From the NCBI GenBank assembly GCA_964587375.1, contig CAZPLE010000113.1, positions 1 to 38,732 of the forward strand: a stretch of DNA of 38,732 nt, written 5' to 3'. Positions 1 through 38,732 of this stretch are shown one piece after another. The DNA comes from an uncultured bacterium (GTDB lineage Bacteria > Ratteibacteria > UBA8468 > MWAK01). Numbering within the stretch: the first letter of the stretch is position 1; every line of letters begins with the position of its first letter. Made by a program: the position numbers and the translations under genes. Under the pieces are notes generated by a model. The model saw only the letters and a program-made list of their open reading frames with translations. It had not been told where the DNA came from and did not search any database.

Positions 1-120
1 CGTCCATTCGTGTTTGACCTAACTCCAGAGCCTATCTTCATAACGGGAATGGTGGAAAATCTGAATGAAATGAAAAATATGCTGGAAGGGATTAAAATAA
101 CCGAAAAAATTATAGAATAA
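1..120 (+). CDS. 3' end of an upstream CDS of unknown function (partial, runs off the window start)
   Basis: Frame 1 is open from base 1 to a TAA at 118-120 (...GMVENLNEMKNMLEGIKITEKIIE*). The next gene's Shine-Dalgarno AAAGGAGGAG follows immediately. No recognisable motif. Confidence 0.4.
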   Translation, partial: RPFVFDLTPEPIFITGMVENLNEMKNMLEGIKITEKIIE

Positions 121-137
121 AGAAAAGGAGGAGCTTT

Positions 138-815
138 ATGAAGGACAAAAAGAGAGATAAGAAGAAAAACTCCATTATTGAGTTTTTTGCCGTAGTGATA
201 ATGGTTATTGGGTTCTTTTTACCGACAGCATTCTGGGCCGCTCAGGCATTAGATGAATCTAAAGAGGAAAAAGAAATAACGCTCTGTGCAACAAATCTGC
301 AAAAGATTATGCGAGCGGTCTTTTTGTTTGCCCAAGACCATGACGATTACCTACCTACCGCGCATGACAACTATAAGATCTTCTGGTACGATATGCTCAA
401 ACCCTATGTGGAAGATATTGCGATTTTCCGCTGCCCATCTTTAAATTATCCTATCGGTTATGGTTGGAATGTGGCTCTTGGTGATAATAAAAGCAGCGAC
501 ACCAAAAACTATCTTACCAAACTGACGGAAGTACCTAATCCAGCAAAGACTTTGTTAATAGCTGACTCAGACCAGGCGGCTGCAGGTAATCCGGAAAAAG
601 GACATTATGCCATATCGGCATTTGGGCCCGGTTTTGATGAGTATGGCCTGAATCCAGAAGCGTTTAGGTGCAATTTTGTATCAAAACGGCATAAAGGGGG
701 TGCCAATGTAGCATTTGTAGATGGACATGTGGAATGGATGACCATAGAACAGATTTACCAGAAGAATGGAAACGACATAAACAACCCAGACTATACCATC
801 TGGGATACACGCTGA
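138..815 (+). CDS. H-X9-DG (DUF1559-type) pseudopilin-like protein with a degenerate prepilin-type N-terminus
   Basis: Strong SD (AAAGGAGGAG) lies upstream of the ATG. The N-terminal hydrophobic helix NSIIEFFAVVIMVIGFF resembles the FTLIELLVVIAII prepilin motif. The C-terminal HKGGANVAFVDGH gives H185-X9-D195-G196. Confidence 0.8.
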   Translation: MKDKKRDKKKNSIIEFFAVVIMVIGFFLPTAFWAAQALDESKEEKEITLCATNLQKIMRAVFLFAQDHDDYLPTAHDNYKIFWYDMLKPYVEDIAIFRCPSLNYPIGYGWNVALGDNKSSDTKNYLTKLTEVPNPAKTLLIADSDQAAAGNPEKGHYAISAFGPGFDEYGLNPEAFRCNFVSKRHKGGANVAFVDGHVEWMTIEQIYQKNGNDINNPDYTIWDTR

Positions 816-864
816 TTCTTTTTTGCATTTTTCCTATGCTTCAATTTCCCACCAAAAGAGAATA

Positions 865-3657
865 ATGGAATTCAACAAGAATTACGATCTTTCTTTACCT
901 GAGTGGGGGCCCTATTCCCCGCGTTATGCGGGAGGAGGACTTGTTGTTGATAAAGAAAAAGGATATCTGATGGAATTTCCGGTGGCGGTAGGGTATATCA
1001 ATTACCCACCCTCCTGCATCAAAGTTTATCCTCCTACCCCAAGTATCAATATTACCGCATGGGCCGCAAACGAAGAGATGGATTACTGGGTTTGGCGTTT
1101 TACGATGGACGACATCAATCGAAAACTTTGTTTAGCCAAATATGCCCTGATTGAATTTGTACCAGTGGATAAACATAGCATGGTTGTCTGTGCTTCCTTT
1201 TATAAGGAAATTTCTGGAGGGGTTGGTAGATTTACTTTTGACTTACTTTGTGGCCAATTTCCCTTGAAACCAAAGATTGCCATCAATAAAGGAAAAGACG
1301 ACCTATGGGTAAAGGCCTCTGAGTATTGCGAAATATACTCCCAATACCGGAATTATCTTGACGGTAGAAAACCGATGGTGTTCACTTATGAACCGTCCAC
1401 ATATCTCAGGTATGAGGGAGCAACTAATGGAGAGGCTCTTTACCTAAACTATAAAGACAAAGGAGTTGTTTACTATTTTCGATTGCCCCATACTTTAGGT
1501 GATGCTTACTTGGTATTTCGATACGCAACATTCTGGGCCGACGAAACCCAGCATTTTGATATCGAGTTGGACAATCAAAAGATAACCGTTCCTCTTCCAG
1601 TTAAAGGAACCTTTTCTCCTGGAAGTTCATTTGACGATTGGCTAACCGCAACTCATTATCTCGGAAAGTTGACAGAAGGTCGCCATAGACTCAAAATTAC
1701 GGTAAACACCACTTTGCCCAAGCGGCCAGCTCACATCTTGCTTGATGGGTTTGCCATTACCCGAAGTCTTCCTCCTAAAGATTTTTTTAGTCTCATTAAA
1801 GAACCTGAGGGCACTCTAAAAGTAATTAAGGATGTTCAGGCCAATTCAATGAGTTTGATCAACAAACGACTGGAAACCGACCAAATTTTTACCTTGTTAG
1901 GCAAGGGTGGAATGATAAGTTTAAGGGATATTAAAGGGGATGACATTACCGAAGCGCTGACCAAAATGGGTCCTTACTGGTATGTCCACGGTACATATCC
2001 CGGGCAAGGTATTGGCAGATGGTTAGACCTTAATATTTCTGACATCAGCGTTATACCCTTCGAAAAGAAGACAGTGTACGCTGTTGTAATAAGAGGCAAC
2101 GACCACGCCGGCAATGTAAGAACTGCCAAAAAAATACTTTCTCACGCAGAAGAGATTGTTAAAAAAAGGAGGGATCATTATCAGGATACCAAATACAAAG
2201 TGACTAACAAACATTACCAAACAGCGATGGAGCACAATGTGTCCGTTTCTCTAATGGCCGCGACATTTCCCAATATCAGGAAAGGAAAATATGTGAAGTT
2301 TTATGCTCCTCTCTCTGTTGACCGTAATTTTTGCTTTTGGGATGTTGGAGCGTTAGCCCTTGGACTTACTGAATATTCACCAAAACTTGCCCTGGAGGCA
2401 GCCGCAACTTATTTTACTGACGAAAACGAGGAATCGCTCGCCATTGAACATGGCTCCTACACCCCAACACCTGTATATGCGGTCTGGGAAGCCTATATCA
2501 AAACTGGTGATATTGAAATATTAAAATTTTTCTATCCAAGAATTAAACGCCTCTACGGACTACTCTCTGGAAATCACCCTAACTCTTTTTTTGACCCACA
2601 TAAGTTAAATCTGGTTAACGCTTACCATTACGAATATGAGTCCGCCTCCTGTGATGACTATCCAGTTTCAGGTGCCTGTACTCCTCCTCTAAACCACGAC
2701 TTTGAATTTCATCCCTGGCGAAGGAATCTCTATCTTCCAAAGAATCCGGTTAAATTTACCAGAGGGATTCAATGGCCTTCTGATGACGTAGGGTGTGCTG
2801 GTTTGACATCTCACGTGATAAGGCTGGCCAAGATTTTGCGGCTTTTTGCTTTCTTCTTGGGGTATAAAGAAGACCAAACTTTTTTTGATTCCCAGATTAA
2901 AAGGTTCTTTATCACCATGAATAAATATATGTGGGATGACAAAACAGGATATTTTGGCTGGACCAAAGGAAAGAACTACCAAATGATAAGAGACAAGAAT
3001 GGATTTAATTTCAACATGGGCATTGACGGAGTGATGCCACTGATTACTAAGGAGTGTACTCTTGATCAGGTAAGGAAGATGCTTTATAATCTGAAATCGC
3101 CTCGACATTTATGGACACGATGGGGTGTGACAAATGTAGATAAAAGCGCACCTTATTACATAGACGATGGATATTGGAATGGCTCGGTGTGGATGCCTCA
3201 CCAATGGTTTTTATGGAAAGCGATTCTTGATTACGACCCTGCGTTCGCTAAGAAAATTGCCAGAACTGCAGTAGAATTATGGTTTAGGGAGCATGAAAGA
3301 TTTCTTTCTCCTTTTGAATATTTTAAACACGGCGAAGGCTGCATTGGCGATTTCAGTAGTATATGTAATGCCTATGTTCTTAAATTTTTTGCTGCTTATT
3401 ACCAACACGGCAATGTAGTAGCAGGTTATGATACGGTCATCCACAAAGTTCGATATCATCCAAACAAAGATGCTCTTTCTATAACAATAAGTGCACCTTT
3501 CGGACCAGAAAGAGGTGGTCTGGTTGCAGTTTTATCACCCAGTAAAGAATACCGGATTGGGTCCAAAATTGTCCGTTCAGACGAAACTGGCGCAATCTCT
3601 TTAATGATAAAAACACCTCCGACGCCAGAAACAATAGAGATTATTTCTGCAAGATAG
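865..3657 (+). CDS. Large cytoplasmic glycoside hydrolase: unassigned N-terminal half plus a C-terminal (alpha/alpha)6-barrel GH63/MGH1-like domain
   Basis: The C-terminal half has six-hairpin glycosidase-like motifs (FCFWDVGALALGL, MGIDGVMPL, DDGYWNGSVWMPHQWFLWKAILDY). No signal peptide. The track ORF opens at a TTG at 823; the ATG at 865 (MEFNKNY) looks more likely. Confidence 0.7.
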   Translation: MEFNKNYDLSLPEWGPYSPRYAGGGLVVDKEKGYLMEFPVAVGYINYPPSCIKVYPPTPSINITAWAANEEMDYWVWRFTMDDINRKLCLAKYALIEFVPVDKHSMVVCASFYKEISGGVGRFTFDLLCGQFPLKPKIAINKGKDDLWVKASEYCEIYSQYRNYLDGRKPMVFTYEPSTYLRYEGATNGEALYLNYKDKGVVYYFRLPHTLGDAYLVFRYATFWADETQHFDIELDNQKITVPLPVKGTFSPGSSFDDWLTATHYLGKLTEGRHRLKITVNTTLPKRPAHILLDGFAITRSLPPKDFFSLIKEPEGTLKVIKDVQANSMSLINKRLETDQIFTLLGKGGMISLRDIKGDDITEALTKMGPYWYVHGTYPGQGIGRWLDLNISDISVIPFEKKTVYAVVIRGNDHAGNVRTAKKILSHAEEIVKKRRDHYQDTKYKVTNKHYQTAMEHNVSVSLMAATFPNIRKGKYVKFYAPLSVDRNFCFWDVGALALGLTEYSPKLALEAAATYFTDENEESLAIEHGSYTPTPVYAVWEAYIKTGDIEILKFFYPRIKRLYGLLSGNHPNSFFDPHKLNLVNAYHYEYESASCDDYPVSGACTPPLNHDFEFHPWRRNLYLPKNPVKFTRGIQWPSDDVGCAGLTSHVIRLAKILRLFAFFLGYKEDQTFFDSQIKRFFITMNKYMWDDKTGYFGWTKGKNYQMIRDKNGFNFNMGIDGVMPLITKECTLDQVRKMLYNLKSPRHLWTRWGVTNVDKSAPYYIDDGYWNGSVWMPHQWFLWKAILDYDPAFAKKIARTAVELWFREHERFLSPFEYFKHGEGCIGDFSSICNAYVLKFFAAYYQHGNVVAGYDTVIHKVRYHPNKDALSITISAPFGPERGGLVAVLSPSKEYRIGSKIVRSDETGAISLMIKTPPTPETIEIISAR

Positions 3658-3681
3658 GTTTAACTATTTAAGCAGTAAAAG

Positions 3682-4962
3682 GTGCTGAGAGTTTATTACG
3701 ATTTATCTATGAAAATCAAAGCTTACAAAATTGTTCACAATCATATAGAAAAGATTATGCCGCGCTTGGAAAGGCTTCCTACTGGAAGAATACCCTTTTC
3801 TTTCCTGTTAATTACCTATGGCCATTTTTACCCGGAGCAAATTTATTGCTGGGACTATTATCACATGGCAATACGTTTTGCTTACGCAGGCAAACCTGAC
3901 TATCTTAAATATTTGATTGACACACTTCTTTATTACCAGAGCCCTGATGGATTTACACCCAACTGTATCACCGAAAAGAGTGGTCCCATGCATTACTTTC
4001 CAAAATTTCATGCGCAACCTTTCCTGATGCAGGGGGCACTGGTGTATCTTTTCCAAACTGGAAATCTGCGTTGGGTGAAAGAGCAGTTTGATAAACTAAA
4101 AAAATATCTTGAATACTACTGGTATAATAATCTTACCCATCTTGGTCTCTTCCGGTGGTCTGTTTCCTGGATGAGCGGTATTGACAATGATGTAACCACT
4201 TCTTTTTCTCTTCCAGAGACTATCATCACAGCCGATATCAATGCTTGGTTATATCTTGAGTGTCGTTCAGCTACTATTCTGGCCAGCAGGCTGGGCAAAA
4301 AAAACGATGAGAAAATCTTCAAAGAAAAAGCTAAGACATTGCACCAGCTGGTAAATGATATTCTCTGGTATGAGGAGATGAGTTCTTATTCCGCTTACAA
4401 CCTTCTTACCGGTACTCACCACTTCCATTTAGGCAAGGGAACAGAGAGTGAAAGAGTTGGTTATTATGCCTTCCAATCTTGCTCCAACTTAATCCCTCTT
4501 TATGCTCAGATGGCTGATCGAAAAAGGGCCATTGATATGATTAAAAAGTATCTGCTACATGAAAAACATTTTTGGAGCCCCTATGGTATTCGCAGTCTAT
4601 CTAAGTCCAGCCCTTATTATAATAATGCCATCTTTGGTAATCCACCTCGTTTCGGGGAACATCATCGGATGACCAATTCCAACTGGCAGGGTCCAGTCTG
4701 GACACTTTTAAACTATTTTATGTTTCACGCCCTTATTCATTATGGATTCAAAAAAGAGGCGGAGGAACTGGTGGACAAAACAATGTTTCTTCTGGCATCC
4801 TCCCTTGAGAAGATTGGTTCTTTTACGGAGAATTATGATGCGGAAACCGGTCAGCCGCTTTTTGCCCCTGGTTATGGTTCCTGGAATATCTTGATGGATA
4901 TGATGTATCAAGAACTGAGAAGCGGTAAATGGATAATGGACCCAATCTTTGAAGAGATCTGA
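3682..4962 (+). CDS. GH63-like / MGH1-like (trehalase-fold) glycoside hydrolase, cytoplasmic
   Basis: Motifs WMSGIDNDVT, DINAWLY, YGIRSLS, NSNWQGPVWTLLNYFMFHAL and ENYDAETGQP are typical of (alpha/alpha)6 GH63/GH37-type enzymes. GTG start at 3682, with an alternative ATG at 3709. No signal peptide. Confidence 0.75.
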   Translation: MLRVYYDLSMKIKAYKIVHNHIEKIMPRLERLPTGRIPFSFLLITYGHFYPEQIYCWDYYHMAIRFAYAGKPDYLKYLIDTLLYYQSPDGFTPNCITEKSGPMHYFPKFHAQPFLMQGALVYLFQTGNLRWVKEQFDKLKKYLEYYWYNNLTHLGLFRWSVSWMSGIDNDVTTSFSLPETIITADINAWLYLECRSATILASRLGKKNDEKIFKEKAKTLHQLVNDILWYEEMSSYSAYNLLTGTHHFHLGKGTESERVGYYAFQSCSNLIPLYAQMADRKRAIDMIKKYLLHEKHFWSPYGIRSLSKSSPYYNNAIFGNPPRFGEHHRMTNSNWQGPVWTLLNYFMFHALIHYGFKKEAEELVDKTMFLLASSLEKIGSFTENYDAETGQPLFAPGYGSWNILMDMMYQELRSGKWIMDPIFEEI

Positions 4963-4979
4963 AGTGAATTGAATAAAAA

Positions 4980-6992
4980 ATGACCTTATTCCCCAAAAGA
5001 GCCATCCATCTTGATTTCCACACCATGCCGGCCGTCTCTGATGTTGGCCGGGATTTCAAAGCGGAAGAATTTGCTAAAACCCTGAAAAATTCAGGGGTTG
5101 ATTACATTACTGTCTTCGCTCGTTGTAATATAGGGTTTGCCTACTATCCAACCAGAATTGGAATAGTCCATCCCGGCCTGAAAGTGGACCTTTTAGGTGA
5201 AATAGTATCTGCCTGCCATCAGCATCACATACGGGTGGCTGCCTATTTCAATGCTGGGCTTGACCACGAACAGGCTCTCCGGCACCGGGAATGGTGCAAG
5301 GTGAATAAAGAAGGCCAGGTATATGAGATGGAGACGATAAAGCAGGAACGCTACAGCCATTTCTTCCGTAGAATGTGTCTGAATACCGGTTACCGGGAAT
5401 ACCTTCTCGGAATGGTGAAAGAAGTGCTGGAATGGTATCCGGTTGATGGCATTTTCCTGGATTGTTTTACCCTTTCTCCCTGTTATGGTGGGGAGTGTTT
5501 AGAAGAAATGAAGAAACTGGGTATGGACCCCCTGGACGAAGTTCAGGCTACAGAGTTCTGCTGGATGGTAACCAATCGCTTTCGAGAAGACACCACCAAA
5601 TTAGTGAAGAAATCACGGAAAGGTATTTATCTTTACTTTAACGGTCTACCCTATCAGGACCAGCCAGACCATATTGAGATAGAGGTTTTGCCCACCGGCG
5701 GCTGGGGATACGATTACCTACCCTGGGTTATCCGCTATGCTCGCACCTTGCAAAAGCCTTTCTTTACTGTGACCGGTAGATTTCATGAAAGTTGGGGTGA
5801 TTTTGGGGGGATAAGACCAGAACATTCTCTCTTTTTTGATTGTTACTATTCTTTGGCAAATACCGGGACCTGCATGGTTGGCGACCATATGCATCCTCGG
5901 GGAAAGTTGGAACCTGCAGTTTATGATCTGGTCCGGAACGTTTACATGCGGGTTAAAACTTTAGAACCATGGACTTATGGAGCCAGAGCCCGGGTGGAAA
6001 TATTAGTTATTGACCCAGATTTGAAGAGATTCCCTGGAGATCCATATTTTGACTCTACTCATCTTGCCGGGGCAGCCAGAATTCTGACGGAACTAAAATA
6101 TCAATTTAATATCAGTACTGGTGATGAAGATCTTTCCTTTTATCAGGTGGTAATTCTACCAGACAAGGTTCTCATTGATGATAGGTTAAGAGAGAAACTG
6201 CAGAAATACTTAGAGAAAGGAGGTTTTATTATCAGTTCCGCCATTTCCGGGCTGGACTCAAAGAAAAAAAAGTTTGCTCTCAAAGAGTACCGGATTGCCT
6301 ATCAGGGTCCAGAGCCCTATCACTATTCTTTCTTTGAAGCCCTTTCAGAAGTCAGTCAGGATTTACCGAAAATGGTTACTACCATTTACAACCCTGGTAT
6401 TGCGATGGTACCGAAAAAGGGTAGCAAAGTTTTAGCAAAACTTTATCAACCCTATTTTAACCTTAAGTCCTGGGATGGGTGCCATGAGAATTTATATATC
6501 CCCCCGGAAAAAGATTCTGGTCGGCCGGCATTGGTGCGTTGCGGCAACATTTTTCATTTCAGTTTCCCGATTTTCACCAGTTATTATGAACATGCAGTGG
6601 TGGCTTACAAAAATCTGGTTAGAAATTGTTTGAGGCTAATACTTCCCAGACCCCTAATTAGGGTAGAGGGACTACCTTCTTTCGGCCAGGTTACGGTTAC
6701 GCAGAAAGAAAAAGAGACCATGGTTCATATCTTGACCTACCTTCCAGAACTGAGAGGAAAAGAGATGCAGGTTATTGAAGAACCAATCACTGTGAGGGGA
6801 ATAAAACTGGCTTTAAAAGCCGAAGGACAAAAGATAAAGAAGGTTTATCTTGCTCCTTCGCGAAAACAGCTCAAGTTTGATTGGAAAGAAGACTACGTAA
6901 ACGTGGAGGTCCCGGAGGTTGAAGGTTATCAGTTAATTGTCTTTGAGTCTTGCTCACCTGAAAGGCTGATTTCTACAGGAGAGAATAAATGA
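4980..6992 (+). CDS. Putative glycoside hydrolase, GHL6-type TIM-barrel N-domain with a GH42-like middle/trimerisation-type region
   Basis: The N-terminus AIHLDFHT...GVDYITVFARCNIGFAYYPT matches my recollection of the 'hypothetical glycosyl hydrolase 6' family. A Cys cluster CFTLSPCYGGEC is reminiscent of the GH42 zinc site. No signal peptide. Confidence 0.6.
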   Translation: MTLFPKRAIHLDFHTMPAVSDVGRDFKAEEFAKTLKNSGVDYITVFARCNIGFAYYPTRIGIVHPGLKVDLLGEIVSACHQHHIRVAAYFNAGLDHEQALRHREWCKVNKEGQVYEMETIKQERYSHFFRRMCLNTGYREYLLGMVKEVLEWYPVDGIFLDCFTLSPCYGGECLEEMKKLGMDPLDEVQATEFCWMVTNRFREDTTKLVKKSRKGIYLYFNGLPYQDQPDHIEIEVLPTGGWGYDYLPWVIRYARTLQKPFFTVTGRFHESWGDFGGIRPEHSLFFDCYYSLANTGTCMVGDHMHPRGKLEPAVYDLVRNVYMRVKTLEPWTYGARARVEILVIDPDLKRFPGDPYFDSTHLAGAARILTELKYQFNISTGDEDLSFYQVVILPDKVLIDDRLREKLQKYLEKGGFIISSAISGLDSKKKKFALKEYRIAYQGPEPYHYSFFEALSEVSQDLPKMVTTIYNPGIAMVPKKGSKVLAKLYQPYFNLKSWDGCHENLYIPPEKDSGRPALVRCGNIFHFSFPIFTSYYEHAVVAYKNLVRNCLRLILPRPLIRVEGLPSFGQVTVTQKEKETMVHILTYLPELRGKEMQVIEEPITVRGIKLALKAEGQKIKKVYLAPSRKQLKFDWKEDYVNVEVPEVEGYQLIVFESCSPERLISTGENK

Positions 6993-8338
6993 AGAGAAAG
7001 ATTGTCTTGCTGGCAGGATTTCTTTCGTTCATAGCCATCTGGTGGTTTAGGTATTATGGCTTATGGAAGACGAACCCCTCTGGTTCTAATCAGAAAATAA
7101 CGATCGAATTCTTAAACTGGGAGAGTACACCAGAGGGTTCAAAATTTCTGAATAATCTGATAAGGCAATTTGAATCAAAAAACCCTGGCATTAAAGTCAA
7201 AAATGTAGTGATTACCAAAGACTACAATAGAGTTCTTCTGACCAGATTTGCTAGTGGCTCCCCACCGGATATCTTTGAAATCCAGGCGGAGATAATCCAC
7301 CCTTTTTTGAAGAAAAATCTCCTATTAAATCTTTCACCCCTGGTCAAAAAAAGTAAGGTATTGAAGGAGAAAGATTTTTTCCCACTCTCTCTGATAAACT
7401 TTCGATATGATGGTAAAAACTTTCGTCAGGGCGACCTCTATGGTTTTCCGAAAGATTGGGGCACCGGGGTACTTATTTACAACAAGGACCTATTTGACAA
7501 AGAAGGCCTATCCTACCCTGACGGTTCCTGGGGAGAAGAAGAGTATTTAGAAGCAGCCATTAGACTAACCAAAAGAGACCATTCTGGCAGATTAATCCAG
7601 GTCGGAATTGAAAGACCTGTCCATCCATTTTATACGCTTTTGCAGAAAGGCGGAAGAATCTGGAGCCAAGATTACAAAGAGTGCCTCCTGAACAGCCAGG
7701 CGGCAAGAGAGGCCTTTCAGTTTGATTATGATTTAAAAGAAAAGTATCGAGTGGCGCTACGTGAGCAAGAGATTAAAGAAGGTTTAACAGAAAGTTTTGG
7801 TTTCAAAGCAGGTAAGGCCGGGATGAGCCTGGCTTGGAGATATGAACTACCGGATATGATAAAGCACATAAAGTATTTCCGATGGGACGTGGCTCCCTTA
7901 CCTGTGATTGGAGAAAAGAGGGTTCAACTGATGCACGGACCTTCTGGGTGGGCTATCTCGGCAAAGACCAAATACCCTGAAGCCGCCTTCAAATTTTTGG
8001 AATTTTTGGCTGGTAAAGAAGGCCAGATAGAGACCGCAAAACTGGGTTGGAATATTCCTTCCAACCGAGAGATTGCTTATTCCCATTTCTTTTTGAAAAA
8101 CTTGAGAAGAGAAGACTCCGAAAGGATAAATAGGGTTTTTCTTGATGCTATAGACTATCTTGACCCTTCGCTTTTAAATCCCTACTTACCGCTATCCAGG
8201 TTTTACGATATTCTAAACTCAGAACTTGACCCTGAAGTAATCACCAGAAAATATGGAAGAAAGGTCGCACCAGCACTGGAGAGAGCAGTGGAAAGGATAA
8301 ATAAAGAGATTGAGGAGAATCTGGAGGAAAATCTATGA
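6989..8338 (+). CDS. ABC transporter extracellular solute-binding protein (family 1, carbohydrate type), N-terminally membrane-anchored
   Basis: Length and motif pattern are typical of sugar SBPs (KITIEFLNWES..., GFPKDWGTGVLIYNKDLF, GPSGWAIS). The N-terminal hydrophobic segment has no lipobox Cys. Both flanking genes overlap it by 4 nt (ATGA). Confidence 0.85.
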   Translation: MKRKIVLLAGFLSFIAIWWFRYYGLWKTNPSGSNQKITIEFLNWESTPEGSKFLNNLIRQFESKNPGIKVKNVVITKDYNRVLLTRFASGSPPDIFEIQAEIIHPFLKKNLLLNLSPLVKKSKVLKEKDFFPLSLINFRYDGKNFRQGDLYGFPKDWGTGVLIYNKDLFDKEGLSYPDGSWGEEEYLEAAIRLTKRDHSGRLIQVGIERPVHPFYTLLQKGGRIWSQDYKECLLNSQAAREAFQFDYDLKEKYRVALREQEIKEGLTESFGFKAGKAGMSLAWRYELPDMIKHIKYFRWDVAPLPVIGEKRVQLMHGPSGWAISAKTKYPEAAFKFLEFLAGKEGQIETAKLGWNIPSNREIAYSHFFLKNLRREDSERINRVFLDAIDYLDPSLLNPYLPLSRFYDILNSELDPEVITRKYGRKVAPALERAVERINKEIEENLEENL

Positions 8339-9495
8339 AAGAATACAAACTGCCTAACGGTGAATTTCAGAGGCGCTGGCAAAAGGTTCAGGAACGAATG
8401 CACCAAGCCGAGTTGGACGTGCTACTCGTCCACTCAAACGAGGCTGACTTTGCCAATGTGCGGTATCTTTCTGACTACTGGCCTATCTTTGAATCGGCAG
8501 GTGTCCTGATTCCTGCGGAAGGAGAAGCGGCTCTGCTTATCGGCCCAGAAAGCGAAACCTTTGCCAGAGACCGCAGCCGGATTAAAAAGATTTACAAGAT
8601 GATAGAATACCGGGAAAGCGCAGAGCCTGATTACCCGACCATCAAGGTTGATACTTTTGAAGGTATCTTCCGGAAGATGTTCGGAAATAAAAAGATTAGG
8701 AAGGTTGGCCTGGAAGGTTACCAAATCTTTCCCTTACCAATTTACGAAAGTTTAAAAAAAGCCTTGCCATCAGCCGAAATAGTCAAAAGTAACCTTGTCT
8801 CGGATTTAAGGATTATTAAAAGTCCTGCAGAACTGGCCATGCTACAGGAATCCTTCCGCATTTCCGAAATCGCCCTGGAGAACACCATCAAGCAGATCAA
8901 CCCGGATATGACCGAACTGGAAGTGGTGGGCATTATTGAAAAAGAACTCTACACCAATGGCGCCGAATATGAAGCTCATCCTCAGTATGTCCTTGCTGGA
9001 AAGAATTCTACGCACGCTATCGGAAGGCCAGGTTATCAAAAGTTGGGCAAAGGTAGGCTGGTACAACTGAATATTGGTGGCCGAATTGCCGGTTATTCTG
9101 GCAGTGTTGGCCGACCCCTGTGCTTTGGTAAGATGCCCAAAAGGATGCGCCAACTTGTCCAGGCAGGTTTAGACTTACACCAAAAGACTATGGAATGGAT
9201 GAAACCTGGTATTATTGCTAAAGAGATTGCTGAAAAGTTCTTCCGTTATGCCCAAAAGATAGGGGTGGCAAAAAATCTCCTCTATGGTCCCTGCCACGGC
9301 TTAGGTTTGATAGAGGTGGAACGTCCCTGGATGGAATCTCATTCCGACTACCCTCTCCAAGAAAATATGACCTTTCAGGTTGATACCTTCCTTTATACCC
9401 AAGAATTTGGTCTGCGTTGGGAGGATGGCGTTTCGGTCACCAAAGATGGTATACAATCTTTTTCCAATAAATTACAGGAGATTATAGAACTATAG
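8335..9495 (+). CDS. Creatinase/prolidase-fold (M24 family) protein, probably not a canonical metallopeptidase
   Basis: It has a creatinase-type N-domain plus a pita-bread C-domain (GRLVQLNIGGRIAGYSGSVGRP, CHGLGLIEVERP, GLRWEDGVSVTKDG). Two positions normally held by metal-binding Asp read N246 and S257. Confidence 0.8.
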   Translation: MKEYKLPNGEFQRRWQKVQERMHQAELDVLLVHSNEADFANVRYLSDYWPIFESAGVLIPAEGEAALLIGPESETFARDRSRIKKIYKMIEYRESAEPDYPTIKVDTFEGIFRKMFGNKKIRKVGLEGYQIFPLPIYESLKKALPSAEIVKSNLVSDLRIIKSPAELAMLQESFRISEIALENTIKQINPDMTELEVVGIIEKELYTNGAEYEAHPQYVLAGKNSTHAIGRPGYQKLGKGRLVQLNIGGRIAGYSGSVGRPLCFGKMPKRMRQLVQAGLDLHQKTMEWMKPGIIAKEIAEKFFRYAQKIGVAKNLLYGPCHGLGLIEVERPWMESHSDYPLQENMTFQVDTFLYTQEFGLRWEDGVSVTKDGIQSFSNKLQEIIEL

Positions 9496-9499
9496 CTAT

Positions 9500-10411
9500 A
9501 TGGAAAGATTGGTAAGAGTAGTGGTTGGCATTGACGTAGAGACCGATGTAGGTAGTTGGACACCTTACTACCGGGGAGTGGAAGAAGGTCTCCCTAAGCT
9601 TCTGGAAATCTTTGCCCGTCAAAAGGTAAAGGCTACTTTTTTCTTTACCGGAGAGGCAGCGGCAAGATTTCCAGAGAAAAGCAGAGAAGTTATCAAAGCG
9701 GGCCACGAGGTCGGTTGCCACTCCCTTTACCACGAGACAGTGGGTGACCAACTCTTTCCTATCCCAGGGATAAAACCTCTTCTGCCGGAAGAGGTGCCCT
9801 TGAGATTGAAAAGAGCTACCGAAATGGTAGCAGAAGCAGCAGGGACCAGACCGGTCTCTTTCCGGGCACCCAGGCTCTGGGGTAGTACTGTAATGGTTAA
9901 TGCGCTGGAAGACCTCGGTTATGTCGTAGACGCCACCTATCCCCTCTACTACTACCGAAAAAGGCTCTTCCCCTACCACCCCAGCCGAAAAAACTGGCTG
10001 GAGGAAGGCGAAAGTCGTCTTCTGGAAATACCGGTCTTTGCTGACATCACCCAAGAAAGTACCGATCCTTACGGAAGAGATTTGGATCAGTGGCCGGTTT
10101 TTCGGACGAAAGGAGCGGCAGCGCTATTGAAGATGGTCAACAACTTTTTGGGTTATCTGAAAACCCTGGATAACGAAAAATTGAAAGGTAAGATTCCGGT
10201 GCTCTGTTTCTACTTCCATCCCTGGGAGTTCATTTCCCTCCCTAAAAGATATCATTACGGTGAAGGGACCGTCTTGCCTGACCCTTTTACTATCAAGGAT
10301 TGCGGAAAAAAGGCTTGTTATGAACTGGAGGATTTTATCCTGCGTCTTAAAAGGGGATATCGGGTAAACTTTTTGAGCGCCAAAGAACTGGCAGAAAAGT
10401 ATAAGAAATGA
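9500..10411 (+). CDS. Polysaccharide deacetylase (CE4 / NodB-homology) family protein, cytoplasmic
   Basis: NodB-type motifs are present: GIDVETD, HEVGCHSLYHE (H-S-x-x-H) and RAPRLWG. No signal peptide. Confidence 0.8.
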   Translation: MERLVRVVVGIDVETDVGSWTPYYRGVEEGLPKLLEIFARQKVKATFFFTGEAAARFPEKSREVIKAGHEVGCHSLYHETVGDQLFPIPGIKPLLPEEVPLRLKRATEMVAEAAGTRPVSFRAPRLWGSTVMVNALEDLGYVVDATYPLYYYRKRLFPYHPSRKNWLEEGESRLLEIPVFADITQESTDPYGRDLDQWPVFRTKGAAALLKMVNNFLGYLKTLDNEKLKGKIPVLCFYFHPWEFISLPKRYHYGEGTVLPDPFTIKDCGKKACYELEDFILRLKRGYRVNFLSAKELAEKYKK

Positions 10412-10434
10412 TGAAGAATTTAAGATATGGGTTC

Positions 10435-10764
10435 TCAGGGAATACTGGTTGCTTCCTCCAGCCAGGCAAGATAGGGCTGGTAACCAGCAGTAATGGGTAG
10501 GGCAATAATCTCAGGGGTTTGATAGGAATGGAGTTTTTTAACCAAAGCAGCAACCTTTTGAAAATTACTTTCTCTGGTCTTTACTAACAACAAAACCTCC
10601 CGGCTGGTCTCAACCTTTCCCTTCCACCAGAAAAAAGAGTCTATTCCCTTAACCAGATTGATGCAGCCAGCCAATCTTTGAAAAAGGAGTGCCTCCTTAA
10701 TTCTTAAAGCCTCCTTCTGCGAGGAAGCAGAGATTAACACAACGATATACCCGGTCTTTTTCAT
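10435..10764 (-). CDS. cutA: Divalent-cation tolerance protein CutA
   Basis: 109 aa with the typical CutA1 pattern (CINLVKGIDSFFWWKGKVETSREVLLLVKT...HSYQTPEIIALPI). Confidence 0.85.
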   Translation of the reverse strand: MKKTGYIVVLISASSQKEALRIKEALLFQRLAGCINLVKGIDSFFWWKGKVETSREVLLLVKTRESNFQKVAALVKKLHSYQTPEIIALPITAGYQPYLAWLEEATSIP

Positions 10765-10962
10765 TCAATGTTTAGAAAATAGGAGGAGAAATAGGGTTAA
10801 AACCAAACTCAAAATCAGAGAAGTGGTTAGCGGAAAGAAAAAGTGGAAATTGCCGCGGTGGTAAGAAAAATCTCCAGGGAGTCTCCCCAGAGGAACTTTA
10901 TAATTGAGAAGAAGGCCAATGAAAATGAGTGATATTCCAACTGCGATCAATAACCTTGCCAT
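10765..10962 (-). CDS. DUF2905-family small membrane protein
   Basis: 65 aa with two hydrophobic helices flanking LGRLPGDFSYHRGNFHFFFPL, as I recall for DUF2905. It abuts the cutA start directly. Confidence 0.65.
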   Translation of the reverse strand: MARLLIAVGISLIFIGLLLNYKVPLGRLPGDFSYHRGNFHFFFPLTTSLILSLVLTLFLLLFSKH

Positions 10963-11003
10963 CGTCTGTAGATTCCTTGGAAGGAAGATAATTTATTTTA
11001 TTT

Positions 11004-11627
11004 CTAAAGTTTCACCTGGATGGAATCCAAAGCGGTGCGAAACCCAGTTTCATAGCCGGCGAAATCTCTGACTGGAGCCTGACAGATAACCTGAATAATC
11101 TCCCCTTTTCTGATAAAATAGGTTTCTATAGATTTAAAACTTTCTGTCTCCAGCACCAGTTCCACTGCGTCCAAGCTGGAAATCTTTCGTTCTCTTCTAC
11201 TTAAGACCCTGGTTTTTGGAAAATCTTCCGCTTCCTGTAAAAGCCGCACCTCTTCCTCTTCTGTCATGGAAAATACCTTCGGCGCAATCTTTGCCAGTCC
11301 TTTTCCCATACTGAACCAAAGGGATTCAATCTTTTCCAACTGTTGGAGTGATTCATCAACGTATTGAGTAAGGGGCTTACCGCCGGAAGGAAAGTCATAA
11401 ACAGAGATAAAGACCTCATCATTATCCGAAGATTCAAAAAAGTATCGGCCATTTTTAACCATTTTGAAACCGCCTGCCAGTTCGGGTTCACCCTGTTTCC
11501 ATCCCTTAGGCGGCTGGATAGAAAAACCCAACTCTTTGATAGCAAATCGGCTCCTACCACAACCGGAGAGAACGGCTAACGAAAAAGAGAGGAGAAGAAT
11601 TACACACCTTAGAAAAAGTTTGCTCAT
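11004..11627 (-). CDS. Lipoprotein of unknown function (possibly a DcrB/PsbP-like fold)
   Basis: Signal peptide with lipobox LSGC (MSKLFLRCVILLLSFSLAVLSGCG). The track ORF extends to 11663, but the M at 11627 gives a proper signal peptide. The fold assignment is a guess. Confidence 0.55.
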   Translation of the reverse strand: MSKLFLRCVILLLSFSLAVLSGCGRSRFAIKELGFSIQPPKGWKQGEPELAGGFKMVKNGRYFFESSDNDEVFISVYDFPSGGKPLTQYVDESLQQLEKIESLWFSMGKGLAKIAPKVFSMTEEEEVRLLQEAEDFPKTRVLSRRERKISSLDAVELVLETESFKSIETYFIRKGEIIQVICQAPVRDFAGYETGFRTALDSIQVKL

Positions 11628-11701
11628 CTTTTTCTCTTTCGCACCTGAAAAACTATTCTCCAAACAGAGAAATAAATTTTGTGGTTGTTTCTTTCAAAGA
11701 G

Positions 11702-12280
11702 TTAAAAGTTTTCGGCCAGGACCTCGTAGAATCCCTGGGGGTGCCTACATGCCGGACATTCCTTTGGCGCCTCGGTCCCCTCAAAGATATAACCGCAGTT
11801 GCGACAGTGCCACTTCACCACCTTTGGTTTTTGGAAAACCTCGTTCTTTTCTACGTTTTCAATCAATTTTCGGTATCGTTGCTCGTGGAATTTCTCCACC
11901 TTCGCTATCTGGTCAAACGAATTGGCTATTTCCGGAAACCCTTCCTCTCTGGCTACCCGGGCGAAATCGGAATAAAGGGTTGTCCACTCCAAATTTTCAC
12001 CGTCAGCCGCGGCTTCTAAGTTTTGCCGGGTGTTGCCGATGACGCCTGCTGGGTAGCCTGCGGTAATCGTTACCTCTCCGCCCTCAAGATACTTGAAGAA
12101 GACCTTGGCATGTTCTTTTTCATTATCAGCCGTTTCCAGGAAGATCCCAGAGATCTGTTCGTATCCTTCTTTCCGCGCTACACTGGCAAAGTAAGTATAC
12201 CTATTCCTCGCCTGAGACTCTCCGGCAAAAGATTTCAAAAGATTCTTTTCTGTTTCCGTTCCCCTCACTGATTTAGTCAT
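11702..12280 (-). CDS. rbr: Rubrerythrin
   Basis: A ferritin-like diiron domain ([20 protein letters not shown]) is followed by a C-terminal rubredoxin CxxC...CxxC (CRNCGY...CPACRHP). The ATG at 12280 is preceded by AGGAGGGAAG. The longer track ORF to 12349 has no SD. Confidence 0.9.
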
Positions 12281-12319
12281 CTTCCCTCCTGATAATCTCT
12301 TTGGACGCAAACCTGGCAT

Positions 12320-12349
12320 ATCATAGCATAAAATCTGACCAGGTTGCAA
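12320..12349 (-). promoter_or_regulatory. Candidate sigma70-type promoter for rubrerythrin
   Basis: The minus strand reads TTGCAA (12349-12344), an 18-nt spacer, then TATGAT (12325-12320), about 40 nt upstream of the rbr ATG. Sequence match only. Confidence 0.35.
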
Positions 12350-12379
12350 ATTTCCTTAACCCTATCCTTTGCGAAAATT

Positions 12380-12408
12380 TTGCGTTAAATTCTGCTGGAG
12401 AGTATAAT
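12380..12408 (+). promoter_or_regulatory. Candidate sigma70-type promoter for trpS, predicting a near-leaderless mRNA
   Basis: TTGCGT (12380-12385), a 17-nt spacer, then TATAAT (12403-12408). The trpS ATG at 12419 is only 10 nt past the -10 hexamer, and there is no SD in between. Confidence 0.5.
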
Positions 12409-12418
12409 ATTTTAGTTT

Positions 12419-13402
12419 ATGAAAAGAGTCTTCAGTGGAATGCGGCCTACCGGTAAATTACATCTGGGCCATTTAGCCGGAGCGCTCTTTAACTGGGTTC
12501 AACTCCAGGACAAATATGAGTGCTTCTATGAGGTGGCTGACCTCCATGCCCTGACGACGGAATTCCAGAACCCCTCCGGCATCAAAGAAAGTATTGACGA
12601 GATGCTCCTTGATTTCTTCGCCTTCGGGATTGACCCCAAAAAAGCGACTGTTTTTATCCAGTCCAAGGTCCCGGAGATTGCGGAATTGCATCTTTTGTTA
12701 TCCATGGTCACGCCCCTGGGCTGGTTGGAGCGGTGCCCGACGTATAAGGAGCAACTTTCCCAGTTGTCAGACCGTGAGGTTACCAATTATGGGTTCCTGG
12801 GGTATCCGGTCCTTCAGACAGCAGATATCATCTCCTTTAAGGCTGAGGGTGTGCCGGTGGGCGAGGACCAGATTCCTCACCTGGAACTGGCTCGGGAGAT
12901 CGTCCGACGCTTCAACCATCTTTATGGCTATCTCTTTCCGGAGCCAGAGGTCATTCTAACACCGACGCCAAAAGTGATGGGAACAGATGGTCGCAAAATG
13001 AGTAAGTCTTATGGAAACGCAATATATCTCTCTGACTCTCCAGAGGAGATAAGAAAAAAAGTAGCAGTAATGTTTACCGACCCTCTCCGGCCCTACCGGA
13101 GCAACCCTGGCCATCCGGATAACTGTCCAGTCTTTGGCATCCATTTGATATACAACCAAGGAGACACTCAAAAGATTAAAGAGGAGTGTCAGTCAGCAGC
13201 ACTTGGTTGCACGGAGTGTAAAAAAAGTCTTGCCGAAATTTTGATCAGTTATCTGGCGCCTTATCAGAATGAACGCATCCATCTGAAGCGGAACTATGGA
13301 GAAATTGTTCGCCTTGTGGAGAAAGGCAACGAAAAGGGCCGTGAGATAACCAGCAGCGTCCTTTCGGAAGCGAAGCGAAGTATGGGACTGTATGGATATT
13401 GA
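12419..13402 (+). CDS. trpS: Tryptophan--tRNA ligase
   Basis: Class I signatures are present: the HIGH-type motif GKLHLGHL and KMSKS. Length and overall pattern match bacterial TrpRS. Confidence 0.95.
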   Translation: MKRVFSGMRPTGKLHLGHLAGALFNWVQLQDKYECFYEVADLHALTTEFQNPSGIKESIDEMLLDFFAFGIDPKKATVFIQSKVPEIAELHLLLSMVTPLGWLERCPTYKEQLSQLSDREVTNYGFLGYPVLQTADIISFKAEGVPVGEDQIPHLELAREIVRRFNHLYGYLFPEPEVILTPTPKVMGTDGRKMSKSYGNAIYLSDSPEEIRKKVAVMFTDPLRPYRSNPGHPDNCPVFGIHLIYNQGDTQKIKEECQSAALGCTECKKSLAEILISYLAPYQNERIHLKRNYGEIVRLVEKGNEKGREITSSVLSEAKRSMGLYGY

Positions 13403-14492
13403 AAATTTGGTAAGGCCAGAAATAAAAAAAATCTCACCTTATCGACCGGGCAAGCCACTGGGAACGGTTCTGAAGGAGAAAGGGATAGAGCGAGCATTTA
13501 AACTGGCTTCTAATGAAAATCCCTTAGGACCCTCACCTCTGGGTATTAAAGCTGCTAAAGAAGCGCTTCGGGAGGTCAACCGGTATCCTGAGGGCAGTGG
13601 CCAGCATTTACGCCAGAAACTGGCAGAATTTTATGGTGTGAAATTAGAAGAGGTCATCCTGGGCAGTGGAAGTAGTGAAATACTTTCGCTTTCCCTGCTC
13701 ACATTCCTGAAAACGGGTGAAGAAGTGATTATTCCGGAACTAACCTTTTTGATATACCAAATCCTTATTCTGATGTGCGGCGGTATTCCGGTTAAAGTAC
13801 CGCTCAAAGATGACTTTGGCTACAACCCGGAGGCAATATTAGATGCGGTCTCTTCAAAAACAAGGTTTCTCTTTTTGGGAAGTCCCAATAACCCTACCGG
13901 CACGATTATTAAAAAAGATGAATTACACGTTCTATTTTCCAAATTACCGGAAACGGTTATCGTGGTTATAGATGAGGCTTATGCCGAATACGTGGAAAGC
14001 GAAGATTACATAAGTGGTCTTACCTTCTTTCGGAAGAGACCTTTGATAGTAACCCGCACTTTCTCCAAGATCTACGGATTGGCAGGTCTGCGTATCGGTT
14101 ACGGCATCGCCGATAAAAGCATAATTGCGGAAATGAATAGAATCAGACCACCATTTAATACTACTGGACCCGCGCAAGCAGCTGCGGCGGCGGCTCTTGA
14201 CGATCGGGAATTTATAGAGCGTAGTCTGGAAAACAATCGCCTGGGTAAAGAATATCTCTACCGGAATCTTTCGGAACTTTCCCTCTCCTTTGTTCCTACC
14301 CAGGCCAATTTTATTCTGATTGACCTGGGTGGCAGGGCACCAGAAGTCTGCGCTCAATTAGAAGAGAGCGGTATCATTGTAAGGCCGGTTGACAATCCGG
14401 GACTTCAAGAACGTTACATCCGCCTTACGATAGGAACTCCAGAAGAAAATGAGCTCTTCATCCACGCTCTGCGCCGAATCCTCAAAGGATAA
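13392..14492 (+). CDS. hisC: Histidinol-phosphate aminotransferase
   Basis: The N-terminus I..YRPGKP, LASNENPLGPSP and the PLP-lysine context TFSKIYGLAGLRIGY are all present. It overlaps trpS by 11 nt. Confidence 0.9.
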   Translation: MDIENLVRPEIKKISPYRPGKPLGTVLKEKGIERAFKLASNENPLGPSPLGIKAAKEALREVNRYPEGSGQHLRQKLAEFYGVKLEEVILGSGSSEILSLSLLTFLKTGEEVIIPELTFLIYQILILMCGGIPVKVPLKDDFGYNPEAILDAVSSKTRFLFLGSPNNPTGTIIKKDELHVLFSKLPETVIVVIDEAYAEYVESEDYISGLTFFRKRPLIVTRTFSKIYGLAGLRIGYGIADKSIIAEMNRIRPPFNTTGPAQAAAAAALDDREFIERSLENNRLGKEYLYRNLSELSLSFVPTQANFILIDLGGRAPEVCAQLEESGIIVRPVDNPGLQERYIRLTIGTPEENELFIHALRRILKG

Positions 14493-14494
14493 AT

Positions 14495-15295
14495 ATGTCC
14501 GAAACATTTTTGGAATTCACCTGGTTTGACCTTCTTGATATCACTCTTCTCTCTATCCTCTTTTATTACCTTTTTCTCATCATTCGGGGGACCAAAGGTG
14601 TTCAGCTATTAAAAGGTTTGATCATCGTCTTCTTGGCTACCTTTTTAGCGCGGCTCCTGGGTTTTCGTACCCTCAATTGGTTTCTGGAAAAGGTTCTGGC
14701 CTTTGGTGCTCTTGCCATCTTAATTATCTTTCAGCCAGAATTCAGAAACGCCCTGGTAAGGCTTGGGGAAGGTGGCTTTTTCAGCGGGAAAGAGGGGCTG
14801 AGCAAAGAGAAGATAGACCAGATCATCCAGGCAGCATTCAAACTGGCAAAAGAACGGCACGGTGCATTGATCGCCCTTGAGGTTAAAGTTGGGCTTGGCG
14901 ATTATCTTGCCACCGGAAAGACGCTTGACGCAGAAATAAGCAAGGAACTGCTGATTACCCTCTTCAACCCTGGAAGCCTTTTACACGATGGTGCGGTCAT
15001 CATCTCCCGGAATAAAATCTCTGGTGCAGGTTGTATCCTTCCCCTCTCAGAAAGACCTAACTTTGACCCCAGACTTGGTACCAGGCACCGGGCTGCCCTG
15101 GGGCTTTCAGAACAGACCGATAGTCTGGTCCTGGTGGTCTCTGAAGAGAAAGGGTCTGTTGGCCTGGCCAGAAACGGAATCCTTTATCCTGACCTTTCGC
15201 CCGAGCGTCTCTCAGAGATTATCGGCAATACATTTGGTATTATCAAAAAGAGTGAAGATGAACAAAAAACGGATAAAAAGGTTGATAAAGAATAA
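14495..15295 (+). CDS. cdaA: Diadenylate cyclase CdaA (membrane-bound DAC domain)
   Basis: Three N-terminal TM helices precede DAC motifs (HDGAVII, GTRHRAALGLSEQTDSLVLVVSEEKG). Confidence 0.9.
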   Translation: MSETFLEFTWFDLLDITLLSILFYYLFLIIRGTKGVQLLKGLIIVFLATFLARLLGFRTLNWFLEKVLAFGALAILIIFQPEFRNALVRLGEGGFFSGKEGLSKEKIDQIIQAAFKLAKERHGALIALEVKVGLGDYLATGKTLDAEISKELLITLFNPGSLLHDGAVIISRNKISGAGCILPLSERPNFDPRLGTRHRAALGLSEQTDSLVLVVSEEKGSVGLARNGILYPDLSPERLSEIIGNTFGIIKKSEDEQKTDKKVDKE

Positions 15296-15413
15296 TCTGG
15301 AACTTAAAATTCTGGCCCTGGTGGTGGCTATCTTTGTCTGGCTCTATGTTTACCACATTGAGGTCCACTTGCCACAATTCAGAAATATTTCCACCAGCCA
15401 GAGAATAAGATAG
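15258..15413 (+). CDS. 51-aa CdaR/YbbR-like N-terminal transmembrane remnant (mini-ORF or gene relic)
   Basis: The ATG at 15258 overlaps the cdaA 3' end. MNKKRIKRLIKNNLELKILALVVAIFVWLYVY resembles the N-terminal anchor of CdaR at its usual position after cdaA. No YbbR domains follow: a stop at 15411-15413 is followed almost directly by pdxJ. Confidence 0.45.
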   Translation: MNKKRIKRLIKNNLELKILALVVAIFVWLYVYHIEVHLPQFRNISTSQRIR

Positions 15414-15452
15414 ACTTACAGGAAGCGGGAAAACCCAGTGGGGGTGAAGGAT

Positions 15453-16163
15453 ATGAAATTAGGAATCAATGTTGACCATGTCGCTACGCTGAGACAGCAA
15501 AGACGAGGTAAAGAGCCTGACCCGGTAGTGGCAGCTCTAATTGCAGAGGAGGCTGGTGCCGATAGCATCGTCTGTCATCTCCGGGAGGACCGGCGGCATA
15601 TTCAGGACCAGGACGTCACTATTTTAAGAAAGAAGATAAAGACAAAATTGAATCTGGAAATGGCTACCAGTCCCGAAATAATTACCGTTGCTCTCAAAGA
15701 AAAGCCTGACTGGGTTACCTTAGTTCCGGAAAGGAGAGCAGAACTGACTACCGAGGGGGGGCTGGAGGTAGTCGGACAGATGGGCTATTTAAGAGGCGTG
15801 GTAGATACTTTTAAGAAAGCCGGCATTCCGGTCAGCCTCTTTATAGACGCTGAGCCATCACAGATAAAAGCCTCTGGAGAACTTGGCGTCTGGGCAGTAG
15901 AACTGCACACTGGAAGATACGCTGATGCCCAAAATGAAGAGATAAAAAAATCTGAACTGAGAAAGATTATCCAGGGAGCCAAACTGGCAAAAGGATTGGG
16001 GTTAAAGGTTGCCGCTGGCCATGGCCTTGACTATCAAAATGTCGTGCCCATTGCCCGGATACCGGAGATTGAGGAATTAAATATCGGCTACGCTATTGTT
16101 AGCCGGGCGCTCTTTATCGGCTTGGAAGCAGCGGTCAAAGAAATGTTAAAATTAATCCGATAG
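15453..16163 (+). CDS. pdxJ: Pyridoxine 5'-phosphate synthase
   Basis: [17 protein letters not shown]..., HLREDRRHI and the length (236 aa) fit PdxJ. The ATG at 15453 is preferred over the GTG at 15438. Confidence 0.92.
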
Positions 16164-16185
16164 TCCCATTTTAAGGAGATCTATT

Positions 16186-18336
16186 ATGAATGGGGAACGC
16201 TTTCCGGGAATGGAAGGGTTGGAAACAGATAAACGTCCTCCATTGGAACGTTTTACGCGAGACCTAACCGCGCTGGCACGGGCCGATAAATTAGACCCGG
16301 TGATTGGACGCGACCAGGAAATTCGCCGGGTAATCCAGGTGCTCTCGCGGCGCACCAAAAATAATCCGGTGCTGATCGGCGAAGCCGGTGTGGGTAAGAC
16401 CGCCATCGTAGAGGGACTAGCCCAGAGGGTTGCTTCTGGAGATGTGCCGGAAACGCTTAAAAATAAAAGCGTTTTAAGTTTGGATGTAGGTGCGTTGGTA
16501 GCGGGCAGTGTCTTTCGTGGTCAGTTTGAAGAAAGGGTTAAGTCACTTCTGAAAGATATAGAAAAGCAACAGGGAAAGATTATTCTTTTCATAGACGAAC
16601 TTCACACGCTGGTTGGCGCCGGCGCTGCGGAAGGGGCTGTTGATGCCTCCAACCTTCTTAAACCAGCGCTGGCGCGGGGAGAGTTGAGGGCAATCGGTGC
16701 TACCACATTGAATGAATACCGCAAATACATAGAGAAAGACCGGGCGCTGGAACGGCGTTTCCAGCCGATTTACGTGAAAGAACCTTCGGTCAACGACACC
16801 ATCTCTATCTTACGAGGCCTCCGGGAAAAATATGAGGTGCACCACGGAGTAAAGATAAAAGATTCAGCACTGGTTGCTGCTGCCAACCTTTCCAACCGTT
16901 ATATCACAGACCGTTTTCTGCCTGACAAAGCCATTGACTTGATTGATGAAGCTGCCAGCCGCCTGCGTATGGAAATAGATAGTATGCCTGCCCCGTTAGA
17001 TGAAGTAGAACGAAAAATCAGACAGCTGGAAGTGGAGCGACAGGCATTAAAGAAAGAGGCTGAAGGGGTATCTAAAACCAGACTGAATTTGATTGAAACT
17101 GAATTAAAAAAACTGCAGTCCGAAAAGGAAAGAATTCAAAAGCACTGGGAGAAAGAAAAGGAGATCATTCAGAAGATAAGGCACCTGCGTGCGGAGGTAG
17201 AGAAAGGAAGGATTGACGCCGAACGTGCGGTAAGAGAGGGCAATCTGGAGAAAGCGGCCGAACTTAAATATGGAAAACTACCGGAATTGAACAAACAACT
17301 TGAGAAAGCCAGTAGTGAACTGGCGGAGGTCCAGAAAGATATGCGGCTCTTAAAAGAAGATGTGGACGAAGAAGAGATTGCCGAGGTCGTTTCTCACTGG
17401 ACAGGAATCCCGCTCTCCAAAATGATGGAGACAGAAACCGAAAAACTCCTCCATATGGAAGAGCGAATTCACCGAAGATTGGTTGACCAGGACGAAGCGG
17501 TTGCCTCTGTCTCTGATGCTATCCGGCGTAGCCGTTCTGGGCTTTCCGACCCGAATCGTCCGCTGGGCTCCTTCATCTTTCTTGGTCCCACCGGTGTGGG
17601 TAAAACAGAACTGGCACGAAGCCTGGCAGAATTTCTGTTTGACAGCGAAAAAGCACTGGTGCGTCTTGATATGTCTGAGTATATGGAACGGCACACTGTC
17701 AGTCGGCTCATCGGTGCTCCACCAGGTTATGTTGGCTATGAGGAAGGAGGGCAGTTAACCGAAATAATTCGACGCCGTCCCTATTCTGTAATCCTTCTTG
17801 ACGAAATAGAAAAGGCGCATCAGGATGTGTTCAATATCCTCTTACAAATTCTTGACGCGGGAAGGCTCACAGATGGACAGGGAAGGGTGGTGGACTTTCG
17901 TAACAGTATCTTGATTATGACCAGCAACCTCGGTGGAGAATACATTCAGGAGGTGGGTGGCGTAGAAGAAAAAGCCCGTAATCTGGTGCTGGAAAAGTTG
18001 CGCCGCACCTTCCGACCAGAATTTCTCAATAGAATAGACGAAATAATTCTCTTCCACCCATTGGGACAGAAGGAGATTAAGGCAATCATTGACCTGCAAT
18101 TGGAGTATCTTAGGGAGCGCCTTTCAGAAAAACAGATTGAAATAGAGGTAACTGCTCAGGCAAAAGATTATCTTGCCCGAAAGGGCTATGACCCTGTTTT
18201 TGGTGCCCGGCCCATTAAGAGACTTATCCAGCGGGAAATAGAAAACGTCCTTGCCCGAAAACTTATTTCCGGTGAGATTAAAAAGGGCGAAAAGATAACG
18301 ATAGACTCTGATAGCAATAAAATAATCTTTACCTAA
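16186..18336 (+). CDS. clpB: ClpB disaggregase lacking the N-terminal domain
   Basis: It has two AAA+ modules ([16 protein letters not shown]) and a long coiled-coil middle domain. The protein starts at ...[29 protein letters not shown], the NBD1 entry point. AAGGAG sits 7 nt upstream of the ATG, and an in-frame TAA lies at 16153-16155. Confidence 0.92.
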
Positions 18337-18371
18337 CGTTAGAAATGCTCTAAGCCTTTATCCAAAGAAAT

Positions 18372-19154
18372 ATGGAGCTGAAAGATAAGATGGCAGTGGT
18401 AACTGGGGCCGCACAAGGTCTGGGTGAACACCTCTCAGAACGGCTGGTAAAAGAAGGCGCCATTGTCAACCTTTGGGACGTAAGCGAAAAGGTGAAGAAC
18501 ACAGCAGAAAGGATTGCCCAAGCCTTTCCCGGGAAAGCCTTCGGGAAGGTGGTTGATGTTACTAATGAAACCCAGGTAGAAGAGGCAGTACAAGAGATCA
18601 AAAGAAGATGGGGAAGGCTAGAGATAATGGTTGCCAATGCCGGAATTGTAATCGCCCACGAAATTACCGAATTTCCTCTCAGTGATTGGCAGAAGATTAT
18701 TGCGGTAAACCTCACCGGGTACTTTATCTGTGCCCGAGCAGCGGCGCGTATAATGAAGGAACAGAAATCCGGTGTGATTATCCAAATAAATTCCAAAAGC
18801 GGGAAAAAAGGAAGTTATAAAAATAGTGGTTACGCAGCCAGTAAATTTGGTGGCATCGGCCTTACTCAGAGTATCGCCCTGGACCTGGCTCCTTACGGAG
18901 TAAGGGTCAATGCGGTCTGTCCAGGAAACCTTTTAGATTCTCCCCTGTGGCAGGAGAGCCTTTACGACCAGTATGCGAAGAAGTGGGGCATCTCAAAGGA
19001 GGAAGTGCGCAAAAAATATATAGAACAGGTTCCATTAGGACGGGGCTGTACTTACGAAGATGTGGCCAACGTAGTGGTCTTCTTAGCAAGCGAAAAATCA
19101 TCTTACATGACTGGCCAGGCGATCAATGTCACTGGTGGTCAGGAGATGCGGTAA
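18372..19154 (+). CDS. SDR-family oxidoreductase, sorbitol-6-phosphate 2-dehydrogenase (SrlD)-like
   Basis: VVTGAAQGLG, the NAG motif and YxxxK (YAASK) are present. It resembles E. coli SrlD, as I recall that sequence, over IIQINSKSGKKGS..NSGY.A.KFGG.GLTQS.ALDLA.YG and GQAINVTGGQ. Confidence 0.85.
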   Translation: MELKDKMAVVTGAAQGLGEHLSERLVKEGAIVNLWDVSEKVKNTAERIAQAFPGKAFGKVVDVTNETQVEEAVQEIKRRWGRLEIMVANAGIVIAHEITEFPLSDWQKIIAVNLTGYFICARAAARIMKEQKSGVIIQINSKSGKKGSYKNSGYAASKFGGIGLTQSIALDLAPYGVRVNAVCPGNLLDSPLWQESLYDQYAKKWGISKEEVRKKYIEQVPLGRGCTYEDVANVVVFLASEKSSYMTGQAINVTGGQEMR

Positions 19155-19177
19155 GTAATCTTGCGGAGGAAGATAAG

Positions 19178-20293
19178 ATGAAGATTACGGAAAGGGGGCT
19201 AAAAAGACTAAACCAGGAATTTGATGGTTATCTGGAAGGGAAAGCGGTTGAGGAGTTTTTCCAAGAGTTTGATATCAAATTTGCTGCCGGACACTGGTGT
19301 GCTGGAGACTTTTTAGACCGCTTTGCTGTTGGAGGATACCATCCTCACTTAAAGTCTGACATCATAAGTCAATTGGAACGGGTGGCTGCTGCCGGCATCC
19401 AGGGTGTGGAATTTCACGAAAATCTCTTCACTGATAAAAAACGCCAAAGAGATGACCAGCGCATACGAGAAGTAAAGAATGCCTTGAAAAGGTTGGGATT
19501 AACTCCCACCAATATGAATATTAATCTCTGGACCGACCCTTATTGGAAGTTTGGAGGTTTGACCAATCCAGACAAAGGTATTCGGAAAGAAGCGGTTGCG
19601 GTAGCGCTCCAGGGTGCCGAAATAGCCAAAGAGTTAGGATGTTCTTCTGTCTCTCTCTGGCCCGGTGCAGATGGTTGGGACTATAACTTTGAGGCAAACT
19701 ATGGGGTACTCATTAAGTACTTTATAGAAGGTTGCTGTAAAATAAATATGAAGGCGAAAAGGCTGGGGCTCCGTTTTGGTATTGAAGCCAAGATGAAAGA
19801 ACCCAGAGAAGGACATATGGTTGTACCCACTACCCACTGCGCCATCCTGATGGCAAAAAAAGTTAATGAAATCTGTGGTGGTACCAATATGGGTGTGACG
19901 GTGGATTATGGCCACGAAATGATGAATGGCATTGAACCTGCCTTCAGTCTCTACCTGGCAAAAGAGTTCGGTGTTCCGGTAGTCAACTTTCACATTAATG
20001 CCGCTAAGTGGCGATCAAATGATGAGGATCGAGTAGCTGGCACCTCAAATCTATGGGAACTGGTTGATTTTTGCTATGCGGCTCTGGATACTGGCTATTC
20101 TGGCTGGTTTGGAGAGGACCAATTTACCTATCGGATGGATCCGGTGAAGGCGATGTCCCTGTCGCGAGAGTTCTTCGCTAACATAATGAAGAAGGCCCTC
20201 CTTATTTGGAAGAAGAGAGCAAACCTCTCTGCTGCCCAGCAGACTGGTGATGCAGGTAGAACGCTTGAGGTGGTAAAGAAGATTCTCTTCTAA
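19178..20293 (+). CDS. Xylose-isomerase-like TIM-barrel sugar isomerase (divergent, class-I XylA-like)
   Basis: The ATG at 19178 is preceded by GGAGGAAG. The track ORF's upstream 77 codons overlap the SDR gene in another frame. By-eye alignment to class-I xylose isomerase covers FAAGHWCAGDFLDRF, GVEFHE, RFGIEAKMKEPRE, VDYGHE, FHIN, NDEDR and GYSGWFGEDQ. Confidence 0.75.
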   Translation: MKITERGLKRLNQEFDGYLEGKAVEEFFQEFDIKFAAGHWCAGDFLDRFAVGGYHPHLKSDIISQLERVAAAGIQGVEFHENLFTDKKRQRDDQRIREVKNALKRLGLTPTNMNINLWTDPYWKFGGLTNPDKGIRKEAVAVALQGAEIAKELGCSSVSLWPGADGWDYNFEANYGVLIKYFIEGCCKINMKAKRLGLRFGIEAKMKEPREGHMVVPTTHCAILMAKKVNEICGGTNMGVTVDYGHEMMNGIEPAFSLYLAKEFGVPVVNFHINAAKWRSNDEDRVAGTSNLWELVDFCYAALDTGYSGWFGEDQFTYRMDPVKAMSLSREFFANIMKKALLIWKKRANLSAAQQTGDAGRTLEVVKKILF

Positions 20294-20300
20294 AAGAGAG

Positions 20301-22004
20301 ATGGCAACTCCAAAAAGGTACAGCCTGGGTCTTGATTTCGGAACAAACTCTGTGCGGGCGCTCATCATTAACCTTTCCGAAGGCAAAGAGGTGGCCAGTT
20401 CCATCTGGAATTACCGGCGGGGGAAAGAAGGTATCATTACCTTGCCTGACAACCCCCACCTGGCGCGTCAGCATCCAGCGGATTACATTGAAGGGACAAT
20501 GGAATCTGTCAGGAGAGTGTTAAGATTAGCAAAGAAGAATGAGCCCGCCTTCTCTGCGCAGAATATCATTGGAATCGGAGTGGATACTACCGGAAGCACC
20601 CCTATACCAGTTGACGCTGCTGGCCAGCCGCTGGCTTTTGACAAAAGGTTCCATCAGAACCCTAATGCCCTTGCCTGGCTCTGGAAAGACCATACTTCTG
20701 CAGAAGAAGCGGAAGAGATTACCGAAAAGGCACAAAAAACCCACCCAGAGTATTTGAAGCGCTGTGGAGGTCGTTATTCCTCAGAATGGTTCTTTGCCAA
20801 GATTCTCCACCTTGCTCGCACCGACCCAGAGGTTTATAAAGCTAGCGTCAGCTTCGTAGAACTTGCCGATTTTATCCCGGCTCTTCTTACCGGCAATCTG
20901 GTCCCTCATAGAATCTTGCGTAGCATATGTGCTGCTGGCCATAAAGCCCTTTATTGCCGCAGATGGAACGGCCTGCCCTCAGAAGAATTTCTCGCTTCCC
21001 TTGACCCTCAGTTAAAAGGATTAAGGAAACGTCTTTATGAAAAGGCGTATCCTGCTGGTAAAAGGGCAGGTGGCCTCTGTAAAGAATGGGCAAAGAGGTT
21101 GGGTTTAAAAGAAGGGATTGCGGTAAGTGTGGGTGCCTTTGATGCTCATATTGGAGCAGTAGGAGCAGGCATAAAAGAGAGCGGATTGGTAAAGGTGATC
21201 GGAACCTCCACCTGCGATATGATGGTCTTTCCAATGGCAGAGGAGTCAAGATTGGAAGAGATTGAGGGTATGTGTGGTCTGGCAGAAAGTTCCATTATCC
21301 CCGGTTTAATAGGGTTAGAAGCCGGACAGTCTGCGGTAGGGGACATCTTTGCCTGGTTTGTCAAAAATTTGGTGCCGGAAAGATACGTACGGGCCGCACG
21401 CAGATACAAAATAGCGCTCCAGACTTACCTCAGTAAAAAAGCCTCGCTTCTCCAACCCGGTGAGGCTGGACTTTTAGCCCTTGACTGGAATAACGGTAAT
21501 CGTTCCCTTCTTGGGGACCAGAAGCTCACCGGACTATTGGTTGGGCAGACGCTGGCTACCAAACCAGAAGAGGTTTACCGAGCACTGATTGAAGCCACCG
21601 GATTTGGTGCTCGGATAATCATTGACCGAATTGAGGAGTCAGGAGAAAAGATCTCTGAGATTATCACCTGTGGAGGTATTCCTAAAAAGAACCCGCTCTT
21701 GATGCAGATTTACTGCGACATCTTCAATCGCCCCATCAGGATTGCTGCTTCTGACCAGACCTGTGCCCTGGGCGCGGCTCTTTTTGGCGCAGTGGCTGCC
21801 GGTAAAAGAGCTGGCGGTTTCGCCGCCATCTCCGAAGGCCAAGAGATCTTTTGTCGGTACGAAAAAGATGAGTATCGTCCCAACCCGAATTGTGCCGCTA
21901 TTTATCAGAAATTATACCGACTTTACCGGCAGTTGCACGACGCCTTTGGAAGGCCAGAAGGCTCCCTCTTTTCCATAATGAAGGAACTTTTGAACCGTGA
22001 CTAA
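20301..22004 (+). CDS. araB: Ribulokinase (FGGY family, AraB-like)
   Basis: At 567 aa it is close to E. coli AraB's 566. The N-terminus YSLGLDFGTNSVRALII...HPADYIEG parallels AraB IGLDFGSDSVRA...HPRDYIES. FGGY C-terminal motifs are present. Confidence 0.85.
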   Translation: MATPKRYSLGLDFGTNSVRALIINLSEGKEVASSIWNYRRGKEGIITLPDNPHLARQHPADYIEGTMESVRRVLRLAKKNEPAFSAQNIIGIGVDTTGSTPIPVDAAGQPLAFDKRFHQNPNALAWLWKDHTSAEEAEEITEKAQKTHPEYLKRCGGRYSSEWFFAKILHLARTDPEVYKASVSFVELADFIPALLTGNLVPHRILRSICAAGHKALYCRRWNGLPSEEFLASLDPQLKGLRKRLYEKAYPAGKRAGGLCKEWAKRLGLKEGIAVSVGAFDAHIGAVGAGIKESGLVKVIGTSTCDMMVFPMAEESRLEEIEGMCGLAESSIIPGLIGLEAGQSAVGDIFAWFVKNLVPERYVRAARRYKIALQTYLSKKASLLQPGEAGLLALDWNNGNRSLLGDQKLTGLLVGQTLATKPEEVYRALIEATGFGARIIIDRIEESGEKISEIITCGGIPKKNPLLMQIYCDIFNRPIRIAASDQTCALGAALFGAVAAGKRAGGFAAISEGQEIFCRYEKDEYRPNPNCAAIYQKLYRLYRQLHDAFGRPEGSLFSIMKELLNRD

Positions 22005-22665
22005 ACTAAACAATTTAAAAAAAGAGGTGCTGAAAGCAAATATTCTTCTCTGGGAGTGGGGATTGGTGGTGGGAACTCAGGGAAATGTCAGCGGGTATGA
22101 CCCAGCAAGTAATCTGGTGGTAATAAAACCCAGCGGTCTCCCCTACTCTGCCTTGAAAATAGAGGATTTGGTTACGATTAACTTAGAGGGAAAGGTGGTA
22201 GAAGGCAAAAGGAAACCTTCCGTTGATTGGCCACATCACATCTATATTTATAAAAAGATTTTTGGTATCACTGGAATTGCTCACACACATTCTCCTTTTG
22301 CCACCGCTTTTGCCACCGCTGGTCTTCCTATTAAGTGCTTGACCACTGGTCAGGCAGATATCTTTGGAGGAGAAATTCCCATTACCCCTTATGTAGATAA
22401 TAAGGAAGACTATATTGGGCAAGCCATCGTGAAGGGATATCGTTCGCACTGTCCGGCTGTCCTTCTGCAACAGCATGGTCTATTTACTTTTGGTGAAGGC
22501 CCTTACCAGGCAGTGCTCTCAGCCAGATTTACGGAGTATTTTGCTCAGATTAATCTCTTTGCTATTCTTCTGGCAAAGACCTTCCATAAGAACCTTATGC
22601 CCCTATCACAAGAAGAGATAAAAAAGTGGTATGAAAGGTATCACGGAGGCGGTTATGGGCAATAG
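21997..22665 (+). CDS. araD: L-ribulose-5-phosphate 4-epimerase (class II aldolase fold)
   Basis: GNVSGYD, VIKPSG, HTHSPFATAFA and LLQQHGLFTFG are present. The GTG start overlaps the araB stop. Confidence 0.88.
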   Translation: MTKLNNLKKEVLKANILLWEWGLVVGTQGNVSGYDPASNLVVIKPSGLPYSALKIEDLVTINLEGKVVEGKRKPSVDWPHHIYIYKKIFGITGIAHTHSPFATAFATAGLPIKCLTTGQADIFGGEIPITPYVDNKEDYIGQAIVKGYRSHCPAVLLQQHGLFTFGEGPYQAVLSARFTEYFAQINLFAILLAKTFHKNLMPLSQEEIKKWYERYHGGGYGQ

Positions 22666-23755
22666 GGTTCAAATGAGATATCAAACCCGCAAAAACTATA
22701 ATGAACGGTCAGATAATTTCTTAAGAGCCGTAGAATTCTGTCATCCAAAATGGATACCAGCCAATATCGGTATTCTGCCAGCCACCTGGTACCATTACGG
22801 AGAAGAACTGGAAAAGATTGTTCTAGAACATCCCCGACTCTTTCCCGACTATAAAAAAGGTGATTTTCAAAATCTGAAGCCATGCTGGGCATATCAAAAA
22901 GGTCGGCACAAAGATATTTGGGGGGTAACGTGGGAGAATATTGCGGAGGGTTTTGACTCTGCCCCAGTGGAAGAAGAGGCGCCCCTAAAAGAGTGGGAGC
23001 CACTGGAGAAGTTCACACCCCCTGACCCACTAAGCACCGACTGGTTCTGGCCAGAGGAAAAGATTGACTGGGAGACTCGCCGAAAAGAATTAGACGAGGC
23101 AAAAGCCAAAGGGAATATTGCGCAGTGTGGTTTACCCCACGGGTTTATCTATATGTGGCATTATTATCTGCGGGGGTTTTCCAATTTTATGATGGATGTT
23201 GCCACTCATGAACCCCGTCTACAAAAGATTACAGAAATGATCTTAGATTACGACCTAAAATTGGTGAAAAAGTGGCTGGAGATTGGTGTTGAACTTATCT
23301 ATTTTGGGGACGACTTAGGTCTGCAACGGTCTCTGCCAATCAGCCCTGATGATTGGCGATGGTTGATAAAACCCAGTTATCAAAAAGTCCTGAATTTGTG
23401 CCAGCAGGCAGGAGTACTGACCTATCTTCATTCTGATGGTCACATCTTAGAGGTCATAGATGACCTGATAGAATGTGGTCTCAACATCATCAATCCTCAG
23501 TTTCGGGCTAACGGGTTGAATGGTTTGGCGCAGTTTAAAGGGAAAATATGTATCCATCTAGGAATGGATAGACAATTGTTTCCTTTCGCCACGCCAGGGC
23601 AATTGTGGGAACATTTCCAACAATCCCTGGAGGCTCTCTATCTGCCTGAAGGTGGGTTGATGTTCCATGTGGAGATTGGACCAGATGTCCCTCTTTTAAA
23701 CGTGGAGACAATCTTTAATATTCTGGAAGAGTTAGCCGGCCCCTGGCACGGCTAA
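22655..23755 (+). CDS. Uroporphyrinogen-decarboxylase (URO-D) fold family protein of unknown function
   Basis: The C-terminal half (IYFGDDLGLQRSLPISP..., LTYLHSDGHILEVIDDLIECGLNIINPQ) fits the URO-D/MtaA-like TIM-barrel pattern. The ATG at 22655 has GGAGG 5 nt upstream; the track ORF starts at 22631. Confidence 0.65.
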   Translation: MGNRVQMRYQTRKNYNERSDNFLRAVEFCHPKWIPANIGILPATWYHYGEELEKIVLEHPRLFPDYKKGDFQNLKPCWAYQKGRHKDIWGVTWENIAEGFDSAPVEEEAPLKEWEPLEKFTPPDPLSTDWFWPEEKIDWETRRKELDEAKAKGNIAQCGLPHGFIYMWHYYLRGFSNFMMDVATHEPRLQKITEMILDYDLKLVKKWLEIGVELIYFGDDLGLQRSLPISPDDWRWLIKPSYQKVLNLCQQAGVLTYLHSDGHILEVIDDLIECGLNIINPQFRANGLNGLAQFKGKICIHLGMDRQLFPFATPGQLWEHFQQSLEALYLPEGGLMFHVEIGPDVPLLNVETIFNILEELAGPWHG

Positions 23756-23769
23756 AAAGAAGGTTGAAA

Positions 23770-24789
23770 ATGGAAAAAGTCAAAGTAGGGATTGTAGGTG
23801 GAGCTGGTTATACAGGCGCTGAATTGCTAAGATTGCTGGTCAATCACCCCGGCGTGAAGATAACGATGGTTACCTCAGAAACTCTTTCCGGCAAAAAATT
23901 GTGTGAGGAATACCTGAACCTTAAAGGCAAGACTGAGCTTATATTTGAACCGTATGAAAAAGAAGAGGTGACCAAAAGATGTGAGTTTGTTTTTCTGGCA
24001 AAACCACATCCGAACTCTTTTAAGCTGGTGCAGGAACTTTTTGGTAAGGTGCGGATTATTGACCTTTCTCCTGATTTCCGATTTTCCGATGGAGAAGAGT
24101 TTAAACGTCTCTATCAGACTCCTCACCTTGCTCCAGAGTTTCTAAAGAAGAGCGTCTATGGATTAAGCGAAATCTTTAGCCAAAAGATTAGAGAAGCAAA
24201 CCTGGTTGCCAATCCCGGTTGTTATCCTACAGGCATTATCCTGGCGGTCTTTCCGCTGGTGCAGGCGGAGATTGTGACCGAAGAGATAAATGTCAGTTCC
24301 ATCTCCGGTTTTTCTGGTGCAGGCCGTACCCCCTCTCCTAACAATCTGGCTTATTTTGTGGTGGACAACATCCGCCCTTATCGCATCGGTAACCATCCCC
24401 ACGGCGCTGAAGTGGAGCAGATTCTCAGAAGAGCGACTGGCAAAGGAGTAAAGGTAAATTTTGTGCCGCAGGTTGCTGGATTTGAAAGGGGTATATTGAA
24501 CGTCATCTTCCTTCATTTAAAAACCAACGTTGGTGAGGAAGAACTCTTCTCTCTTTATCAAAAGACCTATCAGAACGCTCCTTTTTTGCGCGTCTATTGC
24601 GCTGGCACGTTTCCGGAAATTAAAAATGTGGTAATGACCAATTATTGTGACCTGGGTTTCAAAAGAATGAACGACCGTGTCCTTCTGATAATTTCCTCTT
24701 TGGATAATCTGGTTAAGGGCGCTGCCGGTCAAGCAATCCAGAATTTAAATATTATGGTGGGCTTTCCAGAAGAGACGGGATTAGTATAA
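23770..24789 (+). CDS. argC: N-acetyl-gamma-glutamyl-phosphate reductase
   Basis: VGIVGGAGYTGAELLRLL, the active-site motif NPGCYPT and the C-terminal DNLVKGAAGQAIQN are present. The ATG at 23770 follows AAGAAGG. Confidence 0.92.
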   Translation: MEKVKVGIVGGAGYTGAELLRLLVNHPGVKITMVTSETLSGKKLCEEYLNLKGKTELIFEPYEKEEVTKRCEFVFLAKPHPNSFKLVQELFGKVRIIDLSPDFRFSDGEEFKRLYQTPHLAPEFLKKSVYGLSEIFSQKIREANLVANPGCYPTGIILAVFPLVQAEIVTEEINVSSISGFSGAGRTPSPNNLAYFVVDNIRPYRIGNHPHGAEVEQILRRATGKGVKVNFVPQVAGFERGILNVIFLHLKTNVGEEELFSLYQKTYQNAPFLRVYCAGTFPEIKNVVMTNYCDLGFKRMNDRVLLIISSLDNLVKGAAGQAIQNLNIMVGFPEETGLV

Positions 24790-24801
24790 ACTTAAAAGAT
24801 T

Positions 24802-25665
24802 ATGAAGATTACCGCCCAAACCAAGGTAGTTGCCCTCTTTGGCTATCCAGTAACACATACCCTTTCGCCTCTATTTCAAAATGCAGCCTTTAGGGCTGCC
24901 GGTGTTGATGCGGTTTACCTCGTCTTTGAAATTCCCCCACTTCTCCTAAAAGACGCCATTAAGGCAGTGAAAGATTTAAATTTCCTCGGAGCCAATCTCA
25001 CCATTCCTCACAAAGAAACAGCCCTTCTTTTTCTGGATGAAGTATCAGAAACAGCATCCCGGATTGGTTCGGTTAACACGCTTGTCAACCATTCTGGAAT
25101 ACTGAAGGGAGAGACGACCGATGGTCCGGGGTTTTTGCTCTCTTTAAAAGAGAAGGGAATTAACCCAAAGTTAAAAAAGGTTTTACTGGTTGGTGCCGGT
25201 GGTGCAGCCAGAGCGGTCGCCTTTGCTCTTGTTAAAGCAGGTGCCTCCGTAACTATTACCAACAGGACCGCGGAAAGGGGCGAAAAACTTGTCTCTGACT
25301 TAAAGAGATACTATCCCCAGACGGAAGCGGAATTTGTTCCTTTTTCGGAAAAAACCACTTTCTTGAAACGAAAAGATTATGACATTTTAATCAATGCTAC
25401 TTCCGTGGGCTTAAAAAAGGGTGAAACCCTTTTCCGGAGCAGCGACCTACCAGAAAAGATTGTCGTTTGCGACCTAATCTACCATCGGAAGACAGAACTC
25501 CTTGCTGCCGCAGAAAAACGTGGCTTAACCACCATTAGCGGATTGGGCATGCTGGTCTATCAAGGTGCTCTTTCCTTTCGCCTCTGGACCGGTAAGCCTG
25601 CTCCTTTAAAAATTATGTTTTCTGCTCTCAAAAACCAATTGAGATCTAAAGCATATCTTTTATAG
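24802..25665 (+). CDS. aroE: Shikimate dehydrogenase
   Basis: GYPVTHTLSPLFQNAAF, NLTIPHK, NT.. and the Rossmann motif GAGGAARAV are present. Confidence 0.9.
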   Translation: MKITAQTKVVALFGYPVTHTLSPLFQNAAFRAAGVDAVYLVFEIPPLLLKDAIKAVKDLNFLGANLTIPHKETALLFLDEVSETASRIGSVNTLVNHSGILKGETTDGPGFLLSLKEKGINPKLKKVLLVGAGGAARAVAFALVKAGASVTITNRTAERGEKLVSDLKRYYPQTEAEFVPFSEKTTFLKRKDYDILINATSVGLKKGETLFRSSDLPEKIVVCDLIYHRKTELLAAAEKRGLTTISGLGMLVYQGALSFRLWTGKPAPLKIMFSALKNQLRSKAYLL

Positions 25666-25688
25666 TTTAATGTTTTAAAATCTCCTGG

Positions 25689-26720
25689 TCATCCCTGATG
25701 GAAAAAGGCTGCAGCCGCAAGAATGGTTAAATGAGGCAAAAAGACAGCGACCTCCGGAGATAGATAGCCCTCCTTTCCCAGCGCCAGAGAGAAAGAGAAG
25801 AACCAGTAAGTAAAGATTGCCAGCAAAAAACCGAAGGTGATAAGAATAGGTCTGGCAAATCTCCGGCTGAAGAGAAGCGGAAAGGCAAGAAAGATAACAA
25901 AAGTATTGAGCAACGGATAACTGAAGTGACTTAGCGCCGTGGTCTTTACTGCCGGGGGCATCATTCCTGCAGCAGAAAGTTTCTTTAAATAGTCAGATAA
26001 TTGCCGCCAACTGAGGGTTTCTGTCGGCCTTAAGTAACCAGCAACCTCTTGAGGGCTAAAGCCTAAGTTGACCATCCGTGTCTGAAAAGAGTCTTCTTCA
26101 ATAACCTGACCGTCAGGAGAAAAACTAACTCTTCTACCCGACTTCATTAACCAGTTGGTGTCCTCCAATATCCTTCCCTTCTCAGCCTGGTATACTTCTT
26201 TCAAACTTCCCTCTTTCTGAAAAAGGAGTATGTTTAAATGATGAAAGGTGGCTTCTTGGGTAACAAAATTGTCTGCGTAAAGAAAAAAGCCAGGTAGCAC
26301 AAGGGTTGGACCAGTAATCTGTGGCTGGGGTTTTATTTTTCCATAGGAAATCGGTACCAGCGTTTCATTCACAAAGAAGCAGGCTGCTCCAATAAAGATG
26401 CTTATCCAAAAATAAGGGCTTAAAAACCTTACTGGATTTAAACCCGAACCTTCCAGAGCCAGGGTCTCTTTATATTTACCCATCAAACCCAATCCAATCA
26501 GAACCGCGATGAGCACAGCCAGAGGCGAAAATTGAACGAAGATGACCGGAACCATCCAGAGGAAAGAACGGAATATCTCAAAAAGGGTATAGCCAGAGTG
26601 AAGATAATCACCTAAGTCATCCACCACCACTTCTACCAGTCCGATGATTATCAGCCCTACAGCAGAAAGCGAGTAAATCTTTACAAACTCCAGCGTAAGA
26701 TATCTATCCAACCTCTTCAT
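25689..26720 (-). CDS. lptG: LPS export ABC permease LptG (YjgP/YjgQ family)
   Basis: Six-TM YjgP/YjgQ architecture with a central periplasmic beta-jellyroll segment. It is the second gene of the pair and overlaps lptF by 4 nt. Confidence 0.8.
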   Translation of the reverse strand: MKRLDRYLTLEFVKIYSLSAVGLIIIGLVEVVVDDLGDYLHSGYTLFEIFRSFLWMVPVIFVQFSPLAVLIAVLIGLGLMGKYKETLALEGSGLNPVRFLSPYFWISIFIGAACFFVNETLVPISYGKIKPQPQITGPTLVLPGFFLYADNFVTQEATFHHLNILLFQKEGSLKEVYQAEKGRILEDTNWLMKSGRRVSFSPDGQVIEEDSFQTRMVNLGFSPQEVAGYLRPTETLSWRQLSDYLKKLSAAGMMPPAVKTTALSHFSYPLLNTFVIFLAFPLLFSRRFARPILITFGFLLAIFTYWFFSFSLALGKEGYLSPEVAVFLPHLTILAAAAFFHQG

Positions 26721-27751
26721 CTCAACTTTGGAAAGAAGGAAAGAGCAAGAAAGAGAATCATTATATCCGGCAGAAAGAATAGGCCGGAAAGATGGGGGGC
26801 GGACCTGGCTAATGCCTCCAGACCTGAGAGAAAGAAGTAATAACTTAGCACCAGACCGCAGGAAGCCAGGATGCCCCAGAGACTTCGTGGTAGAGCGACG
26901 CCCAATGGTAAACCGATGAGTAGAAAGAGAAAAGGTGCGGGCGCAAATGAAAGGCGACGCATCTGTTCCGCTTTTGCTTCTCTAGTCCCTAAATTGAGCA
27001 AGTGGAGAACATCCATTTCATAAATTTTGGGTGCTGGCAGTTGTGTCTTTCTTTCGCTTTGAGGCAATGGAAAAAGGTACTTACGAAAAGTCAATTTTTG
27101 ATAGGTCTCTACCCTGCGGGGTTGATATGTCTGCATAATGCCATTTTCAAACTGGACGTAAACTTTGCCCTGATAAATTAGTCCTTTTATCTTTTCCGCG
27201 GATATGGTCCGAACTATCTCCCCTTCCCTCTGATAGAGGAGGACTTTTTCTTTGCTCTCCTTGTCAGGAATAAAGATAACGGTTCCGGGAAATTCAGTTA
27301 CCACCGTCCCGGGTCGAAAAAGATTGGTTACCGAAAGGACTTTTGCATCAATGGTCAAAACCCGTTTTTGGTAAAGTCCGTAGGGCTGCAGAAAGGACAG
27401 GAAAACGAGATTAACCAACGAAAGAAAAAAACCCAGAGTTAAAAGGGGAATAAGAACCTTCTCCAAGGGTATGCCCAGACTTTTGATGGCAAGAATTTCC
27501 CTATCCTGACTGAACCGTCCAAAAGTAAGCGTGGAGGCGATTAAAGTCGAAAGTGCCAGCCCATAAGGCAAGAGCGAAAGCAAGACAAGGAACCAGTAGC
27601 GGAGAAGGATACTTGTAGCCAAGAAGTTTTTGACCAGAAGGTCCACAAATTGGAAAAGGCTCCCCAGAGATAGAAGAAAGAGCACAAAGATAAAAGAGAC
27701 CAAAAAGGAGGGCCAAAATTCTTCAATAATATATCTGCTTATCCGCTTCAT
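26717..27751 (-). CDS. lptF: LPS export ABC permease LptF (YjgP/YjgQ family)
   Basis: It shows the same architecture, and the N-terminus ISRYIIEEFWPSF is typical. It is the first gene of the pair. A candidate extended -10 (TGCTAAAAT on the minus strand, 27776-27784) lies upstream. Confidence 0.8.
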   Translation of the reverse strand: MKRISRYIIEEFWPSFLVSFIFVLFLLSLGSLFQFVDLLVKNFLATSILLRYWFLVLLSLLPYGLALSTLIASTLTFGRFSQDREILAIKSLGIPLEKVLIPLLTLGFFLSLVNLVFLSFLQPYGLYQKRVLTIDAKVLSVTNLFRPGTVVTEFPGTVIFIPDKESKEKVLLYQREGEIVRTISAEKIKGLIYQGKVYVQFENGIMQTYQPRRVETYQKLTFRKYLFPLPQSERKTQLPAPKIYEMDVLHLLNLGTREAKAEQMRRLSFAPAPFLFLLIGLPLGVALPRSLWGILASCGLVLSYYFFLSGLEALARSAPHLSGLFFLPDIMILFLALSFFPKLR

Positions 27752-27812
27752 TTCAATCGGTAGTCTTTCAGATTTATTTTAGCATAATCGGAAACTTTGT
27801 CTCACCATTTTC

Positions 27813-27841
27813 TTGACATAGACCACTATTTGTATTACTAT
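27813..27841 (+). promoter_or_regulatory. Candidate sigma70-type promoter for nikR, giving a short SD-less leader
   Basis: TTGACA (27813-27818), a 17-nt spacer, then TACTAT (27836-27841). The nikR ATG is at 27857. An AT-rich inverted repeat, TATTTTT-GA-AAAAATA (27839-27854), overlaps the -10 and predicted TSS. Confidence 0.45.
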
Positions 27842-27856
27842 TTTTGAAAAAATAAT

Positions 27857-28288
27857 ATGGTCTCTAAAAGAGAGGGTGTGGTTCGTTTTGGAATTTCCCT
27901 CCCTGGCGAACTGCAGAAGCGTTTTGACCGGCTAATCAAGGAAAAGGGGTACGCCAACCGCTCCGAGGCTCTTCGGGATCTGATGAGAGAAATGCTGGTC
28001 AGAAAAGAATGGGAAAGAGCAGACCAAGAGGTAGCCGGAACCATCACCCTGGTTTACAACCACCACCAGCGAGAACTGGTGAGCCGCCTCACGGAAATTC
28101 AACATAACTACCATCAGATTATCATCTCCGGGCAGCATGTCCACCTGGACCATGACAACTGCCTGGAGGTGGTGATTATGAAAGGGAGGGCTTCCCAAGT
28201 CTTGAGCCTGGGGCAAAGATTACGGGCGGTTAAGGGCGTCAAGTTTGGAGAAGTGACGATGGCTTCTACTGGCCGTACCCTGAAATGA
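27857..28288 (+). CDS. nikR: Nickel-responsive transcriptional regulator NikR
   Basis: It has the ribbon-helix-helix N-terminus (RFGISLPGELQKRFDRLIKEKGYANRSEALRDLMRE). The C-terminal nickel-site motif HVHLDHDNCLEV matches E. coli HVHINHDDCLEI. Confidence 0.9.
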   Translation: MVSKREGVVRFGISLPGELQKRFDRLIKEKGYANRSEALRDLMREMLVRKEWERADQEVAGTITLVYNHHQRELVSRLTEIQHNYHQIIISGQHVHLDHDNCLEVVIMKGRASQVLSLGQRLRAVKGVKFGEVTMASTGRTLK

Positions 28289-28312
28289 AAAAGGAGTAAT
28301 CTTTTTCTCTTT

Positions 28313-28957
28313 TTACTTTTTCGTCTTAACCTTTTCTTTCAGTTTTCCGTAATCATTAAAACTCTTTGAAACAAGACTTAATTCTTCTATAAACGCCCCA
28401 ATCTCTTCTTCGAAGATAACCTCTTTCAATCCTTCCACATCTTTTATTTCACCCTCTTTTATCGCCGAAATGATTTTGTCTAATTTTTGAACCCGGAGGT
28501 CATCCGGATGTAACCGCCTGGTCAAGGCAAAAAGTTCCATAGCGCTCTGGTATGCTTCGTCAATCTTGTTCTGAAGAAAATTACTCAGGGTAATAAAATA
28601 GAGGCAGTGCAATTTCAACTCCTGGTTCTTGGTGGTGTTGCTGATCTTTTGAAAAGCAGAGACGACATCCTCATACGTGGGACTTGCATTATCACCCCCT
28701 TGAGTTTTAAGAAACATCTTGGAAGCCTCAACAAATTCCTGGGTAACTCCAGGAATGGTTCGGAAATTATCAATGGTCAAAAGGTCTAAATTTACCTCCT
28801 TTTGAGAGTTATTTTCAACCTCCGCACCTTCCAGGGGATTTAGCGGGATTAATCGGCCAGACCAGAGAGAAACAAAGATGATCCCTCCTGCTAAAAAGGT
28901 TATGAACAGAAAAACTTTCCAAACCCTTTTCGCTCTTTTTTTTCTCTCTTCCATCAT
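28313..28957 (-). CDS. Single-pass membrane protein of unknown function
   Basis: The basic N-terminus is followed by a TM helix (VWKVFLFITFLAGGIIFVSLW) and a helical soluble domain with no recognisable motif. The track start at 28972 lies only 3 nt from a -10-like hexamer. The ATGATG at 28957/28954 follows GGAGG and is preferred. Confidence 0.5.
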   Translation of the reverse strand: MMEERKKRAKRVWKVFLFITFLAGGIIFVSLWSGRLIPLNPLEGAEVENNSQKEVNLDLLTIDNFRTIPGVTQEFVEASKMFLKTQGGDNASPTYEDVVSAFQKISNTTKNQELKLHCLYFITLSNFLQNKIDEAYQSAMELFALTRRLHPDDLRVQKLDKIISAIKEGEIKDVEGLKEVIFEEEIGAFIEELSLVSKSFNDYGKLKEKVKTKK

Positions 28958-28975
28958 CCCTCCTTTTTTCATATA

Positions 28976-29005
28976 ATAATACTATCCATTTTTGGAATAT
29001 GTCAA
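28976..29005 (-). promoter_or_regulatory. Candidate sigma70-type promoter for the 28313-28957 gene
   Basis: The minus strand reads TTGACA (29005-29000), an 18-nt spacer, then TATTAT (28981-28976). Sequence match only. Confidence 0.4.
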
Positions 29006-29114
29006 TTAACTCACCTCCTTTCTCTTTGGGGTTTTGCTTTTTGAATTTGATAAATGTTATTATATACAACGAACAGGGAAAAGAGAACAAAAAACTGGGT
29101 GAAGAAGAGAGAAT

Positions 29115-30263
29115 ATGCAGTTAGACCGGGAATTAACAGCTATACTGGAGTACTTAGAACGAGAACGCGGCTTGGATCGTCAGTCTATCCTGGCGGCGAT
29201 TGAGGGAGGATTATTATCTGTCTATCGCAAAAAGATGAAGCTTGATAAGAATGTTGAACTCCATATTGACCCAACCACCACAGAAGTTTACATAATTGAT
29301 GCCGCAGGTAACAGAATGCCAGCCCCGGCTCTCCCTATGGGTAGAATTGCTGCCGCCAGTGCCAGACAGATGATTATGCAAAGAATAAGAGAGGCGGAGA
29401 AAGCGCAACTTTACGAAGAATATAAACAGAAAGAGGGAACGGTTGTCTTTGGCCTTGTGGACCATTATGAAAAAGGTAATTTAATTGTAAATTTAGGAAG
29501 GATAGAAGGGTTTTTCCCGGCTTCAAAATTGACCCGGGCGGAACGTCATCGGAGACGAGGATCCGCGGTCCGAGGAGTAATAGAAGAGGTTATCAAGGAA
29601 CCGCAAGGGGTGAAAATTATTCTCTCCGCTCTTCATCCTCAACTGGTGGCTGAACTATTCTCTCAGGAAATTCCGGAAATAAGGGACCATCTTGTAGAGA
29701 TAAAGAAGATCGCCCGCGTGCCCGGTGAAGCTTCTAAGGTCGCTGTCAGTTCCAATGACAGCAGAATTGATCCGATAGGAACCTGCATCGGCGTCCGCGG
29801 AACAAGAATCAGAGCGATAATGAAGGAATTGGGCGGAGAAAGGGTTGATGTGATCCGCTGGCAGGAAGACCCCGCAGAACTGATTGCCGCCACGCTGGCG
29901 CCGGCAAAAGTCCTTAAGGTAGAGATTGACCGACATAAAAAATCTAGCCTGGTAATCGTTTCTGACGATCAGCGAGCGATTGCTATCGGAAAGAATGGTA
30001 TCAATGTTAAACTGGCATCACAGTTATCTGGTTTTGAGGTTACCATAAAGAGCGAAAGCGAAATAAAAGCCGAGCAACTACCGGCAATTGCCTCTCTTCC
30101 CGGAGTTGATGAAGAACTGGCAAAAAGGTTAAAGGATGCTGGATTCTCTTCGCTTAAGGATATTGCAGAGGCATCGGAAGAAATCCTTATCAAAATAGAG
30201 GGAGTAGACAGTGAAAAAGCAAAGGAATTGATAGCGAATGCACGCCTGGCTATTCTTTCCTGA
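29115..30263 (+). CDS. nusA: Transcription termination/antitermination factor NusA
   Basis: The N-terminal domain (ELTAILEYLERERGLDRQSILAAIEGGLLSVYRKK) is followed by S1 and two KH domains (IDPIGTCIGVRGTRIRAIMKELGGERVDVI; AIAIGKNGINVKLA). There is a single C-terminal HhH-type repeat. Confidence 0.93.
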   Translation: MQLDRELTAILEYLERERGLDRQSILAAIEGGLLSVYRKKMKLDKNVELHIDPTTTEVYIIDAAGNRMPAPALPMGRIAAASARQMIMQRIREAEKAQLYEEYKQKEGTVVFGLVDHYEKGNLIVNLGRIEGFFPASKLTRAERHRRRGSAVRGVIEEVIKEPQGVKIILSALHPQLVAELFSQEIPEIRDHLVEIKKIARVPGEASKVAVSSNDSRIDPIGTCIGVRGTRIRAIMKELGGERVDVIRWQEDPAELIAATLAPAKVLKVEIDRHKKSSLVIVSDDQRAIAIGKNGINVKLASQLSGFEVTIKSESEIKAEQLPAIASLPGVDEELAKRLKDAGFSSLKDIAEASEEILIKIEGVDSEKAKELIANARLAILS

Positions 30264-30302
30264 AAAAGTTCTCAAGGTGCCTATTTCCTAAGAATAAAAT
30301 AG

Positions 30303-31820
30303 ATGAAAAAGGATGATATCCGTCCCAGGCCACCGATTGTAACCCTGATGGGCCATGTGGACCACGGCAAAACATCTCTGCTTGACGCCATCAGAAAGAG
30401 TAATATTGCAGGAAAAGAATATGGCCAGATTACGCAACACATTGGGGCTTATACTGTAGAAACAGAGGGAAGAAAGGTTACCTTTTTGGATACCCCGGGA
30501 CACGAGGCTTTCACGGCAATGCGCGCTCGGGGTGCACAGGTAACCGATATTGTCGTCCTGGTTGTAGCGGTAAATGAAGGTATAATGCCCCAAACGGTGG
30601 AAGCTATCCAGCACTGTAATGCTGCTAAGGTTCCGATCATTGTGGCACTGAATAAAATTGACAAAGGTAGAGAGAATGTTTATCGGGTAAAATCGCAACT
30701 GGCACAATACAACCTTTTGGCTGAGGATCTAGGGGGCCAGACGCTGATGGTAGAAACCGCGGCCACCCAAGGTATCGGTATCAAGGACCTTCTGGAAAGC
30801 ATTCTCCTTCAAGCGGAGATGCTGGAACTGAAAGCCGACTACGGAGCGCCGGCAGAAGGGGTGGTGATTGAAACCAAACTTGACCGGGGGACTGGACCAA
30901 ACATAACCCTGATTCTGCAAAACGGAACCCTCAAGATGCGTCAGCCATTTCTGGTTGGTTCTACTTACGGAAAAGTCAAAGCAATATTTGACGATCAGGG
31001 CAGAAACCTTTCGGAATTGACACCAGGACTGGCTGCCCGAGTGGTGGGTGCTACGGAACTTCCGGCAGTAGGCGCCAGATTTATCGCGATGGATTCCGAA
31101 AAAGAAGCCAGAGAGGTGGTAGAGAAGAGCCGGAGCCGCCAAACAACAAAAGGAACCCCCAGCATTACTCTGGAGGAGTTTTACAAAAAACTTCAGGACT
31201 CACAGGTACGAGAACTGGATATTATTTTGAAAGCCGATGCGGCTGGTACCCTGGAAGCCATTAGTGAAAGTCTGAAGAAACTTTCCGGAGAAGAAGTAAA
31301 AATAAATATCTTCTACGCTGCCGTAGGGTCAGTTTCAGAGTCCGACATTCTTCTGGCGAAAGCCTCCAATGCGATCATTCTTGGTTTTAATGTGGTCTTG
31401 GAACCTTCCGCGAAAACCGTTGCTCAAAATGAAAGGGTTCAGGTAAGACTGTACCGGATAATTTATGACCTGATAGAAGATGTAAAGAAGGCGCTCTCGG
31501 GCTTACTAAAGCCGGAAATCAAAGAGGCAATTTTGGGCAAAGCGTTGGTAAAGCAGGTTTTTAACCTTTCCAGTGGTCAAGTGGTTGCTGGTTGTAGTGT
31601 AATGGAAGGAAAGGTTGCCAGAGGAAGTAAAGCGAGACTTGTTCGTGGAGAAACGGTAATAATGGAGTCAGAGATCGCTTCGCTGCGGCGTTTTAAAGAG
31701 AACGTCCGGGAGGTGCCCGCTGGCTACGAGTGCGGAATTATTCTGGAGAATTTTAAGGATCTTCAGGCTGGAGACATTATCACCACTTATAAAACGGAGG
31801 AGGTGAGCCGTTCATTATGA
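30303..31820 (+). CDS. infB: Translation initiation factor IF-2, minimal form (G domain to C2 only)
   Basis: Only about 10 residues precede the G domain ([22 protein letters not shown]; DTPGH; NKID). The C-terminal domains are complete. An in-frame TAG sits immediately upstream (30300-30302), 37 nt after the nusA stop. Confidence 0.93.
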
Positions 31821-32161
31821 ATGATTGCATCTTCTGTCAGATAGCCCGTGGGGAACTACCGGCTCAAAAGGTTTTTGAAGATGAAATTTTAGTTGCCTTT
31901 CACGATATTAACCCCCAGGCACCTGTTCATATTCTCATCATTCCCAAAAAGCACATACCATCGCTTTCCTCTATTTCGCAAGAAGACCGTCCCATTTTGG
32001 AAAAGATGCTCTTTATCATCCCCGAGATTGTCAGAAGAAACGCCGGACCAAAAGCCGATTATCGGGTCGTCTTCAACTGCGGACCCCAAGCCGGACAATC
32101 GGTTTTCCATCTCCATTGCCATCTCCTTTCCGGCAGAGAATTTGGCTGGCCACCCGGTTAA
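31817..32161 (+). CDS. HIT-family (histidine triad) nucleotide hydrolase/transferase
   Basis: It has CIFCQI at the N-terminus and the triad HLHCHLL. It overlaps infB by 4 nt (ATGA). Confidence 0.88.
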   Translation: MNDCIFCQIARGELPAQKVFEDEILVAFHDINPQAPVHILIIPKKHIPSLSSISQEDRPILEKMLFIIPEIVRRNAGPKADYRVVFNCGPQAGQSVFHLHCHLLSGREFGWPPG

Positions 32162-32226
32162 ACCAAAATGAAGAGTTAGTGGAAAAAAGAGGCAACCATT
32201 TACTTTTACTTTGAAACAAGTTGCTT

Positions 32227-33069
32227 ATGGTGGTAAAAGTTGGCAAAATAACGATTGGCGAAGAAAATCCTTTCTGTCTCATCGCTGGTCCCTGCGTAAT
32301 TGAAGATGAAAAAATGACTTTGAAGATCGCTGGGTCTCTAAAAGAGATCTGTCAGAGATTATCCATTCCGCTTATCTTCAAAGCCTCTTATGACAAAGCC
32401 AACCGGACATCTATCCGTTCTTATCGGGGACCAGGATTAAAAAAAGGCCTGTGTATCCTCCAACGCGTCAAACAGAAGACCGGGATACCCGTTCTGGCGG
32501 ATATTCATTTGCCTTCAGAGGCCCAAAGTGCTGCGGAAGTCCTTGACGTAATTCAAATTCCTGCTTTTTTGTGCCGGCAGACCGACCTTCTTCTGGCGGC
32601 AGGCAAAACCGGAAAGGTGGTCAATGTAAAGAAGGCACAGTTTATGTCACCAGAGGAAACGATTCATTGCGTCAAAAAAGTCCAGAGCACCGGTAATAAT
32701 AGAATAATGCTGACGGAAAGAGGAACTTTCTTTGGCTATCACCGTTTGGTTGTGGACTTCTGTAATCTCCAGGTTATGTCTTCTTTTGCTCCAGTTATTT
32801 TTGACGCCACACACTCTGTTCAGCAACCAGGGCTGGGTGAAGCCAGTGGGGGCAACCGAAAGTTTGTTCCGCTTCTGGTGCGGGCGGCCATCAGTGCCGG
32901 GTGCGCGGGCCTTTTTTTAGAGGTCCACCCGGAACCTGAAAAAGCCCTTTCGGATGGTCCCAATATGTTCCCCCTGGATGAACTTCCTGCGCTTCTCGGG
33001 TTAGCCAAAAAACTGGATGGTATCATCAAGAAGAATGGATGTCTTAAAGAGAGCAAAGAGTGTATTTAA
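32227..33069 (+). CDS. kdsA: 3-deoxy-8-phosphooctulonate (KDO-8-P) synthase
   Basis: PFCLIAGPCVIEDE, FKASYDKANRTS, KKAQF and DATHSVQ.PG are present. Confidence 0.92.
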   Translation: MVVKVGKITIGEENPFCLIAGPCVIEDEKMTLKIAGSLKEICQRLSIPLIFKASYDKANRTSIRSYRGPGLKKGLCILQRVKQKTGIPVLADIHLPSEAQSAAEVLDVIQIPAFLCRQTDLLLAAGKTGKVVNVKKAQFMSPEETIHCVKKVQSTGNNRIMLTERGTFFGYHRLVVDFCNLQVMSSFAPVIFDATHSVQQPGLGEASGGNRKFVPLLVRAAISAGCAGLFLEVHPEPEKALSDGPNMFPLDELPALLGLAKKLDGIIKKNGCLKESKECI

Positions 33070-34009
33070 AGCGGAAATAGCTGCTATTAACGCTACGGCT
33101 GCTGTTCTTAACAGCAGTTTTGAAAAGGCGGTAGAAAAGATTGCTTCTTGCACCGGAAGGGTGGTTATCACCGGCATAGGTAAAAGCGGTATTATCGGGC
33201 GCAAGATAGCCGCTACTTTCAGCAGCACTGGCACTCCTTCTTTCTTTCTCCATCCCGCTGAAGCGGTTCACGGCGATTTGGGGATGCTCAGTCGCGAAGA
33301 TATGGTAATTGCCATTTCCAATAGCGGAAAGACGGAAGAGGTACTCCGCATTCTTCCCGCCGTAAGGAAAATCGGAGCCAGACTTATCGCCATAACCGGT
33401 GATGCCCATTCCCAACTGGCTGCATCAGCAGAAATAGTCTTGCTTATTAAAGCAAAGAGTGAAGCTGATTCTTTTGGAGTGATACCAACGGCAAGCACCA
33501 CGGCTCTGTTGGTGCTTGGAGACGCACTGGCGCTCTCTGTGCTGGAGAGGAAGGGATTTCAAAAAAGAGATTATGCTTTCTTTCATCCTGGCGGAGAATT
33601 AGGCAGGCGACTGAAGATGCGGGTTGATGATGTTATGCGTTCTGGAAAAGAAATGCCTGTGGTCAAAAAAGGCACCCTTCTCTCCGAAGCCCTAAAGGTG
33701 ATAAGCGCTGGAGACCTGGGGATGGTGGTGGTAACCGACTCTTTCGGAAGGTTAGCCGGGATAGCAACTGACGGTGATTTGCGGCGTTTTCTACTTAAAA
33801 ACCCCTCCATTGAGGGGGTAAAAATAGACCAAATAATGACCAAAAAACCAAAGACAATTGCCTTAGGCAGTCTTACCGCTGCCGCCATCAAAGAGATGGA
33901 GAGATACGAAATAACCTCACTGATAGTGGTCGGAAGGGATAAAAAGCCCATTGGAGTGGTTCACCTTCATGGGGTGCTTGGTGGTAAGAACATCTACGGA
34001 AAGAGTTGA
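33035..34009 (+). CDS. kdsD: Arabinose-5-phosphate isomerase (SIS plus tandem CBS domains)
   Basis: GRVVITGIGKSGIIGRKIAATFSSTGTPSFFLHPAEAVHGDLGML closely parallels E. coli KdsD, and two CBS domains sit at the C-terminus. The start is ambiguous (33017 or 33035); either overlaps kdsA. Confidence 0.9.
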   Translation: MDVLKRAKSVFKAEIAAINATAAVLNSSFEKAVEKIASCTGRVVITGIGKSGIIGRKIAATFSSTGTPSFFLHPAEAVHGDLGMLSREDMVIAISNSGKTEEVLRILPAVRKIGARLIAITGDAHSQLAASAEIVLLIKAKSEADSFGVIPTASTTALLVLGDALALSVLERKGFQKRDYAFFHPGGELGRRLKMRVDDVMRSGKEMPVVKKGTLLSEALKVISAGDLGMVVVTDSFGRLAGIATDGDLRRFLLKNPSIEGVKIDQIMTKKPKTIALGSLTAAAIKEMERYEITSLIVVGRDKKPIGVVHLHGVLGGKNIYGKS

Positions 34010-34023
34010 AAAAGGCCAAAAAT

Positions 34024-34620
34024 ATGAGTAAAAAAATTGTTTCCCTTGTCTCTTTCTTTTCCGTAGGCACCATTATTCTTTTGCTCACACTCTCTCTTTC
34101 TGGCCGAAAAAACGTTTCCTCTTCTTCGGAAACAAGCAGCCGCGAAGAAGTTACTGACTTTCACTACGAAAAGATGGAGGCTGGGTTAAGCACAGCGGTG
34201 TGGGGGGAAGCCGCAACCATCTCACAAGAGACCAGTAGTGGCACCATTATTGAACCCGCAGCACGTTTGGAAACCGCTGATAACAAAATAATCCTTATTC
34301 ATACCGGACCACAAGGTACGGCAGAAATAAATCTTGACTCTGAAAAAGGGAATATAAAACAGATCATTTTGAAGGGTAGGGTAACAATTACCAGAAAGGA
34401 CAAGAAAAGCGGAGTGATTGAATTTACCGCTGAGGCCGAAAGAGCGGAATTCAACTATTCTGCCCAGGAAATGATTCTTACTGGTAATCCGGTAATCAGA
34501 CAAGGGGAGAATGAATTTCGGGGTGAAATTATCCGTTATCTCTTGAGAGATGGTAAAATATTTATTGAAAAGGGCGCCTCGGGTAAAGTTTACTATGAGG
34601 AAAAGAAGCCTTCTTCCTAA
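34024..34620 (+). CDS. OstA-like LPS transport protein (LptC/LptA family), N-terminally anchored
   Basis: It has an N-terminal TM helix (IVSLVSFFSVGTIILLLTL). The C-terminal beta-jellyroll-type pattern is MILTGNPVIRQGENEFRGEIIRYLLRDGKIFIEKG. Its position after kdsD matches lptC. Confidence 0.6.
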   Translation: MSKKIVSLVSFFSVGTIILLLTLSLSGRKNVSSSSETSSREEVTDFHYEKMEAGLSTAVWGEAATISQETSSGTIIEPAARLETADNKIILIHTGPQGTAEINLDSEKGNIKQIILKGRVTITRKDKKSGVIEFTAEAERAEFNYSAQEMILTGNPVIRQGENEFRGEIIRYLLRDGKIFIEKGASGKVYYEEKKPSS

Positions 34621-35497
34621 AAAATCTTTTTCCCTTTTTCTTGTTCTTGGGCTATCCCTTTTTCTGATTGGCATTAAACCCCTTTTCTCTGAACAGGAAA
34701 TAAAGGTAAGACTCTTGCAAAACGGCATAGTAAAAGAGATTGAACTGGAGAATTATGTTTGCGGAGTTCTCGCCGGAGAAATTTCGCCTTATTGGCCACT
34801 GGAGGCGGTAAAGGCGATGGCGGTATGCGCCCGCACATTTGTTGTCAATAAAATGTTGCGCAACTATCATAACCATTATCACCTTACTGACCAGGTCTTT
34901 GACCAGGTTTACAACCCTAATTTCTGGCAGCACGAAATTTTCTGGAGAGCCGTTCAGGAGACGCGGGGGGAAGTCCTCACCTACCAAGGTGAACTTGCAA
35001 TGGTCTATTTCTGCGCCAGTTCCGGGGGGTATACCGCCAGTGCGGCTTCCGTGTGGGGCAACCAGATACCCTACCTAAAAGCCCTGCCGGATCCTTATAG
35101 CCAAGAGAACCCTTATTCCTACTGGTCACTGACTCTGAAATCGGTTGATTTTCTAAAGGCTCTGGGCCTCTTTGGAAAATTAAAGAACGTAGAGATAGCA
35201 GATCGGGACGAAAGTTACCGAGTAAAGGTTTTAAAAGTAACCCTTCTCTCCGGAGACTTTTTCTTCTCCGGACAAAAACTGCGCGAGGCGCTTGGTTTCA
35301 ACCGCTTACGGAGTACTCTTTTTGAGGTAAGCATGAAAGACAATGAGGTTACCTTTACCGGTAGGGGTTGGGGGCATGGGGTCGGCCTTTCTCAGTGGGG
35401 ATCAAAGAAGATGGCGGAAGAAGGATTTACCTACGAGCAGATTCTTACCTTTTATTTTCCCGGTACTATTCTGGGGGAGATAGCAACCAAGAAATAA
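34595..35497 (+). CDS. SpoIID/LytB-domain protein (peptidoglycan lytic transglycosylase / amidase-enhancer family)
   Basis: A signal peptide is followed by YVCGVLAGEI, AMAVCARTFVV, FCASSGGYTASAASVWG, PYLKALPDPY and GRGWGHGVGLSQWGSKKMAEEG. Confidence 0.85.
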   Translation: MRKRSLLPKKSFSLFLVLGLSLFLIGIKPLFSEQEIKVRLLQNGIVKEIELENYVCGVLAGEISPYWPLEAVKAMAVCARTFVVNKMLRNYHNHYHLTDQVFDQVYNPNFWQHEIFWRAVQETRGEVLTYQGELAMVYFCASSGGYTASAASVWGNQIPYLKALPDPYSQENPYSYWSLTLKSVDFLKALGLFGKLKNVEIADRDESYRVKVLKVTLLSGDFFFSGQKLREALGFNRLRSTLFEVSMKDNEVTFTGRGWGHGVGLSQWGSKKMAEEGFTYEQILTFYFPGTILGEIATKK

Positions 35498-35536
35498 CCA
35501 TAGGAACTTCTCTTCAAATTTAAAAAGGAGGTTAAA

Positions 35537-35845
35537 GTGGAATTAAAGGTTATCGTCCGTAACAATACGGATTTTCCTCCTTTATTGGAGGAGTATCTCT
35601 CCAAAAAAGTAGAGCGTCTGAAGCGTTATACTAACCAGGGTGCTCTTAGTGTGGAAGCGATTGCCTCAGAGGAAGGGCCTCAAAAGGTATGTGAACTCCT
35701 CACCCGATTAAAGGGAAAGGAAATCTTTGCGCGGGGGAAAGGAGATGATTTCAAAAAGGCGATTGATGAGGTCCACCAACGATTTAAAATGCAACTGGAA
35801 AAATACTTTAAAAAGAAGATTGATTCCAAAAGGAGGATTAAATGA
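35537..35845 (+). CDS. hpf: Ribosome hibernation promoting factor (short HPF/RaiA type)
   Basis: 102 aa, with a GTG start 5 nt after AGGAGG. The N-terminus (VIVRNNTDFPPLLEEYLSKKVERLKRY) is typical of sigma54-modulation / S30EA proteins. Confidence 0.85.
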   Translation: MELKVIVRNNTDFPPLLEEYLSKKVERLKRYTNQGALSVEAIASEEGPQKVCELLTRLKGKEIFARGKGDDFKKAIDEVHQRFKMQLEKYFKKKIDSKRRIK

Positions 35846-36306
35846 AAATTACGGAATATCTGGTGCCGGAAGCTATTATTCCTTCACTACGAAGTTCTGA
35901 CAAAGAAGGCGCCATAAAAGAGATTGTGGAGGCATTAGCCCGGGCAGGATTAGTCAAAAATGTCGATCAGACAGTGGGAGCCCTTCTGGAAAGAGAGAAA
36001 CTGGGCAGTACTGGAATTGGACAGAATATCGCTGTTCCCCATGCCAAAAGCGAAGAGGTCAAAAATTTGGTATTGGGAGTCGGTATTTCTGAAAAAGGGG
36101 TGGATTTTGACGCACTTGACGGTGACCTGGTAAACATTATCTTTCTGGTGATTGCTCCGGTGGATGCTACTGGTCTCCATCTAAAAGTTCTGGCGCGCAT
36201 TGCCCGTCTCCTCAAAGACAAGGTCTTCCGAAACTCCTTACGTAACTGTAAGACTGTAGAAAAGATCTACGAAACAATCAAAGAAGAGGACGAAAGGTCT
36301 GCATGA
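35842..36306 (+). CDS. ptsN: PTS EIIA-Ntr type protein (fructose/mannitol-family EIIA)
   Basis: The phospho-His context is GIGQNIAVPHAK. The length and the position directly after hpf match ptsN. It overlaps hpf by 4 nt. Confidence 0.85.
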   Translation: MKITEYLVPEAIIPSLRSSDKEGAIKEIVEALARAGLVKNVDQTVGALLEREKLGSTGIGQNIAVPHAKSEEVKNLVLGVGISEKGVDFDALDGDLVNIIFLVIAPVDATGLHLKVLARIARLLKDKVFRNSLRNCKTVEKIYETIKEEDERSA

Positions 36307-38045
36307 AAAGATTTAAGGGAATTGGTGTCTCTCCCGGAATTACCGTAGGGCCTGCCTATCGTATGCCGGACCTGCGCACTCTGGTTCCGAAACATACCCT
36401 GCCCCCTGAAGAAGTGGCTTTTGAAATCAACCGCCTGGAGAAGGCTTTTCAGGAAACGCAAAGTGAATTGAAAAAGATAAGAAGTCAAATAGCTAAAAAG
36501 ACAGGGGCGCTGGAAGCCGACATATTCAACATTCACTTACTCTTGCTTCATGACCGGGAACTTAAAAGAAAAATAATAGACCGGATAAAGGAAGGTGCCA
36601 ATGCAGCCTATGCTGTCCAGATGGTTTTCCACCAGTATCTGGAAAACTTAAACAGAGTTAGCAACGTCCACTTGAAAGAGAGACGGTTTGACCTGGAAGA
36701 TGTGGGAAAACGGTTATTGCGTAACCTTCTGGGAATAAAAGGTTACCTCTCTGACTTGAAAGAAAAAGTTATCCTGGTGGCACACAACCTTTCCCCTTCT
36801 GAAACTGCTTCACTTAACAGAAAGATGGTTTCTGCTTTTATCACCGATATCGGTGGGCCCACCTCCCATACCGCCATTATGGCCAGGGCACTGGAGATTC
36901 CGGCGGTGGTAGGGCTTAAGGACGCCAGTGAAGTAATTAATCCGGGTGATACCTTGATTGTGGACGGCCAAGAAGGAGTAGTTATTGCAGACCCGGATGA
37001 ATTTAGTCTTAAAGAATACAGCCGTCGCCTCAGTAATCTCCGTAAAATTCACCGGGCCCTTTCCCCACTTAAAAACGTGGCTGCCCGCACCAGGGATGGC
37101 CACCGGGTCACAATTGGAGCCAATATAGAATTGCCCAATGAGATCTCATCCGTCCTGCAGCACGGTGCGGACGAAATCGGCCTCTTCCGAACCGAATTCT
37201 TATACCTAAATCGTGATGGCCTTCCTTCTGAAGAAGAGCAGTTCCGGGTCTATCGCCATGTTGTAGAAAAGATAAATCCGCTGCCGGTAACTATCCGAAC
37301 CCTTGACCTGGGTGGAGATAAGTTTTCTTCAGTGTTGGAAATGCCGGAGGAAGTTAACCCCTTTCTGGGCTGGCGGGCAATCCGTTTCTGTCTTTCCCGA
37401 CCTGATATTTTTAAATCACAACTGCGCGCTATCTTGCGCGCCAGTGCATTTGGAACGGTCCGAATAATGTACCCGCTGATCTCAGACGTGGAAGAAATAA
37501 AAATGGCAAGCGCTATTATGGATACAGTAAAGACCGAACTGCGCCAAGAAGGAAAGAAATTTTCACCTTCGCTGGCAATTGGCGCTATGATTGAAGTTCC
37601 CTCAGCCGCACTTACCGCGAATAGTATCGCAAAGCATGTGGATTTTTTTAGTATCGGAACCAATGACCTGATTCAGTATTCCCTTGCTGTGGATCGAACC
37701 AATGTTCGTACCGCTTATCTCTATAATCCGGCCCATCCGGCAATCTTACGTTTAATTTCGGAAATTATCACTGCCGGACACCGACACCGCATTCCGGTTG
37801 GTTTATGTGGAGAAATGGCTGCAGACCCGGCCCTGGCCTTTCTTCTCATCGGCCTGGGTATTGACGAACTCTCTATGGCTCCGCTGGCGATACCGGAAGT
37901 TAAACAGATGATTCTTTTAATTACTTTGGCGGAAGCCAAAGAATTTGCCAAAAAGATAATGAGCCTGTCATCTGCCAGCGAGATTGATCTTTTAGTAAAG
38001 AAGAAGTACCAGGAGATTGTAAAGAAGAAGGAAGAGGAAAGATGA
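36303..38045 (+). CDS. ptsI: Phosphoenolpyruvate--protein phosphotransferase (PTS Enzyme I), without a GAF domain
   Basis: GIGVSPGI, the active-site His in GGPTSHTAIMARALEIPAVVG, the PEP-utilising TIM barrel (IGTNDLIQY) and the catalytic CGEMA are present. It overlaps ptsN by 4 nt. Confidence 0.92.
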   Translation: MKRFKGIGVSPGITVGPAYRMPDLRTLVPKHTLPPEEVAFEINRLEKAFQETQSELKKIRSQIAKKTGALEADIFNIHLLLLHDRELKRKIIDRIKEGANAAYAVQMVFHQYLENLNRVSNVHLKERRFDLEDVGKRLLRNLLGIKGYLSDLKEKVILVAHNLSPSETASLNRKMVSAFITDIGGPTSHTAIMARALEIPAVVGLKDASEVINPGDTLIVDGQEGVVIADPDEFSLKEYSRRLSNLRKIHRALSPLKNVAARTRDGHRVTIGANIELPNEISSVLQHGADEIGLFRTEFLYLNRDGLPSEEEQFRVYRHVVEKINPLPVTIRTLDLGGDKFSSVLEMPEEVNPFLGWRAIRFCLSRPDIFKSQLRAILRASAFGTVRIMYPLISDVEEIKMASAIMDTVKTELRQEGKKFSPSLAIGAMIEVPSAALTANSIAKHVDFFSIGTNDLIQYSLAVDRTNVRTAYLYNPAHPAILRLISEIITAGHRHRIPVGLCGEMAADPALAFLLIGLGIDELSMAPLAIPEVKQMILLITLAEAKEFAKKIMSLSSASEIDLLVKKKYQEIVKKKEEER

Positions 38046-38732
38046 AGATAAGTTTTTCCCCCCGAATGATCCCGGAAAGCAACCTGAAAAGTGCGGAAAA
38101 TCTTAAAGAAGCCATCAAACGGTTTGATAAATCGGAAATGCTCCATCTTTTGAAAGAGTTTCCCCGTCAGATGGAAGTTGCCCAGCAATTGAAAGAGGAG
38201 CCCATCCTAAAAGTGAAGGATATAAAAAGGGTTATCATCTCCGGATTAGGTGGTTCCGCCATCTGCGGAGATTTGCTCCGGGATTCTTTCTCTCCGGAAT
38301 TGAGAATTCCTCTCTTTGTCAACCGTAGCTATTCGCTGCCTGACTGGACCGATAGAGAAACTCTGGTGCTCTTGATAAGTTATTCCGGCGATACCGAAGA
38401 GACCGTTTCTGCCTACCTTGATGCTCGTCAAAAAGGAGCTTGGCTGGGGGTTATCTGTAGTGGGGGTCAACTGGGAGACCTGGCATTAGCCGATTCTATT
38501 CCCAGAATCTTGGTTCCAAAGGGATACCCACCCAGAACAGCTCTGGGTTTTCTCTTCCTTGGCGCCATTAGATTCATGGAAAGCGCAAGACTATTGCGAA
38601 TTTCTGCTCAACAATTGAGGGAGACGATAAAAAGAATAAGAGAGACGGTTGCGGAGAACGAACCGAATAAGGAATATACTCAAAACCCGGCGCGGAAGAT
38701 TGCAGCGGCTTTGAGGGGTACGGTGCCGGTAA
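38042..38732 (+). CDS. Bifunctional phosphoglucose/phosphomannose isomerase family protein (SIS domain), partial
   Basis: It is absent from the ORF track because no stop falls in the window. Frame 38042 is open to the window end. The translation (...LLKEFPRQMEVA...RVIISGLGGSAICGDLL...LVLLISYSGDTEET...) fits the PGI/PMI family. The ATG overlaps the ptsI stop (ATGA). Confidence 0.75.
   Translation, partial: MKISFSPRMIPESNLKSAENLKEAIKRFDKSEMLHLLKEFPRQMEVAQQLKEEPILKVKDIKRVIISGLGGSAICGDLLRDSFSPELRIPLFVNRSYSLPDWTDRETLVLLISYSGDTEETVSAYLDARQKGAWLGVICSGGQLGDLALADSIPRILVPKGYPPRTALGFLFLGAIRFMESARLLRISAQQLRETIKRIRETVAENEPNKEYTQNPARKIAAALRGTVPV

Follow-up and report, generated by a model that had tools for sequence, protein, structure and literature searches.

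Gene content and organization of the window

The analyzed window is a whole contig of 38.7 kb, and the sequence before its position 1 is lost. Reading of its open reading frames (ORFs) placed seven co-directional genes, hereafter g1 to g7, at contig positions 138-10411 of the + strand. The features of this region are listed below.

1..120, + strand: 3' end of an upstream ORF, 39 codons plus stop (sequence reading; called as a gene on the JGI contig L001)
125..133, + strand: Shine-Dalgarno-like sequence AAGGAGGAG, ending 4 nt upstream of the ATG of g1 (direct reading)
138..815, + strand: g1, H-X9-DG/DUF1559-type pseudopilin-like protein, 225 aa (TIGR04294)
865..3657 (alternative TTG start at 823), + strand: g2, MGH1-like/GH63-type protein, 930 aa (Pfam)
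3682..4962 (alternative ATG start at 3709), + strand: g3, MGH1-like/GH63-type protein, 426 aa (Pfam)
4980..6992, + strand: g4, GH151-family protein (GHL6 + GH42M), 670 aa (Pfam, PDB 6TVK)
6989..8338, + strand: g5, CUT1-type ABC sugar-binding protein, 449 aa (Pfam SBP_bac_1, PDB 6RJY)
8335..9495, + strand: g6, M24-fold protein (Creatinase_N + Peptidase_M24), 386 aa (Pfam, alignment to 1PV9)
9500..10411, + strand: g7, CE4-type deacetylase, 303 aa, last in the run (Pfam PF01522)
10435-10764, strand opposite to the g7 run: CutA1 gene, convergent, next after g7

These coordinates agree with the seven + strand genes, gaps and ATGA overlaps described in a first-pass annotation of the same DNA. Intergenic gaps measure 49 nt between g1 and g2 (7 nt if translation starts at TTG 823), 24 nt between g2 and g3, 17 nt between g3 and g4, and 4 nt between g6 and g7, while ATGA overlaps join g4 to g5 (6989-6992) and g5 to g6 (8335-8338). 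From this spacing, we infer that g1 to g7 are co-transcribed. The region can nevertheless not be shown to be a seven-gene operon with g1 at its head, since a + strand ORF truncated by the contig end stops 17 nt before the g1 ATG, and this ORF is probably a member of the same transcription unit as g1. Its 39-residue C-terminus gave no match in a Pfam scan and no similarity to ORFs of related loci by BLAST or to regulator C-termini compared by eye. The Shine-Dalgarno sequence ahead of g1 is strong. A scan for consensus promoters and terminators returned sites that were fewer than, or similar in number to, those in shuffled sequence. Exact-protein look-ups with g1, g6 and the cluster mates P0004, P0005 and P0008, performed in search of a longer copy of the region, returned fragments of the same region or no record. 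Because the window is the entire contig, the operon start and any upstream regulator or permease lie out of view.

A hydropathy scan revealed an N-terminal hydrophobic segment in g1 and g5, and none in g2, g3, g4, g6 or g7. The earlier proposal that g1 and g5 are the only envelope-directed products is thus upheld, with the division between envelope and cytoplasm drawn from hydropathy alone rather than from SignalP. Pfam scans, which covered the remaining ORFs of the contig of at least about 110 aa, found no ABC permease, ABC ATPase, TonB/SusCD element or sugar regulator in the 38.7 kb, as the annotation had stated for the part it saw. Two 219-aa ORFs located further along the contig (11004-11663 and 28313-28972) have no Pfam matches and are unrelated to each other. 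All of the original domain calls held in Pfam and NCBIfam searches, except that the "GHL6" protein g4 proved to be a full-length relative of the GH151 enzyme 6TVK.

A divergent H-X9-DG protein with a degenerate prepilin site

The g1 product scored 32.7 bits against TIGR04294 (cutoff of 19 bits) and 22.7 bits against PF07596, under the gathering score of 23.3, with the latter match corresponding to the C-terminal 30 residues. Its full length aligns to DUF1559 members with E values down to 1e-19 to 1e-21. Relatives formed 9113 representative clusters at E≤1e-3, with identities of approximately 37% at most; no close orthologue was found, and a word-index search returned g1 alone. The protein is the sole member of its family encoded in the 38.7-kb contig.

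Like other DUF1559 proteins, g1 carries the H-X9-DG motif (H185-KGGANVAFV-D195-G196), a CxxNL(K/Q)(Q/K)I segment, the CPS cysteine and a long N-terminal helix with Glu+5, and its length is that of the short subfamily (~200-240 aa). Residues E15, C50, W83, Y90, C99, H185, D195 and H197 are invariant across a 37-sequence family alignment, and C50 and C99 probably form a disulfide. In contrast with the family (PF07596, "SBP_bac_10"), g1 has K10-N11 in place of G-F and a 3-residue insertion in the helix. Its prepilin site is accordingly degenerate, reading K10/N11-S-I-I-E15 versus G/F-T-L-I-E in the family (the slash marks the cleavage position), with Glu+5 kept, and Pfam detected no PF07963 in g1. 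Hydropathy indicates a single N-terminal transmembrane segment. Since the G-F cleavage site is missing, g1 is predicted to stay membrane-anchored, and probably not to be built into a fibre. An AF2 model (pLDDT 80) consists of a helix spanning residues 13-67 and a small beta domain. Foldseek found no PDB match to this model with an E value below 1, and the fold therefore gives no indication of a binding function.

GH151, M24-fold and CE4 proteins form a core kept across phyla

The g4 product is homologous over its full length to the alpha-L-fucosidase 6TVK (E value of 5e-101; residues 7-656 over chain residues 33-686), with an identical domain order. It has more than 3700 homologues, with identities of 53-77% among the matches listed, and the GH151 family alignment contains 76 invariant columns. 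Neither the conserved M24-fold and CE4 partners of g4 nor the downstream ribulokinase and AraD-family genes are specific indicators of fucose. A fucose pathway made of GH151, the downstream FGGY kinase and a class II aldolase was considered and rejected on two grounds. The kinase scores above the equivalog cutoff for ribulokinase, and L-ribulose-5-phosphate 4-epimerase is a far better match for the aldolase-family protein than fuculose-phosphate aldolase, though under family cutoffs.

Pfam matches of g6 to PF00557 (113.9 bits) and PF01321 (55 bits) indicate a pita-bread fold with a creatinase-type N-domain. When aligned to Pyrococcus prolidase 1PV9, for which we assume the usual numbering of the metal ligands, g6 presents N246, S257, H321, D350 and E363 at the ligand positions occupied by D, D, H, E and E. 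The same S/H/D/E pattern was found in all 13 rows of GH151-linked g6 orthologues (12 distinct, as L004 and L008 are one contig), the first ligand being N in 10 of the rows and either D or C in the other 3. For g7, a PF01522 match of 62.4 bits identifies a NodB homology domain, in which motif 1 reads DVETD12 rather than TFDD and is accompanied by HSLYH74 and RAPR122.

An M24-fold gene adjoins GH151 in L003, L007, L011, L013, L014, L017 and L021 of the related loci, and g7 orthologues adjoin GH151 or M24 genes in L003, L007, L013, L017, L021, L055 and L069. This GH151-M24(-CE4) adjacency is kept in Omnitrophota, Verrucomicrobiota, Armatimonadota and Chloroflexota; in Cohnella (Firmicutes), CE4-M24 pairs lie 4-5 kb downstream of GH151. 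Comparison of the loci thus shows a conserved core common to these phyla, which, as read from sequence, comprises GH151, a non-canonical M24-fold protein and CE4.

Lineage-specific hydrolases and an orphan solute-binding protein

Among the sampled loci, the two remaining hydrolases were seen at this one only. In g2, an (alpha/alpha)6 MGH1-like/GH63-type domain spans roughly residues 490-805 (PF22422, 59.6 bits for a cutoff of 27; PF03200, 31 bits), the N-terminal half has no family match, and the PDB offered a weak match to Thermus TTHA0978. A word-index search for g2 homologues at E≤1e-10 returned only the query. The g3 product scored 121.8 bits against PF22422 (27-bit cutoff) and has distant PDB matches to GH63 glucosidase I and YgjK. 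Neither protein has an equivalog-level NCBIfam match, and no homologue of either was found elsewhere in the sampled GH151 loci. A DUF6259 gene precedes GH151 in L003 and L004, and the N-terminal half of g2 was considered as a DUF6259 relative; phmmer gave no match at 1e-5. The suggestion that the operon acts on a compatible-solute-type substrate gained no specific support.

The g5 product matches SBP_bac_1 with 127.4 bits, and the best hit for it in the PDB is 6RJY, an arabino-oligosaccharide-binding protein (E value of 8e-34). Hydropathy predicts one N-terminal transmembrane segment, with no visible lipobox cysteine. The encoding of a CUT1-type solute-binding protein (SBP) with cytoplasmic hydrolases is a trait shared with CUT1 operons and with the GH151 loci of Paenibacillus and Cohnella. 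The g5 locus nonetheless differs from CUT1 operons such as that of 6RJY in that its SBP is membrane-anchored and its contig contains no permease genes. Indeed, no BPD_transp_1 permease was found downstream of the lost sequence before position 1, either by Pfam scans or by jackhmmer with Paenibacillus and Cohnella seeds, which were ORFs assigned as permeases by position, size and hydropathy rather than by Pfam. No ABC_tran match was obtained in the contig ORFs scanned; ABC ATPase genes are often unlinked from CUT1 operons.

We compared 79 GH151-centred loci, in which a directon was defined as an unbroken same-strand gene run. No SBP or ABC permease was encoded in any of the 54 directons that came from PVC-like (Planctomycetota-Verrucomicrobiota-type) phyla and other Gram-negative phyla, while transporter genes of these kinds were present in 4 of 21 Firmicutes GH151 directons. 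The missing transporter core, presented at first as a peculiarity of this locus, is therefore the norm in these phyla. An SBP or ABC permease homologue was also absent from 80 H-X9-DG-centred loci, so that the pairing of an SBP with an H-X9-DG protein was seen in this contig only among the sampled loci, and the conserved link between the two that the annotation envisaged did not materialize. The exact seven-gene set occurs in no other sampled sequence. Set beside the conserved core, the additions of this lineage are shown by the comparison to be two putative GH63/MGH1-like hydrolases, an orphan CUT1 SBP and a short H-X9-DG protein.

Genomic context of H-X9-DG genes

An H-X9-DG gene was found in 9 of the 54 GH151 directons (L005, L016, L023, L024, L025, L053, L061, L068 and L072), including that of the closest Omnitrophota relative, L005. 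L004 and L008 also carry one and were left out of this count, L008 duplicating L004. The H-X9-DG gene lies directly upstream of GH151 in L025, L053 and L061, and shares an ATGA-type overlap with the downstream hydrolase gene in L005 and L053. No H-X9-DG gene was found in the complete GH151-M24-CE4 run of L007 or in any Firmicutes GH151 locus sampled; none was seen in L003, where the first ORF is truncated at the contig end and could not be placed in a family. H-X9-DG genes numbered 12 in 552 kb inside GH151 directons versus 7 in 712 kb outside, an approximately twofold difference that is not significant, and some adjacency is expected by chance because the family is so abundant. The anticipated recurrence of H-X9-DG genes in hydrolase operons is thus borne out by the nine directons, but not by an enrichment in density. 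As for the particular GH63/SBP set, its link to H-X9-DG genes did not extend to other loci, the GH63-like genes and SBP being found here only.

The upstream neighbours of H-X9-DG genes gave a stronger signal. A GntR-HTH/Peripla_BP regulator is encoded directly upstream in L016, L024, L031, L032, L049 and L053; in L004, it is separated from the H-X9-DG gene by one other gene. An independent sample of 37 upstream neighbours included 7 Peripla_BP_3/LacI-type proteins, 3 AraC and at least 1 ArsR, as well as 2 with a GntR HTH that possibly overlap the 7. Regulators of the LacI/GntR/AraC type make up about 30% of the same-strand upstream neighbours of H-X9-DG genes, which is, by our rough estimate, well above the genomic share of such genes. 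Among the downstream neighbours are beta-helix, CBM9 and GH5 proteins as well as acetyl-xylan esterases. H-X9-DG genes therefore have a reproducible genomic context, downstream of sugar-type regulators and heading transporter-less hydrolase operons.

Proposed function and alternative explanations

Taken together, transporter-poor glycan operons of this kind are common in these phyla, and the locus is a variant specific to its lineage. The reading that we favor, with a probability of roughly 0.55, is that the region represents the visible part (at least eight genes) of a substrate-induced catabolic operon for a glycan or glycoside, in an uncultured Gram-negative bacterium that is probably Omnitrophota-like. 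An oligosaccharide or small glycoconjugate would arrive in the periplasm, where the anchored SBP g5 would bind it for delivery to ABC permease/ATPase subunits whose genes lie upstream or in another part of the genome. Once in the cytoplasm, the substrate would be trimmed by the three hydrolases, the CE4 enzyme g7 would take off an acetyl group, and the M24-fold protein g6 would cut a non-glycosidic, amide-type bond. The g1 product would be a co-regulated envelope accessory of the inner membrane, with its N-terminus in and its C-terminus out. Its most likely role would be to capture or retain the substrate of its operon at the envelope, an indirect indication being that DUF1559 genes repeatedly come first in hydrolase operons under sugar control, in phyla without operon transporters.

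In an unlikely alternative, the contig end would interrupt an ABC sugar operon of the ordinary kind, whose regulator, pair of permeases and possibly ATPase would be encoded just upstream, with g1 as an incidental passenger. The same-strand ORF 17 nt ahead of g1 does run off the contig, the window is the whole contig, the look-ups yielded no longer copy, a GntR/LacI-type regulator often lies directly upstream of the H-X9-DG gene in relatives, and Firmicutes GH151 loci encode an SBP with two permeases. Yet in those Firmicutes GH151 loci that have a transporter the order is SBP, two permeases and GH151, whereas in this contig the SBP and M24 genes share an ATGA overlap and no permease follows. 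The upstream 39-residue C-terminus lacks a Pfam match or any likeness to regulators or permeases of related loci, and the count of ABC permeases in Gram-negative GH151 directons (0/54) also argues against this explanation.

The position of g1 beside hydrolases could also be functionally meaningless, g1 having come from a huge and scattered paralogous family. The 9113 clusters of that family, the non-significant density difference between GH151 directons and their flanks, the lack of an H-X9-DG gene in most GH151 directons, including that of the close relative L007, and the lack of a close g1 orthologue anywhere searched all agree with chance adjacency. We nevertheless judge it rather improbable given that g1 is alone of its family in 38.7 kb, is separated from the flanking genes by only 17 nt and 49 nt and has a strong Shine-Dalgarno sequence, that LacI/GntR/AraC-type regulators account for about 30% of the genes next upstream of H-X9-DG genes on the same strand, and that ATGA-type overlaps with downstream hydrolase genes occur in L005 and L053. 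Far less credible still is that g1 serves as the pseudopilin in a type II secretion-like system exporting the enzymes of the operon. Its N-terminal helix and Glu+5 are pilin-like, and its canonical relatives have a GFTLIEL motif and an N_methyl Pfam match, but the G-1/F+1 cleavage site is missing from g1 and the contig has no secretin, ATPase or prepilin peptidase genes. Moreover, the five enzymes cannot be cargo of such a system, because none has an N-terminal hydrophobic or signal segment.

Implications for the DUF1559 family

The favored catabolic operon resembles the SusC/SusD polysaccharide utilization loci of Bacteroidota in that hydrolases are co-localized with envelope substrate-binding proteins and presumably controlled by sugar. 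It differs from them in that the contig encodes no TonB-dependent transporter, SusD, or hybrid two-component or ECF regulator, and in that all enzymes of this locus are cytoplasmic according to hydropathy. Pili that bind glycans provide another point of comparison. In Planctomycetes, dextran binds pili-like fibres and is actively taken up into the periplasm (PMC5394234), and Caldicellulosiruptor has xylan-responsive type IV pili (bioRxiv 10.1101/614800). These systems and g1 have in common pilin-type proteins tied to polysaccharide capture, but the cleavage site that assembly into a fibre requires is missing from g1, and the literature searched contained no link between glycan-binding fibres or pili and DUF1559 proteins.

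A broader and more speculative idea, which we regard as doubtful, is that H-X9-DG/DUF1559 proteins of PVC-type bacteria, Omnitrophota and allied bacteria are operon-encoded, substrate-specific, pilin-like adaptors for glycan capture and uptake that do a SusD- or SBP-like job. Each would be induced by the LacI/GntR/AraC-type regulator of its own operon, and would either connect to a common envelope machine resembling a pilus or pseudopilus or stay membrane-anchored, as g1 probably does. If true, this idea would explain the expansion of DUF1559, the existence of hydrolase operons without transporters, and the binding of dextran to pili-like fibres before its uptake in Planctomycetes.

To our knowledge, DUF1559/H-X9-DG proteins are among the largest protein families without a known function. 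The annotation had noted that no function is established for them, and the literature that we searched likewise contained no functional study. Planctopirus limnophila has 68 DUF1559 paralogues, two of which are essential (PMC10632474). The contig alone contributes one divergent member of the family in an incomplete operon, and the locus offers a modest lead as to what DUF1559 proteins do, rather than representing a conserved SBP-pseudopilin system. The association of GH151 with a non-canonical M24-fold protein and CE4, kept across phyla, is a second module of interest. Finally, the genomic context of DUF1559 genes provides a hypothesis that is open to genetic testing in tractable planctomycetes.

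Gene layout and extent of the transcription unit

Seven plus-strand genes (g1 to g7, in gene order) were borne out by ORF listing and translation in the 38,732-nt contig, which makes up the whole window, with intergenic gaps of 49, 24, 17 and 4 nt and two ATGA overlaps, as described in the first-pass annotation.

Genes of the run and its borders (domains of g2 to g7 from Pfam and NCBIfam)
1-120, +, final 39 codons of another ORF
138-815, +, g1, H-X9-DG protein
865-3657, +, g2, MGH1-like/GH63 (alpha/alpha)6 domain; start ATG 865 as in the public gene call on contig L001 (TTG 823 in the ORF lister)
3682-4962, +, g3, MGH1-like/GH63 (alpha/alpha)6 domain
4980-6992, +, g4, GHL6 and GH42M
6989-8338, +, g5, family-1 solute-binding protein (SBP)
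8335-9495, +, g6, Creatinase_N and Peptidase_M24
9500-10411, +, g7, CE4
10435-10764, convergent with g7, CutA1, next gene after the run

The run had been described as a seven-gene unit, but an eighth ORF on the same strand, overlooked at the time, ends 17 nt 5' of the g1 start. The presumed transcription unit comprises at least eight genes and has lost its 5' part at the contig end, so that it cannot be asserted that g1 leads the operon. For the same reason, the reported lack of a regulator holds for sugar regulators within the contig but cannot be extended to the operon. An independent 994-nt JGI contig (L001) ends at exactly the same base as position 1 of the window, and this shared break hints at repeat or strain-variable sequence just upstream. 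Consensus scans for promoters and terminators performed no better than on shuffled sequence.

Outside g1 to g7 the contig carries housekeeping genes, and no ABC permease, ABC ATPase, TonB/SusCD element or sugar regulator was found among them. The locus is best regarded as a glycan catabolic operon. It differs from a SusCD PUL, as the contig holds no TonB/SusCD element, and from a complete CUT1 ABC operon, in that the SBP is present but permease and ATPase are not in the contig.

A GH151 module with additional hydrolases and an SBP

The domain calls of the first-pass annotation were reproduced by Pfam and NCBIfam, the MGH1-like/GH63 domain of g2 being confined to its C-terminal third. Over its full length, g4 matches the GH151 alpha-L-fucosidase 6TVK (E 5e-101), and among solved structures g5 is closest to the arabino-oligosaccharide-binding protein 6RJY (E 8e-34). 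Hydropathy gave one N-terminal membrane segment each in g1 and g5 and none in g2, g3, g4, g6 or g7, in agreement with the proposed division into envelope and cytoplasmic products. When g6 was aligned with Pyrococcus prolidase, N246, S257, H321, D350 and E363 fell where that enzyme has D, D, H, E and E, which, with the ligand numbering presumed for it, we take to be the canonical M24 metal ligands. Among g6 orthologues adjoining GH151 elsewhere, S/H/D/E is invariant in 13 of 13 rows (12 distinct, L004 and L008 being the same contig), and the first position is N in ten rows and D or C in three. Given these non-canonical ligands, "M24-fold protein" is the right label for g6, and the M24 partner of GH151 is probably not a dinuclear metallopeptidase.

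More than 3700 homologues of g4 were found, with 53-77% identity among the matches listed and the best ones from Omnitrophota MAGs. We then compared 80 loci centred on g4 homologues, with 10-kb flanks, plus two contigs with Pfam-labelled genes, using as queries the seven window proteins, the H-X9-DG profile, a regulator, SBPs and putative permeases (Paenibacillus/Cohnella ORFs picked by position, size and hydropathy). GH151 adjoins an M24-fold protein, and often CE4 too, in L003, L007, L011, L013, L014, L017 and L021, with looser linkage in L004, L015, L055, L061, L069 and L075; together these loci represent Omnitrophota, Verrucomicrobiota, Armatimonadota, Chloroflexota and Firmicutes. The GH151, M24-fold and CE4 module (window 4980-10411; the seven loci with direct adjacency, plus L055 and L069) is conserved in at least five phyla. 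No homologue of g2 or g3 occurs in any other sampled GH151 locus, and g5 homologues occur there only in Firmicutes, where putative permease ORFs come after the SBP gene.

Directons (unbroken same-strand gene runs) at 79 GH151 loci carrying each feature; L008 was left out as a duplicate of L004
Group; directons; ABC permease; SBP; any protein with at least 5 TM; H-X9-DG
PVC-like and other Gram-negative phyla; 54; 0; 0; 4; 9
Firmicutes; 21; 4; 4; 4; 0
Chloroflexota; 4; 0; 0; 1; 0

The absence of a transporter core, accurate for permease and ATPase within the contig, is normal for PVC-like and other Gram-negative phyla (ABC permease in 0 of 54 directons). Of the links proposed for the H-X9-DG gene, that to an SBP is confined to this locus among those sampled. 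The link to hydrolases fared better, with the gene present in 9 of 54 directons, but its association with GH151 is loose: the twofold difference in density (12 genes in 552 kb inside directons versus 7 in 712 kb outside) is not significant. In L005, the closest Omnitrophota relative with long flanks (GH151 75% identical), a canonical H-X9-DG gene lies within the same directon, flanked by a GH29-like and a GH123N/LamG gene; the directon of L007, the next closest relative, has none.

Other genes accompany GH151. In many relatives, two zinc-type alcohol dehydrogenase genes lie as a pair right beside it (L003 4639-6698; L004 12002-14061; L014 3104-5105; L024 7918-9956; L031 6564-8614; L032 3266-5337), joined in L024, L031 and L032 by an ORF with an N-terminal FIDIHVHTR motif, putatively amidohydrolase-like, and in L024 and L031 by a Cys-rich ORF of about 306 aa. 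The window lacks this pair and has the SBP gene in the slot after GH151. DUF6259 proteins directly precede GH151 in L003 (573-2246, 557 aa) and L004 (5040-9722, 1560 aa); several GH151 homologues themselves carry this Pfam match, and g2 shows no similarity to the L003 and L004 proteins.

g1 is a degenerate member of the H-X9-DG family

The contig encodes no family member other than g1, which scored 32.7 bits against TIGR04294 (cutoff 19 bits) and slightly below threshold for DUF1559 (PF07596). A word-index search returned no relatives, and an exhaustive HMMER search gave 9113 representative clusters at E<=1e-3 and 374 at 1e-10, none above about 37% identity; the top full-length matches are proteins of g1-like length (200-240 aa). 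All invariant positions of a 37-sequence alignment are present in g1 (E15, C50, W83, Y90, C99, H185, D195 and H197). At the prepilin site, the family has KKG before FTLIELLVVIAIIAILAA, whereas g1 has KKK before NSIIEFFAVVIMVIGFF; g1 has thus lost the Gly-1/Phe+1 prepilin peptidase site but retained Glu+5. In the light of type IV pilin biology, we infer that g1 escapes processing and polymerisation. It would remain anchored in the inner membrane with a small periplasmic domain and a probable disulfide. The AlphaFold2 model (pLDDT 80) combines an N-terminal helix of 55 residues with a small beta domain, and Foldseek gave no significant match to a solved structure.

H-X9-DG genes often follow sugar-type regulators

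At six GH151 loci, a regulator with a GntR HTH and a periplasmic-binding fold lies directly upstream of an H-X9-DG gene, and in L004 one gene separates the regulator from the H-X9-DG gene downstream.

Regulator/H-X9-DG stretches at GH151 loci
L016, 126-2017
L053, 8134-9956
L024, 12988-15446
L031, 13950-15789
L032, 11197-13330
L049, 15745-17525
L004, 2041-4954

Two tandem H-X9-DG genes sometimes come after such a regulator. Between regulator and H-X9-DG gene in the Verrucomicrobiota operon of L004 lies a 233-aa PEP-CTERM-tailed protein (3352-4053), a further accessory sorted to the envelope and encoded at this position.

An independent sample of 80 H-X9-DG-centred metagenome loci yielded 91 gene units. 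Same-strand upstream neighbours (n=37) included seven Peripla_BP_3/LacI-type, three AraC and at least one ArsR regulator, with a GntR HTH in two that may overlap the seven. LacI/GntR/AraC types thus make up about 30% of these neighbours, well above the few per cent of genes that we roughly estimate for a typical genome. Downstream neighbours were mixed, among them beta-helix (4), CBM9 (2), GH5, acetyl-xylan esterase, 3-keto-disaccharide hydrolase and GDSL proteins. Across all 80 loci, searches for SBPs and ABC permeases gave no homologue. These counts indicate that H-X9-DG genes often come first among the structural genes that follow a sugar-type regulator, and that they are not partnered with SBPs.

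Other sugar-related genes of the contig

A second sugar cluster lies downstream of the operon, with its ribulokinase and AraD-family genes at a distance of 10-12 kb.

Genes of the cluster at 18372-23755
+, SDR passing the sorbitol-6-phosphate dehydrogenase cutoff
+, xylose/rhamnose-isomerase-like TIM barrel
+, ribulokinase, 680 bits, above the equivalog cutoff
+, class II aldolase of the AraD family, L-ribulose-5-phosphate 4-epimerase-like, below family cutoffs
22631-23755, +, URO-D-like protein at the cluster end

Its gene content points to pentose (arabinose-type) rather than fucose catabolism. URO-D-like and MTTB-like (methyltransferase-type) genes also lie inside the GH151 directon of L005 (12136-17111); such genes may serve demethylation of methylated sugars or amines. 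At 35842-38045 (+), PTS EIIA (fructose/nitrogen type) and Enzyme I genes adjoin LPS-transport and KDO genes, and probably serve regulation, as a PTS(Ntr)-type pair, and not sugar transport.

Proposed function

Alpha-L-fucosidase is the annotated activity of GH151 enzymes. Judging by the conserved CE4 and M24-fold partners, the substrate may be a glycoside that is acetylated and either amide-linked or conjugated in some other way; for a compatible solute, nothing specific was found beyond family names. The best-supported reading is that the locus is a lineage-specific elaboration of the widespread cytoplasmic catabolic module of GH151, M24-fold protein and CE4, into whose transcription unit two GH63-like hydrolases, an orphan SBP and a degenerate H-X9-DG protein would have been recruited. 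The contig does not contain the uptake components, and the SBP would work with a permease and an ATPase whose genes lie elsewhere or upstream.

Genomic context suggests an envelope role for g1 in the handling of the operon's substrate. In the library searched, literature mentioning DUF1559 gives it no function. The nearest functional analogy is offered by pili-like fibres of Planctomycetes, which bind dextran before it is actively taken up into the periplasm (PMC5394234); no link of these fibres to DUF1559 was found, and g1 is without the site needed for assembly. Although the significance is tempered by an SBP link unique to this locus, a loose H-X9-DG/GH151 link, a lack of transporter genes that is usual in these phyla and a missing operon start, these results are valuable mainly for the testable lead that genomic context gives on a very large protein family of unknown function.

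Follow-up and report, generated by a model that had tools for sequence, protein, structure and literature searches.

The closest described counterparts of this locus are the L-arabinose operons of Escherichia coli (araBAD) and Bacillus subtilis (araABD), which encode an L-ribulokinase and an L-ribulose-5-phosphate 4-epimerase of the same families as the window (the whole 38,732-nt stretch of DNA that was analysed). The isomerase-kinase-epimerase order of B. subtilis matches that of the window, and abfA in its ara operon is paralleled by arabinofuranosidases within the operon of the window's relatives. Unlike both ara systems, the window has no AraA-family protein, and the first step is tentatively assigned to a PF01261 TIM barrel. 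It also differs in having no AraC/AraR regulator and no AraE, AraFGH or AraNPQ transporter nearby, and in its extra genes for a short-chain dehydrogenase (SDR) and a URO-D-fold protein. Rodionova et al. 2013 are said to have described a RhaI-RhaB-RhaEW rhamnose pathway in Actinobacteria and Chloroflexi. Chloroflexota loci with a xylose isomerase (XI)-like gene resemble it in carrying a rhamnulokinase-like kinase, a class II aldolase, an SDR and alcohol dehydrogenases (ADHs), as does a split aldolase/SDR pair on another contig of the window genome (C138), but in the window an epimerase-type AraD takes the place of the aldolase and the kinase is AraB. The five co-directional ORFs at 18372-23755, predicted from the sequence and confirmed to exist, and the genes bounding them are as follows.

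16186..18336, + strand: clpB (Pfam AAA_2, ClpB_D2-small), upstream boundary of the insertion site
18372..19154, + strand: SrlD-type SDR, labelled 'sorbitol-6-phosphate dehydrogenase'
19178..20293, + strand: putative XI/RhaI-like two-metal aldose-ketose isomerase, 371 aa, ATG start
20301..22004, + strand: predicted L-ribulokinase AraB, FGGY family, from equivalog models
21997..22665, + strand: predicted L-ribulose-5-phosphate 4-epimerase AraD, class II aldolase fold, from profile scores and residues
22631..23755, + strand: URO-D/MtaA-fold TIM-barrel protein (PF01208), probable start 22655 (public gene calls)
23764..25665, + strand: argC and aroE (Pfam Semialdhyde_dh, Shikimate_dh), downstream boundary of the insertion site

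The ORF coordinates agree with the layout described in an earlier note on this DNA, with gaps of 23 and 7 nt and overlaps of 8 and 35 nt at the other junctions, the latter only 11 nt if the 22655 start is used. A longer isomerase ORF, from a GTG at 18947 and overlapping the SDR gene, was judged unlikely. Housekeeping genes lie on both sides (trpS, hisC, cdaA, pdxJ and clpB upstream, argC and aroE downstream) and, as the note had observed, the flanking genes include no transporter or regulator adjoining the cluster, and none for arabinose was identified. The nearest solute-binding protein (6989-8338) is part of a separate glycan operon. Signals for a promoter or terminator at the cluster, which sits within a 13-kb co-directional housekeeping array, did not exceed chance. 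The order clpB-[cluster]-argC-aroE also occurs in four related loci (L001, L002, L004 and L005), and the downstream argC/aroE synteny is kept in L001-L005. We favour, with rather more confidence than doubt, the reading that the insertion between clpB and argC is a compact module for L-arabinose catabolism, in which the XI-like enzyme would replace AraA.

The kinase passes two ribulokinase equivalog models (NF003154, 680.7 against a cut-off of 428; TIGR01234, 598.4 against 583.25), and has full-length FGGY_N and FGGY_C domains (PF00370 and PF02782), and no second AraB-type kinase occurs in the window genome; by these profiles it is predicted at the equivalog level to be L-ribulokinase AraB. The epimerase scores below the L-ribulose-5-phosphate 4-epimerase cut-offs (NF005123, 210.7 against 251; TIGR00760, 171.9 against 389), and its best NCBIfam matches are all to this enzyme, ahead of FucA models (99 bits). 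Aligned to E. coli AraD (1jdi), it keeps Asn28, Lys42, Ser44, Gly45, Asp76, His95, His97, Asp120 and His171, with the D, H-x-H, H, KPSG and D that mark an epimerase all in register, and it ends in GGYGQ, placing a YGQ motif where Tyr229 is expected. We take the functional residues to be Asp76 (a metal ligand, Glu in FucA), His95/His97/His171, the phosphate site Lys42-Pro-Ser-Gly, Asp120 and the C-terminal Tyr229. With its catalytic residues conserved, the product of 21997..22665 is predicted to be AraD. The family assignments in the earlier note are borne out: the kinase and the SDR pass equivalogs, and AraD has its best scores with epimerase models, though below their cut-offs.

The note had also pointed to the missing AraA, and this extends to the genome: PF02610 (AraA_N) has no match at E <= 0.01 in the window or in the whole 1.23 Mb, 85%-complete assembly. 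PF02610 likewise finds no AraA in 24 of the 25 other genomes carrying the XI-like gene, the sole exception being a weak 34-bit match to a 696-aa ORF in G004, the genome of the AraB-linked locus L004. Neither a class II XylA over cut-off nor RhaA (PF06134) was found in 16 genomes with the XI-like gene. The window genome carries a true XylB (561 bits) and a RhaB-like kinase, with canonical XylA and RhaA not found, together with a FucI-family isomerase on contig C83 and split transketolases elsewhere.

The XI-like protein matches PF01261 at 84 bits and falls below the cut-off of every XylA and RhaI model. Its match to class I XI (xylA_Arthro, TIGR02631) is weak (91.6 against 447), those to RhaI (TIGR02635) and to P. 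stutzeri-type L-rhamnose isomerase (L-RhI; TIGR02629) reach 60.7 against 531 and 43.1 against 647, and class II XI (TIGR02630) gives no match at E <= 0.01. Equivalents of the class I XI residues (Actinoplanes/Streptomyces) Trp16, His54, Trp137, Glu181, Lys183, His220, Asp255 and Asp257 are conserved, the seven from His54 to Asp257 being among the residues invariant across the family. Among 81 family members, W40, H80, W161, E203, K205, D243, H246, H272/N274, D282, D284 and D314 are near-invariant and align to XI residues. Both metal sites, the ring-opening His and the catalytic Lys of a two-metal aldose-ketose isomerase are present. In contrast to class I XI, the protein has Asp for Glu217, His/Asn at the Asp245 position and a different C-terminal arm, and Asp57 is not conserved. 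Its ligand pattern, E-x-K ... D-x-x-H ... H ... D-x-D ... D, fits the L-RhI type.

The AlphaFold model (pLDDT 90.8) has its best match of known function in the broad-specificity L-RhI of P. stutzeri (PDB 2hcv, related; TM 0.79), although the XI-like protein is only 22-23% identical to that enzyme and about 60 residues shorter. It shares the fold of class I XI (TM 0.74), and the predicted structure resembles the two enzymes about equally. The closest solved sequence is a putative sugar isomerase of Pectobacterium atrosepticum, ECA1953 (PDB 3KTC; 1.3e-34, 29% identity, TM 0.77), which has DQF and GH motifs in common with the XI-like protein but is 333 aa long and belongs to a neighbouring family of about 325 aa, 30-37% identical to the XI-like family. 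As 3KTC is uncharacterised, no function could be transferred from it. L-Arabinose and D-xylose are C4 epimers, and a weak, slow turnover of L-arabinose is known for class I XI. The XI-like enzyme is most likely the proposed L-arabinose isomerase replacing AraA.

The protein falls in a single, very tight family (55-82% identity in bacteria and archaea), which forms roughly a single cluster at 50% identity. Several sources label its members xylose isomerase or L-rhamnose isomerase, and those of Brockarchaeota have been read as XylA (PMC8065059). An FGGY kinase lies immediately downstream of the gene in 22 of 83 loci, and its type varies by lineage, being AraB-type, XylB-like (archaea) or RhaB-like (Chloroflexota). 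Because the partner depends on lineage, the enzyme may be promiscuous, or it may be primarily a xylose or rhamnose isomerase; so tight a family has XylB-like and RhaB-like partners nonetheless, and its substrate therefore cannot be read from sequence. The order XI-araB(-araD) occurs in seven species-level loci (the window, L001, L002, L004, L005, L044 and L020, whose contig ends inside araB), which the isomerase tree places in two separate clades. The window's clade has a long stem (0.44) and changes at three otherwise invariant positions (N213H, D291N and Y344W). The isomerase is kept without araB-araD in L003 and L019. The conserved core is XI-araB-araD only; the SDR travels along in the window's clade and adjoins XI in four loci, and a URO-D-fold gene comes after araD in just two, the window and L004 (47% identity). 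The earlier note had staked its finding on conservation of all five genes in relatives; the core recurs, but the set is not co-conserved as a whole, and that part of the finding therefore partly fell.

In two of the closest relatives, the Omnitrophota loci L001 and L005, the cluster again lies between clpB and argC and is extended, on a single strand, to clpB-SDR-XI-araB-GH51-GH127-araD-argC. The additional genes encode a predicted GH51 alpha-L-arabinofuranosidase (PF06964, 179.5 bits) and a predicted GH127 beta-L-arabinofuranosidase (PF07944, 390 bits), and we regard these annotations as the decisive support for the L-arabinose reading. In the relatives, the two enzymes would release L-arabinose. 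The 371-aa isomerase, a non-orthologous replacement of AraA, would then convert free L-arabinose to L-ribulose, the step that we infer, AraB would phosphorylate this to L-ribulose-5-phosphate, and AraD would yield D-xylulose-5-phosphate, which could enter the pentose-phosphate pathway via the split transketolases. That the XI-like enzyme feeds AraB was one of three readings offered in the earlier note, and it gains support from the seven loci in two clades, from the lack of AraA in the carrier genomes apart from the weak match in G004, and from the arabinofuranosidases. Counted against the module are the two loci that have the isomerase without araB-araD, the FucI-family isomerase, the sub-cut-off score of AraD and the broken GH51 gene of the window genome, which is split across three reading frames on contig C140. 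GH127 was not found in this genome.

The proposed pathway assigns a role to neither the SDR nor the URO-D-fold protein, which appear to be accessory. The SDR passes the sorbitol-6-phosphate dehydrogenase equivalog (NF009050, 371.7 against 307), and SrlD (5o3z, 4e-71) is by far its best PDB match, the next reaching about 150 bits. Unlike SrlD of E. coli and Erwinia, it has no sorbitol PTS (srlAEB) context, and no PTS permease genes were found near it or near its orthologs in L088-L090. Orthologs (74-78% identity) lie directly upstream of XI in L001, L002 and L005, and all six genomes of the window's XI clade have one. More distant orthologs (65-70% identity) are found across many uncultured phyla in sugar loci that lack a PTS, and in rhamnose-like loci some have class II aldolases, ADHs and other TIM barrels as neighbours. 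The SDR probably catalyses the reversible conversion of a pentulose or hexulose phosphate to the corresponding polyol phosphate. The URO-D-fold protein matches PF01208 through its C-terminal half only (26.6 bits, cut-off 23.9), which places it in the fold family. MtaA and HemE are the best PDB matches of its model (pLDDT 95) in Foldseek, at TM 0.59-0.64 and 10-14% identity. It reaches 17-21 bits with MtaA models that have cut-offs of 235-400, and lacks the functional signatures of MtaA and HemE. Its family has an invariant H259-x-D261 motif and no invariant Cys; the zinc motif of MtaA we take to be His-x-Cys ... Cys. Sugar-related loci contain homologs at 50-70% identity, and the gene is outside the core pathway.

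Other readings of the cluster give the isomerase or the SDR a different part. The XI-like enzyme could be a D-xylose (or L-rhamnose) isomerase supplying the unlinked XylB and RhaB-like kinases and only a neighbour of araB-araD by position, with L-ribulose coming from another enzyme. The database labels, the XylA reading in Brockarchaeota, the kinase partners in archaea and Chloroflexota, the presence of both kinases in a genome with no canonical XylA or RhaA, and the isomerases of L003 and L019 are all in keeping with this. We nevertheless consider it unlikely, as no other candidate L-arabinose isomerase was found in the AraB-carrying genomes, XI directly precedes araB in two independent clades, the arabinofuranosidases share its operon in L001 and L005, and the window's clade has diverged at invariant positions on a long stem. 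Entry from a polyol, also proposed in the earlier note, would have the SDR oxidise a pentitol (L-arabitol, ribitol), or the 5-phosphate made from it by a promiscuous kinase, to L-ribulose or L-ribulose-5-phosphate ahead of AraD. E. coli AraB phosphorylates L-arabitol and ribitol, and the SDR gene, of the SrlD, polyol-phosphate type, comes first in the cluster and is retained with it throughout the window's clade. That sugar-phosphate type also tells against a dehydrogenase making the free ketopentose, and the step is unnecessary: L004, L044 and L020 have no adjacent SDR, G006 and G007 yielded no ortholog at any position, the arabinofuranosidases suggest a free aldose as substrate, and SDR orthologs elsewhere keep company with rhamnose-type genes. 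We give this entry a slim chance.

The third reading in the earlier note, an L-xylulose/L-lyxose route in which the kinase makes L-xylulose-5-phosphate, the TIM barrel acts as an SgbU/UlaE-like 3-epimerase and AraD as the 4-epimerase, is very improbable. An FGGY kinase, a PF01261 barrel and a class II epimerase do formally recall lyxK-sgbU-sgbE, and L005 has an additional 291-aa PF01261 gene adjoining araB. The barrel in the window, however, has 371 aa against about 285 for UlaE/SgbU, and retains a second metal site, absent from 3-epimerases, at the equivalents of His220, Asp255 and Asp257. UlaE/SgbU NCBIfam models do not match it, its nearest structures are isomerases, the 50 best structural matches of its model do not include 3cqi, and the kinase passes as an L-ribulokinase equivalog. 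A 3-epimerase role was accordingly rejected. Less probable still is an anabolic or redox-valve module, in which D-xylulose-5-phosphate would be epimerised and reduced, the resulting pentitol phosphate going into an envelope polymer or serving as an electron sink. A sugar-phosphate reductase type of SDR fits this, as does the lack of a transporter and of any promoter/terminator signal above chance, and such a module would explain why the cluster sits among housekeeping genes with no regulator. That direction needs neither a kinase nor an aldose isomerase, though, the cluster has no nucleotidyl- or glycosyl-transferase, and the arabinofuranosidases of the relatives indicate catabolism.

Taken together, the interpretation in the earlier note is partly supported, and a compact L-arabinose module remains the reading that we prefer. 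We raise only tentatively, and with more doubt than belief, the wider idea of a new class of promiscuous aldose-ketose isomerase, very tightly conserved and carried by horizontal gene transfer into many uncultured phyla of bacteria and archaea, to which the XI-like protein would belong. In streamlined genomes such as that of the window, one copy would serve AraB in the cluster as well as XylB and a RhaB-like kinase elsewhere, and so replace AraA, XylA and RhaA. If this is true, such genomes would meet the ketose supply of several kinases with a single isomerase copy.

The five ORFs of the cluster, all on the + strand of contig C113 in the Ratteibacteria assembly G000 (1.23 Mb, 144 contigs, 85% completeness), are as follows:

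18372-19154, + strand, SrlD-like SDR
19178-20293, + strand, xylose isomerase (XI)-like protein, 371 aa
20301-22004, + strand, ribulokinase (AraB)
21997-22665, + strand, L-ribulose-5-P 4-epimerase (AraD)
22631-23755, + strand, URO-D-fold protein

They are separated by gaps of 23 and 7 nt and then overlap by 8 and 35 nt, the final overlap shrinking to 11 nt if the URO-D-fold gene starts at 22655, the start used by public gene calls. The ORFs, their spacing and their gene identities agree with the earlier note on this DNA. The cluster is embedded in a 13-kb co-directional array, with trpS, hisC, cdaA, pdxJ and clpB before it and argC and aroE after it. Sigma-70-like promoters and intrinsic terminators between 11.5 and 26.5 kb were as numerous as in shuffled sequence, so the operon limits of the cluster are not definable. 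No regulator or transporter is visible beside the cluster within the array, and the closest solute-binding protein is part of a separate glycoside-hydrolase operon (138-10411). The adjoining ClpB (16186-18336; 716 aa) starts shortly ahead of its first AAA module and apparently lacks the N-terminal substrate-binding domain; orthologs at three isomerase loci of relatives (L001, L004, L005) have 712-734 aa.

The XI-like protein has PF01261 as its sole Pfam match and scores far under the cut-offs of every XylA and RhaI model. Alignment to Actinoplanes XI indicates that the equivalents of Trp16, His54, Trp137, Glu181, Lys183, His220, Asp255 and Asp257 are kept, and these active-site equivalents fall among 102 positions that are near-invariant in 81 family members. 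It differs from the Actinoplanes enzyme at Glu217, where it has Asp, and in the region of Asp245, where it has His/Asn. The ligand pattern resembles that of P. stutzeri L-rhamnose isomerase (L-RhI). The AlphaFold model (pLDDT 90.8) matches 3ktc, P. stutzeri L-RhI and class I XI with TM scores of 0.77, 0.79 and 0.74, respectively, and no 3-epimerase appears near the top of its structural matches. The kept residues and the matches of the model point to a two-metal aldose-ketose isomerase. The proposal that this protein is a UlaE/SgbU-type 3-epimerase is rejected, since both metal site and fold are those predicted for an isomerase.

In profile searches the window kinase exceeds both ribulokinase equivalog cut-offs. 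The class II aldolase-fold protein scores highest with L-ribulose-5-P 4-epimerase models without reaching their cut-offs. In an alignment with E. coli AraD (1jdi), the Asp metal ligand, the three His, the KPSG phosphate site and Asp120 are all preserved, as is the Tyr within a YGQ C-terminal end.

The isomerase family is uncharacterised yet very widespread. Homologs 55-82% identical to the window protein occur in Omnitrophota, Ratteibacteria, TA06, KSB1, Desantisbacteria, Elusimicrobiota, Chloroflexota, Planctomycetota and Armatimonadota/Fervidibacter among the bacteria, and in Thermoproteota, Bathyarchaeia, Brockarchaeota and Nitrososphaerota among the archaea. Clustering of a library at 50% identity reduces the family to one full-length representative; next come one 41% relative and then a 3ktc-like group (~325 aa) at 30-37%. 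Database labels vary between xylose isomerase, L-rhamnose isomerase, sugar phosphate isomerase and D-apiose isomerase, the last borne by one homolog (P0014). The literature searched contained no biochemical characterisation of the family, and searches on Omnitrophota with ribulokinase, non-orthologous L-arabinose isomerase or apiose isomerase returned nothing bearing on it. A paper on Brockarchaeota lists XylA and XylB among the pentose genes (PMC8065059).

To survey genomic context, the neighbours of 83 isomerase loci were called and clustered. An FGGY kinase is the most frequent neighbour and lies immediately after the isomerase in 22 of the 83 loci; a class II aldolase/epimerase comes next (22/83). 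Partner kinases are of three types. Archaeal loci combine a XylB-like kinase with a FucA-like aldolase, often with a GH29 fucosidase, HAD and OCD-family genes and sometimes with a second, rhamnulokinase-like kinase. Chloroflexota loci carry a rhamnulokinase-like kinase and aldolase with an aldehyde oxidoreductase, Zn-ADH, SDR and ABC transporter. The third type, AraB, is found in the window and in L001, L002, L004, L005, L020 and L044. Clades of the maximum-likelihood isomerase tree match kinase type. The window isomerase falls, with full support, in a six-member clade drawn from Omnitrophota, TA06 and Ratteibacteria whose stem is long (0.44); five of the six are linked to AraB. A second AraB-linked group (Nitrospirota L044 and L020) is placed elsewhere in the tree. 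AraB-linked loci of relatives show these gene orders at the same insertion site as in the window:

L001 and L005 (Omnitrophota, close relatives), single strand: clpB-SDR-XI-araB-GH51-GH127-araD-argC
L002: SDR-XI-araB-araD-argC
L004: clpB-XI-araB-araD-UROD-argC-aroE
L044: XI-araB-araD

The L005 cluster carries an additional small PF01261 gene. In L001 (9637-9930) the SDR and the isomerase are separated by a 97-aa ORF whose N-terminus is GIY-YIG-like (YVYIL...G.LY.G.T). The ORF also occurs in L003 (132-425), where it precedes the isomerase, and it may be what remains of a small mobile element at the cluster.

Pfam searches confirm the glycosidases within the L001/L005 clusters: the C-terminal domain of alpha-L-arabinofuranosidase scores 179.5 bits and the catalytic domain of GH127 beta-L-arabinofuranosidase 390 bits. 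A profile search of the whole G000 genome gave no match to the N-terminal domain of the usual L-arabinose isomerase AraA (AraA_N, PF02610), nor was there one in 24 of 25 isomerase-carrying genomes, the lone exception being a weak 34-bit match in the genome of L004. Neither a class II XylA above cut-off nor RhaA was found in any of the 16 genomes searched. G000 also encodes two split transketolases able to receive D-xylulose-5-P. Given the in-cluster arabinofuranosidases, the missing canonical isomerases and the transketolases, the simplest pathway is one in which L-arabinose would be converted to L-ribulose by the XI-like isomerase, phosphorylated to L-ribulose-5-P by AraB and epimerised to D-xylulose-5-P by AraD, with the transketolases as sink. 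L-arabinose differs from D-xylose at C4 alone and weak L-arabinose turnover is known for class I XI, so such an activity would be chemically unremarkable. The suggestion that the XI-like enzyme feeds AraB is supported by comparative evidence, namely the XI-araB-araD order, the in-cluster GH51 and GH127 genes and the absent AraA, and the protein would be a non-orthologous AraA replacement in a variant of the known L-arabinose pathway. The alternative origin of the ketopentose, oxidation of a polyol by the SDR, is unnecessary.

Because the family is extremely conserved yet pairs with kinases of three kinds, its sequence is a poor guide to substrate specificity. Only four substitutions are specific to the window's clade (N213H, D291N, I303L and Y344W), and N213H, D291N and Y344W change positions invariant in all other clades. 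L003 and L019 have the isomerase, with araB-araD missing at the site. G000 has a single isomerase copy alongside several kinases, including a true XylB on C83 (561 bits) and a rhamnulokinase-like kinase on C64, so one promiscuous isomerase may supply several of them, an arrangement we consider rather unlikely. The G000 GH51 alpha-L-arabinofuranosidase (C140:2467-3947, L102), 49% identical to the in-cluster GH51 of L001/L005, is split into three ORFs in three frames, which reflects either gene decay or misassembly. GH127 was not found in G000; the organism may rely on others to liberate free arabinose, or a faulty assembly may be the cause.

The five genes do not form a single conserved unit: all six genomes in the isomerase clade of the window carry the SDR ortholog and four have it adjoining the isomerase, and the URO-D-fold gene directly follows araD only in the window and L004. 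The window SDR passes the sorbitol-6-P dehydrogenase equivalog, with SrlD (5o3z) as its outstanding PDB match, and its widespread orthologs (65-82% identity) are all labelled sorbitol-6-P dehydrogenase. Elsewhere these adjoin Zn-ADHs, class II aldolases, other PF01261 barrels, a PHP-like protein and URO-D-fold genes. The proximity to class II aldolases raised the candidate role of a RhaW-like lactaldehyde dehydrogenase, but the window aldolase-fold gene is epimerase-type and a better RhaEW-like SDR lies on C138. An Elusimicrobiota metagenome contig (L090:6794-11747) has the order Zn-ADH, SrlD-like SDR (67% identity to the window SDR), PHP-like protein (439 aa, without a Pfam match), class II aldolase and URO-D-fold gene, a further recurring uncharacterised sugar module with two gene families in common with the window cluster.

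The URO-D-fold protein is modelled as a URO-D/MtaA-fold barrel (pLDDT 95, TM ~0.6), and structural searches retrieved HemE, MtaA and MetE alone, at only 10-14% identity. Its family has invariant His, Asp and Glu residues and no invariant Cys. Homologs with 50-70% identity adjoin sugar ABC transporters and glycoside hydrolases, and a 44% paralog leads a LacI/GFO/transketolase operon on C28 of G000. It appears to be a putative sugar-metabolism enzyme. tblastn detected seven family members in G000, a striking share for a genome of 1.23 Mb that also holds 11 PF01261 'xylose isomerase-like TIM barrel' genes; both families are present on C58. On a probable Armatimonadota contig (L081/L082), a LacI regulator, a small PF01261 barrel and a GFO/IDH/MocA oxidoreductase precede the isomerase (8105-11128), and a URO-D-fold gene and another PF01261 barrel lie 8 kb from it (19484-21128), the same families again in one neighbourhood.

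Further sugar loci were seen in G000 and its relatives. On C83 (L100:3681-8035), the xylulokinase gene is oriented divergently from two others: one is methyl-THF:corrinoid methyltransferase-like, and the other encodes a distant FucI-family isomerase with three domains (164 bits, where the cut-off is 775). C138 (L116:460-3957, minus strand) encodes an LsrF-like thiolase (NF006081, 490 bits), an SDR matching the C-terminal half of a bifunctional aldolase/SDR (RhaEW-like, 417 bits), a class II aldolase and a Zn-ADH, which look like a split RhaEW-type deoxy-sugar back-end; no isomerase or kinase occurs on this contig. L113 (G001, C66:1500-9000) combines a 342-aa XI-like paralog, 29% identical to the window isomerase, with a RuBisCO-like protein (MtnW/OiaX-like), a rhamnulokinase-like FGGY kinase and PDH-E1 alpha/beta-like subunits, reminiscent of RLP-dependent branched or acid-sugar pathways. 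In L115 (G005, C31:19000-25500) a 346-aa class-I-XylA-like protein (213 bits, under cut-off) adjoins a levoglucosan-dehydrogenase-like GFO/IDH/MocA enzyme and an IolE-like barrel, and this may be a 3-keto-glycoside or anhydrosugar locus.

The isomerase family is intermediate between xylose isomerase and the broad-specificity L-rhamnose isomerase, both industrial enzymes used in high-fructose syrup production, pentose fermentation and rare-sugar synthesis, and some of its archaeal and Fervidibacter members are thermophilic; practical value would therefore attach to a characterised enzyme active on L-arabinose, D-galactose or D-xylose. If the assignment is true, L-arabinose use has been overlooked in many MAG-based metabolic reconstructions, because pipelines search for AraA, and the family would provide a clean example of one conserved isomerase fitted to three kinase/aldolase back-ends.
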